A model generated the notes under the pieces. The model did no database searches, had not been told where the DNA came from, and saw only the letters and a list, made by a program, of their open reading frames with translations. This document shows, piece by piece, positions 1-42,036 of a stretch of 42,036 nt of DNA. The number at the start of each line of letters is the position of its first letter. The stretch's first letter is position 1. The stretch spans positions 1 through 42,036 of the forward strand of contig JAVZVY010000003.1 of NCBI GenBank assembly GCA_038878295.1. The letters are read 5' to 3'. Source of the stretch: Candidatus Micrarchaeaceae archaeon. Lineage in GTDB: Archaea; Micrarchaeota; Micrarchaeia; Micrarchaeales; CABMGC01. Made by a program: the position numbers and the translations under genes.

Positions 1-1267
1 CAAGTATGACGCTGCTGCCCTTCTTTTTCATAGCTACAGCATCCTCATTTGTGAATGCAATGGCGCCTGTGGCTGCGCCTGGCGAAGCCGGAAGGCCCTT
101 AGCTATCGGTTTTGCAGTTTCTTTTGGATCTATTTGCTTATGGAATAGGCTTTCCAGCTGCTCCGGCTCTATTCTGCTTATCGCTTCCTCTTTAGTTATG
201 AGGCGCTCTTCAACCATGTCTGTTGCTATCTTCACTGCAGCAGCAGGCGTGCGCTTCCCGCTTCTGGTTTGCAATAGGTAAAACCTGCCGCTTTCTATAG
301 TAAATTCTATGTCCTGCATGTCCTTGAAATGTTTCTCGAGAACATCGGCCGTTTTCAGCAGTTCCTTGTAAACTTCTGGCAAGCGTACGGCAAGATCATC
401 TGCAGGCATAGGCGTTCTTATTCCAGCGACTACATCTTCGCCCTGCGCGAGCATCAGAACCTCAGCATAGAGCTTCTTTTCGCCTGTTGATGGATCCCTG
501 GTGAATGCGACTCCAGTACCAGAATTGCTGTCAAGATTTCCGTAAACCATGCTTACTACATTCACCGCGGTGCCGAGCGAATCAGGTATGTTGTATATTT
601 TTCTGTATTCTATGGCGCGCTTGTTCCACCACGATTCGAAGACTGCGCCTATCGCCATGAAAAGCTGTTTTTCTACGTTTTCCGGTATTTCCGAACCTGT
701 GTTCTTCTTCACTATCGCTTTGTATCTTTCCACAACGCGTTTCCACGAGTCGCCATCCAGTTCTGCATCTGATTTTGCCCCTGCCCGTTTCTTTATTTCG
801 TCAAGCGCTTCATCAAATTCCTTCTTGTCGAGCTTGAGTACTATAGTGCTGAAAAGCTGGATAAAACGCCTGTAGGTATCGTAGGCGAACTTGCTGCTTG
901 TGCGTTTTGCAATTGCTTCCGCAATCCTGTCGTTCATGCCCAGGTTGAGCACAGTATCCATCATGCCAGGCATAGAGAACGGTGCGCCAGATCTCACAGA
1001 CACGAGCAGAGGATTTTCGGCGCTGCCGAATTTTTTGCCGGTTTCGCGCTCAAGCTGCCCCATCTTCGCGAGTATCTTTTTCTTTATGCTAGGCCAGAGC
1101 CTCTTCTCTTTGAAGAATTTGTTGCACATTTTTGTAGTTATGACAAAGCCTTTAGGCACATTGAGCCCTATGCCGGTCATCTCTACAAGACCATAACCTT
1201 TGCCTCCAAGTTCGTATTTTGTGAGTTTAAGCTTTGCTGCTTCTTCGAAAGTATAGACTTCGTCCAT
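1..1267 (-). CDS. ppdK: pyruvate, phosphate dikinase (5' part; runs off the window)
   Basis: Not in the ORF track. Manual translation from ATG 1267 gives MDEVYTFEEAAKLKLTKYELGGKGYGLVEMTGIGLNVPKGFVITT, and later SVRSGA..SMPGMMDTVLNLG, LQTRSGKRT and GLPASPGAA, which are PPDK motifs. SD GGTG lies 5 nt upstream. Confidence 0.93.
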   Translation of the reverse strand, partial: MDEVYTFEEAAKLKLTKYELGGKGYGLVEMTGIGLNVPKGFVITTKMCNKFFKEKRLWPSIKKKILAKMGQLERETGKKFGSAENPLLVSVRSGAPFSMPGMMDTVLNLGMNDRIAEAIAKRTSSKFAYDTYRRFIQLFSTIVLKLDKKEFDEALDEIKKRAGAKSDAELDGDSWKRVVERYKAIVKKNTGSEIPENVEKQLFMAIGAVFESWWNKRAIEYRKIYNIPDSLGTAVNVVSMVYGNLDSNSGTGVAFTRDPSTGEKKLYAEVLMLAQGEDVVAGIRTPMPADDLAVRLPEVYKELLKTADVLEKHFKDMQDIEFTIESGRFYLLQTRSGKRTPAAAVKIATDMVEERLITKEEAISRIEPEQLESLFHKQIDPKETAKPIAKGLPASPGAATGAIAFTNEDAVAMKKKGSSVIL

Positions 1268-1280
1268 TTTGCCACCACTG

Positions 1281-1823
1281 CTACAAAACAATCAGCGATC
1301 TAACATCATATTTTGAGAGCTTTTCCCTCCCGGAAAGGTCCTTAAGTTCTATCACGAAAGCGAAGCCTGAAACTTTTCCTCCGATAGACTCGACAAGGCG
1401 AGCTGCCGCATTGCTTGTGCCACCTGTAGCAAGCAAATCATCAACTATAAGTACTTTGCTGCCCTTCTCTATTGCGTCACTGTGCATCTCTATTGTTTCT
1501 TCGCCATACTCGAGCTTGTAAGAAGTCTGAACCTTAGTGTAGGGAAGTTTGCCCTTCTTTCTAATTGGCACAAAGCCAACGTTCAATCTTTCGGCAAGTG
1601 CTGCGCCTATTATGAAGCCTCTCGACTCTATGCCGGCTATGTAGTCTATTTTCTTGTCGGACACCATTTCAAGCATGCTTTCTATGCAGAGCGAGAAGGC
1701 TTTCCCATCTTTCAAAAGAGGGGTTATGTCCCTAAAGAGAATGCCCTGTTTCGGGAAGTCAGGAATGTCGCGTATCTTGCTTTTCAAGTATTCTATGCTG
1801 CTTTCTTTTTGCCTTAAATCCAT
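1281..1823 (-). CDS. apt: adenine phosphoribosyltransferase
   Basis: IRDIPDFPKQGILFRDITPLL, GIESRGF, RKKGKLP, LEYG and the PRPP-binding VDDLLATGGT. Start trimmed to ATG 1823. Confidence 0.95.
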   Translation of the reverse strand: MDLRQKESSIEYLKSKIRDIPDFPKQGILFRDITPLLKDGKAFSLCIESMLEMVSDKKIDYIAGIESRGFIIGAALAERLNVGFVPIRKKGKLPYTKVQTSYKLEYGEETIEMHSDAIEKGSKVLIVDDLLATGGTSNAAARLVESIGGKVSGFAFVIELKDLSGREKLSKYDVRSLIVL

Positions 1824-1923
1824 GATAGGGAATTCTGATTTCAGATTTATACCTCTTTCGCTGGTTTTGCATATGTGACATTTATGCACTGTTTTATTAA
1901 TTTTTCATAATATTATACAGAAT

Positions 1924-2745
1924 ATGGAGCAGCTTTATGAGATCCTCAACGACATACAGAATATGAAAATTCAGGGGGCTGAGGAAGTCGCTATAGCAGC
2001 AATACACGCTTGGGAAAGCGCTGATGACAAAGCTCTTGCCGAAAGGCTGCTTGCAAAGGCGAGGCCGACTGAGCCAATGCTAAGGAACGTCCTTATGTAC
2101 CTCCACAAATTCAACAATGCAAAGAAAATCCTCAAGATTTTGAACGATGGCAACAAAAAAATTGTAGAGTATGGAAGCCGGGAGCTTTCCAGGAAAAATA
2201 TTATTTACACACATTGCCACTCATTCACTGTCGAGAGCATACTGAAGAAGGTATTTGAAAAAAACAAGAAGCTTGTTGTGAATGTTACTGAAACAAGACC
2301 TCACTTTCAGGGGCGCATAACCGCAACCAACCTTGCAATGGCCGGAATCAAGGTCAATATGTTTGTTGATTCTGCTGCGCAACAGGCAATAAAGGATGCC
2401 GACGCGATGATAATAGGAGCCGACGCAATAACCGCATACGGAACGATAATCAATAAGATAGGTAGCGATCTCTTTGCTAGAATAGCATTCGAAGAGGGCG
2501 TCCCGGTTTATGTCGCTACGCATAGCCTAAAGTACGATCCTAAGACCAGGTTCGGTTACGTAGAGAAGATAGAAAAAAGGTCAGCGGATGAGGTTTGGCC
2601 AGCAAAAATCCGCAATGTGAATATAATTAATTATATATTCGACGAGGTTTCAAGCGAGTATATAGAAGCTGCGATAACTGAGTTGGGTTTGATAAAGCCA
2701 GATGCGATTGTTGAAATGATTAAATCTAAATATAATTGGTTATAG
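1924..2745 (+). CDS. ribose-1,5-bisphosphate isomerase (eIF-2B alpha/beta/delta family)
   Basis: IQGA, RPTEPMLRN, THCHS, ETRP..QG, GADAI and NKIGS motifs; directly upstream of RubisCO and AMP phosphorylase. Confidence 0.92.
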   Translation: MEQLYEILNDIQNMKIQGAEEVAIAAIHAWESADDKALAERLLAKARPTEPMLRNVLMYLHKFNNAKKILKILNDGNKKIVEYGSRELSRKNIIYTHCHSFTVESILKKVFEKNKKLVVNVTETRPHFQGRITATNLAMAGIKVNMFVDSAAQQAIKDADAMIIGADAITAYGTIINKIGSDLFARIAFEEGVPVYVATHSLKYDPKTRFGYVEKIEKRSADEVWPAKIRNVNIINYIFDEVSSEYIEAAITELGLIKPDAIVEMIKSKYNWL

Positions 2746-2746
2746 T

Positions 2747-4039
2747 ATGGAAGATCCATACAAGGATTTTATAGATTTGAAGTATAAACCTGCAGAGAAT
2801 GACTTGGTTGCTCTCTTCAGGGTAGAGCCAGCAAAAGGCATAACAATGAAGGATGCGATAGGCAGAATCGCAAGCGAGAGCAGCAATGGCACGTGGTCCG
2901 AGCTTACAACTCTGAAGGAGCACATAAAGAAAATAAGGGCGAGGGCCTTCTCAATAGAGGGCAATTATGTGAAGGTTGCATATCCTATAGAACTTTTTGA
3001 AATGGGGAGCATACCTCAGCTAATGAGCGCCATTGCTGGCAACATATTCGGCATGAAGGCACTCAAGAACCTCAGACTTGAGGATATTTATCTGCCATAC
3101 GATTACATAAAATACTTCAAAGGTCCGGGCTTCGGCCTTCCAGGAGTGTTCGACAAAATATTCAAAATGAAGAAGAGAAGGCCGCTGCTTGCACATGTGC
3201 CTAAACCCAAGGTTGGCATGACCACGGAGGAGCATGCAGAAGTTGCAAAAGAGGCTTGGCTCGGCGGCGTCGATTTGCTTAAGGACGACGAAAACCTTAC
3301 AAGCCAGAGCTTCAACAGCTTTGACGATAGAATGAAGCTCATGTTCCGCTACAGAGACTATGCAGAGCGCGAGACAGGCGAGAAGAAAAGCTATCTTGCT
3401 AACATAACTGCCGAAACAAACGAGATGCTTAGGAGGGCGTGGCTTGTCAAGGAGCTTGGCGGCGAATACGTAATGGTAGATATACTCACTGCGGGCTGGG
3501 CGGCTGTGCAAACTGTGAGGCAGCGCTGCGAAGAGCTTGGGCTCGCTTTGCACGCGCACAGAGCTTTCCATGCGGCATTTACAAGAAACCCTAAGCATGG
3601 AATGAGCATGCTTGTAGTGGCAAAGCTCGCGAGGCTTATAGGCGTGGACCAGATCCACATCGGCACTGTAGTTGGCAAGATGGAAGGCTCACTCAGAGAA
3701 GTGGTTGACCTCGACAATGAGATGACACTCAAGAAAGTAAAGCCTATGAAGGACGTGCTCAGCGAGGATTGGTATAACATCAAGCCTGTTGTGCCTGTAA
3801 CTTCGGGTGGATTGCACCCAGGACTCGTTCCTGATGTGATGAAAGTTCTCGGCAACGAAATTGTAATACAGGCTGGAGGCGGCATTGACGGCCATCCTGA
3901 CGGAGTCAAAGCCGGTGCAATTGCGATGAGGCAGGCCATAGAAGCGACTATGGGAGGCGTCGCATTGGATGAGTATGCAAAAGAGCATCGAGAGCTTGCT
4001 GCCGCGCTTAAATACTGGGGATACAGGAAAACCAGGTAA
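2747..4039 (+). CDS. rbcL: form III ribulose-1,5-bisphosphate carboxylase large subunit
   Basis: ESSNGTW, AGNIFG, PKPKVG, GGVDLLKDDENL, HAHRAFH, loop 6 GKMEG, SGGLHPG and GGGIDGHP: a full catalytic set, so not a RubisCO-like protein. Confidence 0.96.
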   Translation: MEDPYKDFIDLKYKPAENDLVALFRVEPAKGITMKDAIGRIASESSNGTWSELTTLKEHIKKIRARAFSIEGNYVKVAYPIELFEMGSIPQLMSAIAGNIFGMKALKNLRLEDIYLPYDYIKYFKGPGFGLPGVFDKIFKMKKRRPLLAHVPKPKVGMTTEEHAEVAKEAWLGGVDLLKDDENLTSQSFNSFDDRMKLMFRYRDYAERETGEKKSYLANITAETNEMLRRAWLVKELGGEYVMVDILTAGWAAVQTVRQRCEELGLALHAHRAFHAAFTRNPKHGMSMLVVAKLARLIGVDQIHIGTVVGKMEGSLREVVDLDNEMTLKKVKPMKDVLSEDWYNIKPVVPVTSGGLHPGLVPDVMKVLGNEIVIQAGGGIDGHPDGVKAGAIAMRQAIEATMGGVALDEYAKEHRELAAALKYWGYRKTR

Positions 4040-4043
4040 TGCC

Positions 4044-5582
4044 GTGATACTTGAAGCAAAAATGCTAGATTTGGAAACCGGCGCAAATGTTGCGCTTGTT
4101 AACGAGACTGACGCTCAATTTTTGGGCATACATGCAGGCGACAGGATAGCCCTTAGGTACGATTCGAAAGAAACGGTTGCTATAGCCAACACCACAACAA
4201 TCGTAAAGAAAGGCTCGCTCGGCATTACAAAGGACGTAAGAGGCATTTTGAACGCAAGAAACCTAAGCAAAATTGACGTCGAACTAGCGCCGCTGCCAAA
4301 GTCTGTCGTCGCCATAAAGGACAAAATCAACGGCAAGAAACTTGAATATGCTGAGCTTTACGAGATAGTGAAGGACGCGATCAGCAAAGACCTAACTAAA
4401 GAGGAGCTTGCGGCATTTGTTGTTGCTCTGCATTCGTATGGCCTAGACTTCGAAGAAGCGGTAAACATGTCAATGGCCATGGTAAAGACTGGAGACGTTC
4501 TCGATCTGGGCAAAAAGAGAGTGTATGACAAACATTCGATAGGCGGTGTGCCTGGCGACAAAACAACGCTGCTTGTAGTGCCAATAATAGCTGCGGCAGG
4601 ACTTACCATACCTAAGACCTCGTCAAGAGCCATAACTTCTGCGGCAGGCACTGCAGACAGGGCTGAGGCGCTAATGCCTGTAGGCTTAAGCATAAGCGAG
4701 ATGAAGAGGGTCGTCGAAAGAGCTAACGGTTGCATTGTTTGGGGCGGCGCGATGCACCTTGCGCCTGCTGATGACATCTTCATAAAAGCAGAGTATGAAT
4801 TCTCAATAGATCCGCTACTCTTTCCTTCGATAATTTCCAAGAAGAAATCCGTAGGCTCTACCGACGTCGTCATAGACGTGCCAGTAGGCCAGACGGTGAA
4901 AGTAAAGAATAATGCAGAGGCCGAAGATTTGGTAAGAAACTTTATGAAGCTCGGGGATAGGCTCGATATGCGCATACGCGGCGCAATAACCTTCGGCGAG
5001 CAGCCAATAGGCTATGCTATTGGCGCAAATGCTGAAGCCGCGGAGGCGCTCCGCACAATAAGCAAGCCAGAAAACGCAAAAGACCTTGCAGACAAAGCCG
5101 CATCCGTAGCAGGAATTCTGCTGGAAATGGCTGGAAAGGAGAATGGGAAAGAACTTGCCATGCGCATGCTTAGAAGCGGCAGAGCTGAGAAGAAACTGCG
5201 CGAGATAATAGAGCTGCAGGGCGGCGATGCAAAGATAAAGCCAGAAGAGCTGCCAATCGGCGAATTGAGCACAACCATAAATGCCGATAGAAACGGCAAA
5301 CTGATGTTTATAGACAATTTTGCTGTAGCCAATGCAGTGAGGAGCGGAGGCGCCCCGACGAACAAAAAAGCCGCATTGATACTACACAAGAAGCTGGGCG
5401 ACAGCGTAAAGAAGGGCGAGCCGTTGCTTACGATATACGCTGATAGATCCACAGCATTGAACTCTATGGAAGACTATTTATTAAAAAACAACAGCGTAAT
5501 AGTTGCGAGCGGAAGCAGCATGCTCATAGAGAAGATAAAGGAAGAGAGGGCGGCGCGCAAGAGGTTCATACTGGAGAGATGA
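4044..5582 (+). CDS. deoA: AMP phosphorylase (thymidine phosphorylase family)
   Basis: DKHSIGGVPGDKTT, KTSSRAITSAAGTAD and LAPADD, with an N-terminal extension typical of AMP phosphorylase. Start moved to GTG 4044 (GGTA + 5 nt). Confidence 0.93.
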   Translation: MILEAKMLDLETGANVALVNETDAQFLGIHAGDRIALRYDSKETVAIANTTTIVKKGSLGITKDVRGILNARNLSKIDVELAPLPKSVVAIKDKINGKKLEYAELYEIVKDAISKDLTKEELAAFVVALHSYGLDFEEAVNMSMAMVKTGDVLDLGKKRVYDKHSIGGVPGDKTTLLVVPIIAAAGLTIPKTSSRAITSAAGTADRAEALMPVGLSISEMKRVVERANGCIVWGGAMHLAPADDIFIKAEYEFSIDPLLFPSIISKKKSVGSTDVVIDVPVGQTVKVKNNAEAEDLVRNFMKLGDRLDMRIRGAITFGEQPIGYAIGANAEAAEALRTISKPENAKDLADKAASVAGILLEMAGKENGKELAMRMLRSGRAEKKLREIIELQGGDAKIKPEELPIGELSTTINADRNGKLMFIDNFAVANAVRSGGAPTNKKAALILHKKLGDSVKKGEPLLTIYADRSTALNSMEDYLLKNNSVIVASGSSMLIEKIKEERAARKRFILER

Positions 5583-5597
5583 CGCTTTTGTGATTTG

Positions 5598-6851
5598 ATG
5601 GCAAAATATCTGCTTATAATATTGGATGGAGCTGCAGATAGGGGCAACCCAGATCTTAACGGCATGACGCCGCTTGAAGCCGCGCAAATGCCAAATCTCA
5701 ATTTTCTAGCTAAAAATTCCTTCGAGGGCATGATGTACCCGATTGCAAAAGGCATAGCGCCAGAATCTGATGCCGCTGTTTTTTCCATACTTGGATACGA
5801 CATTGAAAAGGAGTATACGGGCAGAGGTCCGCTAGAAGCGTATGGCTCTGGGCTTGCTGTGACTGACAACACGCTCGCATTGAGATGCAACTTCGCTACG
5901 ATAAATAGCAAAAGAGAGATTGTTGACAGGAGGGCAGGAAGAAATATAACGAGGAAGGAGGCTAAGGAGCTCGAGGCAGAAATAAACAAGATAAGAATAG
6001 GCGGAACAAAAATAGTATTCAAAGCTACTGTAGGACACCGCGGTGCGCTGACTATCGAAGGATTGGATTTCAGGCTGAGCCCGAATATATCAAATGCCGA
6101 CATAGGCTACAAAAGAACTGGTAAGATTTCCATAGCAGCAGGGAGCGCTACTAAAAAACTTCCCAGAGTAAAACCGCTTGACACTAGCGTTGAAAGCAGA
6201 AAAACTGCAAACATCGTGAACGAATTCGTAGACAAGTGCATAGGCGTTCTAAAGAATGCTAGCGTAAACAAGATCAGACGAATGAAGGGACTGCCTGAAG
6301 CCAATGCCCTGCTGTTGAGAGACGCAGGAATGGGCTTGCCAAAAGTTGTAAAATTCGATGAGAAATACGGCTTAAGATCGGCATTTGTTACAGAGATGCC
6401 TGTAGAAAGGGGCATAGCGAAAGTTCTCGGAATGCGTGAATTGCGCGCAAAAGGAAGATGGCACGACTATTCGCAGATCGTCCCGATAATTAGGTCAGGA
6501 TTCAAGAATTACAATTTCATATACGTGCACATAAAAGGCCCTGACGAGCCAGGTCATGACGGTGACGCAATCAGAAAAAAGGATGTGCTTGAAAAGATAG
6601 ACAGGGAATTCTTCGGCACTCTGGCAAAGGCCGGTATAAACGCTACAGTATGCGTTACGTCTGATCATTCTACGCCGTGCACGCTGAAGGCCCATTCTTC
6701 GGATCCTGTGCCTGTAATGATAAGGCCTTTCGGGTTTTCTGGCAGTGACAAAATGCACTTCGATGAAAGAATAGACAGCAATGGCTCGATTGGCGTCATA
6801 AAAGGCATGGAGCTTATAAGAGATATTATTCGGCTGCAAAAGTCTGGCTAA
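5598..6851 (+). CDS. apgM: 2,3-bisphosphoglycerate-independent phosphoglycerate mutase, archaeal type
   Basis: ILDGAADR, TPLEAA, PESD, GRGPLEA, HIKGPDEPGHDG, SDHSTP and HSSDPVP. Confidence 0.94.
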   Translation: MAKYLLIILDGAADRGNPDLNGMTPLEAAQMPNLNFLAKNSFEGMMYPIAKGIAPESDAAVFSILGYDIEKEYTGRGPLEAYGSGLAVTDNTLALRCNFATINSKREIVDRRAGRNITRKEAKELEAEINKIRIGGTKIVFKATVGHRGALTIEGLDFRLSPNISNADIGYKRTGKISIAAGSATKKLPRVKPLDTSVESRKTANIVNEFVDKCIGVLKNASVNKIRRMKGLPEANALLLRDAGMGLPKVVKFDEKYGLRSAFVTEMPVERGIAKVLGMRELRAKGRWHDYSQIVPIIRSGFKNYNFIYVHIKGPDEPGHDGDAIRKKDVLEKIDREFFGTLAKAGINATVCVTSDHSTPCTLKAHSSDPVPVMIRPFGFSGSDKMHFDERIDSNGSIGVIKGMELIRDIIRLQKSG

Positions 6852-7861
6852 TCAGGCTCCCATTTGATAACATTGTAGAGTTTTCTTACGTCTACATTCC
6901 TTACCGGCAGGAAGCCTTTTATAACGCTTTCTATTTTCGCGTGTACGATCCTTGGTTCGTCGCCTTTGAATATGGCTTTGTGCATCTCTATCCCTTTTTC
7001 CATGGCTTCCTCTTTGCTGCTGAAGCATGAAATAACGAAGAACCTTTCGCTGCCGCTGGTCGGGGCGAGAATTTGAAATGTGTTTACGAGCGGCATTTCG
7101 CCGTCGATTTCCATATAATATTTCCTAGCCCGTGCAGCCCTCTTTTCGGTTCCTGGCGCAAAACGATATGTGACAAAGAATGCCATGTTGTAGTCGGTCG
7201 GCGGCCTTGTCACTATGGCGGAAAGCCTTTGTATTATGCCTGAAGACATTATCTTTGACATCCTGTATCTTACTGTGTCTTCGTTGATCCCTGTCTTCTT
7301 TGCAATCTCCCTATAGCTTAGCCTTGAGTTCTCATTAAGTACCAATATTATTTTTTTGTCGCGCTCGCTGATTCCGCGATTGCTCAGGTCAATGGTGTTC
7401 AGAAGCACATTTGACACAGGTATAAAGCCAACATGGGTCATTACAATCTGCGACGGATGCATGCTTGGCCTGTATGCGGCTAGTTTGTATGCAAGCGCAG
7501 TCTCCCATAGTATGTATCTCCTGCCATCGTTGGACTCAACTTCGACAAGAAGATCGAAGTCCCCATCTGTTATAGCAGCAAACTGCACTTCGTAATCTTC
7601 TTTTAGCAATTCGATAAGCTTTTCCTTGGGAGGTGGCGTCGCAAATTTTACCCACAGGATATACCTGTAAGCGAGACCTATTGCATCTTTTTTGAAGTCT
7701 ATTGTATAGCGCAGGCCAAACTCATCTTCAAGTTCCTTGATATACCTTGAAGCTATGCTCCTGGAGCATCTTGCATATTTTGCTATATCGGTTATTGATG
7801 CTCTTGCATCCTCGCAGAGCATCCTCAGCACGGCCCTCTTAGAATAGTCGTATTCCTTCAT
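6848..7861 (-). CDS. tandem (double) Lrp/AsnC-family transcriptional regulator
   Basis: Two HTH units (LCEDARASITDIAK and LNENSRLSYREIAKKTG..TVRYR), each followed by a RAM-like domain (TDGDFDLL). Confidence 0.85.
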   Translation of the reverse strand: MKEYDYSKRAVLRMLCEDARASITDIAKYARCSRSIASRYIKELEDEFGLRYTIDFKKDAIGLAYRYILWVKFATPPPKEKLIELLKEDYEVQFAAITDGDFDLLVEVESNDGRRYILWETALAYKLAAYRPSMHPSQIVMTHVGFIPVSNVLLNTIDLSNRGISERDKKIILVLNENSRLSYREIAKKTGINEDTVRYRMSKIMSSGIIQRLSAIVTRPPTDYNMAFFVTYRFAPGTEKRAARARKYYMEIDGEMPLVNTFQILAPTSGSERFFVISCFSSKEEAMEKGIEMHKAIFKGDEPRIVHAKIESVIKGFLPVRNVDVRKLYNVIKWEPD

Positions 7862-7945
7862 TCACTCGCTCAAATTCCGAAAGTTTTCAACACATTTTAT
7901 CATAAAAATACACATTTAAATTATTAAAGTTTTAACTAAGAGATT

Positions 7946-9250
7946 ATGGCACTTACTCCTAGGACAAAGGGCTACATACTGCTTTCGTCGATAGTGGTAG
8001 AACTGGCCTTCTGGCCAATATTCTTTGACATCGGCAGCAATGCGCTTGGCATGCCCCTCTTCCTGTTTTACTCGTTTCTCATATCCACAGCAATACTCGG
8101 CATCATAGTCATAGCAAAGAAAAGGGACGGCCTTAAGCAAATAGCTAAGAGGAAGAAAACATTCTATGTGCTGGCTGTTAGCGGCTTTCTCAATGCCTTC
8201 CTATCGGCCGCGCTGCTTACGATAGGCATAACGCATACTACAGCCAGCCTTGCTGGAGTCGTATACAGAAGCTGGCCGCTTCTCATGGTGCCATTCATAC
8301 CCTTGGTTGTTAGGACCAAGGTCAACAGGTATCAGGTTGCTTCGCTTTTGATAGGGTTCGCAGCCTTGTATATAGCACTGACGCAGGGCACGCTCATAAG
8401 CGTAAACTATACGTATGCACCATACATAGCATTGCTTTTCATTGCGGCACTTGCCGTTGCACTCTCGAATGTGCTCATAAAGAGCCAGAATGCGGATGTA
8501 TACGCACAGAACCTGATATTCGACACCGTTGCTGCTGTTTCATTCTTTGCGCTTGTGCTTGCCACCGGCGCGCATTTCGGCGGAAACTTTACTCTTGGTG
8601 CAATTGCAGCTATACTGTTTACTGGGGGCATAGCTTATTCAATAGGCTCTGTCTTCTTCTATTACTCGCTTAAGGCCCTCGAGCCTACAATAGTGGGCAA
8701 CGCAATGCTGCTTGTGCCTTTTCTGACTTTTGCATTCTCTGCTGTTTTTTTGGGCGAGAAAATATACCTATATTACTTGATTCTCGGTATGGTGGTTGTA
8801 GGCGGCATTGTAATACAGAGGCTTGCGCCAGAGAAGGTCCCAGAAAGGGTGCCAAAGAATGCAGGGGTTATGGCAACTATCTTCGACCTCACAAGCGCAT
8901 TTGTCGATAATAGGGATCCTGAAATATACAATCACATATCAGGCACTGGGAGAGCGCTCTGCGTCAAAGGCAGTGCTGCTGACGCTTATGAAAGTCTTGA
9001 TTTCGGCAGAAAGAGAGAAATAGCAGAAAGATACGGATGCATAATGTTTACCAATAGGAAGCCGCATCCCGGAGTGGCTGATAGCGAACTAAGATTCATA
9101 AGAGATGTGCTTGGGATTGATGAAGATGATCCGCTCCTTGTAGGGATTGGCGAGCCCTCAAAAGTGGAGGAGGCGATAAAGGACATAAATCTGCATGTGA
9201 CCGGTGCACCCAAGCTTGACGAGGGATTGACATCGGCCAAATTGCCATAA
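7946..9250 (+). CDS. DMT/EamA-family transporter with a soluble C-terminal extension
   Basis: About 10 hydrophobic segments in two EamA repeats (LLVPFLTFAFSAVFLGEK), then a hydrophilic tail of about 140 aa. Confidence 0.8.
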   Translation: MALTPRTKGYILLSSIVVELAFWPIFFDIGSNALGMPLFLFYSFLISTAILGIIVIAKKRDGLKQIAKRKKTFYVLAVSGFLNAFLSAALLTIGITHTTASLAGVVYRSWPLLMVPFIPLVVRTKVNRYQVASLLIGFAALYIALTQGTLISVNYTYAPYIALLFIAALAVALSNVLIKSQNADVYAQNLIFDTVAAVSFFALVLATGAHFGGNFTLGAIAAILFTGGIAYSIGSVFFYYSLKALEPTIVGNAMLLVPFLTFAFSAVFLGEKIYLYYLILGMVVVGGIVIQRLAPEKVPERVPKNAGVMATIFDLTSAFVDNRDPEIYNHISGTGRALCVKGSAADAYESLDFGRKREIAERYGCIMFTNRKPHPGVADSELRFIRDVLGIDEDDPLLVGIGEPSKVEEAIKDINLHVTGAPKLDEGLTSAKLP

Positions 9251-9408
9251 TCCGAAACATCATCCAACATTTTTTCGCAAAAATTAAGATATTTAAATGA
9301 GTTCGGCGCCAATAATATCCAATTATGGCACCAATCCATAACCCACCTCTCTTCCTTCTTTTTTCTTTTTCAAACACAATATAATATTTTCCATCTAAGA
9401 TATATAGT

Positions 9409-10632
9409 GTGGAAAGCGAGATAAAAAGCATAGTGCTGAGAAAGATCTTCGACTCGCGCGGCTCGCAGACAGTCGAAGCCACGGTAATGAGCAAATCAGG
9501 GATTAGCGCAGTTGCTTCGGCACCTAGCGGCACGAGTACAAGCATCCACGAGGTAGAGGCATTCCCTAAAGGCGATGTTGGGCTTGGCATCAGAAGGTTC
9601 AATGCAAAAAGCAGCAGTCTCGTTGGCATAGATGTATTCGACCAAACATATGTCGATGAAGAATTGCACGAGATTGACGGCACAACCAGATTCAGCTGGA
9701 TAGGCGGTAATATAGCCACGGCTGTGTCGATAGCCACGGCAAAGCTTGCCGCGAAGCTCGATAACACTGAACTTTACGAATACATATTCAGGCATTTCAC
9801 GCAGAAGATGGGCATAACAAAGAAAATTCCAAGGCCGCTCGGGAATCTCATAGGAGGGGGCGTGCATTCAAATGGAAAGATGAGGATACAGGAAATATTA
9901 ATAGCTGCTGACGGCGGTTCTTTCGCGAAGAACGCGTATGCAAACATCGAAACGCATAAAATGCTCGGTTTGGAGATAGCAAAGTTGGGATGCGGAGTAA
10001 ACATAGAAGGCGCGTGGATTACGCCGTTTGGAGATCTTAGAAACTTAGAGCTTGTCAGCACCGTAGTAAGGAGGGCAGAACGCAAATTGGGCGTTAAAAT
10101 AAGCATTGGCATAGATTTTGCGGCAAGCGAATTCTATTCGAATCGAAAGTATTCGTATGGCGGCAGGGTTCTAAATAAGGAAGAACAGATCAGATTCATA
10201 GAAAAACTTAGAGACAAATTTAATCTTGAGTATATAGAAGATCCGCTTGATGAGAACGATTTCGACGGCTTTGCAGAACTCAATAAAGCTATTGGCAACA
10301 ACTGTTACATTGTTGGCGATGATCTTTACGCTACAGACACTGTGAGGCTCAGAAAAGGCATATCCATGCATTCTACGAACAGCATTCTGATAAAAGTCAA
10401 CCAAGTTGGCACGCTGAGCGATACGATTGCCACAGTCGAAGTTGCTCACAGCAATGGTATAAAAACAATAGTTTCCCACAGGAGCGGCGAAACTACAGAT
10501 GCGTTCATAGCGCATCTTGCCGTAGCATTTGGTTCGGATTATATTAAATGCGGCATAATGAGAGGCGAAAGAATAGCGAAGATAAACGAGCTTTTAAGGA
10601 TAGAGGCGCTCGAATTGAAAAAAAGTATATAA
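9409..10632 (+). CDS. eno: enolase
   Basis: DSRGSQTVE, APSG.S, DFAASEF, YIEDP, GDDL, KVNQVGTL and SHRSGET. Confidence 0.95.
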   Translation: MESEIKSIVLRKIFDSRGSQTVEATVMSKSGISAVASAPSGTSTSIHEVEAFPKGDVGLGIRRFNAKSSSLVGIDVFDQTYVDEELHEIDGTTRFSWIGGNIATAVSIATAKLAAKLDNTELYEYIFRHFTQKMGITKKIPRPLGNLIGGGVHSNGKMRIQEILIAADGGSFAKNAYANIETHKMLGLEIAKLGCGVNIEGAWITPFGDLRNLELVSTVVRRAERKLGVKISIGIDFAASEFYSNRKYSYGGRVLNKEEQIRFIEKLRDKFNLEYIEDPLDENDFDGFAELNKAIGNNCYIVGDDLYATDTVRLRKGISMHSTNSILIKVNQVGTLSDTIATVEVAHSNGIKTIVSHRSGETTDAFIAHLAVAFGSDYIKCGIMRGERIAKINELLRIEALELKKSI

Positions 10633-10642
10633 ATATATAAGA

Positions 10643-11371
10643 TTGATAAGTAGATATACTGATGCTATGGGAATCGATGCTGTGCCAGAGTCTTTAGGCT
10701 TAATTCCTGATGGAAATAGAAGATGGGCAAGGGCTCACAAGATTTCGTTCCTTTCAGGGTATAGGTACGGCGTTAAAAAATTCGTCGACTTCAGCAACTG
10801 GTGCATAGATTATGGAATTAAAAACCTGAGTGTGTGGGCGCTCTCGACCGAGAATCTTAACAGGCCAAAACATGAGCTTAATGCGCTTTTCAACATATAC
10901 AGATCTGCAGCTACGGATAAAAAATTGATAGGGGATCTCCACAGCAATGAAACAAAATTCAGGATTATAGGAAATTATAGACTGCTACCTCGCGATTTGC
11001 TCGAACGCCTGAAAAAACTCGAGTATGAGACAGCCTCTTACAAGAAAAGGACGCTGAGCATGCTAATAGGTTATGGCGGCAAGGATGACATATTGCACGC
11101 GGTAAATGCGATTGCTGATAGAGTAAAAAAAGGTAGTTTAAAAAGGATCACGGGCAGCGTTTTCAGTTCGTACCTTTTCTCTGCCGGTATAGGCGACCTT
11201 GACTTCATCATAAGAACCTCAGGAGAGATGCGTCTTTCTGGTTTCATGCCATGGCAGTCCGGATATGCCGAGCTTTATTTCTCAAAAAAGCTTTGGCCTG
11301 ACTTCAGCAAGCGCGATCTAGGCATGGCGTTGGAAGAGTACAGCAGAAGGGAGAGGCGTTTCGGCAGATAG
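10643..11371 (+). CDS. uppS: polyprenyl diphosphate synthase (cis-prenyltransferase)
   Basis: IPDGNRRWA, STEN..R, YGG, IRTSGEMRLSGF, LWPDF and RRFGR. The true start may be ATG 10667. Confidence 0.93.
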   Translation: MISRYTDAMGIDAVPESLGLIPDGNRRWARAHKISFLSGYRYGVKKFVDFSNWCIDYGIKNLSVWALSTENLNRPKHELNALFNIYRSAATDKKLIGDLHSNETKFRIIGNYRLLPRDLLERLKKLEYETASYKKRTLSMLIGYGGKDDILHAVNAIADRVKKGSLKRITGSVFSSYLFSAGIGDLDFIIRTSGEMRLSGFMPWQSGYAELYFSKKLWPDFSKRDLGMALEEYSRRERRFGR

Positions 11372-11383
11372 ATCTGTGTTTTT

Positions 11384-13243
11384 ATGCCTGATGTGAAAAG
11401 GGACATTTATAAATATTCACGCTACTTCGGGAAGCAGGCCCCCAACGCTTATCTTCTTGCAATAATAATAACTGTAGTAGGCATTTCTGTTGGGGCGATT
11501 TCTGCTCTTGCAGTGCATTACCAATATTTTCTAAAGGGAGATTTTGCTGCAGTATATGGCACTGTTGTCCTTGGCGCAGCTGCAGGATTTTTTGCGATAA
11601 CTCTGCCTGCGCTGCTAACCGCTTCGCTTATCAAGGCCATAAGGGCAAGGATGCTGCTAAGGCACATATTGTTCATGACGCTTGCAATCACCATAGGCTA
11701 CTCAGCATTTATCGTTGTGGATAGCGTCCTCTTCGCGCTGTTCATGAATTACATACTGGCATACGTAATCATATTACTGGCCAATGCCGGCGTATATGCA
11801 TATTGGCTCCTAATGGCTAAAATCGTAGCTGCGCAAAGGAAGCGCGCGGTTATTACAGCGATTGCGAATCCGCTGATGAACGTGCTGCTTTACTTCAGCT
11901 TTGGCAGATATATAATAAATATAGCCCTACCGATAGGGATAGTATTGATAAAGCTTGCCGCCGGCATGTTCGTACTGCTAGTAACTGTGTATCTGTTTCT
12001 GTATGTGGTTGACAGGCCAATGAAAAGGATGCTTAATGTAAGCAGCGTTGCGATTTTTACAACTATGGTAAATCAGTGGCTCTACAATATAGGCAGTTTT
12101 GAGATAGCCAATCCCGATTTCGGCGAGAAGCGCAGGATAGGGGTAGACTTGCTTGCTTTGAAAGGCAAAGGCGACACATACAAAGCTGTATTCGTAAGGC
12201 CTGAGATACATTACGGGCCTTTTTCAGGAGTTGGCGGTGGCATCGCAACCGCATACATCGGCGAAGCCATAAAGAAAAGATATGGTTCTGTGCCGTTTGT
12301 AATGCATGGCACAGTGAACATCTCGCAGAACCCGATAAGCACCGCGCAAGTTGCCCAGCTTTCCAAGAGGATAATAAGCGAACTCAACGCTATGCCAAAA
12401 GAGAATTTTAGAGCTGCTTCAGGAGGGATAGGATTCGGCTATGAAAAGCCGTGCAGCGCCAGAACGATACAAATAAACAACCTTAGGATTGTTACGCTTA
12501 CGAAGGCGCCGCTGGTCACCGAAGATATAGATAGCAGTGTGGGTAGACACTTTGCAAGGATTGCCTCAGCTGGTGGCCGAGATGCAATTATAATAGATGC
12601 GCACAACTCTAGGTATGAGAGCGCCAAAAAGGATGAACTTGCAGGCATATACAGGAAAAGCAAGTATGTGAAAATCTACAGCAATGCGATACTCAAATCC
12701 TTGACAATCAAGAATGAAGGCAAACTTTCACTTGGGGTAGCTTCGCAAAAAATAAAGCCGCTGCTAGGCAACGCAGCTGATATTGGCGATGGTTATTCAA
12801 GCGTTGGTATATTCGATTTTGGCGCTGGAGGCCGTTTTTGCATGATATACTTCGACGCAAACAATATGTTGCCTGCGCTCAGGCAGAGGATATTGAGGCA
12901 TGTGAAGGAGAAATTTGGCATTGATGCTGAAGTGTACACAACCGACACGCACAGCGTCAACTCCTTGGCATATACAGTATCAAATGTTCTAGGTAGGCAT
13001 GTTGATGAAAAAAGGCTCCTAAAGGTTTTGGATAACATGATAGACGACGCTCTCAAAAACACTGAGCCCGTGTCCATGCAGTACAAAAGATTCACGATTG
13101 AAAATTTTAGAATATGGGGTAGAGGCGCTGATAAAAAGATAACACACGCTAGCAAAGAGATAATGAACAATCTGAGCAGGCTAACCCCGATTATAATAAC
13201 TGCGGGATTTGTTATTGCGGCATTCGTTATATCAATAATATAG
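11384..13243 (+). CDS. DUF2070-family membrane protein
   Basis: N-terminal multi-pass TM region, then HYGPF, MHG, DAHN, DANN and TTDTH; adjacent to uppS. Confidence 0.8.
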   Translation: MPDVKRDIYKYSRYFGKQAPNAYLLAIIITVVGISVGAISALAVHYQYFLKGDFAAVYGTVVLGAAAGFFAITLPALLTASLIKAIRARMLLRHILFMTLAITIGYSAFIVVDSVLFALFMNYILAYVIILLANAGVYAYWLLMAKIVAAQRKRAVITAIANPLMNVLLYFSFGRYIINIALPIGIVLIKLAAGMFVLLVTVYLFLYVVDRPMKRMLNVSSVAIFTTMVNQWLYNIGSFEIANPDFGEKRRIGVDLLALKGKGDTYKAVFVRPEIHYGPFSGVGGGIATAYIGEAIKKRYGSVPFVMHGTVNISQNPISTAQVAQLSKRIISELNAMPKENFRAASGGIGFGYEKPCSARTIQINNLRIVTLTKAPLVTEDIDSSVGRHFARIASAGGRDAIIIDAHNSRYESAKKDELAGIYRKSKYVKIYSNAILKSLTIKNEGKLSLGVASQKIKPLLGNAADIGDGYSSVGIFDFGAGGRFCMIYFDANNMLPALRQRILRHVKEKFGIDAEVYTTDTHSVNSLAYTVSNVLGRHVDEKRLLKVLDNMIDDALKNTEPVSMQYKRFTIENFRIWGRGADKKITHASKEIMNNLSRLTPIIITAGFVIAAFVISII

Positions 13244-13248
13244 GTGGA

Positions 13249-14166
13249 TTGTTGCTTGGCGCAATGTTGGTCATAGCAGCCAATTTGCTTGCCTTGGTTT
13301 CTATAGCCTACGCGTTCAGGGGTGCAAAAGAGCTAGCAAAGCTTGCTGCGGTTGCCCTGCTTGGGGCTGCGCTTTTCTATTTTGAAGCGATGCCGATCCT
13401 AGCGCTTATTCCAGGTATTTTGATATTTTGTGCACTGGTATGGGCCTTCGGTAAAAGGGGCTGGCTCCTTCTTGCTTTGCTTGCCATATCATACGTTATA
13501 GCATTCGGCAGCCTTGGACCCGCAGCTGTATCTTTGGCGATGTCTTTAGGAGTTTTCTCTGGCGCACTCTCTATGCGAGGCGCCAAAAAAAGAGGCAGCG
13601 ATTCTGTAGAAATAAGGCGCGACTTGTTCCAAATTGCTTCTGGGATAGCAATGACGGCACTCTTCGTTGCGATAGGTATTTTTTATGCTGAATGGGCGAC
13701 CATAGCAATTATTATCATTGGCTACATGCTCGTAAATTATTCAATCAATGGTGGTGGAAGCGCATTGCGTAAGTATATAAATTCATTGGAAAGGGAAGGG
13801 GTACAGTTAGGCAGAGGCGCGGTTTGGCTTTCTGCAGGCATGTTGCTAGCATTTGGCTTTCTGGCCAATTTTAATTACGTGATGCTTGCAATCTTTGCAA
13901 TATTTTTTGCGGATCCAATTGCCACAATCTTTGGAGTTATATCTAAAAGAAAAGTGCGGCTCCCATACAACAAGAACAAGACTGTAAACGGCATGGTTGC
14001 TTTTTTCATAACGCTTTCGATTCTTGGCTATTTGGTTGTCGGCAATTATGCCATTGTTGTCTCGCTTGTTTGCGCACTTGTTGAGAGCGCGCCTATAAGA
14101 ATCGACGACAATTTCAGCGTGCCAGTTGCGTTGATAATAATGATTAAGATTCTGGCACTGTATTGA
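13249..14166 (+). CDS. dolichol/phytol kinase-like membrane protein (CTP-dependent polyprenol kinase family)
   Basis: Hydrophobic protein with ADPIATIFG, NKTVNG and ESAP..DDNF motifs; follows uppS. Confidence 0.75.
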   Translation: MLLGAMLVIAANLLALVSIAYAFRGAKELAKLAAVALLGAALFYFEAMPILALIPGILIFCALVWAFGKRGWLLLALLAISYVIAFGSLGPAAVSLAMSLGVFSGALSMRGAKKRGSDSVEIRRDLFQIASGIAMTALFVAIGIFYAEWATIAIIIIGYMLVNYSINGGGSALRKYINSLEREGVQLGRGAVWLSAGMLLAFGFLANFNYVMLAIFAIFFADPIATIFGVISKRKVRLPYNKNKTVNGMVAFFITLSILGYLVVGNYAIVVSLVCALVESAPIRIDDNFSVPVALIIMIKILALY

Positions 14167-14168
14167 TT

Positions 14169-14669
14169 TTATACCCGCCTGCCTCTTCTTCCGCCGGGCC
14201 TTTTTGTCGTGTCTGTAGGTATCGGCGTCACATCGTCTATGCTGCCAATCTTGAAGCCGCTCCTTGCAAGAGCCCTCACAACAGCCTGAGCGCCGAAGCC
14301 TGGAGTCTTTGAGCCGTGTCCGCCTGGAGCTCTTATTTTTATGTTTATGTTTGTAATGCCACGTTCTATGGCTGTTGCGGCAAGTTTGTATGCGGCCTGC
14401 GTAGCGGCATATGGCGTGCCTTCTTCGTGGTCCGCGTCAACAACCATGCCGCCGCTGGCTGTTGCTATTGTCTCAGCACCAGAAAGATCGGTAAGCGTTA
14501 TTATCGTGTCGTTCTTTGAGGAATAGATGTGGACTACGCCCCATCTTATTCCCTTCGGCTTGTGGAGTTGCGCAGCCTCTGCTACCTTGCTTTCAAATGA
14601 AACTTCCTTCTTCTTCGTTTGCTCTTTCTTAGCTCCTTGCTCTGATTTCTTTGTCGATTTCTTCTCCAT
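14169..14669 (-). CDS. rps11: 30S ribosomal protein S11
   Basis: [32 protein letters not shown] and GGRRGRRV. Confidence 0.96.
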
Positions 14670-14670
14670 A

Positions 14671-15171
14671 TCAAGCACTCTGAGCGTTTTCCTGCATTAT
14701 ATTTATAGGCTTGTAGAAGCTTATAGCCGATTCCTCGTTTACCTTTACGAAATAGCTCGGCTGCGTAATGCGCCTGCCGTTTATCGCTATGAAGCCGTGC
14801 GCTATAAGCTGACGTGCCTGCTTCATGCTCTTAGCCATTCCTTTCCTAAACACTATTGATTGAAGCCTCCTTTCGAGAAGGGCTTCTATGTTTATTACGA
14901 GAAGGTCATCTATTGTTGCATCTGGCTTTATGACACCGTATCTGGAGAGCTTTGCTATGATGGCCTTGCCAACGTCTTCCCTTTCCTTTCCTGATAGCAC
15001 TTCCCTCGCTTTTCTTCTTACGTTTCTGAGGGTGCTTGCTGCAATCCAAAGCTCCCTGAGGTTTTTCAGGCCATAGTCATCCTTGAGTTTATGCTCCTCT
15101 GCGAGCCTTTCGGCGTCCCACATGAACCCTGGAGTTTCGTATTTCTTCCTAAGCCTTTTTGGAGATCCCAT
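14671..15171 (-). CDS. rps4: 30S ribosomal protein S4
   Basis: [18 protein letters not shown] and ARQLIAHG. Confidence 0.96.
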
Positions 15172-15175
15172 TCAA

Positions 15176-15718
15176 TCACTTTGTTCCTGGCTGCTTTTTC
15201 TTCTGCGCCTCAGTGGCGGCCTCTTGCGCTGCGGCCTTTGTGAGCGCAGCCTTCTTTGTGACGCCGATTGTGACTCCGGTTCTTCCGGTTGAGCGCGTAC
15301 GCTGTCCTCTTACCTTCTGGCCGTATTGATGTCTGTGACCGCGCCATGTCTGTATTCTTATGTCGTTGTCTACATCCTGCTTAACCCGCACGGTAAGGTC
15401 GCTGCTTAGCAGATGCAGATCATTGCCGCTTTCGAGGTCTTTTTGCCTGTTAAGAAGATATGCGGGTATGCCGTTTGCCTTCAGATTAGTGAGCATCTTT
15501 TCTACTTCGTTAATCTTTTCCTCGCTTATCTCACCTATGGCGGACTTTGTGCTTATCCCGAATTTCCTTTCGGCTGTAAGCGCTATCGCGTGAGCAAGAT
15601 TGTTTCCTATGCCTTTTATTTGGGTTAGCGCCTTTTCTATATTGTAACTGCTGTTGATATCTCTGCCGGCTATTCGCACTATGCCCGATTCGGATTTTTG
15701 CTTTGATTGTTCTGACAT
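15176..15718 (-). CDS. rps13: 30S ribosomal protein S13
   Basis: ALTQIKGIG and WRGHRHQYGQKVRGQRTRSTGR. Confidence 0.96.
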   Translation of the reverse strand: MSEQSKQKSESGIVRIAGRDINSSYNIEKALTQIKGIGNNLAHAIALTAERKFGISTKSAIGEISEEKINEVEKMLTNLKANGIPAYLLNRQKDLESGNDLHLLSSDLTVRVKQDVDNDIRIQTWRGHRHQYGQKVRGQRTRSTGRTGVTIGVTKKAALTKAAAQEAATEAQKKKQPGTK

Positions 15719-15728
15719 TGAAACACCA

Positions 15729-15841
15729 CGCCAGGGCTGGGATATTCAGCATTATGCTTTTGAACCCAGAAGGCTCAGAAGAGCCATACGCTGACAAGAC
15801 GTTCTCCAGGCGTACGCATTACCTGATTCTGCCACCCTGGC
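15729..15841 (-). tRNA. tRNA-Ser(GGA) with two introns (37/38, 11 nt; 59/60, 16 nt)
   Basis: Acceptor stem GCCAGGG/CCCTGGC, anticodon stem TACGC/GCGTA, long variable arm GGCTC/GAGCC and T-stem CTGGG/CCCAG. Insertions at 15793-15803 and 15743-15758. Confidence 0.9.
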
Positions 15842-15934
15842 ATCGGAGATAGATAACTTATGCTATAGAATATTTATATACCTTATTGTAAAGCTTTTGG
15901 CTTAAATGCTGATATAAAGTGACGTAAGAAACAG

Positions 15935-16821
15935 CTACAAAGGCTTTCCTATCAGGATTATGCCAAGCACGATAAGGCCCCGCCAACAAGTTCTATTGGA
16001 TAGTAACTACCTATTATTACGCTCCCAAAAAGAACCAAGACCGTGTCTGCGTATTCGAAGTTGTTTATAAAATTGCGCGTTATTACTGTCCTGCCTATTC
16101 CACGCGTCTTGGTGAGTTTCATTGCTCGTAGCTCGAATACTGAGGCAAAAGAGAAAGTGAAGCCGCCGAAGAGGCCAAGCCCGAAGTATGCATAGTTGAG
16201 GCTTGCACCGCCAATATAAAACGTGACAAACAACGCTATTGGCAGAAATATGACAGGTTGCAGAACGAGCTTGCTTCCTATACTGTACTTCTTAATTTTG
16301 TAGAATTGAGTATAATAGCCTGCACCTGCTATAATAGATATGCCGAATACGAATGGAAGTGTTCCGATCTGAAAGCTAAATCCCTTGCTTTCGGCAAAGA
16401 AAACGCCGATTACTACGAACAGCACGCCGATAGCAAGGAGAGCGACTTGACGCGGCCTAAGCGACTTTCTATAGCGTGCGAAGTCTATCAGGAAAAAGAC
16501 CAGAGACGAGAGCCCTATTAATGGATATATGCTCGCTAGGGTATATCTTGTGTAGCCGAATAGCAGCAGCATAGTATAGCTTACTATCATCACTGCAGAG
16601 AATGCACCAAGATAGTACCTTTTGGCGTCCTTAAGCCTGAATCTCAGCTTAAATGCGTAACCAGCTGCAATAATGCCCAATGTTATGCCGATAGCTATGG
16701 AAAGCATGGCAAGCCCGAGCTGCATGTTCTTTACTACGAGATAGTCTATGGTGCCATTTATCGCGTATAGCACTGTGCTTGCAATCATGAATGCGTATGT
16801 TTTTCTGAGCATATAGGGCAT
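15935..16821 (-). CDS. EamA/DMT-like membrane protein with an apparent 1-nt frameshift near its 3' end
   Basis: Multi-pass TM ORF 15958..16821. The shifted frame continues LIVLGIILIGKPL* and completes the typical EamA terminal helix. Confidence 0.65.
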
Positions 16822-16868
16822 CCGCTTGCAAGCGGGTCTTAGTGGTTTTTACAGCACGTATGCGTCGT

Positions 16869-18347
16869 CTATTTGCCCGCCTTTTCTGCATGCTTCTTTG
16901 CCTGCGCTTTTGGGATGGGTTTTACTGCAGGGAAAGCTATTACCTCTTTTATCGAATCGCTGCCTGTAAGTATCATTGCTATGCGGTCTATGCTCACGCC
17001 TATGCCTGCTGTAGGCGGCATACCATATTCTATGGCTTCAATGAAATCGTAATCGGAAGGTGGCGCTTCCTCGTCGCCTCTACGCCTTTCCTCTTCTTGT
17101 TCCTCAAATTTTTTCCTTTGTTCTATGGGATCTGTAAGCTCTGAATAGCAGTTAGCGACTTCTTTGCCCGCAATGTAAAGCTCGAACCTCTCGCTTAGGA
17201 GCCTGTTTCCTCGCTTGTCTTTAGTGAGCGGGCACATGTATGCTGGAAAATCAACAACAAATGTTGGCGCGAACAGCCCTGGCTGCACGTATTTGTCGAA
17301 GAGGGCATCGGCTACGTGGTAGGCATTCTTCGTCGGTATCTGCAGATTTTCCCTTGCAGCTATTTCAATGGCCTCTTTATCGGTAAGCGTTGAAACGTCT
17401 ATGCCGCTCATTTTTCTGAGCTCGTCGACCCAGTAGAGACGTTTGAAAGGAATGGCGAAGCTCAGTTCCTTTCCTTTGTATTCTATTTTTTCTGAACCGA
17501 ATATGCTCTTAACCATGCCATTGAGCATCTGTTCTGTGAGGGTCATGAAGTCATTGTAGTCTTTGTACGCTTCATAAAATTCCACTTGAGTAAATTCTGG
17601 ATTGTGTGTAGAGTCGATATCCTCGTTTCTGAAGTCCTTCGAAACCTCGTATACCTTTTCGAAGCCACCTATGATGAGCCTCTTCAGGTACAGCTCGTCG
17701 GCGACGCGCAGGTAAACATCTGTGTCTAGTGCATTATAATGGGTAACAAAGGGCTTTGCATTTGCGCCTCCGTATGTCGGTTGCAATACCGGCGTTTCAA
17801 ACTCGATGTAGCCGCGTGCATCGAGAAAATCTCTAACATGCTTTAGGATTTTGGCTCTTATTACAAATAGGTTTTTTGTTTCTGGATTGGCTATGAAGTC
17901 GAGGTGGCGTTTCCTGTATCTGACTTCCGTATCGGTAAGACCGTGAAATTTCTCTGGGAGCGTGAGAAGCGATTTTGAAAGAACCGTTATTTCCTGGGCG
18001 TCTATGCTTATCTCGCCGCGTTTGGTTTTTGTCACAATGCCGGTCACGCCTATTATGTCACCGTTGTCAATTAGCTCGATGATCTTCCTAGATTGCTCAT
18101 TAAGGAAATCTGATCTTGACATTATCTGTATCTTGCCGCTGCTGTCATAAAGGTCGAGGAACCTGACTCCGCCTATGTTGCGCATGCTGAGTATGCGGCC
18201 GGCAACGCTGGCCCTTTTGCCGTCGTATTCTGCGAACCTTTCCTTAATATCTGAGGAATGCGAGGTCTGATTGTATGCGTATGGATATGGATCTATGCCA
18301 AGCGCCTTAAGCGATTGCAGTTTTTTAAGCCTGAAGTCGTCAGCCAT
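16869..18347 (-). CDS. lysS: lysine--tRNA ligase, class II
   Basis: OB fold, YRKRHLD, FRNEDIDSTHNPEFT, ERFEL and YGMPPTAGIGVSIDR. Confidence 0.96.
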   Translation of the reverse strand: MADDFRLKKLQSLKALGIDPYPYAYNQTSHSSDIKERFAEYDGKRASVAGRILSMRNIGGVRFLDLYDSSGKIQIMSRSDFLNEQSRKIIELIDNGDIIGVTGIVTKTKRGEISIDAQEITVLSKSLLTLPEKFHGLTDTEVRYRKRHLDFIANPETKNLFVIRAKILKHVRDFLDARGYIEFETPVLQPTYGGANAKPFVTHYNALDTDVYLRVADELYLKRLIIGGFEKVYEVSKDFRNEDIDSTHNPEFTQVEFYEAYKDYNDFMTLTEQMLNGMVKSIFGSEKIEYKGKELSFAIPFKRLYWVDELRKMSGIDVSTLTDKEAIEIAARENLQIPTKNAYHVADALFDKYVQPGLFAPTFVVDFPAYMCPLTKDKRGNRLLSERFELYIAGKEVANCYSELTDPIEQRKKFEEQEEERRRGDEEAPPSDYDFIEAIEYGMPPTAGIGVSIDRIAMILTGSDSIKEVIAFPAVKPIPKAQAKKHAEKAGK

Positions 18348-18811
18348 CGTTACACCAGAGATATTAGCCAGCTCATGTTTTTAATGTTTGCTAGACCTAC
18401 ATTCCAGTAAACAATCAAGAAGAATCAACGGTTACTACCTAATTCTTCGGAGATTGCAGCAAGGTCGCATGACGTGCAACAGTTTTACATGTATAGCATA
18501 TATCAGTCTACACTAGATGTCCGAAAGTAAATAAGTTTAGCTGTATTTGCCCCAATTTATAATTACGGTTTTAGTGAACTACCCTGCCATTGCCTAGCGG
18601 ATAATGTGGGTGTGCAAACAACGTGGCCGTGTTGCTATCAGAACACTATTTCTATGATTCAGAAATTGACCACCGCTACCAGTCAGGATACTTTTAGGAT
18701 GGCGCTTCTCAATCTCAGATTCAGCGAATTTCTTAGCTCTCTGGTGTCGAGACTGGCAGATATCACAGAATTTAGCTTCTTTGAGACAATAGTTGCTTAT
18801 TTTGCACCGTG

Positions 18812-19591
18812 CTATTCTTTTATCTTGTTTTTACTCTTTTTTGTTTCTTCTTTTCTTAACGCTCCAGAAAGATACGCTTCTGCAACCGTATCCTGCAGCA
18901 ACCTGACATTTCCATTTCTGAGCCTTTCATAAGCCGTCGTAAGCCTCTTAAGTTCTTCATCACCAACCTCTGTTATTTTTCTGCTTTGGTTGCTTATGGT
19001 GTATATATCTATGGGTTCTGCCAAAAATGTCGGCGACAACCGCATAGTATCCTTTATGGCTTTTAGCACTACAAGTTTTCCTTCTTTCATAGTAAGGTCA
19101 ACATCCTCATACTCCTTAAGTGCGGCATATGCTAAATCATTTTCAGCCAACACAACGAATTTTTCTTCGGCGTGCCTGCCTCTTAGATAGTGGTCAGCAA
19201 CCCAGATGGCATTCTTGCCATTGCTATCTACGTAAGCCAATATTATCTCTATTGAAATGTCTTCTTTTACAGCGTCAATGCTCTGTATGCCGCTACTGCT
19301 TCTAAGTTCAACGTCTTTTTTAATTATGTCTGCAATGCCTGAAAGAAACTGTTCAAACATGCTTTCGCTTATTTCGGGTGCGTCTCCAAAGACATCATCT
19401 GCAAGCTTCTTGATCTTTTGATTTATCCATACGGTTCCGGCCAGAGCCAGAATATACTTATCTGCAGGGTAGATCTTCTTTAGATATACGGATACGTAAC
19501 TGGATGGATCAGCATCTGACCTTAGGCTCATGCCTGTATCGGAAGCCACAACTATTCCATCAACGCACTTCAGTGCTATGACCAATGACGT
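18812..19591 (-). CDS. proteasome-beta-like Ntn hydrolase (predicted Ser1; proposed ACG start)
   Basis: SLVIALKCVDGIVVASD aligns with the T1...D17 pattern, followed by KKI and ALAG. The ORF track starts at TTG 19585. Confidence 0.75.
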   Translation of the reverse strand, partial: TSLVIALKCVDGIVVASDTGMSLRSDADPSSYVSVYLKKIYPADKYILALAGTVWINQKIKKLADDVFGDAPEISESMFEQFLSGIADIIKKDVELRSSSGIQSIDAVKEDISIEIILAYVDSNGKNAIWVADHYLRGRHAEEKFVVLAENDLAYAALKEYEDVDLTMKEGKLVVLKAIKDTMRLSPTFLAEPIDIYTISNQSRKITEVGDEELKRLTTAYERLRNGNVRLLQDTVAEAYLSGALRKEETKKSKNKIKE

Positions 19592-19616
19592 ACAACCACT
19601 TGGATAAGTCTATACT

Positions 19617-20387
19617 TTATATTTTTGTCATCTTCTTTTCTGCGGCATCGGTGCTGCCTCTTAGATGCCGCAGCATGTCACTTATTAATTGCTGCTCCAT
19701 CCTGTTTATATCTTTATAAGTGCTCTCAAACTCTGCGATTTTGATGTCGTTAACCTTTTCTATGCCTTTGCTGCTCATCGTATAGATGCTTATCGGTTCG
19801 AGCAACTCAGATCCTGAAATAGACATCGTGTCTTTTATTACCTTATAAGCGATAAAGCTGCCTTCCTCGATTCCTAATTCTTCATTTTTATATTTCTCGA
19901 GCTGCAAGTTAGCCGCGCTTTCTCCTACGCCAATTCCGACGGCTCCTAATCTGTTTTCGCTATTAATTACTGTTGGAAGCATGTCGTTTGATATTATAAC
20001 CGCTGTCGCTCCATTTCTTTCATCGAAGCTTGCAAGTAAAAGTGTTGCATCAAGCTCTATTTTGGTAGCATCTTCTTCTGGGTCTTCGCCCCTCGCCATT
20101 CTGGCTCTTTTTATGTATCCCTCCTTGCGTTCAGCAAAATCTTCCAGAAATTTAGCTTTTATATCTTCAAATTTCTTGTTTTTGTTTAATTCTGTTTTGA
20201 GAAGCTCTCTAGCTTCCTCTATAAGGCTGTAGTCTCCAACACCAGAGAACAAGAATCTGCCATTTATAACCCTGATTTTCTCTCCACGTCGCAATATGGC
20301 TGTATTTTCCGTATACGCAGTATCAAATCCGCTATCTGCAGCTACTACAATTCCATCGTTGCATGGAATGTATATCAATAATGTTAT
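19617..20387 (-). CDS. proteasome-beta-like Ntn hydrolase (predicted Thr1; proposed ATA start)
   Basis: TLLIYIPCNDGIVVAAD (T1...D17), EKI, SGVG and GIGVG; paralogous to its neighbour (IKDTM...L.EPI.IYT.S). Confidence 0.78.
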   Translation of the reverse strand: MTLLIYIPCNDGIVVAADSGFDTAYTENTAILRRGEKIRVINGRFLFSGVGDYSLIEEARELLKTELNKNKKFEDIKAKFLEDFAERKEGYIKRARMARGEDPEEDATKIELDATLLLASFDERNGATAVIISNDMLPTVINSENRLGAVGIGVGESAANLQLEKYKNEELGIEEGSFIAYKVIKDTMSISGSELLEPISIYTMSSKGIEKVNDIKIAEFESTYKDINRMEQQLISDMLRHLRGSTDAAEKKMTKI

Positions 20388-20544
20388 TTTACCGCCTATT
20401 GTTTTTTGCTGAAAAATAAATATAAATATGTCGCACAAACACCAGTACTTTACAACAAATACACATATTTGCTAGAGAGAAAGTCAGAGCGCCAAACCGC
20501 GGTGAAGATAGGCATTTACCCGTGCTTTAACTTAAGTCAAACTG

Positions 20545-20619
20545 CGGGCCCGGTGGGATTTGAACCCACGACTTAAAGGTTAAAAGCCTTCCACTCTGGC
20601 CAAACTGAGTTACGGGCCC
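20545..20619 (-). tRNA. tRNA-Lys(TTT), intronless
   Basis: GGGCCCG/CGGGCCC acceptor stem, GAAGG-CTTTTAA-CCTTT anticodon arm and GTTCAAATC T-loop. Confidence 0.95.
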
Positions 20620-20698
20620 TTTGCATATTGATAATTAGTATTGTGTGAAATATTTATATCTGATTTGGTTTATACTGATTCTTGGTTTTAGTGAAAGC

Positions 20699-21238
20699 AT
20701 GAGCAAGCATAATGCACATGCGCACACGCATGGCTATTTTAGCGCGGAGCCAGACGAATCTACAAAGAATCTGCTGGCACAGAATCTTGAAAAAGGCGCC
20801 GTAATTGTAGATTATGGATGTGGAATTGGCAGATATTGCGGTGTGCTTAGTGAATATGCAAAGAGACTGTATTGTGTAGACGTTAATGAAGAAGCCCTAC
20901 AACTTGTAAAAGCAAGGTTTGAAGACGCAATCACAATAAGTAGTACTGAAAGCATAGAAGGCAATAGCGTTGACACAGTACTTCTTGCGAATTCTTTTCA
21001 TGATTTTGAAGATAAAGAATTCGCGGTATCGGAGATTTTGCGAATCTTAAAATATGGAGGCAAAGTGATAGTAATAGATTGGAAAAAGGCAGACTCTGAC
21101 AAAAGTGTAGCGCTGTTTGGCCCACCGATGCGAATTAGGATGAGCAAAGAGGACTATAAGAATTACTTCAAAAAATTTAGACTTATAAATGCGTTAGACA
21201 TCAACGAGACGCATTATGGACTAATCTTCAGCAAGTAG
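20699..21238 (+). CDS. class I SAM-dependent methyltransferase
   Basis: VDYGCGIG motif I, VDVN, NSFHD, RILK.GGK and IDW...GPP. Start at ATG 20699 (AGTG + 5 nt). Confidence 0.85.
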   Translation: MSKHNAHAHTHGYFSAEPDESTKNLLAQNLEKGAVIVDYGCGIGRYCGVLSEYAKRLYCVDVNEEALQLVKARFEDAITISSTESIEGNSVDTVLLANSFHDFEDKEFAVSEILRILKYGGKVIVIDWKKADSDKSVALFGPPMRIRMSKEDYKNYFKKFRLINALDINETHYGLIFSK

Positions 21239-21240
21239 TT

Positions 21241-21732
21241 TTATATTCCTAGATCCTTTCTGATTTTTGAGTTCTTGGCGAATACCAAGTATGTGATTAT
21301 TATGAAATCTATTATTATGGCACAGTGCATTATCGTGCAGTATATGCAGATTGCTTTAACCACGAATAGCTCTAGATAAATCAAATACGGCACAAGCAAG
21401 AGCCCAAAAAATCGCCATGCAAAAAGCGCGTTGAATGTTTTTCTCGCTATGCTGCTTCTCATGAAAACTACTGAGACAACCAGCAGGATGTTTATCACGA
21501 ACCACAATGCAGCGAGCATATCTAGAGACACGCCAAAGACTGTTGAATACGGGCTTTCGAGAACTTTCATGCAATTTATCTGAACGCCGCCCGAATGCGA
21601 GTTCCCAGGTATTGTGCAAAACGGCGGTGAAGTATGGAATACGTCAAGTTCTATTATTATAGTAGTTGCAGAAGCTATGCCGATTATAGACATTGCAATT
21701 AATATCAGAAAATCTTTGTAAGATGCTCGCAT
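21241..21732 (-). CDS. vitamin K epoxide reductase (VKOR) family protein
   Basis: Four TM segments, loop cysteines (FCT...NCMKVLESPYS) and a CIYC redox motif. Confidence 0.88.
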   Translation of the reverse strand: MRASYKDFLILIAMSIIGIASATTIIIELDVFHTSPPFCTIPGNSHSGGVQINCMKVLESPYSTVFGVSLDMLAALWFVINILLVVSVVFMRSSIARKTFNALFAWRFFGLLLVPYLIYLELFVVKAICIYCTIMHCAIIIDFIIITYLVFAKNSKIRKDLGI

Positions 21733-21788
21733 GCTTATCTATCTTATAAAACGTTTTTATAGCTGCTGGTTTGTTATGGTTTGTCAAA

Positions 21789-21875
21789 GGCCTTGGCCGG
21801 GATTTCCTAGCGAACTAGTCGGACCCGGTCTAGAGGGTCCACAGCCCTCCGTGCAGCCGTTACACCACCAAGGCC
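21789..21875 (-). tRNA. tRNA-His(GTG) with encoded G-1 and a T-loop intron of about 15 nt
   Basis: G-GCCTTGG/CCAAGGC-C acceptor stem, GAGGG-CTGTGGA-CCCTC anticodon arm and a CCGGG/CCCGG T-stem enclosing 22 nt. Confidence 0.87.
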
Positions 21876-21923
21876 ATGATACTATTATTAGTTGGATATC
21901 TTTATAATTATCTATGGGTCGCG

Positions 21924-22190
21924 TTACTTCGCGGTAATGTATGTTATGCCATCAGACACTAGAACTGCGCTTTCTTGGGGTGTCGCATTCATGTTGCTTA
22001 GCTCTGCTGCGCCGCTTAGAAGCTGGCCGTTTTGTGATGCCGAGATCACAGAAGCTACCTTTATGGCGGAAGCGCTTTGCAAGTATGCGGTTGCAATGCT
22101 GTTTGAATAAGCAAGCAGCTGTATCGAATAGCTTAACTCTACAAGCGAGACAATTATCGCAAATGAAATGAAAAGCCCATAGAATGCCAG
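21924..22190 (-). CDS. small pilin-like/membrane-anchored protein, last gene of the pilus operon (88 aa; proposed CTG start)
   Basis: Not in the ORF track. The open frame reads (M)AFYGLFISFAIIVSLVELSYSIQ...LVSDGITYITAK*, with GGTG + 5 nt before CTG; its C-terminus resembles LVTSDNITY of the 23823 gene. Confidence 0.72.
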   Translation of the reverse strand: MAFYGLFISFAIIVSLVELSYSIQLLAYSNSIATAYLQSASAIKVASVISASQNGQLLSGAAELSNMNATPQESAVLVSDGITYITAK

Positions 22191-22577
22191 TCAATCACCT
22201 ATAAAAATGCATATAGGGTAGCCATATCGATGCGAAATGATGCATGTGTGCGCAGTCGCGTTTTCGACGTATCCGAAGTGCTTGTCGTAAATGACAATTT
22301 CAATTCCGCGTGCTTTATATGCATTCTCATATGTGTATATGTAGTTTTGAAGGCATTGACTGCTGTTGAAATATGCTGAAACCACGCAGCTGGCGGCCGT
22401 CGAGTTATATTCGAGCTGATTGGAGATATCAAAGAGTGCCATGCTTGACTGCAGAGCATATTTAGAGAAATAAACATTTGAAATTTCAGAGCTTTCCGAA
22501 CGCGCAATCATCGACAACACCGCAGCTATGAAAAATATCGAAATCGCTGTTTCCAAAGTTGCAGTCTGCACTTTCAT
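22191..22577 (-). CDS. minor pilin-like protein
   Basis: MKVQTATLE followed by a hydrophobic helix (class III signal-like); lies in the pilus operon. Confidence 0.65.
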   Translation of the reverse strand: MKVQTATLETAISIFFIAAVLSMIARSESSEISNVYFSKYALQSSMALFDISNQLEYNSTAASCVVSAYFNSSQCLQNYIYTYENAYKARGIEIVIYDKHFGYVENATAHTCIISHRYGYPICIFIGD

Positions 22578-22582
22578 ATCTA

Positions 22583-23845
22583 TCACGCTATCGTAACTAT
22601 AGACCCCATATATGAGGTTGTCGAGTTTGCAGCCAGGCCTTGGATGTTTGCATTTATGTAGTATGAAAATGGCTCTATCGCATTGCAGGACATTTGGTAG
22701 CCAGAAAAACTGCAGCCGGTAAGGTTATATGGCTCGCTTTTAACCAGATTTGAATATGCCTCGGAATATGCAGATATAATCTGCTGTATCTGTGCCTGAG
22801 TCGACTGGGATACTCCAGAATTGTTGTAATAGCTTAGCGTACTGTATAGATTGTTCTTTGCTTGAGTGTACCACTCATAAGCAGACGCATTTGCAACCCA
22901 GGAATAATTACCTTTGCTAAGCACCTCAACGCTCGAGAAGGCCGAATTGCCGCTCACATTAAGTATTGTAGCATTGCCTACTGTAGACTTGCCTAAGAGC
23001 ACGTTGGAGGTTCGCGAGGCATTTGATAGGTTCGCCAAAAGGATATTATCAAAAGCGTATAGATAAAGAGTAAAACTGTATGCGTATTTCTCTTCGGAGA
23101 CGCCAGCAGTAGATAAATTAATCCCGGTCGGATACGGAGCGATGCAGAACGTGACTGTTTGCACGCTATCCCTTGTATAGCAATAATCGCTGAATATTCT
23201 GTAGTCCCATGCATTTGCCCCACATTGGATTGATGTTGGAAGCGGGTTGCCCCAGAAGTCAGTATATGTGCAGTGGCTCCACTCGCTCAAGGCGAACATA
23301 CTCATCTTGTCTTCGAACGGATAAATTATTCGCTCGCGCCTATTTGATATTCGCGCAGATATCTGGCTGTTTTGCGTGCTTTCTGTTGAAAATGTAGAAA
23401 GGCGCGCAGCGTTTGCTTCTGTGTAACTGCCGCAACTTACTGAATAGTTTATGCTCGCGGTATCGGTGCCGGGTTTAATTGGTTCAAATTCAGTGCTGAG
23501 CATTCCGATACCGTTAAAGGCATCGTAGAGATTGCTTGACGCGAATGCGAGTGAGTTTGAAGCCAGATGAAATTCTGCAGAACCGTTTGCACAGCCATAC
23601 ACCGCAACATAGAGTTGGCTCTGCTGATACAAAGTTGTATTCAATGGCATGTATAAAGTTACGTATACCCCAGTTGAGTGCATAGCTGGCACCGAAAAGT
23701 TCAGAGGACTGTTGCCTGAGAGAGCGCTGCCAAACAGTTTCTGCGCATAGTGCACCTTGTTCGAATATAAAGCTATTGCGCTTACGGCCAACGTCCCGAT
23801 TGCACCAAGTATCAGAAGGAACTCAAGACTCGTTTGAAGCTTCAT
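22583..23845 (-). CDS. large class III signal peptide protein (putative pilus adhesin/minor pilin)
   Basis: MKLQTSLEFLLILG N-terminus; extracellular-type body rich in S/N/Y with many N-x-S/T sequons and several Cys. Confidence 0.72.
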   Translation of the reverse strand: MKLQTSLEFLLILGAIGTLAVSAIALYSNKVHYAQKLFGSALSGNSPLNFSVPAMHSTGVYVTLYMPLNTTLYQQSQLYVAVYGCANGSAEFHLASNSLAFASSNLYDAFNGIGMLSTEFEPIKPGTDTASINYSVSCGSYTEANAARLSTFSTESTQNSQISARISNRRERIIYPFEDKMSMFALSEWSHCTYTDFWGNPLPTSIQCGANAWDYRIFSDYCYTRDSVQTVTFCIAPYPTGINLSTAGVSEEKYAYSFTLYLYAFDNILLANLSNASRTSNVLLGKSTVGNATILNVSGNSAFSSVEVLSKGNYSWVANASAYEWYTQAKNNLYSTLSYYNNSGVSQSTQAQIQQIISAYSEAYSNLVKSEPYNLTGCSFSGYQMSCNAIEPFSYYINANIQGLAANSTTSYMGSIVTIA

Positions 23846-24206
23846 AGTTTACCACCATAAGATAGGTGATATTGTCGCTCGTCACTAAGCGGCAGAGCGA
23901 ATATTGGCAGTAATATGTTGCATTCCTAAGCGTGTACCCCTTGAGCAAGGACACATTAAGATTGTAGACTCGAGACTCGCTAGATATGAAACTGGAAGCA
24001 GTTGAAAAATTCATCTGAGTGCTTTCAATGGCCGTTACGAACTCCTGCGAGAGATCGCTTACGTTTAGAAACTTCGTCTGATAGTACAGCGTTTCTGCAA
24101 TATTCCTCTGGAGGATGTAATATGTTTTGTATAGCATGAGGGCGGCGATGAGAATAAGCTGAAGCGCCATTAGCATGTCCAAAGATAGCAGTATTAGTCT
24201 CTTCAA
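23823..24206 (-). CDS. pilin-like membrane protein
   Basis: Likely TTG start giving MKRLILLSLDMLMALQLILIAALML; lies in the pilus operon. Confidence 0.6.
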   Translation of the reverse strand: MKRLILLSLDMLMALQLILIAALMLYKTYYILQRNIAETLYYQTKFLNVSDLSQEFVTAIESTQMNFSTASSFISSESRVYNLNVSLLKGYTLRNATYYCQYSLCRLVTSDNITYLMVVNYEASNES

Positions 24207-24210
24207 CAAA

Positions 24211-24411
24211 TCACACGCATTTAGACGCCGCTTGGTATGCGCCAATTATGTTTAACATGTTTGAGAGGCTTGATGAACACGAAGTTGAAGCTGGCTGGCT
24301 GTATCGCAAATCGCCTGCAAAAAGCGAAGATGCTGCACCTAAAAGGAAGGCAACAACCATAAGTGCTATGACCATGTAAATCAGCATCTCGAATGAAATC
24401 TGCGCGAGCAT
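24211..24411 (-). CDS. small type IV pilin-like protein
   Basis: MLAQISFEMLIYMVIAL class III signal. Confidence 0.68.
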   Translation of the reverse strand: MLAQISFEMLIYMVIALMVVAFLLGAASSLFAGDLRYSQPASTSCSSSLSNMLNIIGAYQAASKCV

Positions 24412-24413
24412 GA

Positions 24414-24794
24414 TCACGCCTTTGCCAACATAAATGAACCGTGATTATCGTAAATTGTTAGCGTGGTGTTGCCTGAGCTTGTACAGAGGGCCCCGCTATC
24501 TATTTTAAGCGGCGCGACAAGGCCAAATGTACCGTACGGTGCACTTAGAGACGACACCGTGATTGTAGAGTTGTTGCACAGTCCTTCTGGCAAAGCAATC
24601 TTCAGCGTCATTTCCGGCATGCCTGCTGTCATCGCATAGTTTATTCGGTATGCCATGTTTGATAGAAGATACGCGTTTACGTAAAAGTTTGCTTTTGCTT
24701 CTCCGCTCCCAAGAACGCTTACCGCAAAAGCCAGTGAAAGCCCAGCCACTGCCAGATAAAGCAAAAACTCAAACGAGAGCTGGGCTTTCTTCAT
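24414..24794 (-). CDS. type IV pilin-like protein
   Basis: MKKAQLSFEFLLYLAV class III signal. Confidence 0.8.
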   Translation of the reverse strand: MKKAQLSFEFLLYLAVAGLSLAFAVSVLGSGEAKANFYVNAYLLSNMAYRINYAMTAGMPEMTLKIALPEGLCNNSTITVSSLSAPYGTFGLVAPLKIDSGALCTSSGNTTLTIYDNHGSFMLAKA

Positions 24795-24796
24795 TG

Positions 24797-25027
24797 TTAC
24801 ACCGAATTTGAGGAAAGTGAGGAAAGCTCATGAGCTATGGCCTGCACCATGCTCATGTTGGTGTTGTTTATGTACATGTGCGTTACAACTGCGCCTTTTA
24901 GTCCGACTACCATAGCCAGGGCTATCACGATTACAATGCTAGCAGCTGCTAACATCATTATGTACTCAAGAGAGCCCTGGCCTTTCACTGTCCTCACCTT
25001 TCCGCGTTCTTTCTTTTCTCGTTTCAT
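24797..25027 (-). CDS. type IV pilin (class III signal peptide; candidate major pilin)
   Basis: Basic leader, then KGQGSLEYIMMLAAASIVIVIAL. ATG 25027 has GGTG + 5 nt. Confidence 0.82.
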   Translation of the reverse strand: MKREKKERGKVRTVKGQGSLEYIMMLAAASIVIVIALAMVVGLKGAVVTHMYINNTNMSMVQAIAHELSSLSSNSV

Positions 25028-25031
25028 CGAA

Positions 25032-25796
25032 TCACCATAAAAATCCTGGAAGAAAATGCATCGTCGCATAGAATATGGCGATTGCTATGTTGAGAGACGG
25101 CAAAAGTTTGTACAGCATCGCGCCGATCTGCGAGCCTAGAGCATCGATTGCGTGACTTATTGCGAGCATCATTGTTGTGTAAGCTATGACAATTATTGAA
25201 AATCTGCCCTCGGCGCTGGTGCCGCCAACAATTGCTGAAGAGCTGCTAAGTATGCTTGCGCTTATTCCGGCAAAAATAGGAAAGAAAATCATAATTCCAA
25301 GTCTTGACAGAGATTTCATGCTCTGCGTTTTTGAGATTAGAGCGTTTGCAGCGGCCTCGTTTTTGCTCAGGCGATCCTTAAATGCGTCAAGCAAGCCATC
25401 GATTTCCTGACCGCTTTCAAGTGACATTGCCACAATGCGCATGAAAGACTTCACGCTTTTGGATTCAGGACAATATGCCTCAACAGCGTCTGAAGGCTTC
25501 AGCCCAAGCTCGTATGATTTGCAGATAGAAGCTATGCTCCTTGAAAACGAGTAGCCACGTGCAGAGGTTTCCTTCAGAGCTGCGTATAGGGTGCCATTGC
25601 GCTTGTACGAGTTGATAAAATCGTAGATGAAGCTATGCGCTTCGGAGTCCTTGACCGCGGTTTGCCTGCGCCCTTCGCGATAGTATAGAAGTAGGCTTGG
25701 TATTGTCAAGGCCATGCCGATGTAAAATTTGATGGTGATAGCTGCGATTGAGAGCAGAAAAAGCACGGCAATCGCAAGCTTAGTTTTGTCACTCAA
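25032..25796 (-). CDS. type II secretion F/TadC-like pilus platform membrane protein
   Basis: TM-cytoplasmic domain-TM layout (IVAMSLESG); second membrane gene after the ATPase. Confidence 0.65.
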   Translation of the reverse strand: MSDKTKLAIAVLFLLSIAAITIKFYIGMALTIPSLLLYYREGRRQTAVKDSEAHSFIYDFINSYKRNGTLYAALKETSARGYSFSRSIASICKSYELGLKPSDAVEAYCPESKSVKSFMRIVAMSLESGQEIDGLLDAFKDRLSKNEAAANALISKTQSMKSLSRLGIMIFFPIFAGISASILSSSSAIVGGTSAEGRFSIIVIAYTTMMLAISHAIDALGSQIGAMLYKLLPSLNIAIAIFYATMHFLPGFLW

Positions 25797-26487
25797 ACAA
25801 TCGCCTGAATAAAGCGGCGTTTCCGAAAAAATAAAGCATAGGGATTACTTCCAGCATCGCAAGCGACAGAAACAGCAGATTGTTCCCACTGCTGTTCAGG
25901 ATTGACTCTGCTACAAAAATGAATATTACAAACGAGGGAAGAACAGAAGAGAGAAACATGTTGAACGTTGCATATCTCTGCAATGAGGCTTCCCTTATGG
26001 CATTTTTATGCTCGCTTTCGCTCGATTTTTCATCGAGATATTTTTTGATTGATGCATATATGTTTGTGCCCCTTGCGAGATTGAACCCGTTGAAAAGAGG
26101 ATTGCTCTTTGAAAACGTAACGCTGAGTGCAGATGCCGGATCGTCTCCGTAAGCTATTCTTAGCCTTGCTCGCTTTAGAGAGCCCGTAGTTTCAGCACAA
26201 GAAGACACTCTTGCCACTTTTTCTATGGTGGAAATGACGGATTTGCCCTTCTGCCTGTAGTAGCACAATGAGCCAAGCGCATCGATTCCCTCTTCGTATT
26301 CATTTTTTAAACGCGAGGCGGTGCGCAAATCCAAATAGCCTTTTGCGAAAAGAAGTGCAAGCGGCAACGATGCGAATGAAAATAATAGCGCGTATGTTAA
26401 GCTGTATGCACCGCTTGCAAACGAAAGCACAAGCCCTATGGTTGTGGCGAGCAACAAAGCGACAACAAATAAAGTGATTTTGTTCAT
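25789..26487 (-). CDS. type II secretion F/TadB-like pilus platform membrane protein
   Basis: Two N-terminal TMs, RIAYGDDPASAL and C-terminal TMs. The ATG overlaps the ATPase stop codon. Confidence 0.65.
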   Translation of the reverse strand: MNKITLFVVALLLATTIGLVLSFASGAYSLTYALLFSFASLPLALLFAKGYLDLRTASRLKNEYEEGIDALGSLCYYRQKGKSVISTIEKVARVSSCAETTGSLKRARLRIAYGDDPASALSVTFSKSNPLFNGFNLARGTNIYASIKKYLDEKSSESEHKNAIREASLQRYATFNMFLSSVLPSFVIFIFVAESILNSSGNNLLFLSLAMLEVIPMLYFFGNAALFRRLFE

Positions 26488-27998
26488 CTTACCAACTTGT
26501 ACGCGTTTATTCTGTTTATGATTTCGATTGTAGAATCGGTATCTTTGCATATTCTACTTAGGTAGGATTGCCTGGCTTTTAACTCGCGTAACGCCGAATT
26601 TTTTGAGATGCCATTGCGGGCAGAATACGCGCCGATTACTTTAGATTCTTTTATGGCTTCAGGATTTATGGCTCCGTTTCCGACAACTTTTGTTATTTCA
26701 ACCGCATTTGAATCGTCTATAACTTCGGCAGAAGCTTCGGCCTCGGCTCTGCTTAGCCATTTGTATTCGTACGCATCCGAAAGAATTCTCTTTGCAAGGC
26801 CTATCTGCGCCGTAAACACAGAAAGATCGAGCGCACTGAGGGCATTCGGATCTACAGACATCGGTTTTACTAGGAGCTTCTTAAGAAGTGCGAGACCATC
26901 TTCATTGCTGTGCATCGTAGTCATAAAAGGTATGCCAAGATTCGCGCCTGCAAAGAGCTCCTTGGTTTCTTCGGCGCGTATCTCACCTACAACAAGCCTC
27001 TCGGGACGCATCCTTAGCGCATTTATTACCTGTTCCTTTGTTGCCACAGCGCCATTGTACCTTGAGCCGTATAGGGATACAACATTTATCGCATTTGGAT
27101 AAAACCGTATCTCGTTTACGTCTTCTTCTACGGTGAGTATTCTATTGTACTTTGGCACAAACGACAAAAGCGCATTCAAAAGTGTGGTTTTTCCGCTCGC
27201 CGGTGCGCCGGCTACGACTATGTTGAGGCCGGCTTCGATGGCAAGCCAAAGATACGCGAGCACTTCTTCGGTTACTGTGCCATTCTTTACAAGCGTGGCT
27301 ATGTTGAGGTCCTTTTTTCCGCCTACTCGTATGGTTGCGGCTGCGCCACTGGTTACATATGGTCTAATCTGCGCGTGTAGCCTTGCTTCGTTGACTTGAG
27401 TGTCTATTATTGGAGTTTCGTCGTTCAGTTCCTTCTCGGTAGATATTATGAATCTATTTATCGTGTTTACAAATGAATATTCGTCCACAAAGTGCACGTT
27501 TGTCTGGCATCTGCCGTATCTTGCATGATAAATGCTTATAGGCGTTGTAGGCGCGTTGATCTCTATTTCTTCTATGTTTTGCTTGTCTTCAAGAAGCATG
27601 CTTATTGGGCCACTTCCGGCCGTGTCGTGAGCTATAAGTTGCGCTATGTAGAATGCTCTCTCTTGTGGCAGTTGCGTCATGAGTTCAAACTTTGCGATTT
27701 CTTCGATTTTATCGAAACTTGGTCCACTTTCATCGGCAGAAGATGCATGCTCTATCACATGCGCCTTTACGATGCAAGCTATATCTTCCTCGCGTCTTGA
27801 AAGTACGGCAGCCTCAGAATTGATGAGGTAATTGTACGCGTTGCCGATTTTTACTATAGACCTTGGTATTGGAAGGTTTATTTCCTCAACCTTTTCACCG
27901 CCAGACTGTTCGGACATTGCAAAACTTAGCCTGCTGACTATATGTGTGGTTCTGGCATTAGGTTTTTTTCTAAAAATCCGCGCTATTTCTTGTATCAT
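26484..27998 (-). CDS. type II/IV secretion (VirB11/TadA/CpaF-like) pilus assembly ATPase
   Basis: Walker A GAPASGKTT, Asp box TVEED..E, Walker B LRMRPERLVVGEIR and His box TTMH. Confidence 0.92.
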   Translation of the reverse strand: MIQEIARIFRKKPNARTTHIVSRLSFAMSEQSGGEKVEEINLPIPRSIVKIGNAYNYLINSEAAVLSRREEDIACIVKAHVIEHASSADESGPSFDKIEEIAKFELMTQLPQERAFYIAQLIAHDTAGSGPISMLLEDKQNIEEIEINAPTTPISIYHARYGRCQTNVHFVDEYSFVNTINRFIISTEKELNDETPIIDTQVNEARLHAQIRPYVTSGAAATIRVGGKKDLNIATLVKNGTVTEEVLAYLWLAIEAGLNIVVAGAPASGKTTLLNALLSFVPKYNRILTVEEDVNEIRFYPNAINVVSLYGSRYNGAVATKEQVINALRMRPERLVVGEIRAEETKELFAGANLGIPFMTTMHSNEDGLALLKKLLVKPMSVDPNALSALDLSVFTAQIGLAKRILSDAYEYKWLSRAEAEASAEVIDDSNAVEITKVVGNGAINPEAIKESKVIGAYSARNGISKNSALRELKARQSYLSRICKDTDSTIEIINRINAYKLVR

Positions 27999-28220
27999 AA
28001 TATCATTTTATATACCAAAGTAAATATTATTATATTATGATACAATCACATTTATATATCTTTCTAGAATTAGAGCTTGATATCTGGCTTTTTTGAGATT
28101 CGGCAACATCAACATTTAAATATTTTGGTTTACAATAGTAAACGGGTGCCATTTATTAGGGCATGTTCATAAGGCTTTGCACGGATTGCTGCTGGCCTAT
28201 AACGCTGCGGTGCCGATAAG

Positions 28221-28544
28221 ATGTCTATAAATAAGGCTGATGACGAGATATGGTTGCTTAGAAAAATAATAAGCAAGCCTAATTACGCGTTGCTAAGGCT
28301 TCTCATGGAGAAATCGCCTAGGAGCACAAAGGAGATATACATAATTCTTGGAAAGAAATTCACGAGGAAGACTTTGATAATATCGCTTAGGGATCTCTCA
28401 ATGAACTTCAATGCCATACAGCCAGCCCACATAAGGACTGAAAGGGGTTACGGCCTTGGTTACGCAATAAACCCAGCACTTAAGGGCATTATAAAGAATC
28501 TCGAGAAATTCGAAAAGAGCATAGAAGGAATGACGAAGCTATAG
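28221..28544 (+). CDS. small winged-HTH-like protein
   Basis: Basic 107-aa ORF (PRSTKEIY...RKTLIISLRDL...GYAIN), divergent from the pilus operon. Confidence 0.55.
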   Translation: MSINKADDEIWLLRKIISKPNYALLRLLMEKSPRSTKEIYIILGKKFTRKTLIISLRDLSMNFNAIQPAHIRTERGYGLGYAINPALKGIIKNLEKFEKSIEGMTKL

Positions 28545-28571
28545 CATTTTGCTCTCGTTGCATTGAAAAGG

Positions 28572-29471
28572 CTATTTTTCTGAGAGATACAATAGAATTG
28601 CTTTTTCGAGGAGGAGTTTGTTTCTTGACTGCTGCCACACGATGCTTCTAGGGCCGTCTAGCACCTCATCTGTTATTTCTTCGCCTCTGTGCGCGGGTAG
28701 GCAGTGCATCACCTTTGCATTCTCCTTAGCTTTCGAAAGCAGCTCTGAATTGAGCTGGTACGGAGCGAAGAGCTTCCTCCGTTTTTCAGCTTCGCTCTCC
28801 TGACCCATGCTTACGAATGTGTCAGTATACACGATATCGGCGTCGGACAGCCCTTCAGATGGGTCGTTGTATACGTAAACTTCGCTGTATTCTCTTGCCT
28901 TGTTGAAATATATCGGATTCGGTTGGTAGCCTTTCGGCCCGACCAAAGCTATTTTCATGCCCATTTTTGCCGCGCCAAGCATAAGGGAGTTGGCGACGTT
29001 GTCCGCTATGTCGCCCAGAAATGCAAGCGTTATGCCTCTAAGCTTGCCCTTTTCCTCGCGAATGGTATAGAGATCGCTCACAGCCTGGCACGGATGCTCC
29101 AAATCTGTAAGAGCATTTATCACGGGCACAGAAGCGTTGTTGGCGAGCTCCATAAGGTCACTGTGCTTGTAAAGCCTTGCGGCTATGAAGTCGACGTAGC
29201 CGCTGAGCACTCTCGCGGTATCGGCAAGCGTTTCCCCACGAGACATCTGAGAGGTTTTTGCGTCTATGTATATTGCATGGCCGCCAAGTTGCGCCATCGC
29301 GACCTCGAACGAAACCCTTGTCCTTGTAGAGGGCTTTTCGAAGATAAGTGCCATTGTGGAATTTGGCTTGAGGGATGATTCTTCTTCGCCCTTCTTGAGC
29401 CTGTCTGCTATGCTGAAAATCGCTTCTATCTTCTCCCTTGAAAGGTCGTCTATGCCCAAAAAATTCTGCAT
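28572..29471 (-). CDS. argF: ornithine carbamoyltransferase
   Basis: FEKPSTRTRVSFE, HPCQ, YTDTFVSMG and HCLPAHRGEE. Start at ATG 29471 (GGTG + 5 nt). Confidence 0.95.
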   Translation of the reverse strand: MQNFLGIDDLSREKIEAIFSIADRLKKGEEESSLKPNSTMALIFEKPSTRTRVSFEVAMAQLGGHAIYIDAKTSQMSRGETLADTARVLSGYVDFIAARLYKHSDLMELANNASVPVINALTDLEHPCQAVSDLYTIREEKGKLRGITLAFLGDIADNVANSLMLGAAKMGMKIALVGPKGYQPNPIYFNKAREYSEVYVYNDPSEGLSDADIVYTDTFVSMGQESEAEKRRKLFAPYQLNSELLSKAKENAKVMHCLPAHRGEEITDEVLDGPRSIVWQQSRNKLLLEKAILLYLSEK

Positions 29472-29475
29472 TGCA

Positions 29476-29850
29476 TCACCCAAATATAGAACCGAAGCCG
29501 AATTCGGCCTTCGACCTTTCGTCTTCAACCGCCTCTATTACTTTACGCTCATCTTCGGGATTGAGCCTTGATATGCTGCTTATATTTGACTTGAGCTTTT
29601 TCTCGGCGCTCTCCATGAATTCAGGCGAAGCATTTATGTAAAGGTAATATTTGCCTTTATCGAGGTTTAGTGAAACGCCGTCCTTGAGGACGTAGTCCTG
29701 CCTTGCGAAGATTATGTTTGCGTCCTTGTCATCCCTAAGCTTCTTAAGATCATCTTCAGTAAGATTCTTGTCGAGATACGGGTCGTATTCCAGCATCTTC
29801 TTTAGGGCTGGCAGATCAGCAATGTCGCAGGAATAAACTCTTGCCACCAT
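29476..29850 (-). CDS. hypothetical protein
   Basis: Compact ORF between rps8e and argF ending in AEFGFGSIFG; function not recognised. Confidence 0.7.
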   Translation of the reverse strand: MVARVYSCDIADLPALKKMLEYDPYLDKNLTEDDLKKLRDDKDANIIFARQDYVLKDGVSLNLDKGKYYLYINASPEFMESAEKKLKSNISSISRLNPEDERKVIEAVEDERSKAEFGFGSIFG

Positions 29851-29872
29851 AAGCATCAGATTCAAGAGCGCG

Positions 29873-30271
29873 TTATTGCTCTATGAGCTTGGCGTTGACG
29901 CAGCCATCCCTACCGAGCCTGTTTAGGATTACCGCCTTGCCAAGGTCGGTTTCTATTATTGAGCCTTTGGTCATTATGTTAAGCCTTGCGAAATTTCTGT
30001 TGTCTTTTGACTCTACAACGCCCTTTATCTTGGCTTTTTTGAAGCCATCTTTAGTCAAAACATTCGCAAACGCCGCGACCTTGAGCTTTTGCCTGGAGCT
30101 ACCACCCCTGCTTCTAACGTTTTTCAGTACATTTTCTTCGCCAGTTTTTGTGGCTATGAAGTAGCCGCCGATTTCGTGCCTTCTCTTGTCTCTGCGTTTG
30201 CCTATAAGTTTGCCGTTTCCAGCATTCTTCCTATCTGATTTTACATGAAGTTGTACGCCGAATTGAGCCAT
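29873..30271 (-). CDS. rps8e: 30S ribosomal protein S8e
   Basis: KRRHEIG, RSRGG, IMTKGSIIETDLGKA and GRDGCVNA. Confidence 0.93.
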   Translation of the reverse strand: MAQFGVQLHVKSDRKNAGNGKLIGKRRDKRRHEIGGYFIATKTGEENVLKNVRSRGGSSRQKLKVAAFANVLTKDGFKKAKIKGVVESKDNRNFARLNIMTKGSIIETDLGKAVILNRLGRDGCVNAKLIEQ

Positions 30272-30508
30272 TGTATCGCTTCTTATTTATTATCCGTAAA
30301 GGTTTATTAAACTTTATGCCGAAGAGACCGCATTCAAAACGACCGACAGCAGCGACGCCTTGTTAGCTTCAAGAAGCGATAAAACTTGCACACAGACCGA
30401 GGCTCGCTCTGGCTACTGCTTTTAGGTGATTTTCTTTTAAATATATAAATATTGATTGAGTGTTATTGTTACGCAAGTACATTACACGCTTTGCAAAAGT
30501 GGTTAGCG

Positions 30509-30970
30509 ATGTCTGTACCAGATATAGAAAAATTTTTGTTCGATGAAAGAAGCAGGCCTTTGGCGTTCTTATGCAGCTCCGCAAGGAGCGTCAATGATAT
30601 GATTACATGGATAGAAGGCAATACTAATGGCGAACAGTTTGTGCAAATCTTCAGGCATGACGAGGCCATCATTGATTTGCTTTTGCCCGCTTATCTGAAT
30701 GCGGTCGAAAGATACAAATGGGGCATGCTTAGAACAAAGGATCTGGCGCACGAGATGCTCGTGCTCGTTGCAAGGACTTTTGATACGCACAAAGCAATAT
30801 CCAGCTTTGGAGCGGATTCGAATTCTGAATTTATTGCCTTTGCTGCTGGCGGCCCGATTTTTGAAAAATTCTCAAAGGAGAATTCCGTTAAAGCAATCAA
30901 AGAATACAAGCTTGCGCTCTCAGAGGATGCCGCCTCTGAGATTAACTCGTTTCTGCTAATGCAGAAGTAG
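30509..30970 (+). CDS. KEOPS subunit Cgi121-like protein
   Basis: LAHEMLVLVARTFDTHKAISSFG resembles the Cgi121 E.LL..A.T.QI..AI..FG segment. Confidence 0.6.
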   Translation: MSVPDIEKFLFDERSRPLAFLCSSARSVNDMITWIEGNTNGEQFVQIFRHDEAIIDLLLPAYLNAVERYKWGMLRTKDLAHEMLVLVARTFDTHKAISSFGADSNSEFIAFAAGGPIFEKFSKENSVKAIKEYKLALSEDAASEINSFLLMQK

Positions 30971-31864
30971 GTACGCTGATGAAAACGCGGCAGCGAAACC
31001 GACTAGAGCTACAAGAAGCCAAGTGGCCACTATCGCAATCAGAGGTCCTTTCAGGAGCAGTCTGCTTTTGTAGCCTATTCCGGCTCCGTATATGCTTGAC
31101 GTGTATGTCTGTGTGTTTGATATTGGCACGCCAAGCAGAGTGCCCACCTCGACGGCTATCATTGAAGAAACCTGCGTATTTATGGTATCGATGTATCTCA
31201 GCGGCATTATCTCGTTGCCCATGCGCCGAAGCTCGCCGCCGCTCAGAAAGACTGAGCCGATTATTATCGCAAGCGCGACTATCAGGAAGTGGTATGGCGA
31301 GTTAGGCACAGCCGCATATAGAAAACCGAGCGTGTTTGCGCCCAAAGTAAATGCTGTTAGGAAGGCTGCCACTATGGCTGCGAGCCTTATGGCTCTGAGT
31401 TTTGCCCATATCCCCTTTGCAGGTATTTTTTTAGAGGCTTTCGTTGCCGAGAAGGCTATGGCCATCGACAAAAGCGAACCTATGATCCAGAATATTAGCA
31501 TAATCGCTATGAAGGATGCATCCATTTTTAGACCAGAAGCGAGGCTTATGCCAATCAGTATGCTGGCAAAGCTTATGGATAACGATTGAGGCACCCTGAA
31601 TCTGTGCGCTATTATGAAAATGACGTTTGCTATGGCAAACGCAAGAAGGATCAATGTTTCGCTTTTATACGGCATCAGCGCAGTTATGCTCCCGCTCAGA
31701 AAACCGCCTTGAAAGTAGATTCCAGCTATGTATCCAAGCGCTGCTACGGCTATGCCTGTAGTCTTCCTTACGAGCCTGCCAGATATTATGCTGCCTGAGC
31801 AAGCGGCAAGATTGTTTCCAGAAACGAGCGCCACAAGCAGAAACAGCAGAGCCAAAACCGCCAA
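30956..31864 (-). CDS. inorganic phosphate transporter (PiT family)
   Basis: Repeats GNN...P.S and GAN...GVPISNTQ; downstream of a DUF47 gene. Confidence 0.82.
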   Translation of the reverse strand: MAVLALLFLLVALVSGNNLAACSGSIISGRLVRKTTGIAVAALGYIAGIYFQGGFLSGSITALMPYKSETLILLAFAIANVIFIIAHRFRVPQSLSISFASILIGISLASGLKMDASFIAIMLIFWIIGSLLSMAIAFSATKASKKIPAKGIWAKLRAIRLAAIVAAFLTAFTLGANTLGFLYAAVPNSPYHFLIVALAIIIGSVFLSGGELRRMGNEIMPLRYIDTINTQVSSMIAVEVGTLLGVPISNTQTYTSSIYGAGIGYKSRLLLKGPLIAIVATWLLVALVGFAAAFSSAYLLLH

Positions 31865-31877
31865 TCCTATCAGTGAA

Positions 31878-32507
31878 TCATCTCATTATCGATGACATTA
31901 TTGTCATAAATGCATCTGCCGCATCTTCGCAATTGTCCAGAATGTCATCAGCTTTGTGGGCTAGCTCAACTACATGGTAGAAATCCTTAAAGTCAATCTT
32001 ATGCTTGTACGCATAGTCGAACATTCTGTCCTTTATTTCGTCGCCGGCTTCTTCTATGGCTTCTATCTTCATCCTTTGTCTGCCTATGAAGCCCATGTCG
32101 TCGCCGGATTCCATCTTCTTTAAATGATCAAGCGCTTCTGCGGCAAGCTTGTTAAGCTGAAGCAGGCTTTTACTGCAGTATGCGAATACCTTCCTGCTGG
32201 GCTTGTACCTCATTATCTCCCTGGAAAGATTATATATAGAGTCTACTATGTTATCCTCTTTGTCGAGCATCTCTATCATGTTGTCTATTAAGTTAGGGGC
32301 TATTGCACCGGATGATACTGCGTTTGCTATTTTGAATTCTTCGCTGTCAGACTTCTTTTCGAGGTCCCTGATCTTATCGCTATTGGCATAGCTGCTTATT
32401 GTTCCTGCAAGAAGGCCATTTGCCTCAATCGCTATGTCTATTATCTTTATGTTTTCCTTGAGTATTTTCTCATCGCCGCCCATTAGGACTTTTTCGAGTA
32501 TGCCCAT
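31878..32507 (-). CDS. DUF47/PhoU-like phosphate transport regulator
   Basis: Duplicated helical E...D motifs (LEKKSD; IEEAGD...DDILD); adjacent to PiT. Confidence 0.85.
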   Translation of the reverse strand: MGILEKVLMGGDEKILKENIKIIDIAIEANGLLAGTISSYANSDKIRDLEKKSDSEEFKIANAVSSGAIAPNLIDNMIEMLDKEDNIVDSIYNLSREIMRYKPSRKVFAYCSKSLLQLNKLAAEALDHLKKMESGDDMGFIGRQRMKIEAIEEAGDEIKDRMFDYAYKHKIDFKDFYHVVELAHKADDILDNCEDAADAFMTIMSSIMR

Positions 32508-33157
32508 TACGTCGCCTCTTCATTGTATTCTGCATTTAAGATTTTATGTATGGTTGCGGCCTTTTTGGAGCCTATCTTGTCTACGCTCTCAAGCTCCTTT
32601 GCTTCCGCATTCGCTATGTTTCTTATGCTTCTGAATTTTTTGAGCAATGCCATCGCCAGCTTTGGGCCAACGCCCTGCACAGATTCCAATATGAGGAGCT
32701 GCCACTGAAGCAATGTGTAGGCTTTTTTCATGCCGACAAGCCTGGGCTCTCTTTTGCCATCGCTCTGTTCCCTTCTCGCTATGGCTTCTATTATATCCGC
32801 AGTTTCTCCGGAGCTGTCAGATACAATAACCTGTATGCCATAATCCAAGTATGCCTTCAGTATCGCGCCCAAGATGACTTTTTGGGAAAGGCGGAATCCG
32901 TCGTTTAGCTCTATCAGCAGTATGGGCTTTGAGAAGCTGTTTTTTAGCCTCTCTAGCTGGTCGAAAAGCCTTGCGTTCATTATGGAGTTTTCGAAATCAG
33001 AAGCGGTCTTCCGCTCTATGCATGCTCTGTCAGAAACGATGTAGTCGCCTACCGGCAGCTGTGCGACCTCTATTGCAATGTCTTTGTTTGAGAGCGCTTC
33101 TATTATCTGAAAGTTTCTTTCTCTGTTATCTATTATTATTTTAACCTGGTCCTGCAT
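32507..33157 (-). CDS. XPF/ERCC4-family structure-specific endonuclease (nuclease + HhH2, no helicase)
   Basis: IIDNRE, LPVGDY, IERKT..DF and GVGPK/KIG HhH motifs. Start trimmed to ATG 33157. Confidence 0.9.
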   Translation of the reverse strand: MQDQVKIIIDNRERNFQIIEALSNKDIAIEVAQLPVGDYIVSDRACIERKTASDFENSIMNARLFDQLERLKNSFSKPILLIELNDGFRLSQKVILGAILKAYLDYGIQVIVSDSSGETADIIEAIARREQSDGKREPRLVGMKKAYTLLQWQLLILESVQGVGPKLAMALLKKFRSIRNIANAEAKELESVDKIGSKKAATIHKILNAEYNEEAT

Positions 33158-33203
33158 AGTTTTTATTTGTGCGCAAACAAATACAAATATATGCGGTAAT
33201 TGC

Positions 33204-33974
33204 TTGTCAATGAAGCGCAGCAAGAGGAAAAGGCCGAGCAGAGAAGAATTCATGCTCAACGAGCAGGTAAAGATAGAGGAAGGTGTCTTCGAAAAGAGAA
33301 CAATGCTGAAAATAGCAGATCTCTTCACCCACGGCGTAATATCAAGACTGAATTTTATCATAGCGCGCGGCAAAGAAGCAGATATATACCTTGCGAATGC
33401 CGGCAGTAAGATCGGCGAGAGTATTGTTGTAGTAAAGATTTTCAGAGTTGAGACATCCCTATTTGATAGGAGAATCGATTATATAGTTGGCGACCCGAGA
33501 TTCGGTAAGATAAAGCACAGCATGCGTGCAATCGTAGAAGAATGGTGCAAGAAAGAATATATAAATCTCAAGATGGCTGAGGAAGCTGGTGTTCACGCCC
33601 CAAAACCCTACATGTTCAGCGGCAATGTCTTGGCGATGGAATTCATAGGCAATGACAGCGTGCCAGCGCCAACGCTAAAGGAAGCGCTTATAAACAACCC
33701 GAATGACATCTTAAAAGAGATAATCGATGATATAAGGAAACTCTACAAGGTAGGTATAGTCCATGCAGATATAAGCGAATATAACATACTTGTAAAAGAT
33801 GGCATCCCTTACATGATAGATTTTGGTCAGGCTGTATCAGTAAAACACCCAAAAGCCGAGGATTTACTTAAGAGGGATGTTTTCAATATCGTCTCATATT
33901 TTAATAAAACCTATGGACTTAATGCCGATCCAAGCATTGAACTTGAAAGCGTAACGAATTATAGCAAGGAATAA
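33204..33974 (+). CDS. rio1: RIO1-family serine/threonine kinase
   Basis: GKEADIY, VKIFR, YIVGDPRF, HADISEYNIL and IDFGQAV. Confidence 0.93.
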   Translation: MSMKRSKRKRPSREEFMLNEQVKIEEGVFEKRTMLKIADLFTHGVISRLNFIIARGKEADIYLANAGSKIGESIVVVKIFRVETSLFDRRIDYIVGDPRFGKIKHSMRAIVEEWCKKEYINLKMAEEAGVHAPKPYMFSGNVLAMEFIGNDSVPAPTLKEALINNPNDILKEIIDDIRKLYKVGIVHADISEYNILVKDGIPYMIDFGQAVSVKHPKAEDLLKRDVFNIVSYFNKTYGLNADPSIELESVTNYSKE

Positions 33975-33982
33975 ATACCTGC

Positions 33983-34585
33983 ATGCACAATGTAGAACAA
34001 GGGAAGGTGTGCCTTGTGGGGAACAGCAAGGGCATAGTAGATAAGCTGAGGCTGCTTGAAAGGAAGGATTTAACATCTGAAACCCATATGAAAAATGACT
34101 ATGAAGCTGTTTTTAAGGATGTGCTGCTTGAGTTCAAGGGAAATGGTGTAGAGGCTTATTATGAGCTTTTCACATTTCCGTTGCAAAATAAAAGGGGCTA
34201 TCTGCCTGACTTTACGACAAACCTTACAGTTGATGGGAAGCTAGTCATTATAGAGGAGCATGCGTCTTTAGACGCTGAATTCCTTGAAAAAATTGGCGAG
34301 TTCAGGGACCGCTACAAGATATACATGATAGTAGGCACCAAAAGCACCGTCGATGTATACACGAACCAGGGGCTCAGTATGGCAAGTTATATGGACGAAT
34401 TTTGGTACGTGCCAAACAACATAAAAGCAAACATAGAAGCTAAGACTTCAAAGGACGCACTCCGTTCCCACATTAACGAGCTGATGAAAAAGGTACAGAT
34501 TCTTGACAGAAGCGCGCTTGCTGAAGTCTTGTACAAATTAATAAGAAATGTTTCCCCGAATGTGCTGGCTATGGCAAAGAACTAG
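33983..34585 (+). CDS. hypothetical protein, possible PD-(D/E)xK-fold nuclease
   Basis: YE....YLPDF...LVIIEEH pattern. Confidence 0.5.
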   Translation: MHNVEQGKVCLVGNSKGIVDKLRLLERKDLTSETHMKNDYEAVFKDVLLEFKGNGVEAYYELFTFPLQNKRGYLPDFTTNLTVDGKLVIIEEHASLDAEFLEKIGEFRDRYKIYMIVGTKSTVDVYTNQGLSMASYMDEFWYVPNNIKANIEAKTSKDALRSHINELMKKVQILDRSALAEVLYKLIRNVSPNVLAMAKN

Positions 34586-34872
34586 GGCACGTTGTAGCCC
34601 TTTTGTTTGAGAAGATCTTTGTCCATAAGGCTGTAGCGCCATATTATGTCGCCACGCTTGTCGCTCTGCACGACCCATGGCTGGACCAGTACTATGTCGC
34701 CCTCTTTTACCCAGAAGAGCCTCTTGAATCTGCCCGGTATGGAGCAAGTACGTTCATTACCGTCGCTGCACAACACAAGAAAGTTGGCTGCACCAAGCGC
34801 CTTTGAGACTCTGCCTAAGACTTCATTGCCTCTAGGAAACTTTAATGTATTGGTAACTTGTTGTGGCATCAT
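34582..34872 (-). CDS. eif1a: translation initiation factor aIF-1A
   Basis: LGAANF.V.CSDG.ER...IPGR and WVKEGD...PW...GDIIWRY. Confidence 0.93.
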   Translation of the reverse strand: MMPQQVTNTLKFPRGNEVLGRVSKALGAANFLVLCSDGNERTCSIPGRFKRLFWVKEGDIVLVQPWVVQSDKRGDIIWRYSLMDKDLLKQKGYNVP

Positions 34873-34879
34873 ATTAGCA

Positions 34880-35293
34880 CTAATAATTCTTAACAGTATA
34901 TCTCGCGCCACATGCCTCGCAGATTATTGTGACGAAGCCGTGCTCTGTCGATTCCACGTGCGTGTCTGGCTTGTGGCACTCCTTGCATATCACATACGTA
35001 TTGAAATATTTTTCTATTTTTGCGTTAAGCGTTTCCTGATTCACTCTTGCATTTATCACAAGCCTGTCCTGCTCCATGTTGACTGGCACGGCAAGCTCTT
35101 TTGTAAGGTACTTCATAATGTCACGCTCCTCCCTCCTTGCAGCCTTGACTATTTCTGAGAAGTTTCTTATGATTGTCTTGCTTCCCTGTATTATTGAATC
35201 GACTTTTGGTATCTTGAAATCTACGTTCTCAGCTGAAAGGTGAGGCAACTCTTCGAAAGCTCTCCCTAGCAGTTGTTCGTATGATTCGTCCAT
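34880..35293 (-). CDS. eif2b: translation initiation factor 2 subunit beta (aIF-2beta)
   Basis: YEQLLGRA, KTIIRNF and a CKEC..PDT...CEACGA zinc ribbon. Confidence 0.94.
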   Translation of the reverse strand: MDESYEQLLGRAFEELPHLSAENVDFKIPKVDSIIQGSKTIIRNFSEIVKAARREERDIMKYLTKELAVPVNMEQDRLVINARVNQETLNAKIEKYFNTYVICKECHKPDTHVESTEHGFVTIICEACGARYTVKNY

Positions 35294-35364
35294 AACATTG
35301 CCTTAAAATTGATAATAGTAGATGTACTTAATATTATTAATACTTAGCTTGACAATTAGTTAAT

Positions 35365-35628
35365 GCAGCAGTAAGGCGGGAAGCTAGGGGTTTCCCACAA
35401 CGCAAATCCCCTTCATGGCGTGCCGCATGCTGGCATTGTGACATGCATGCATGCAAAACATACGCAGAGGCGTTGAGATTCTGCCTTTGGTGATGGGCTT
35501 GCATATGAACCAGGCCAGGCCGGAAGGAGCAACCTTAAGTGTGCAAGGCTATGCTCTAAAGATACAGGATTGAGCTGATGCGGATGCCTCTTGCGTGCCT
35601 TGCATGCTGCTGCGCCAGCTTCTGCTGC
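35365..35628 (+). ncRNA. ffs: signal recognition particle (7S) RNA
   Basis: Helix 8 signature CCAGGCCGGAAGGAGCA, terminal pairing GCAGCAG/CTGCTGC and a long helix 5-like pairing; sits just upstream of tRNA-Ser. Confidence 0.85.
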
Positions 35629-35632
35629 GCGT

Positions 35633-35733
35633 GCCGGGATCGCCTAGTGGTAAAGAAATTCACTAAAGGGCGGCAGCCTGCTAAGCTGTTTGGCTAGAAA
35701 TGGCCTCCGTGGGTTCGATTCCCACTCCCGGCG
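35633..35733 (+). tRNA. tRNA-Ser(GCT) with a 15-nt D-loop intron (about position 20/21)
   Basis: GCCGGGA/TCCCGGC acceptor stem, GCAGC-CTGCTAA-GCTGT anticodon arm, long variable arm and GTTCGATTC. BHB intron at 35652-35666. Confidence 0.9.
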
Positions 35734-35793
35734 CTTTTACCGTTTGCGATTGCATTCAGATACATTCTTATTTTTGATTTTGCATAGCAAATC

Positions 35794-36087
35794 ATGGCAA
35801 TATTGGTTGACATAAGCATAATACCGATTCCGAGCAATAGCACCAGCGCTTCCAAATACGTGAAGAAAGCTATTGAGATAATCAGGAAAAGCAAATTGAA
35901 GTACTATCCTGCGCCTGCAATGACCACAGTAGAGATAAATGATTTCTCTGAACTCGCAAATTTGCTCAGGCAGCTTTATGCAGAGATACTTGGAGATGAT
36001 GTAAAGCGCATGGAAACGATACTGAAAATAGACGTCAGGATAGATAAGGAGAATACTCTTGAAAGAAGACTTGCTGCGATAAGATAA
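35794..36087 (+). CDS. thiamine-binding protein (MTH1187/YqgV-like)
   Basis: DISIIP...SASKYV..AI, MTTVE and RMETILKIDVR.DK. Confidence 0.82.
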   Translation: MAILVDISIIPIPSNSTSASKYVKKAIEIIRKSKLKYYPAPAMTTVEINDFSELANLLRQLYAEILGDDVKRMETILKIDVRIDKENTLERRLAAIR

Positions 36088-36309
36088 TATATAACTTGTA
36101 GATAATTCGATTCTGAATAGTTGGATTTTATATTCTTAAACGGTTACATGCTTCAAAAGCAGTGATACCGATCAATTTTAGATAGCTGATAGAGATTCGT
36201 GCAGTCTCGCTTCTGCCTTTGCAAGCGCTTCTCCGTTGCGACTAATATAATGCTTTAAAATTTATAATTTTTATATGCAAATAATTCGCTTGGTTTTAGA
36301 GCCTTTAAG

Positions 36310-38088
36310 CTACCATGATTCTATTCTTTCCCTGAGCTTGTAGTACTCGTTCCACAGCCATTTTGGAAATCTCTCTCCAAAGCTTTCAAAGAAAGGCTTT
36401 ACCTCGTCAAGCTCCTTTATCCAGCCGGCCTTGTCGAACCTGAAAAGCTTTTCGAAGTCAGCTTCGCTTATGCTGCCCCTGTCAAAGCTTTCTTTGCTAG
36501 GCAGAAATCCTATAGGGCTTTCTATCGCTTCGACATTGCCGCTTATCCTTTCTGTTATCCACTTCAGCACGCGCATGTTGTCGCTGTATCCCGGCCAAAT
36601 GAAACTGCCGCTTTCGTCCTTCATAAACCAGTTTACATTGTATATCTTTGGTTTGTGCTCCAACTTGCTCAGCACTTTGTAGAAGTGATCGAAGTAGTCA
36701 GCCATGTTGTAACCGCAGAACGGCCTCATCGCCATCGGATCGTTTCTGACCACGCCGACTTTGCCCATGACAGCTGCGGTAGTCTCAGCCCTAAGCATAG
36801 CGCCAATCAAGACACCATGCTCAATGCTGTAGGCTTCATACACAAGGGGTATAAGCGAGCCCCTTCTGCCTCCGAAAAGCATCGCATCTATCTTAAGCCC
36901 TGAAGGCGAGCCGTAGCTGCTCGAGAGGCTTGGATACTGCATTATTGGCGTCGTGAACCTGGAATTGGGATGCGCAGCCGGCCCTTTAAAAACGGCGTTT
37001 CCCTGCCAGTCGAGTAGGCCGCTTGGCATATTGTCGCTAAGGCCTTCCCACCACACGGTGTTGTCTTTTGGATTGAGCGCCACGTTGGTGAATATTGTGT
37101 TGCTTTTTATGGTTTTCATGGCGTTTGCGTTTGTACGATAGTTTGTGCCAGGCACAACCCCAAAGAAGCCGTATTCAGGGTTAGTGGCTCTGAGCTCTCC
37201 CCCAATTATCTTGAGCCAGGATATGTCGTCGCTAAGAAGTTTTGCGCTCCAGCCTTTGTAGTCTGGAGGAGGAGATATCATTGCAAGATTGGTCTTGCCG
37301 CTTGCACTCGGAAACGCGCCAGTTATCCCATAGCTTTTGCCGTTTGGGTCTGTAACTTCTATTGCCATCATGTGCTCTACTAGCATATCAGTATTGCGGG
37401 CCCAATAGCTTTCTATCCTGAGGGCTTGACATTTCTTGCTCAGAAGCGCGTTGCCGCCGTATGCGGAATTTACTGTTATTATAAGCTTTTTGCTAGGGAA
37501 GTGAGCGATGTATTTTTTAGATGGATCTAGATTGCCCGTAGCCTGCACTCCTAAGACAAAGTCACCACGCTTAATCTGCTCTATTGCCTCTTCGCTTACA
37601 TTTGCTATTATCATTTGGTTTATTACCACGTATTTGCTGTCGGTTAGCTCTACGCCGCTCTTCGCAAACTCGGATTTAGGCGGACCTAGAAGGTATGGCA
37701 CCACGTACATGATTTTGTCCTTCATTATGCCCTTGAGTAAGCTTTTGAGGTTCTTTTCCATCTCGTCTTCGTCAGCCCAGTTATTCGTAGGGCCGGCATC
37801 GTCCTTGTTTTTAGTGCAGATGTATGTGCTTTCCTCGCTCCTTGCAACGTCGTTCTTGTCGCTTCTGTAAAGATAGGAATTCGGGTACTCCTTTTCGTTA
37901 AGTTTTATTAGTTCATGGCTATTGAGCAGTTCCTTTACAAGCTCATCGTACTCGCTCTTTGCGCCTTTAATTATTTTTATGTCGCTAGGCTCCATTATGT
38001 TGGCGAACTCCAAAACTTTCTGATACAGGGAACTGCTTATGGCTTTGAGATCCTTGATTTTTTCTTCCAGCGCTTCCATGCGTATCAT
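36310..38088 (-). CDS. pckG: phosphoenolpyruvate carboxykinase (GTP)
   Basis: DVARSE, YGGNALL.KKC, AFPSASGKTNLAM, DDI.W, NPEYGFFG, AHPNSRF and DPMAMRPF. Confidence 0.95.
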   Translation of the reverse strand: MIRMEALEEKIKDLKAISSSLYQKVLEFANIMEPSDIKIIKGAKSEYDELVKELLNSHELIKLNEKEYPNSYLYRSDKNDVARSEESTYICTKNKDDAGPTNNWADEDEMEKNLKSLLKGIMKDKIMYVVPYLLGPPKSEFAKSGVELTDSKYVVINQMIIANVSEEAIEQIKRGDFVLGVQATGNLDPSKKYIAHFPSKKLIITVNSAYGGNALLSKKCQALRIESYWARNTDMLVEHMMAIEVTDPNGKSYGITGAFPSASGKTNLAMISPPPDYKGWSAKLLSDDISWLKIIGGELRATNPEYGFFGVVPGTNYRTNANAMKTIKSNTIFTNVALNPKDNTVWWEGLSDNMPSGLLDWQGNAVFKGPAAHPNSRFTTPIMQYPSLSSSYGSPSGLKIDAMLFGGRRGSLIPLVYEAYSIEHGVLIGAMLRAETTAAVMGKVGVVRNDPMAMRPFCGYNMADYFDHFYKVLSKLEHKPKIYNVNWFMKDESGSFIWPGYSDNMRVLKWITERISGNVEAIESPIGFLPSKESFDRGSISEADFEKLFRFDKAGWIKELDEVKPFFESFGERFPKWLWNEYYKLRERIESW

Positions 38089-39287
38089 CTCGCATGCCTT
38101 TTGCAGAATTCTTCTATTCTTGTCACGGCTTCGCCGAGCACTTCCTTTTCAGGCAATGCCACTATCCTTATATGACCTGGCGAACCGAAGCCTGAGCCTC
38201 TGGTCAGCTGCACGTATTCTTCCAAAAGCAGCCTGCTCACAAATTCTTTGTCATCCTTCAGCCGGAGCGCGTCGAGCCTGATCTTCGGAAACACATAAAA
38301 CGCACCATGCGGCTCAACCGCTTGCATGTATTCGCTTTTGTTAACTTCACGCGTGACAAAAAGCACTCTTTGCTTTATTTTGTCGCGCAGCTCCCTCACG
38401 GATTTGCTGTGCCTATTCTCGTTGTTTATGCCTTCGGCAACCGCGTACTGAGCAGGAGTGTTAGCGGAAAGCCTCATTCTTGCTAGGTCTACAATTTTTT
38501 TAAGAAATTCTGTGCTCTTTTCATCTTCTTCCGGCAGAAGCATGTAGCCTATTCTAAAACCTGTCGCGTCTAGATTTTTCGAAGCGCCGTTCAGCACCAT
38601 ATGCGGAATCCCATTTGCCACTTCGGAGACGCTTGCAAAATTACCACCGAATATAAGCTCGTCGTATATTTCGTCGCTTATTAGGAAGAGGTCGTGATTT
38701 TTCGCTATTTCTACAATTTCTTCGAGTGTTCCTTTTTCCAAGACGCCTCCCGTGGGGTTGTTGGGATTTGTAATGAGCATATATTTCAGTCTGCGCGCCT
38801 TTTTCACGACCCGCTCTAGAGCGTCAGTGTCTATGGACCAGCCTTTGTCTTCGTCATAATCGGCAAATGAAGCGGTGCCGCCGACTATGTTAAGGTATGG
38901 CAGGTACGAAGGGTAGTATGGTCTTATTATAACTGCGCTGTCGCCCCTGTCTATAAGGGCCGTGTTTATGAAATAAAGGGCTTCGCTCAATCCTTGCGTT
39001 ATGACTATTCTGCTTGGGTCCACGTCTGTGCCGTAAAGCCTTTTGTGCCTCTTAGAAACGGCTTCGCGAAGCTCGGGAATGCCTTGCGAATCTGAATAGA
39101 AAGTGCGGTTGCTCTTCAGGGCTTTAATATAAGCGTTTATTATGTAGCTTGGCGTGCTGAAATACTTTGCCGGATCGCCTGTATTAAGCTTTATGACTTT
39201 TTTGCCAGCCTTTATGAGCTGCGCTGCTATGCTGTCGTCTTCCCTGATTGGACTTGCAGCAAATTTGCTCGCCTCGGAAACGAACAT
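38085..39287 (-). CDS. class I/II PLP-dependent aminotransferase (Ala/Asp aminotransferase-like)
   Basis: LNTGDP, YSDSQG...LR, NPNNPTG, SDEIY, SK...TGFRIG and GAFY. Start at ATG 39287 (AGTG + 5 nt). Confidence 0.92.
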   Translation of the reverse strand: MFVSEASKFAASPIREDDSIAAQLIKAGKKVIKLNTGDPAKYFSTPSYIINAYIKALKSNRTFYSDSQGIPELREAVSKRHKRLYGTDVDPSRIVITQGLSEALYFINTALIDRGDSAVIIRPYYPSYLPYLNIVGGTASFADYDEDKGWSIDTDALERVVKKARRLKYMLITNPNNPTGGVLEKGTLEEIVEIAKNHDLFLISDEIYDELIFGGNFASVSEVANGIPHMVLNGASKNLDATGFRIGYMLLPEEDEKSTEFLKKIVDLARMRLSANTPAQYAVAEGINNENRHSKSVRELRDKIKQRVLFVTREVNKSEYMQAVEPHGAFYVFPKIRLDALRLKDDKEFVSRLLLEEYVQLTRGSGFGSPGHIRIVALPEKEVLGEAVTRIEEFCKRHAR

Positions 39288-39486
39288 TTCACCACTAATC
39301 GCAGCGATCCCGTCGCACATTCGGGAAGCGCCACTGCGAGGGTTGAGCATTATGAACTTGTTGTGCTATCCGGGTTATAGAATTTTATCGGCAACCAATA
39401 TTTATATACTTATATATGTGGTTTAGACCGCAGCGATCTACCGTTGCCGCATGAAAAGTATTTTATTAGGAGCATGACATAATTAT

Positions 39487-40389
39487 ATGATGCAAGCCAA
39501 GAAATCAAGAGATTACGAGGCATACGCAGTCTATGGATTTATCCTCTTCCTAGCCAGCATTATCTTTGCAATTTTGATAGATTTGATACTCACGCGCCTT
39601 TCAGCTGGCATTGACGAAAAGCTCAGCATCGAGCTTATTGTAGTGATTGCGTTCGGTGCGACGATAATAGAAGTCCTTGGCAAGAGCGTATTCTTATATA
39701 TAACCAGCAGCGGGATAAAAGCAGAGGCCTCTCCGATAAGAAAGCTGATAAGAGCCATAGGCTACATAACCCTGTTCTTTGTGGCGCTTTCTGTGATTGG
39801 AGTCAACGTGACCGCCGCACTCATCAGCGCAGGTTTTCTTGGCGTGGTGCTCGGGCTTGCTGCGCAGTCTACCCTTGGAAACCTTTTTGCGGGCCTCGCG
39901 ATCATCCTTGCAAAGCCTTTGGAACCGGGCGATTACATAACGTTTGTCACCTGGCAGTATGGTGTTTTGCCTCCGACATTTCCGCATGATAAGCTGCTGC
40001 CAGGATTTTCTGGAACAGTTGACGAAGTAGGACTCATATACACCAAGATGATCGGCGAGGACAATACTCCAATATACATTCCAAACAGCATAATAAACCA
40101 AGCACTTATTCTGAACCACAGGGAAGCCAAAAAAAGGACGGTAAAACTCACCTTTGATGTGAGCAAAAAAGTGAAGCTTGAGATTTTGGAAAAGAGAATA
40201 AGCGAACTTCTTTCAAGAAAAGGGCTTGAGAAATTCTCTAAAATCAGCCTCGAATATGTTGGCGATACCTCCTACAGGGTGTCTTTGTATATAAGCGCCG
40301 GCTGGAGCGCACATGAAGAATCTGAAATGCGTGGGGAGATACTGAAGGAGGTTTATAAGGTAATAGCAATGCTCGAGAGGACGAGATGA
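39487..40389 (+). CDS. mscS: small-conductance mechanosensitive channel (MscS family)
   Basis: GVVLGLAAQSTLGNLFAG, GD.I, GTVDEVG..YT and IPNS. Confidence 0.9.
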   Translation: MMQAKKSRDYEAYAVYGFILFLASIIFAILIDLILTRLSAGIDEKLSIELIVVIAFGATIIEVLGKSVFLYITSSGIKAEASPIRKLIRAIGYITLFFVALSVIGVNVTAALISAGFLGVVLGLAAQSTLGNLFAGLAIILAKPLEPGDYITFVTWQYGVLPPTFPHDKLLPGFSGTVDEVGLIYTKMIGEDNTPIYIPNSIINQALILNHREAKKRTVKLTFDVSKKVKLEILEKRISELLSRKGLEKFSKISLEYVGDTSYRVSLYISAGWSAHEESEMRGEILKEVYKVIAMLERTR

Positions 40390-40730
40390 TGCGCGGGGAA
40401 GACCTCGATAACATAATGGATGTGCTGAATGAGGAAGAAAAAAGGGACAGCGGCTTTTACGCGCGGCAAGTCGCTGGGAAAGGCAGGATACTGGTGGGTC
40501 GCGTGGAGCATTTTTACGACAAGATAAATGTCGCAGCGATAAGGCTCGAGAAGCCGCTTAAACTAGGCGACATAATAGAGATAGGCACCGAAGAAGACGC
40601 GATAAGACAGCGCATAACGAGCATGCAGATAAACAGAAAGGACGTTGACGAAGCCGTTGCTGGCGATGATGTCGGAGTAAAGCTAAAACACAAAGTCGAA
40701 GAAGGTAGTAGCGTATATAAGATAATTTGA
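40386..40730 (+). CDS. small beta-barrel protein (translation factor domain II/U32 peptidase C-terminal-like)
   Basis: VGRVEHFYDKINVAAI...GD.I...SMQI....V..A..GD.VG. Confidence 0.7.
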   Translation: MMRGEDLDNIMDVLNEEEKRDSGFYARQVAGKGRILVGRVEHFYDKINVAAIRLEKPLKLGDIIEIGTEEDAIRQRITSMQINRKDVDEAVAGDDVGVKLKHKVEEGSSVYKII

Positions 40731-40739
40731 GGCGTGGCA

Positions 40740-41648
40740 ATGCCAAAGACGAATGGGGCACTGTCGGATTACAAGATAGTTTCAAGCTACAACGCAGCCG
40801 ATTTGTCTAGCAGCATAGCGAAAAAACTCTCCAAAGAGCACGGCACCGTTGAGCTCACAGAATTTCCAGATGGAGAATTCAAGATAAGGTTTGACGAAGA
40901 TTATAGGAATTCCAGAGTATTGCTAGTACATAGACTTTATCCTGAAGCCAGCCGCAGCGTAGTGGCTCTGCTTTTCATGCTCCACAAGCTGGCTGAGAAC
41001 GGCAATTCAATTGACATCTTCATACCTTACTTTGCATTCGGCAGGCAGGACAAAGAGTTTATAGGAGGAGAGGTCGTGTCTGCTGCGGCGCTGCTTCAGC
41101 TACTCCGGAAATACGGCGTGAAGAGGGTTTTCACATTTGACATGCACAGCAGGAGTGCAACCAACGTATCAGGATTGGAAGTAATCGATATGCCTACAGC
41201 GGCACTGCTTGCAAAATACGTAAATTCTGCGGTGAAAATGAAAAGCAAGATTGTCGTGGCGCCGGACAGGGGCGCAGAGGGGCGCGCAGCCGAAGCCGCA
41301 AATGAACTAGGGTGCGACCACATTTCGCTAGAAAAACGTAGGGACAGATATACTGGCGAGGTTTACACAAGCGAACCCGCTGAGAATTTCTCTGGCAAAG
41401 ACGCTCTAATCATCGATGATATAATATCTACAGGAGGCACCGTAGCAAACGCTTCTTTGATGCTAAAAAAGAAGGGCGCAAATGCCGTTTACGTCGCGTG
41501 CACGCACTATCTTTATTTGGCAGATACTGAAACAAAGCTCTTTAGCTCAGGAACTGATAAAATATTTGCTACCGATACAATAAATGGCAAATTCTCAAAG
41601 GTTGGAATCGCAGATGAATTTGCCAGCTTTTACGCGAAAAGTTTATGA
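40740..41648 (+). CDS. prs: ribose-phosphate pyrophosphokinase
   Basis: FPDGE, PYFAFGRQDK, DMH, APDRGA, DDIISTGGT and TH. Confidence 0.93.
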   Translation: MPKTNGALSDYKIVSSYNAADLSSSIAKKLSKEHGTVELTEFPDGEFKIRFDEDYRNSRVLLVHRLYPEASRSVVALLFMLHKLAENGNSIDIFIPYFAFGRQDKEFIGGEVVSAAALLQLLRKYGVKRVFTFDMHSRSATNVSGLEVIDMPTAALLAKYVNSAVKMKSKIVVAPDRGAEGRAAEAANELGCDHISLEKRRDRYTGEVYTSEPAENFSGKDALIIDDIISTGGTVANASLMLKKKGANAVYVACTHYLYLADTETKLFSSGTDKIFATDTINGKFSKVGIADEFASFYAKSL

Positions 41649-41702
41649 GCGCTGCTGTATATATTTGTTTGCAATTGCGTATACTAACTACGGTTGGGAT
41701 TT

Positions 41703-42036
41703 ATGCAGGAATTCGATGGATTTGTTGATGATATAAGGAACCTTGGCGGGATAGCGTTCATAAAACTGAATACGGCAACAGGATACAGACAGGTAACGAT
41801 AAACAAGAAACTCGCTAGCAAAGAGCTGCTCGATTCTTTAAGCAGGCTTACGCGGCAGTCTTGCATACGCGTCTTCGGTTCGGAGAGGCCCGACCCCACA
41901 ACGAAGGGTAGGATGGAGATAGTACCTACTTCGATAGAGATATTGAGCATTTCTGGGGAACCGCTTCCGCTGGACCCTTCAGGCAAAACGCCGGCCCTTC
42001 TTGACACAAGATTAGAGTGGCGCGCACTCGACCTCA
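41703..42036 (+). CDS. aspS: aspartate--tRNA ligase, archaeal type (5' part; runs off the window)
   Basis: Not in the ORF track. Manual translation gives the OB fold MQEFDGFVDDIRNLGGIAFIKL, then PLPLDP..KTPALLDTRLEWRALDL. Confidence 0.85.
   Translation, partial: MQEFDGFVDDIRNLGGIAFIKLNTATGYRQVTINKKLASKELLDSLSRLTRQSCIRVFGSERPDPTTKGRMEIVPTSIEILSISGEPLPLDPSGKTPALLDTRLEWRALDL

Follow-up and report, generated by a model that had tools for sequence, protein, structure and literature searches.

A tandem pair of proteasome-like genes

The stretch of DNA analysed here (the window; 42,036 nt of a Candidatus Micrarchaeaceae archaeon) carries on its minus strand two co-oriented paralogues, A and B, which lie 25 bp apart and encode proteasome-like proteins counted from an N-terminal threonine and an N-terminal serine, respectively. 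Their products share 68/270 identities (25%; BLASTP, E 6e-14), together with the motifs C.DGIVVA.D.G and IKDTM...L.EPI.IYT.S that the initial annotation, made from the sequence, had described. The locus comprises the following features.

18393..20543, no strand assigned (.): presence/absence segment of 2151 nt, in which a 464-nt spacer is followed by B and then by A, and which abuts the 3′ end of tRNA-Lys
18812..19591, minus strand: gene B, the paralogue of Ser1 type, 258 aa long from Ser1 (codon 19588-19586) onwards
19583..19591, minus strand: start region of gene B, with ACG (19591-19589), TCA encoding Ser1 (19588-19586) and TTG (19585-19583)
19596..19600, minus strand: AGTGG, a weak Shine–Dalgarno-like motif 4 nt 5′ of the gene B ACG
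19617..20387, minus strand: gene A, the proteasome-like subunit of Thr1 type, 255 aa long from Thr1 (codon 20384-20382) onwards, with its stop codon at 19619-19617
20385..20387, minus strand: ATA codon immediately 5′ of Thr1, the putative near-cognate start of gene A
20391..20396, minus strand: GGCGGT, a Shine–Dalgarno-like motif 3 nt 5′ of the gene A ATA
20411..20430, minus strand: TATA-like AT-rich stretch TTTATATTTATTTTT, about 25-40 nt 5′ of the ATA, the candidate promoter of an A–B operon
20544..20619, minus strand: tRNA-Lys(UUU), 156 nt upstream of A, which forms the segment boundary and lies outside the system

Residue inspection agreed with the catalytic positions assigned at first sight, including the degenerate GSG region of B. 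Numbered from Thr1, gene A has Thr1, Asp17, Lys36 (in GEKI), Gly50 and G152-V153-G154 (in GIGVGES); numbered from Ser1, gene B has Ser1, Asp17, Lys38 and Gly51, with A148-E149-N150 at the G-x-G site. Across the family, the lysine and the glycine are invariant in 35/35 aligned rows. Thr1, Asp17, Lys and Gly are present in 6/6 A rows, and Ser1, Asp17, Lys and Gly in 8/8 B rows. The first glycine of G-x-G is found in 6/6 A rows and 0/8 B rows, and all other clades of the family keep the G-x-G loop. Mean column identity is 65% in the A4 and A5 alignments, B being conserved as much as A.

Both proteins adopt the proteasome fold

The AF2 models of A (pLDDT 92.0) and B (pLDDT 92.9) have the proteasome/Ntn fold. 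Strand S1 is the first element of each, helices follow at residues 52-68 and 72-97 (A) or 53-67 and 75-98 (B), and both chains end in a helix of 40-48 residues (213-253 in A, 210-257 in B), as in Anbu, so that the helical extension predicted by the initial annotation is present in both. A crude heptad test of these helices gave no support for a canonical coiled coil, shuffled sequences having equalled A in 258/2000 trials and B in 1355/2000. Foldseek, run with a limit of E ≤ 0.001, returned at least 500 matches in the PDB, of which the best 40 listed were all proteasome subunits (E ~1e-12). In structural alignments the gene A model matched proteasome beta (Z 20.0, rmsd 2.4, 177 residues aligned) and Anbu 5loy (Z 19.8, rmsd 2.8, 211 residues aligned, covering model residues 1-241), and the top match of the gene B model was Anbu (Z 21.8, rmsd 2.9, 210 residues aligned, model residues 1-239). 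HslV scored Z 17.8 against each model, and connectase gave the lowest values among the proteasome-family matches (Z 12.1-13.0, 141-144 residues aligned). The best 60 of 355 matches of the family profile to PDB sequences were proteasome subunits, with archaeal proteasome beta at E 1e-16; Anbu was not among these 60 and may rank lower.

Sequence models place the pair in the superfamily and outside its canonical members. Pfam PF00227 (Proteasome) matched the two proteins with 28.4 and 27.5 bits (cut-off 22.4) and matched 18/21 family members. By contrast, A and B reached 23.9 and 19.6 bits with TIGR03634 (beta; cut-off 224), and the score with TIGR03633 (alpha; cut-off 287) was 12.9 bits. The HslV models matched none of the window proteins and weakly matched 4/21 family members. 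Matches in the protein atlas were solely bacterial clusters of PF00227 look-alikes, which serve as leads only. Neither A nor B has the Gly/Thr propeptide junction of beta subunits or the N-terminal H0 helix of alpha subunits, as had been noted from the translations: the N-terminal junctions are Ile/Met-Thr in A and Thr/Met-Ser in B, and the PsmB-type rows of the phylum have G|TTT in 10/11 cases and S|TTT in one. In 12/12 single-copy relatives and 5/6 B genes the start codon directly abuts the Thr or Ser codon, and the proteins are thus propeptide-free.

The genome of the archaeon also encodes canonical proteasome alpha and beta subunits (177 and 157.7 bits; contigs C6 and C16), and the A–B pair is therefore extra to them. 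The organism, a tiny symbiotic-type (DPANN-type) archaeon, has a normal proteasome plus the A–B pair, and the proposal of a genuine Ntn fold additional to the housekeeping PsmA and PsmB stands. The genome holds two M24-family peptidase genes.

Non-canonical codons precede the nucleophiles

The gene limits given by the initial annotation, 18812-19591 and 19617-20387, are biologically sensible and, unexpectedly, begin with the non-canonical codons ACG and ATA, a feature that the annotation passed over. The ORF program had listed TTG starts for both genes, at 19617-20438 (273 aa) for gene A and at 18812-19585 (257 aa) for gene B. The former, at 20438, is the sole upstream in-frame canonical start of gene A and lies just 5′ of the TATA-like stretch, in promoter-proximal DNA; the latter (19585-19583) yields a gene B product lacking Ser1. 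We infer from the aligned start regions that window A starts at the ATA and window B at the ACG. If translation instead began at the TTG codons that follow, the products would lack Thr1 and Ser1.

Comparison with orthologues revealed that the state of gene A is conserved. The codon preceding Thr1 is ATG in G195, ATA in G344 and G201, ATT in G349 and ATA in the window, that is, ATA or ATT in 4/5 A genes, and the A orthologues with ATA or ATT before Thr are merely 40-57% identical. In G344 and G201, the stretch of gene A from the preceding in-frame stop to Thr1 contains no ATG, GTG or TTG. At the position of the window's GGCGGT the A orthologues have GGTGG or GGTGA; GGTG-type motifs occur 5′ of 10/40 crude ORF starts in the window, as against 9.7% of random 16-mers. 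In gene B, the window has ACG at a site that holds ATG, GTG or TTG in the five other B genes, and contigs from sequencing runs X1, X2 and X3 span this site with zero differences there. The closest B orthologue (G349) has the same layout, AGTGG-gttat-ATG. Reassignment of ATA to methionine was rejected because internal ATA codons of A and B align with Ile or Val of the orthologues. Conserved initiation at ATA or ATT before a catalytic threonine would be an unusual case of non-canonical initiation in archaea.

Distribution, origin and selection

A profile search found the family in about 21/401 genomes of the phylum; G110, a genome of the same genus as the window, lacks it. The A-then-B pair occurs in 6/401 genomes (G000, G195, G201, G344, G349 and G378; gene A of G378 is truncated by the contig end). 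Every genome that has an A- or B-clade gene has both (6/6), adjacent, in the order A then B and 8-25 nt apart; in three NCBI MAGs the locus tags are adjacent too, consistent with this pairing. Fifteen genomes have single-gene relatives of the family. These single-copy homologues pair with an unrelated 236-aa protein, which was considered as a hidden proteasome paralogue and discarded (hhalign probability 0.2). Partnership rules thus vary within the family, since the single-copy relatives pair with the 236-aa protein and not with a paralogue. A search of longer proteins revealed no fused A–B, which is weak evidence against an A–B complex; a scan of genome contigs found one locus, and metagenome contigs scanned with the A-clade and B-clade alignments yielded no relatives.

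In an IQ-TREE phylogeny of 62 rows, the A clade (support 100/100) and the B clade (100/99) are sisters (97/84), and their subtrees largely mirror each other. The A+B clade lies inside a sparse Met-Thr1 family, which separates from PsmB (support 100/100) and which includes, besides Micrarchaeota, a bacterial clade with a Nocardioides protein. Both genes are under purifying selection in the relatives: dN/dS is 0.13 for A (G195–G344, dS 1.22) and 0.19 for B (G195–G378, dS 0.92), far below 1. For the window genes dN/dS is unusable because dS is saturated against all orthologues (no estimate of dS was obtained for 7/9 pairs, and the remaining two had values of about 2.5-2.6).

An accessory segment in a housekeeping neighbourhood

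The neighbours of the pair in the window are housekeeping genes, namely LysRS, tRNA-Lys, a methyltransferase, VKOR and ribosomal proteins. At the syntenic site of G110 the 18393-20543 segment is absent and the gap between LysRS and tRNA-Lys is 76 nt (blastn). Two further nearby genes are also found in the window and not in G110, which indicates that small indels are common in the region. The segment has a GC content of 0.40-0.43, compared with about 0.45 around it, without a compositional break, and a search at the segment for an integrase or for att-like or tRNA-derived direct repeats gave none (0 near-matches). The initial annotation had described a tRNA-adjacent island; a variable segment beside tRNA-Lys does exist, but the marks of an integrated element are missing. 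Its reading of the pair as accessory rather than housekeeping holds, given the sparse distribution and the gap in the same genus.

No AAA ATPase gene lies beside the pair, all 7/7 AAA-domain matches of the genome being on other contigs, as expected from the initial annotation. In the five other pair genomes the pair lies in different, housekeeping contexts (SRP54, a DRG-type GTPase, ribosomal proteins), and in G195 no tRNA is adjacent. The protein encoded next after B in G201, a class II aaRS core, shares 24% identity with the window LysRS and is a different protein, so that this apparent synteny was dropped. The suggested role in defence or host interaction found no support: PADLOC gave 0 matches for the six proteins tested, two scans revealed no relatives on viral contigs, and the neighbours are housekeeping genes. 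Of the outcomes by which the initial annotation would have been refuted, none was seen: the genome has other proteasome genes, both proteins have the Ntn fold, and dN/dS in the relatives is far below 1.

Relation to known proteasome homologues

In the survey by Fuchs, Alva and Lupas (2021; PMC8665760), the proteasome family spans proteases and a ligase, and WPH, ACC and PHI are clusters of uncharacterised homologues, WPH and ACC being given with the representative sequences WP_040339656.1 and WP_161937350.1; according to its main text, the catalogue found no gene context or co-occurrence pattern. As described there, WPH and ACC are propeptide-free, have a Thr1/Ser1-Asp17-Lys33-Gly47 core and a long C-terminal helix H5 predicted as an Anbu-like coiled coil, are sparsely distributed, and come without an AAA+ partner or informative context. 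The A/B family fits this general description, with C-terminal helices of 41-48 residues for which the simple heptad test is not significant. ACC is restricted to archaea, whereas WPH extends over archaea, Proteobacteria, Actinobacteria and PVC (PMC8665760); the range of the A/B family, Micrarchaeota plus a bacterial clade, fits WPH, and its micrarchaeal branch alone would fit ACC as well. PHI, in the same description, has an insertion after H1/H2, at which A and B insert just 10-15 residues. By comparison with these published descriptions, as distinct from clustering, the A/B family is most probably WPH/ACC. The pair is accordingly probably not the new system that the initial annotation had proposed as a candidate, because the broader family fits homologues catalogued in 2021 (PMC8665760). 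What does seem to be new is their two-subunit form: a conserved Thr1/Ser1 tandem in which one member has lost G-x-G does not figure in the Results or Discussion of that paper, and the tandem appears undescribed there because its main text contains neither 'operon' nor 'paralog' and reports no context pattern. Titles and abstracts of the literature on Micrarchaeota and the proteasome likewise name no paper on these genes.

Among characterised systems, Anbu (5loy/5lox) ranks first or joint first by structure, and it alone covers the C-terminal helix as well. Like A and B it is propeptide-free, and removal of its start Met exposes Thr1 (PMC5666114). Anbu is, however, bacterial and encoded by one gene, whereas A and B are archaeal and two. 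Its operon often includes transglutaminase, ATP-grasp and Alpha-E proteins, as reported in PMC5666114, and none of these partners is present at the A/B locus. The 20S alpha and beta subunits have the same fold and catalytic core (Z ~20; profile E 1e-16), and A and B resemble them in that one paralogue is fully equipped and the other degenerate, except that B keeps its nucleophile and alpha does not. In contrast to A and B, PsmB carries a Gly|Thr propeptide, PsmA begins with an N-terminal helix, and each of them measures about 200-240 aa and has no long C-terminal helix; the scores of A and B amount to a tenth of the equivalog cut-offs, and the two form a separate clade and coexist with PsmA and PsmB. 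HslV shares the compact Thr1 Ntn core but is bacterial, about 175 aa long, has no C-terminal helix and acts together with HslU. Connectase (MJ0548 family) is, like A and B, a proteasome-related archaeal Ntn protein with an N-terminal Thr/Ser nucleophile. It is without H1/H2 and carries an insertion of two helices between S3 and S4, as described in PMC8665760, whereas in A and B H1/H2 are present and the insertion is absent; together with Z values of 12-13, compared with 20-22 for the best matches, this speaks against the ligase-like role first suggested.

A predicted two-subunit complex and its alternatives

To our knowledge, HslV, Anbu, BPH and connectase are the only proteasome homologues that have been characterised by experiment, and we know of no member of the A/B family with demonstrated activity. 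Peptidase activity has been hard to demonstrate for Anbu. On balance we favour the interpretation that A and B form a two-gene operon representing a duplicated and differentiated branch of a proteasome-homologue family of Anbu-like architecture, extra to the 20S proteasome, the family itself being most probably WPH/ACC. Because the co-inherited genes form a differentiated Thr1/Ser1 pair, an A/B hetero-oligomer in which one subunit is fully equipped and the other degenerate appears to be the most economical reading of the sequences. We suggest that each protein is made without a propeptide and that methionine aminopeptidase cuts off the initiator Met, in the manner of Anbu, leaving Thr1 of A or Ser1 of B at the N-terminus as the nucleophile, which would be aided by Asp17, the Lys33 equivalent and an oxyanion hole at the Gly47 equivalent. 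The long C-terminal helices would occupy the site of Anbu H5, and A/B dimers could join side by side to form a ring or an open ring. Within the predicted complex, A, with its full triad and G-x-G, would provide the main peptidase site, and B, which keeps Ser1 and has lost G-x-G, would be a weakened or a regulatory/structural subunit. Such a complex would work on peptides or unfolded proteins without a dedicated ATPase, and the weak ATA/ATT start of A, combined with canonical starts on B, might make the B chain the more abundant one. Gene B may nevertheless be fully catalytic instead of modulatory, since it keeps the whole triad and its Ser1 is invariant.

A bolder version, which we put forward tentatively and hold to be rather doubtful, is that Micrarchaeota independently re-invented a two-subunit proteasome-like particle: an Anbu-like homologue without a propeptide would have duplicated, giving an obligate A/B hetero-oligomer that has one full Thr1 site and one stripped-down Ser1 subunit, that replays the alpha/beta split on a small scale, and in which the conserved near-cognate AUA/AUU start immediately before the catalytic Thr sets the output of the catalytic subunit. 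If heteromeric, the pair would be a natural example of a homomeric proteasome ancestor splitting into catalytic and non- or semi-catalytic subunits, and in either version the Thr1/Ser1 pair offers a testable hypothesis, a heteromeric complex with differentiated sites.

The alternative that A and B are independent homo-oligomeric enzymes, with A a Thr1 peptidase and B a Ser1 enzyme of different chemistry or specificity, for example a connectase-like transpeptidase or ligase, kept together solely for co-regulation, is unlikely. B retains Ser1, Asp17, Lys and Gly in 8/8 rows and is as conserved as A (65% mean column identity each), the family includes proteases and a ligase as surveyed in PMC8665760, and homo-oligomers would be the ancestral state because relatives occur as single genes, in 15 genomes. 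Against independence stand the adjacency of A and B in 6/6 genomes and their largely mirrored subtrees; B, moreover, lacks the G-x-G loop kept by all other clades, and connectase hallmarks are missing (connectase Z 12.1-13.0). A different concern is that the window pair is decaying, with ATG-to-ACG in B and ATA in A preventing the nucleophile N-termini, and is on its way to the loss seen in G110. This would fit the occurrence of ACG in 1/6 B genes only, that of the window, the TTG two codons past it, which could serve as a replacement start deleting Ser1, and the same-genus G110, which lost the pair or never had it. We consider decay improbable, as the two reading frames run uninterrupted for 255-258 codons and contain all family-invariant residues, ATA/ATT before Thr1 is a conserved state of A (4/5) rather than a lesion of the window, and the contigs from three runs show no difference at the ACG.

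That the pair is mobile or defence-island cargo at tRNA-Lys, in conflict with viruses or the host cell, could explain why the 2151-nt segment abuts the tRNA-Lys 3′ end and is missing from G110, and why pairs are scattered over 6/401 genomes. It nonetheless seems very improbable: no PADLOC family was matched by the six proteins and no viral-contig relative appeared in two scans, the segment lacks an integrase and a tRNA-derived direct repeat and differs little in GC (0.40-0.43 versus ~0.45), the five other genomes have housekeeping contexts (G195 without an adjacent tRNA), and two more nearby genes absent from G110 show small indels to be common. Finally, the chance that A and B are the genome's own alpha and beta subunits in diverged form is vanishingly small. 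The best solved-structure matches are indeed archaeal proteasome beta subunits (profile E 1e-16), but the canonical genes lie elsewhere, TIGR03634 gives 23.9/19.6 bits against 224, neither the Gly|Thr propeptide nor the alpha N-terminal helix is present, and the 100/100 split from PsmB in the tree completes the refutation. A further observation concerns annotation: gene callers truncate A and B and drop the nucleophile, which initiation at a non-canonical codon just before it would explain.

Identity of the A and B genes

The initial annotation had described two proteasome-like Ntn hydrolases side by side, and this observation was confirmed: A, the upstream Thr1-type gene (19617–20387), and B, its downstream Ser1-type paralogue (18812–19591), are real, conserved, accessory proteasome homologues. 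The features concerned are as follows.

18812–19585, minus strand: B ORF, 257 aa counted from TTG
19617–20438, minus strand: A ORF, 273 aa counted from TTG
20544–20619, minus strand (same strand as A and B): tRNA-Lys(UUU)

Pairwise comparison of the proteins (25% identity, 68/270, E = 6e-14) showed that the motifs quoted in the annotation are common to both. Both passed the Pfam Proteasome model PF00227 (28.4 and 27.5 bits; cut-off 22.4) and fell far below the cut-off of 224 for the archaeal beta-subunit equivalog (23.9 and 19.6 bits). The genome as a whole spans 752 kb in 43 contigs (95% complete) and has canonical proteasome genes elsewhere, at 177 bits on contig C6 and at 157.7 bits on C16, so the pair is additional to them. 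Micrarchaeota, the host phylum, is now named Microcaldota and belongs to the DPANN group. At their C termini A and B (window positions 18812–18860 and 19617–19645) carry a short basic tail of the E-K-S-K-N-K type, as do most orthologues, and this tail might be a docking motif; the tail DNA of the two genes in the window is 80% identical across 20 nt (repeat D2).

A and B as a co-inherited, differentiated pair

Six genomes contain both an A-type and a B-type gene (G000, the window's own, and G195, G201, G344, G349 and G378). The genes are adjacent in all six, with A invariably first and a gap of 8–25 nt before B; in G378, A is cut by the contig end. No solitary A-clade or B-clade gene was found among the genomes examined, and adjacent locus tags in three NCBI MAGs agree with the pairing. 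Two quick trees agreed with a 62-row IQ-TREE phylogeny computed with the PsmA (canonical alpha) row left out, and the A and B subtrees were largely mirror images.

IQ-TREE support (ultrafast bootstrap / SH-aLRT)
Family split from PsmB (canonical beta): 100/100
A clade: 100/100
B clade: 100/99
A and B sisters: 97/84
A, B and the single metagenomic sequence P0009: 97/96

The pair therefore stems from a single duplication within the family, followed by co-inheritance ever since. Between the least diverged orthologues, dN/dS was 0.13 in A, at a dS of 1.22, and 0.19 in B, at a dS of 0.92; dS had no estimate in most other pairs, including seven of the nine that involve the window, and was above 2 in the remainder.

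An alignment of 53 rows, with the PsmB of the window's genome as reference, shows Thr1, Asp17, the Lys33 and Gly47 equivalents and the initial Gly of the G-x-G loop in all six A rows. All eight B rows keep Ser1, Asp17, Lys and Gly, with Ala or Ser substituted for that initial Gly (at this loop the window has G152-V153-G154 in A and A148-E149-N150 in B). Judged against the rest of the family, A is thus the subunit with the complete set, whereas B has kept a nucleophile and lost a loop present in all other clades. Unlike in canonical beta subunits, the Asp166/Ser169 pair is retained nowhere in the family.

We give slightly better than even weight to the reading, the most likely one, that A and B would form a propeptide-free peptidase of the hetero-oligomeric type, in which A would provide the main active site. 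Two independent enzymes seem a good deal less probable beside the unbroken adjacency and co-inheritance of the genes. Decay of the pair in this genome, considered with regard to the start of B in the window (below), is unlikely.

Start codons at the catalytic residue

In the single-copy relatives with a visible N terminus, ATG, GTG or TTG stands immediately 5′ of Thr1 in 12 of 12 cases, and one of these codons likewise precedes Ser1 in 5/6 B genes. A propeptide is lacking, the same as Fuchs et al. (PMC8665760) state for all homologues except proteasome beta and HslV. The arrangement also matches Anbu, in which Thr1 is exposed through removal of the start Met (PMC5666114).

Codon before Thr1 in A
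G195: ATG
Window (G000), 20385–20387: ATA
G344: ATA
G201: ATA
G349: ATT

Besides the window, the non-ATG loci are L012, L005 and L011, so that ATA occurs in three genomes and ATT in one. A Shine–Dalgarno-like motif of the GGTGG, GGTGA or GGCGG type lies 3–4 nt 5′ of each pre-Thr1 codon in the A genes. In G344 and G201, the reading frame from the preceding stop codon down to Thr1 has no ATG, GTG or TTG; a GTG lies three codons upstream in G349, and the window has as its sole upstream candidate a TTG, 17 codons further 5′ and on the 5′ margin of TATA-like DNA. The first seven codons past the start show synonymous or conservative change among orthologues, indicating that they are translated, and internal ATA codons of these genes align with Ile/Val, indicating a standard genetic code. 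Our inference is that translation of A begins at a near-cognate AUA or AUU codon, which, by parsimony on the tree, would be an ancestral, maintained state. Because of the non-canonical start codon, gene callers place the start of A proteins further downstream, which removes the catalytic Thr: P0001, P0003, P0004 and P0005 all lack Thr1.

The codon before Ser1 in the window's B is ACG, and contigs from three runs span it without a difference; the closest orthologue has ATG behind an identical AGTGG motif. Either B is weakly initiated at ACG, or it starts at a TTG two codons on and has lost Ser1.

Predicted fold

AlphaFold2 models beginning at Thr1 (A) and Ser1 (B), each built on a 35-row family alignment, reached a mean pLDDT of 92.0 and 92.9, respectively. 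Both show a strand-rich Ntn core, helices H1/H2 (A 52–68 and 72–97; B 53–67 and 75–98), a modest insertion behind H2 and a single long C-terminal helix (A 213–253; B 210–257). Foldseek returned at least 500 PDB matches, and all 40 listed were proteasome subunits (E about 1e-12). Z-scores came from an independent structural aligner.

Z-scores of the A and B models
Proteasome beta: A 20.0 (rmsd 2.4, 177 aligned); B 20.8
Anbu 5loy: A 19.8 (rmsd 2.8, 211 aligned, model 1–241); B 21.8 (rmsd 2.9, 210 aligned, model 1–239; top row)
HslV: A 17.8; B 17.8
BPH: A 14.3–15.6; B 15.0–16.8
Connectase: A 12.1; B 12.7–13.0

The models thus predict a proteasome-like fold with an Anbu-like overall architecture; among the proteasome-family matches, connectase scored lowest.

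Genomic context

In the window, LysRS, a membrane protein and ribosomal proteins S13/S4/S11 lie on one side of the pair, and tRNA-Lys, a methyltransferase and a VKOR-family protein on the other. The pair adjoins SRP54 and a DRG-type GTPase in four related genomes, and lies near tRNA-Asn/Lys and S13/S4/S11 in G201. None of the genome's seven AAA-domain matches is on the pair's contig.

G110, of the same genus (94% complete), has no family member, and at the syntenic position its LysRS is separated from tRNA-Lys by 76 nt, versus 2151 nt (18393–20543) in the window. The pair is therefore a presence/absence segment abutting the 3′ end of the tRNA gene, produced either by insertion in the window's lineage or by deletion in G110. 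Two further genes nearby are also window-only relative to G110, and the region shows several single-gene indels. Of the tRNA-adjacent island proposed initially, with a possible role in defence or host interaction, the variable segment beside tRNA-Lys stands, but hallmarks of a mobile element are missing: we found no integrase, tRNA-derived repeat (0 near-matching 16-mers versus 0–5 in 20 shuffles) or compositional break at the segment, no relatives on viral contigs and no PADLOC matches. A conflict-related island is accordingly very improbable.

Several other features were seen in these regions. The window-only genes code for a membrane protein of 287 aa that has no Pfam match (15958–16821) and for a class I methyltransferase (20645–21238). 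A 78-codon stop-to-stop frame (18594–18830, minus strand; Cys pattern C-x6-C ... C-x2-C) overlaps the end of B within the 464-nt B–LysRS spacer; it lacks an ATG, GTG or TTG giving at least 30 aa and is possibly nothing. The gene after B in G201 (L005:9757–10731, plus strand) specifies a 324-aa protein that comprises the catalytic core of a class II (D/K/N) aminoacyl-tRNA synthetase, lacks an anticodon-binding domain and is 24% identical to the window LysRS. The interval 35366–35733 (plus strand) has an Rfam SRP RNA match (best model bacterial large SRP, 78.9 bits) with a 101-nt Rfam tRNA match directly behind it; the latter is unreported by ARAGORN and may contain an intron.

Family distribution and earlier work

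Members of the family are rare. B retrieved 19 of 1.84 billion cluster representatives (E ≤ 0.001), A five proteins in a word-indexed search, and a 21-member profile 56 proteins (E ≤ 1e-5), mostly unnamed or labelled '20S proteasome alpha/beta subunit', with one bacterial clade that includes a Nocardioides protein. Across 401 genomes of the phylum, the family profile matched in 37 (E ≤ 1e-20), and matches were sorted by N termini and tree. Those of at least 94 bits, in 20 genomes, are true members, and G390 adds a long-branch member. Ten lower matches, read with seven others of the same score and range left out, are canonical PsmB with a TTTVG-type N terminus, after a Gly/Thr junction in nine and a Ser/Thr junction in one, a second copy in G313. 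In G313, which falls in the taxonomic family of the window's organism, locus L040 (G313:C11) holds tandem canonical PsmB-type genes (ORFs starting near locus positions 1366 and 2150), one with each junction. The unpublished genome G256 is one of the single-copy genomes and also accounts for one row of the tree, one of the start codons and one partner-gene locus (L024).

Of the 22 new proteasome-homologue subfamilies catalogued by Fuchs, Alva and Lupas in 2021 (PMC8665760), WPH, ACC and PHI fit best by published description. As described there, WPH is widespread (archaea, and bacteria including Actinobacteria), ACC (archaeal, coiled coil) has 17 sequences, PHI has a helical insertion after H1/H2, and WPH, ACC and some PHI members lack a propeptide and carry a C-terminal helix like that of Anbu; the authors report neither an informative gene neighbourhood nor an AAA+ partner. 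Neither 'operon' nor 'paralog' is used in the paper's main text, and its supplements might mention paired genes. A full-text search on the subfamily names returned only this paper and three papers citing it; passages of one of the three held nothing further on these proteins. Matched by published description, A and B are of a kind of proteasome homologue that has been catalogued but not yet studied by experiment. What appears to be new is that differentiated Thr1 and Ser1 genes are co-inherited as a tandem pair, and that a near-cognate start is conserved ahead of the catalytic threonine of A.

Each single-copy Met-Thr1 homologue of Micrarchaeota adjoins a conserved protein of about 236 aa with a PCPGCKHD motif (L008:2220–2930 in G106; L025, L027, L019, L020, L021, L018, L022, L024 and L023). 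This protein is missing from all loci with the A/B pair and has no Pfam or PADLOC match and no relation to the proteasome profile. It gave tblastn matches in 11 loci (35–56% identity apart from identical copies), which represent ten distinct genomic places because L008 and L016 are one place.

Follow-up and report, generated by a model that had tools for sequence, protein, structure and literature searches.

A gene for a proteasome-like hydrolase in the 42,036-nucleotide stretch of archaeal DNA analysed here (hereafter the window) appears to begin at ACG, a codon absent from the start set of NCBI translation table 11 (TTG, CTG, ATT, ATC, ATA, ATG and GTG). On balance we consider it probable that the ACG at 19591-19589 on the minus strand is a real, if presumably weak, start codon of this gene, which we call gene B. 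Near-cognate initiation at this codon had been proposed in a first-pass annotation, and comparison with other genomes now supports it: the codon is homologous in position to the starts of orthologues, the ribosome-binding geometry fits, the protein family places its start codons next to the nucleophile, the base recurs in two studies and similar codons recur at the starts of other genes.

The genome that holds the window is distributed over 43 contigs totalling 752,021 bases, at 95% completeness; its source is a small hot-spring archaeon. Read on the minus strand, the start region has the layout AGTG-gttgt-ACG-TCA-TTG-GTC, as originally described. A Shine-Dalgarno (SD) core, AGTG (19597-19600), is separated by the five-nucleotide spacer gttgt (19592-19596) from the proposed near-cognate initiation codon ACG (19589-19591), which is followed by a conserved serine codon, TCA (19586-19588), the prospective N-terminal nucleophile Ser1 once methionine is removed, and then by TTG (19583-19585) and GTC (19580-19582). 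An in-frame TAG (19610-19612) lies seven codons upstream of the ACG, and the intervening codons (ACT TAT CCA AGT GGT TGT) include no ATG, GTG or TTG, again as the first reading had it. Recoding of this TAG to lengthen the frame was considered and rejected, since a TGA lies further upstream in the same frame and the orthologues start at the codon homologous to ACG. From the ACG onwards gene B reads S L V I A L K C V D G I V V A S D, which bears out the expectation that a start at ACG would put the serine exactly 16 residues before Asp17. The mechanical open reading frame call begins instead at the TTG with MVIALK, as does the call for a database representative 99% identical to gene B (P0001), so that both lack the serine, and the earlier claim that the TTG call deletes the nucleophile is upheld.

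Gene B (18812-19591, minus strand) encodes a proteasome-beta/Anbu-like Ntn hydrolase with Ser1, Asp17, Lys38 and Gly51 and a long C-terminal helix, described here from Pfam, AlphaFold and Foldseek results. By profile, fold and catalytic columns it belongs to the proteasome-like Ntn hydrolase superfamily. Pfam PF00227 scores gene B at 28.7 bits and its upstream paralogue, gene A, at 27.5 bits (cut-off 22.4), and the AlphaFold model of gene B (pLDDT 94.7, pTM 0.89) has a proteasome-type fold and a C-terminal helix of 47 residues (210-256). The best Foldseek matches of that model are Anbu (5nyg, 5nyj and 5nyw) and bacterial and archaeal 20S beta subunits, at a probability of 1.00 and TM scores of 0.59-0.68 on the query. 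A profile of the family detects an archaeal 20S beta subunit (3h4p_a) at 1.9e-24, archaeal alpha chains at 3.7e-20 and Anbu (5nyj_A) at 3.9e-12. Against the archaeal 20S beta equivalog TIGR03634, gene B reaches 24.3 bits where the cut-off is 224; two strong PF00227 genes are found elsewhere in the genome, on contigs C6 and C16, at 177 and 157.7 bits.

When gene B was aligned with its orthologues and the alignment searched against 1.84 billion representatives (E <=0.001), only 151 hits were obtained, and 128 of 154 family members begin with Met, Val or Leu followed by Thr (116) or Ser (12). Thus, the start codons of the family sit immediately before the nucleophile, a rule that agrees with PMC8665760, which gives propeptides to most beta and HslV subunits and to no other proteasome homologue. 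The same source lists Thr/Ser1, Asp17, Lys33 and Gly47 as the catalytic set of proteasome homologues; gene B carries this set, with Lys38 and Gly51 equated to Lys33 and Gly47 by alignment position only. In an alignment of 112 sequences the near-invariant columns are the initiator Met, Thr/Ser1, Gly11, Asp17, Lys38, Gly51, Gly147 and Pro192. A mature gene B protein with an exposed N-terminal nucleophile would require both initiation at ACG, which is supported by comparison, and removal of the methionine.

Orthologues of gene B are rare. A search of genome contigs recovered five loci with an alignment as query and none with the single protein. Among 248 genomes of the order gene B is found in six, namely the source genome and five from another family; none of the 117 other genomes of the source's own family has one. 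At a looser threshold, matches appear in 16 of 401 genomes sampled across the phylum, and the alignment found no loci in metagenome contigs. All five orthologues have a start codon at the position that aligns with the ACG (ATG, GTG, TTG, TTG and TTG), preceded at 5 or 6 nt by AGTG or GGTG and followed by a serine codon, so that serine stands directly after the start in six of six aligned sequences, ahead of a conserved N-terminus. Examination of this codon in orthologues therefore came out in favour of the proposal, with a start codon in 5/5, the same SD core and then an invariant serine. Distant single-copy homologues in relatives follow a similar pattern, with a canonical start (7 ATG, 1 GTG, 1 TTG) directly before threonine in nine of nine, one of them from the unpublished genome G197 and two further matches being cut by contig ends. 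The ACG itself occurs in this genome alone among the six, and gene B does not retain the same non-canonical codon across diverged species, as other genes discussed below do. Its nearest known orthologue is only 60% identical, and the closest orthologue has an ATG start.

Ribosome-binding geometry distinguishes the two candidate starts. Across the genome, 1257 first canonical starts of open reading frames of at least 100 codons were surveyed, and [AG]GTG was most frequent at a spacing of 5 nt (104/1257), against a background mean of 2.8 per offset at spacings of 12-20. At spacing 11, which the TTG of gene B would need, it was present before 6/1257 starts, a background frequency. The AGTG therefore serves the ACG, which it precedes at the preferred spacing (AGTG-N5), and not the TTG. 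Within the window, 14 [AG]GTG-N5-start sites stand ahead of open reading frames of at least 60 codons, including those with starts at 18347, 15718, 15171, 29471, 25027/24794, 34872, 39287, 20699 and 1267. The list of comparison genes with [AG]GTG-N5-ATG in the first-pass annotation consequently stands as regards motif and reading frame.

Gene B is preceded by gene A (19617-20387, minus strand), a paralogue 26% identical to it with Thr1 in place of Ser1, for which a non-canonical start is also proposed. Directly before the threonine codon of gene A (ACA, 20382-20384) lies ATA (20385-20387), and upstream of that GGCGGT (20391-20396) may act as an SD-like element in the arrangement GGCG-N5-ATA, one base removed from the GGTG of the orthologues. 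In four gene A orthologues the codon before Thr1 is ATT, ATA, ATA and ATG, hence ATT or ATA in three of four, with GGTG 5 or 6 nt upstream, and in two of the four the frame contains no canonical codon from the upstream stop to Thr1. A TATA-box-like, AT-rich stretch (20412-20429, minus strand) may be the promoter of gene A; TTTATA-type stretches lie at a like distance, some 30-40 nt upstream, in the four orthologous gene A loci, and the mechanical start of gene A, a TTG at 20438, is upstream of this stretch. The two genes are adjacent in the four orthologous loci with a complete upstream flank, while the fifth (L006) holds the C-terminal part of gene A at a contig end. Over the six genomes ATG accounts for 2 of 11 start codons in the operon, compared with 71% of comparable starts in this genome (74 ATG and 21 TTG among 104 SD-N5-led starts). 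The binomial tail is 0.0004, a figure that overstates the case because relatives are not independent, and we take it as only a hint that weak starts may be favoured in this operon.

We next scanned long open reading frames for non-canonical codons that lie in frame ahead of the first canonical start and directly after [AG]GTG-N5, which yielded 121 events at spacing 5. When the scan was confined to 599 likely genes, chosen greedily, the ratio of near-cognate to other codons was 7/34 at spacing 5 and 8/65 at spacings 8 and 11 combined, an enrichment that is not significant (Fisher p = 0.26). The argument must therefore be made gene by gene, from homology. One such gene is an aldehyde dehydrogenase of 540 codons at C1:51300 of the source genome (G000; Pfam Aldedh, 434.5 bits), with the arrangement GGTG-gttaa-ACG, a TAA immediately upstream of the ACG and its first canonical codon 14 codons downstream. 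At the codon homologous to this ACG, the 88%-identical gene of the congener G040 has GGTG-N5-ATG. A motif F/S-x-N-E-F/S-T-Y/F lies a few residues past the start in the loci of 19 relatives (one of them the unpublished G197), and here the conserved F-x-N-E-F-T-Y precedes the first canonical start. A protein disulfide oxidoreductase at C11:6652 (TIGR02187, 270.8 bits, cut-off 185) has GGTG-agagc-ATA and no ATG until 26 codons downstream. With residues numbered from the ATA, positions 2-209 of the profile correspond to residues 6-213; only if the ATA is the start does the profile align from position 2. Among the best 30 of 41 matching genomes (118 searched) the start codons are ATG in 20, TTG in 4, GTG in 3 and ATA in 3, the last being the source genome, its congener G040 and a member of a third genus, G123.

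ACG also recurs in a conserved protein of 280 residues, at C5:13682, where the source genome has GGTG-cttga-ATA. Of 118 genomes in the family, 109 contain this protein. It matches no family in Pfam or NCBIfam, and an AbrB-like N-terminus that had been entertained for it was dropped for want of support in those collections. Thirty of 31 sequences were counted, one lying too near a contig end. In the computed register the codons at the start position were ATA 10, ATG 9, ACG 4, ATC 1, TTG 1, GTG 1 and four others; after five rows had been re-registered by one to three codons on the motif K-V-Y-K (two of them checked by script), they were ATA 11, ATG 11, ACG 5, TTG 2 and ATC 1, so that ATA, ACG or ATC stands at the start in 17 of 30. 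Relative to G035, the other ACG rows are G402 at 95% identity, G396 at 64%, G414 at 48% and G248a, which is identical and hence not independent. In G035 and G402 the ACG has a stop five codons before it, and the next canonical start comes 41 codons after it. The rows of G396 and G414 are less secure, because an in-frame canonical codon lies upstream of their ACG with no stop between. ACG is common to proteins only 64% identical; if it is a start in them, this would be, in the literature found, the first conserved natural ACG start described in a prokaryote. Of the remaining candidates, an ACG in an epimerase-like gene (C26:6453) was matched in two of five relatives, with differing N-termini; a CTG at C4:12012 and an ATT at C10:16127 also emerged from the scan. 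Since ACG and ATA occupy start-homologous positions in intact, conserved genes, initiation at ACG is plausible in this lineage. We are evenly divided on the wider proposition that DPANN archaea of the Micrarchaeota type use an enlarged, SD-dependent start set (AUA, AUU/AUC and ACG) that is selected at particular genes, probably for low expression.

Genes A and B lie in a segment of about 2.1 kb (18393-20543) that has no counterpart in G040, a genome of the same genus whose collinear contig has lysS and tRNA-Lys only 76 nt apart. The tRNA-Lys gene (UUU; 20544-20619, minus strand) is immediately upstream of the operon. A 12-nt direct repeat bounds the segment (18384-18395 and 20465-20476), although two-copy repeats of this length can arise by chance, and its G+C content is 0.412 against 0.43-0.49. 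Absence from the congener, patchy distribution and lower G+C together suggest that the segment was acquired by transfer, and the operon may have been gained recently and be only weakly selected.

This last point bears on the most serious alternative to a functional ACG, which is that gene B has recently lost its start through a single ATG-to-ACG transition and is a young pseudogene, its SD core and serine codon being leftovers. In keeping with such a loss, the ACG is confined to one of six genomes while the closest orthologue has ATG, the operon segment is absent from the congener and the rest of the family, so that selection may be weak, and the genome-wide enrichment of near-cognate codons falls short of significance. 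Gene B, however, shows no sign of decay: its reading frame is intact over 259 codons, and at sites invariant in the other five sequences it has 6 private changes, within the 1 to 9 found in the others and hence no excess. The same ATG-to-ACG pattern occurs in the aldehyde dehydrogenase gene, which is intact and shared by 117 of 121 genomes in the order, and ACG has been kept at the start of the 280-residue protein between relatives as diverged as described above. The base was found in samples from two studies, and genes A and B have stayed together in every orthologous locus whose flank is complete. We accordingly regard recent start loss as unlikely, while giving it more weight than any of the other alternatives.

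A start at the TTG (19585-19583) has in its favour a canonical codon that opens 21 of the 104 SD-N5-led starts here, the choice of both mechanical and database calls, and the existence of inactive proteasome alpha subunits (PMC8665760), of which gene B, deprived of its nucleophile, would be an analogue as an inactive alpha-like partner of gene A. The SD core, however, is 11 nt from this codon, a spacing shown above to be no more common than background. At its position the five orthologues carry TTA, ATT, CTG, CTG and TTA, which means that it is no conserved start, and all five begin one codon before the serine. Gene B has moreover kept the serine codon and all catalytic columns, and we think a TTG start improbable. 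It is less credible still that the mRNA contains AUG after all, either by C-to-U editing, which is known from transcripts of plant organelles, or through a minor ATG allele masked by consensus contigs. The base was checked in Logan contigs from four runs aligned to 18700-20500, two of which cover the start codon. In the likely-source run a contig spanning 19422-20500 at depth 138 has the ACG and three differences from the window, none near the start, and in a run from another study a contig spanning 19430-19607 has the ACG and no differences, so that the base in question is C in both. These data are contigs from which rare variants have been dropped, so that a minor ATG allele could be hidden, and in the likely-source run several short contigs at 19296-19451 point to strain bubbles nearby; against this, neither contig lists a difference at the base. 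As for editing, none was found for archaea in the start-codon literature, in a search not aimed at editing, and it would also have to account for ATA starts, which lie beyond C-to-U repair. The little that is left we reserve for explanations not considered here.

Initiation at the ACG, the reading we prefer, would proceed in four steps. The AGTG core, 5 nt ahead of the ACG, would pair with the 30S subunit and so position it, and the initiator Met-tRNA, with its normal CAU anticodon, would pair with ACG despite the mismatch at the middle position, presumably at low efficiency. A type II methionine aminopeptidase would then take off the methionine, as methionine aminopeptidases do ahead of serine or threonine, leaving Ser1 exposed to act as nucleophile in catalysis with Asp17 and Lys38. 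Ribosomes would in this way start at ACG with low yield, and low yield may itself have been selected. The genome encodes the aminopeptidase (252.7 bits, cut-off 222.65), aIF1 (SUI1, 64.3 bits) and an initiator tRNA with a CAU anticodon, A1:U72 and three G:C pairs in the anticodon stem (ARAGORN, inspected by eye). Neither a special initiator tRNA nor loss of aIF1 offers an explanation, the tRNA found being standard and aIF1 present. As judged from their genes, aIF1, the aminopeptidase and the initiator tRNA hold nothing unusual that would explain relaxed start selection. The presence of aIF1 in fact counts against initiation at the ACG, since this factor is reported to discriminate against non-AUG codons: in a Sulfolobus system it does so against AUU (PMC4705826), and a fidelity role has been described for it on SD-led mRNAs (PMC6237735).

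Archaea are known to allow GUG and UUG besides AUG (PMC4705826), and near-cognate initiation at ACG occurs in eukaryotes. In a yeast reporter ACG was among the best non-AUG codons, at 0.4-0.5% of AUG, and the CYC7 reporter described in the same source (PMC4705826) shares with gene B the codon, the middle-position mismatch and low efficiency. Archaeal aIF1, aIF1A and aIF2 are, besides, homologous to eukaryotic factors. Unlike in eukaryotes, the codon in gene B would be chosen by an SD core 5 nt upstream and not by scanning, and would be the sole start of the gene, with no alternative isoform. Bacterial AUU and AUA starts such as that of infC (PMC4705826) likewise involve a weak start behind an SD that sets or regulates expression and is missed by gene callers. 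The ACG differs from these in lying outside table 11, in an archaeon with eukaryote-type factors, and with no autoregulatory logic evident. The present case also resembles that of a tubulin gene in an Asgard archaeon, for which a rare ATT start has been proposed (PMC13394414): in both, a near-cognate codon suitably spaced from a ribosome-binding site is needed to account for a conserved N-terminus. The phylum there is a different one from the Micrarchaeota-type DPANN considered here, in which ACG would join the AUH set. For Micrarchaeota and other DPANN archaea, no ACG or ATA starts came to light in a literature search that covered few subscription journals.

If the ACG and ATA starts described here are true, gene callers and NCBI table 11 would truncate proteins or miss catalytic N-termini. 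Gene B would be represented in databases without its nucleophile, the oxidoreductase would lose 26 residues and the 280-residue protein of G035 would lose 41, and N-termini might be systematically mis-annotated across Micrarchaeota-type DPANN genomes. Archaeal start selection would then tolerate a mismatch at the middle position when a strong SD fixes the ribosome, a matter that bears on the stringency of aIF1, and weak start codons could provide very small genomes with a tunable device for expression.

The operon is also of interest for the proteins that it encodes. Anbu and the WPH/ACC group II of Fuchs, Alva and Lupas 2021 (PMC8665760) resemble gene B in proteasome fold, active site and want of a propeptide, and the C-terminal helix of gene B recalls Anbu. 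By description, three features of gene B would be consistent with group II WPH/ACC: the missing propeptide, a likeness to alpha as well as beta subunits, and the long C-terminal helix. Genes A and B differ from all of these as an adjacent pair of paralogues with Thr1 and Ser1, which only six of 248 genomes in the order possess. Their neighbours here are lysS, tRNA-Lys and a putative methyltransferase; Anbu has conserved operon partners. To the recently enlarged catalogue of proteasome homologues the operon adds a paired Thr1/Ser1 form of very patchy distribution.

Gene A, the upstream Thr1 paralogue of the proteasome-like gene B for which an ACG start was proposed, itself carries ATA at the codon immediately 5' of its Thr1 codon (20385-20387, minus strand), and at this codon its orthologues in relatives read ATT, ATA, ATA and ATG (loci L003, L004, L005 and L007), with GGTG-N5/6 upstream. 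For two of the gene A orthologues, P0009 and P0015, the database calls are truncated.

Putative near-cognate initiation codons are also found elsewhere in the genome (G000), and among relatives. An aldehyde dehydrogenase gene (C1:51300, minus strand) has GGTG-N5-ACG with a stop immediately 5', whereas the congener has GGTG-N5-ATG (loci compared L040, L044 and L045); the earliest canonical start lies 14 codons 3' of the ACG, within the conserved N-terminus. The gene for a protein disulfide oxidoreductase (C11:6652, plus strand; loci L042, L066-L070 and L081-L105) begins with ATA in three of 30 rows, representing the best 30 of 41 matching genomes; these three are G000, the congener and one further genus, and in the remainder the homologous codon is ATG, GTG or TTG. 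In a conserved 280-aa protein that belongs to no known protein family (C5:13682, plus strand; loci L041, L071-L076 and L106-L130), 30 rows spanning the taxonomic family include 17 with a near-cognate codon (ATA, ACG or ATC) at the start, and ACG is common to three species of one genus. One of these loci, L073, lies on a contig of only 1328 bases (G248 C17) and its product is 100% identical to that of L121 in another genus (G035); the contig may be mis-binned.

Three further candidates preceded by GGTG-N5 comprise an ACG before an epimerase-like gene (C26:6453, plus strand), in which a start at the first GTG would cut the Rossmann motif; a CTG (C4:12012, minus strand) before a gene whose N-terminus, on our impression of the sequence, resembles a PHP-type metal site; and an ATT (C10:16127, minus strand) with an ATG two codons 3'. 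ARAGORN placed a tRNA-Ile with anticodon UAU at 89653-89729 (complement) and found 26 tRNAs in G000 in total, a number so low that many were probably missed, presumably owing to introns.

The segment of ~2.1 kb that holds genes A and B (18393-20543) is missing from the collinear contig of the congener (locus L080). This two-gene operon segment adjoins tRNA-Lys and is flanked by a 12-nt direct repeat (18384-18395 and 20465-20476); blastn against the same contig likewise returned no counterpart for 15886-16895 and 20688-21241. Within gene B, the interval 19296-19451 is broken into several short contigs in the likely-source run, with depths ranging from 34.9 to 137.1, a fragmentation compatible with co-existing strain variants. 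P0001, the database representative, differs from the gene B protein of the window by one Val/Ile substitution.

Follow-up and report, generated by a model that had tools for sequence, protein, structure and literature searches.

The locus analyzed here raises the question of where translation of an archaeal gene begins when the residue predicted to act as the N-terminal nucleophile of its product is preceded by ATA rather than by a canonical start codon. The gene, denoted A, lies on the minus strand of a 42,036-nucleotide stretch of DNA from a tiny, uncultured Candidatus Micrarchaeaceae archaeon (hereinafter the window), next to a paralogue, denoted B, in which the equivalent residue follows an ACG codon. 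The original prediction assigned the start of gene A to the ATA. The relevant features are the following.

19617-20387, minus strand: coding sequence of gene A (Met plus 255 amino acids, stop TAA at 19619-19617), a predicted proteasome-beta-like Ntn hydrolase without a propeptide
20387-20385, minus strand: proposed initiation codon ATA of gene A, placed by the start position in orthologues and by the contig of run X1
20384-20382, minus strand: ACA, Thr1, the predicted N-terminal nucleophile, invariant in the gene A orthologues
20391-20397, minus strand: Shine-Dalgarno (SD)-like AGGCGGT (core GGCG at 20396-20393, spacer GTAAA at 20392-20388)
20417-20426, minus strand: TATA-like box TTTATATTTA, a putative promoter element beginning 39-40 nt 5' of the ATA
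20438-20436, minus strand: in-frame TTG, 17 codons 5' of the ATA, which opens the listed open reading frame; rejected as a start
20378-20376, minus strand: in-frame TTG, codon 3 of the mature protein, used by gene callers (P0001, MIYIP...); rejected as a start
20544-20619, minus strand: tRNA-Lys(UUU) gene, on the same strand as gene A and 157 nt 5' of the ATA
18812-19591, minus strand: paralogue B (Ser1 type), with the proposed start ACG at 19591-19589 and AGTG at 19600-19597 followed by 5 nt

Downstream of the spacer GTAAA, the codons of gene A read ATA, ACA (Thr), TTA and then TTG 20378-20376, and an Asp is residue 17 counted from the Thr (TLLIYIPCNDGIVVAAD), in agreement with the minus-strand arrangement GGCG-gtaaa-ATA-ACA-TTA-TTG and the Thr1/Asp17 spacing of the original prediction. 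Read from the ATA, the mature protein would begin, free Thr first, with TLLIYIPCNDGIVVAADSGFDTAYTENTAILR. The frame is open from 20471, following the in-frame stop TAG 20474-20472. The window itself holds two in-frame canonical codons, TTG 20438 (previously taken for an ATG), which falls before the TATA-like box, and TTG 20378, which falls after Thr1, and its own sequence does not force the choice of ATA. The ATA at 20387-20385 is very probably the initiation codon of gene A because the orthologues, the wider family and the genome's own start geometry agree on this position.

A single A/G difference would be enough to convert a true ATG into the observed ATA, and the original prediction named reads with ATG at 20385-20387 as a possible refutation. 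However, a Logan contig of run X1 (1109 bases, word depth 138), which spans 19422-20530 with 3 differences, none of them at 20385-20387, reads ATA, and three other genomes independently have ATA or ATT, which makes an assembly or sequencing error scarcely conceivable. The ATA of gene A is no assembly slip. The ACG 19591-19589 of gene B is likewise covered without difference, by contigs of runs X1, X2 and X3. Run X1, from a hot spring and holding the organism at high depth, possibly represents the window's own sample. The sequencing runs listed as holding the sequence include no RNA run.

Family assignment and the predicted nucleophile

As judged by profile and motif comparisons, the product of gene A is a divergent Ntn hydrolase that is proteasome-beta-like and has no propeptide. 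Both products match PF00227 of Pfam (27.5 bits for A, E = 2.9e-6, against a cut-off of 22.4; 28.4 bits for B), and both remain below the cut-off of 224 for TIGR03634, the canonical archaeal beta subunit (19.7 and 24.1 bits, respectively). Single-sequence searches of the gene A protein against PDB and NCBIfam yield weak proteasome matches only; the profile A4 finds archaeal proteasome beta subunits as the best match in PDB (E = 2.4e-21). An AF2 model of gene A built from a 45-row alignment (pLDDT 94.1, pTM 0.89) replaced an earlier model from 6 sequences, which was discarded (pLDDT 53.6). In the Foldseek comparison of gene A with PDB, every one of the 49 matches listed is to a proteasome subunit (TM 0.56-0.78; lowest E value, 1.1e-12), and the modeled product shows the alpha-beta-beta-alpha sandwich typical of such subunits. 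Neither the best 60 profile matches nor the 49 fold matches listed contain a chain named as Anbu, BPH or HslV, an absence that carries little weight.

The catalytic set of proteasome-like proteins consists of Thr1/Ser1, Asp17, Lys33 and the oxyanion Gly47 (PMC8665760, section 3.3). T1 is invariant in 6/6 gene A orthologues, as are Leu2, D17, K36 and G50; among the 45 family members, K36 and G50 do not vary and D17 is conserved to at least 90%. In the B orthologues, S1, D17 and K38 are invariant. As judged from these alignments, the predicted catalytic Thr1/Ser1, Asp17 and Lys33 equivalents are retained in both proteins, and the Gly47 equivalent in A.

The position of the nucleophile in the wider family was examined among 148 distant homologues with a self-made motif, [TS]-x9-G-x5-[DE], which is present in 118 of them. 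In 109 of these 118 proteins, the Thr or Ser is residue 2 after M, L or V; among the remaining 9, M, L or V directly precedes the Thr or Ser in 7 (116/118 in total), and 2 have Gly-Thr, the arrangement of true beta subunits. Fuchs et al. (2021; PMC8665760) report propeptides for most beta and HslV subunits and for no other proteasome homologue. The window genome encodes both the canonical proteasome alpha and beta subunits, and its canonical beta gene, which starts at ATG with GGTG and 5 nt, has a propeptide that ends in ...IMKG before TTTVG.

Orthologous loci and the position of the start

The start comparison includes the window and four orthologous loci for which DNA is available; these five loci come from two families and are kin rather than independent. 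The invariant Thr is preceded by ATA in the window, ATT in L005, ATG in L006 and ATA in both L007 and L008, so the orthologue comparison called for in the original prediction came out in favor of a start directly before Thr1, as did the 109/118 family members and the SD geometry. In L006, the ATG (ATG-ACG) is the sole start between the upstream TGA and the Thr, and thus a relative has a canonical start at the very codon occupied by ATA in gene A. In L007 and L008, there is no in-frame ATG, GTG or TTG between the upstream stop and the Thr, and the next canonical codon lies 12 and 5 codons 3' of the Thr, respectively; no canonical start gives the conserved N-terminus in these two loci. L005 has a GTG four codons 5' of the Thr that overlaps its SD. 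A further orthologue, P0002 (57% identity), known from the gene call alone, appears there as MRIT..., which puts an ATG three codons ahead of the Thr. All five loci have a GGTG-type SD core exactly 5 nt before the proposed start codon and a TTTATA box near -40, with TATA-like hexamers beginning at -42 to -38.

Amino acid conservation begins at the Thr. Residue -1 is Ile or Met (Ile in the window), and the residues 5' of it are conserved neither in length nor in sequence. Thr1 and Leu2 are invariant at the protein level with synonymous changes in the DNA (ACA/ACG; TTA/TTG/CTT) and are therefore translated. This bears directly on the possibility that translation begins at TTG 20378-20376 and yields a product MIYIP... 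that lacks Thr1, is catalytically dead and has a structural, alpha-like role. TTG belongs to the canonical starts, it is the codon chosen in the public gene call P0001, and gene callers also shortened P0003, P0004 and P0005. A start at TTG 20378 would, however, drop the invariant Thr1 and Leu2; this codon has no SD core at -9..-6, the GGCG core being 14 nt off; the aligned codon in the orthologues is GTT, GTA, GTA and GTA, that is, the start is not conserved; and initiation at the first canonical codon further downstream in L007 would cost 12 residues including strand S1. We consider this alternative unlikely.

Still less probable is initiation at TTG 20438-20436 followed by autocatalytic removal of an 18-residue propeptide before Thr1, as in canonical beta subunits. 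The frame of gene A is open far enough upstream and the canonical beta subunit of the same genome has such a propeptide, but TTG 20438 is located 5' of the conserved TATA-like box, and read-through from the upstream tRNA-Lys gene is possibly the sole evident route to its transcription. The original prediction placed 20438 outside the transcript; this fits the conservation of the TATA-like box near -40, in the five loci as well as genome-wide, and would hold for the TTG actually found there. Furthermore, GGTG lies 1 nt before this TTG, not 5; the peptide upstream of the Thr varies among the orthologues, L007 and L008 have no upstream canonical start, and the ATG of L006 is directly before the Thr. 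The wider family of proteasome homologues to which gene A belongs lacks propeptides, and gene A has Ile at residue -1, unlike the Gly(-1) that marks the processed canonical beta subunits.

The frame of gene A is intact in all five loci. Substitution patterns (pS 0.60-0.90 against pN 0.14-0.41; dN/dS 0.13-0.23 for pairs with estimable dS, with 0.13 for L006-L007) indicate that gene A is under purifying selection. ATA or ATT is held in 4/5 deeply diverged lineages in which synonymous sites are saturated, and in the tree the ATG of L006 branches among loci with ATA; ATA/ATT is the majority, and probably the ancestral, state of the gene A start. The A-B pair is patchily distributed, being present in 1/118 genomes of the window's family and in 5/129 of the neighboring family, it was not found in the same-genus genome G001, and its GC content is 0.40-0.41 compared with 0.45 for the window. 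The patchy distribution and the GC content would suit a decaying or silent relic in which an ATG-to-ATA mutation silenced the gene and the frame has not yet eroded. Such decay is nevertheless highly improbable given the intact frames in five lineages, the low dN/dS, the invariant catalytic residues, the retained SD and TATA geometry, ATA/ATT as the majority state, and the ATA, ACG and CTG starts of other, widely conserved genes in the window genome. A scan of metagenome contigs for relatives found none.

The original prediction took the two neighboring paralogues to be intact, with two different near-cognate starts. Paralogue B, 25 nt downstream of gene A, has an intact frame and a near-cognate ACG behind AGTG and 5 nt. 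The codon before the invariant Ser in five orthologous B loci is ATG, TTG, TTG, GTG and TTG, and ACG is restricted to the window genome (1/6 loci). The Thr1-type A and the Ser1-type B adjoin in every locus that has the pair. A search beside the pair for conserved partners, for instance an unfoldase, found none; the flanks consist of housekeeping genes that differ between loci.

Start geometry and near-cognate starts in the genome

The 16S rRNA 3' end of the window genome, located by short conserved motifs, is ...GATCACCTCA, which implies an SD of GAGGTGATC. Among 686 long frames, the most common 4-mers at -9..-6 of the first canonical start are GGTG (48), AGTG (27) and GGCG (18), compared with 1, 2 and 2 (together 5/686) at the control offset -24..-21, and in 67/94 GGTG cases the motif is exactly 5 nt before the first canonical start. 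At exactly the preferred offset, gene A has the third most common core (GGCG) and gene B the second (AGTG); the GGCG of gene A is one mismatch from GGTG. The TATA-like box peaks genome-wide at -40..-37 before SD-led canonical starts (20/88 matches, 138 genes). TTG as the first canonical codon opens 366/1231 long frames. There is no bulk enrichment of ATA: behind GGTG-N5 near frame openings it occurs 7 times, against 7-12 times at control spacings, and in the strict class the ratio of near-cognate to other codons is 10/51, against 19/115, 6/46 and 5/48 at control spacings.

Several genes unrelated to the A-B pair show candidate near-cognate starts of the same kind. In particular, a PDO-like gene has ATA where 21/26 orthologues have ATG or TTG, an ALDH gene has ACG in the window genome and ATG in the same-genus relative, a PHP gene has CTG compared with TTG in the relative, and an AbrB-like gene keeps ATA in both genomes. 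The proposed ATA, ATA, ACG and CTG starts of these four genes are supported comparably to that of gene A. A start-swap test between G000 and the same-genus G001 gave 4 candidates, of which C24 was rejected as internal and C7 as doubtful, and C14 is ambiguous (ATC then GTG). A whole-frame comparison of G000 with approximately 340 kb of G001 flagged 188/457 pairs as conserved upstream and has no evidential value because, at the short distance between the two genomes, even non-coding and shadow frames align.

Taken with the ATA of gene A and the ACG of gene B, the unrelated ATA, ACG and CTG starts point to systematic near-cognate use in a DPANN lineage, and a lineage-wide habit of this kind would explain much of the start use of the A-B pair. 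The suggestion that weak starts in two intact neighbors reflect selection for low expression more than chance is supported in part: it is favored by the ATA/ATT held in 4/5 saturated lineages with a lone nested ATG, but selection specific to the pair is weakened by the near-cognate starts of unrelated genes and by the limitation of the ACG of B to 1/6 loci. In two other genes, the background retention of ATH is 3/26 and 1/30, compared with the 4/5 of gene A. A literature search of limited coverage found no paper on systematic near-cognate starts in a DPANN lineage. If real, these starts would affect gene calling across the lineage, since gene finders shorten such genes. The public calls examined for the gene A protein are all shortened (MIYIP, MVVYVP, MYIAC, MMAADSG) and lack the catalytic Thr, and the family would therefore be misread as inactive.

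Among the genes for initiation and processing, we identified an initiator-type tRNA with the anticodon CAU, aIF1, and a type II methionine aminopeptidase-like gene, a fragment of which matches TIGR00501 (E = 1e-48). A dedicated initiator with the anticodon UAU was considered and rejected: in the set of 33 tRNAs detected, which is incomplete, the initiator-like tRNA is CAU and the one with UAU looks like a regular tRNA-Ile.

Proposed mechanism and related systems

With initiation at the ATA, expression of gene A could proceed as follows. The promoter with the TATA box near -40 would produce an mRNA with a leader of approximately 10 nt, in which AGGCGGT would pair with the 16S rRNA 3' end and place the codon that lies 5 nt 3' of the core in the P site, just as in ordinary genes of this genome. 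The standard initiator tRNA (anticodon CAU) would then read AUA with a third-position mismatch, inserting Met at reduced efficiency, and the type II methionine aminopeptidase would strip the Met and expose Thr1 as the nucleophile. Paralogue B would start likewise at ACG before Ser1. The nucleophile must be residue 2, and therefore the start cannot shift to a nearby canonical codon without inactivation; only the identity of the codon can vary. The product is presumably an active enzyme expressed at a low level. As a natural test case for archaeal non-AUG initiation, gene A is unusually clean: the enzyme works only with Thr at residue 2, and chemistry rather than the gene model dictates where the start lies.

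A more general proposal, which we put forward as a tentative and rather doubtful one, is that Micrarchaeota combine a rigid SD plus 5 nt with leaders of approximately 10 nt, that AUA, ACG, CUG and AUU serve regularly in about 1/20 SD-led genes, and that the weak codons of A and B were selected as the sole translation dial that keeps a regulator-less, potentially dangerous protease low, possibly in response to aIF1.

Among bacteria, Escherichia coli infC and pcnB start at AUU, and ACG is a poor start codon. In Staphylococcus aureus, AUA starts are described for infC, ccpN and citZ, and an AUU start for cvfC1, and reporters give an output for AUA of about 10%, and up to 30%, of that of AUG (PMC13009471). 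In E. coli, the efficiency of AUA is 1-2% of that of AUG, and initiation at near-cognate codons yields N-terminal Met (Hecht preprint). The SD-directed AUA and AUU starts of bacteria resemble that proposed for gene A in that a weak AUH codon, conserved among relatives, follows a good SD at a constant distance; the AUH starts of S. aureus are read by the initiator tRNA with lower output. Unlike in the bacterial cases, the host is an archaeon, in which starts are selected by aIF1, aIF1A and aIF2 rather than by IF3, the neighboring gene B has ACG, and the need for Thr at residue 2 leaves the start no other position.

Archaeal aIF1 shares the fidelity role of eIF1, which polices near-cognate initiation (ACG, CUG, AUA) in eukaryotes (PMC6237735). 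The window genome resembles the eukaryotic situation in using ACG and CUG beside AUA and in having aIF1, but differs in that starts are positioned by an SD with a constant 5-nt spacer and not by scanning.

With regard to the protein, the archaeal PsmB, the best PDB profile match and among the best by fold (TM 0.6-0.76), shares the catalytic residues with gene A, which is approximately 50 residues longer, has an extended helix at 72-97 and another helix at the C terminus, and lacks a Gly(-1) propeptide. The propeptide-less prokaryotic homologues include Anbu, BPH and 22 families such as WPH, PHI and ACC, for which Fuchs, Alva and Lupas (2021; PMC8665760) describe the same fold, Thr1/Ser1, Asp17 and Lys33 equivalent and no propeptide, as in A; section 3 of that article does not address start codons. 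The gene A loci differ from these named families in having adjacent Thr1 and Ser1 paralogues. Like gene A, the propeptide-less homologues described there coexist with a canonical proteasome, and the C-terminal helix 213-253 of the gene A model resembles the coiled-coil H5 of Anbu, WPH, ACC and some PHI proteins (PMC8665760).

The start region of gene A

Gene A (19617-20387, minus strand), which encodes a proteasome-beta-like Thr1 Ntn hydrolase predicted to lack a propeptide, very probably starts at the ATA codon 20387-20385. Four lines of evidence agree on this putative translation start, namely family architecture, orthologues, the start geometry of the genome and purifying constraint. The minus-strand sequence here is ...CATATTTATATTTATTTTTCAGCAAAAAACAATAGGCGGTAAA ATA ACA TTA TTG ATA TAC ATT CCA..., from which the following features are read.

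Features around the start of gene A
20619-20544, minus (same strand as gene A), tRNA-Lys(UUU) gene
20474-20472, minus, TAG closing the gene A frame upstream
20438-20436, minus, TTG opening the listed ORF
20426-20417, minus, TATA-like TTTATATTTA
20396-20393, minus, Shine-Dalgarno-like (SD) core GGCG
20392-20388, minus, spacer GTAAA
20387-20385, minus, ATA, proposed start codon of gene A
20384-20382, minus, ACA (Thr)
20378-20376, minus, in-frame TTG

The order GGCG-gtaaa-ATA-ACA-TTA-TTG and the Thr to Asp17 spacing described in the original prediction are present in the window, with Asp as residue 17 counted from the Thr after the ATA; the codon at 20438-20436, there taken for an ATG, is a TTG. 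Neither this TTG nor the one at 20378-20376 has an SD core at the right distance, and both were rejected as starts. An ATG at 20385-20387, named in the prediction as a finding that would speak against it, was not seen: a 1109-base contig (word depth 138) from the hot-spring run X1, which may be the window's own sample, spans 19422-20530 with three differences, none of them at the ATA. An assembly slip as the origin of this codon is ruled out by the X1 contig. The ACG proposed as the start of gene B, the Ser1-type paralogue, is likewise covered without difference by contigs from three runs.

Family architecture, orthologues and start geometry

Gene B (18812-19591, minus strand) lies directly downstream of gene A, and the two paralogues share 26% identity. 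Both score just over the cut-off of the Pfam Proteasome model and far under the cut-off of 224 of the archaeal beta-subunit equivalog (19.7 bits for A, 24.1 for B). Canonical proteasome alpha and beta genes are encoded separately in the same genome (752 kb, 95% complete, with the window as its contig C3); this beta gene has an ATG start with GGTG + 5 nt before it, and its propeptide ends in ...KG ahead of TTT. The structure model of A, built from a 45-sequence alignment, is confident (pLDDT 94) and its best solved-structure matches are proteasome subunits throughout; compared with proteasome beta subunits, it has a long helix 72-97 and a C-terminal helix 213-253. Conserved residues are T1, D17, K36 and G50 in A and S1, D17 and K38 in B. 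In a maximum-likelihood tree the A and B clades each have 100/100 support and group with one further protein (87/98) within a large family of proteins of ~240-260 residues; the named relatives of A come from Micrarchaeota MAGs. Fuchs, Alva and Lupas (PMC8665760) describe 22 families of such proteasome homologues and state that propeptides are limited to beta and HslV subunits.

The first 70 residues of 148 distant homologues from an exhaustive profile search, the close homologues P0001-P0005 being left out of the count, were scanned for a motif of our own, [TS]-x9-G-x5-[DE], which is present in 118. The Thr or Ser is residue 2 in 109 of these, preceded by M (103), L (3) or V (3), which makes the codon ahead of the nucleophile the start codon in this family. 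Among the other nine, M, L or V stands directly ahead of the nucleophile in seven, and two have Gly-Thr, as do true proteasome beta subunits.

Comparison of orthologue start codons, a check put forward with the original prediction, bears it out: the codon ahead of the invariant Thr is ATA in the window and ATT, ATG, ATA and ATA in the orthologous loci L005 to L008. The ATG of L006 is the sole start codon between an upstream TGA and the Thr. Upstream of the Thr, in-frame ATG, GTG and TTG are all absent from both L007 (73% identical to L006) and L008, and the next canonical codon downstream lies 12 and 5 codons away, respectively. Amino acid conservation begins at the Thr, with synonymous codon changes, and the residues ahead of position -1 vary among the five loci (K, Q, C, C, R). 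For P0002, a further orthologue available as a protein call only, the sequence starts MRIT..., with Ile kept at -1.

The SD deduced from the 16S 3' end is GAGGTGATC. Of 94 cases in which GGTG precedes the first canonical start by 4-8 nt, 67 have a spacing of exactly 5 nt. Near frame openings, the canonical codons after GGTG + 5 nt number 76 (ATG), 19 (TTG) and 13 (GTG), versus 1-10 at control spacings. Among 686 long frames the top three cores at -9..-6 are GGTG (48), AGTG (27) and GGCG (18), versus 1, 2 and 2 at the control offset. The corresponding arrangement is GGCG + 5 nt + ATA for gene A and AGTG + 5 nt + ACG for gene B; GGTG-type cores precede the start-position codon by 5-6 nt in all four orthologous A loci, and each of the five A loci has a TATA-like hexamer beginning between -42 and -38, where the genome-wide peak also lies. 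Since pN between A lineages is 0.14-0.41 despite saturated synonymous sites (pS 0.60-0.90), and dN/dS, where dS is estimable, is 0.13-0.23, gene A is, judged by these rates, alive and under selection.

Most likely, as inferred from these elements, the SD of a short leader would set the AUA in the P site, where the standard CAU initiator tRNA would pair with it with a third-position mismatch and insert Met; this Met would then be removed by the type II MetAP-like enzyme of the genome, exposing Thr1, and output would be low. Removal of Met ahead of Thr by MetAP is established, and the genome carries a CAU initiator tRNA, a type II MetAP-like gene and aIF1. For near-cognate starts in E. coli, the Hecht preprint reports N-terminal Met and, for AUA, 1-2% of AUG output; behind extended SDs in S. 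aureus, AUA is reported to reach ~10%, and up to 30%, of AUG (PMC13009471). In archaea, non-AUG complexes are described as rejected by aIF1 (PMC6237735).

Near-cognate starts in other genes and possible selection for low expression

The start-position codon of gene B is ACG in the window versus ATG, TTG, TTG, GTG and TTG in five orthologous loci. The TTG two codons later, chosen by ORF callers, aligns with TTA, TTA, CTG, ATT and CTG; it was rejected as the start, being not kept in orthologues and entailing loss of the invariant Ser1. Near-cognate candidates also open four unrelated genes of the same genome, G000.

Genes with candidate near-cognate starts
L024:1501-2151 (G000:C11:6652-7302), plus, PDO/glutaredoxin-like gene, two thioredoxin folds with CQYC and CPWC
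L050 (G000:C1:49678-51300), minus, aldehyde/P5C-dehydrogenase-like gene
G000:C4:10747-12012, minus, PHP-domain gene, CTG versus TTG in the same-genus genome G001
G000:C5:13682-14524, plus, AbrB-like gene, TGA followed by ATA behind AGGTG

The PDO-like gene reads AGGTGAGAGC-ATA, with AGGTGA + 5 nt ahead of the ATA, and its first 26 conserved residues are devoid of any canonical start. Across 26 orthologous loci the start is ATG in 19 and TTG in two; ATA is common to G000, G001 and a third genus (G014), and the two remaining loci have ATG one codon off. The aldehyde-dehydrogenase frame opens with TAA followed by ACG AGG GGC ACT TTT, GGTG + 5 nt ahead, and G001 has ATG at precisely the same codon; in each of the 29 relatives compared, an ATG or GTG lies two to five codons ahead of a conserved FxNE motif, and in G000 the conserved FENEFTY precedes the first canonical codon. 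The AbrB-like ATA is retained in G000 and G001 despite a frame-shifting indel upstream. In a strict class (core + 5 nt, no in-frame canonical start upstream, at least 150 codons downstream) G000 has 89 canonical and 10 near-cognate candidates, with comparative support for five of the 10; near-cognate usage is not visible in bulk start-codon statistics of G000 frames alone. Further candidates from the strict scan are ATT (C10), ATA (C2, C18), ATC (C21) and AAG (C1). Because gene B and the unrelated PDO-like, aldehyde-dehydrogenase, PHP and AbrB-like genes show the same feature, the lineage makes a habit of near-cognate starts, which are only partly special to the A/B pair.

This bears on the proposal in the original prediction that the near-cognate starts of the two paralogues reflect selection for low expression. 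In its favor, near-cognate codons are the majority state in gene A (four of five loci with DNA), with shares of 3/26 and 1/30 in the PDO-like and aldehyde-dehydrogenase genes, a contrast that involves five related loci from two families and is not a test. The weak codon is probably ancestral, since the tree places L006, with its ATG, inside a group of loci with ATA, and its retention would fit either selection for low output or a preference for ATG that is only very weakly selected. Against a cause peculiar to the A/B pair, unrelated genes of the genome also have near-cognate starts. Selection for low expression is thus a possible explanation that is not established; the better-supported reading is that near-cognate starts, placed by an SD of rigid spacing, are used throughout the lineage. 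A literature search, with most subscription journals outside its reach, turned up no publication that deals with near-cognate start codons of Micrarchaeota or DPANN; in Haloferax ribosome profiling, ~30% of putative alternative initiation sites are reported as near-cognate and were set aside by the authors (PMC7261190).

Distribution and context of the gene pair

The A-B pair is very patchy in its distribution. Among the 118 genomes from the window's own family only G000 has it, and it was not found in G001 (94% complete); in the neighboring family it occurs in five of 129 genomes (four of five in one genus, one of five in another). A class-wide sample gave seven of 401 genomes at E <= 1e-10, including two with distant single homologues; these tallies include G038, marked unpublished, on which no claim is based. 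In every locus with the pair (18812-20387 in the window, and L005-L009) A and B adjoin with their order kept and 8-25 nt between them, flanked by housekeeping genes that differ from locus to locus, and no linked unfoldase gene was found among the flanks of the loci examined. The GC content of the pair is 0.40-0.41 versus 0.45 for the window, ~5 points lower.

Window 8500-26500 falls between two G001 contig ends (C19 matches 546-8539, C8 matches 26566-41645) and may be a variable region or merely unassembled in G001. Just past the tRNA-Lys gene are encoded a class I SAM methyltransferase (20645-21238, plus) and a VKOR-family membrane protein (21241-21732, minus) which, with the PDO-like gene elsewhere, hint at a disulfide-bond system.

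Among 33 detected tRNAs, an incomplete set, there is a single CAU tRNA, of the initiator type. A tRNA-Ile with anticodon UAU (G000:C1:89653-89729, minus) suggests that AUA decoding may go without agmatidine (CAU-derived) tRNA-Ile2. Finally, at 35366-35733 (plus) an SRP RNA (78.9 bits by the bacterial large-SRP model) is followed 5 nt on by a 101-nt tRNA match that is not called by ARAGORN and is probably an intron-containing tRNA.
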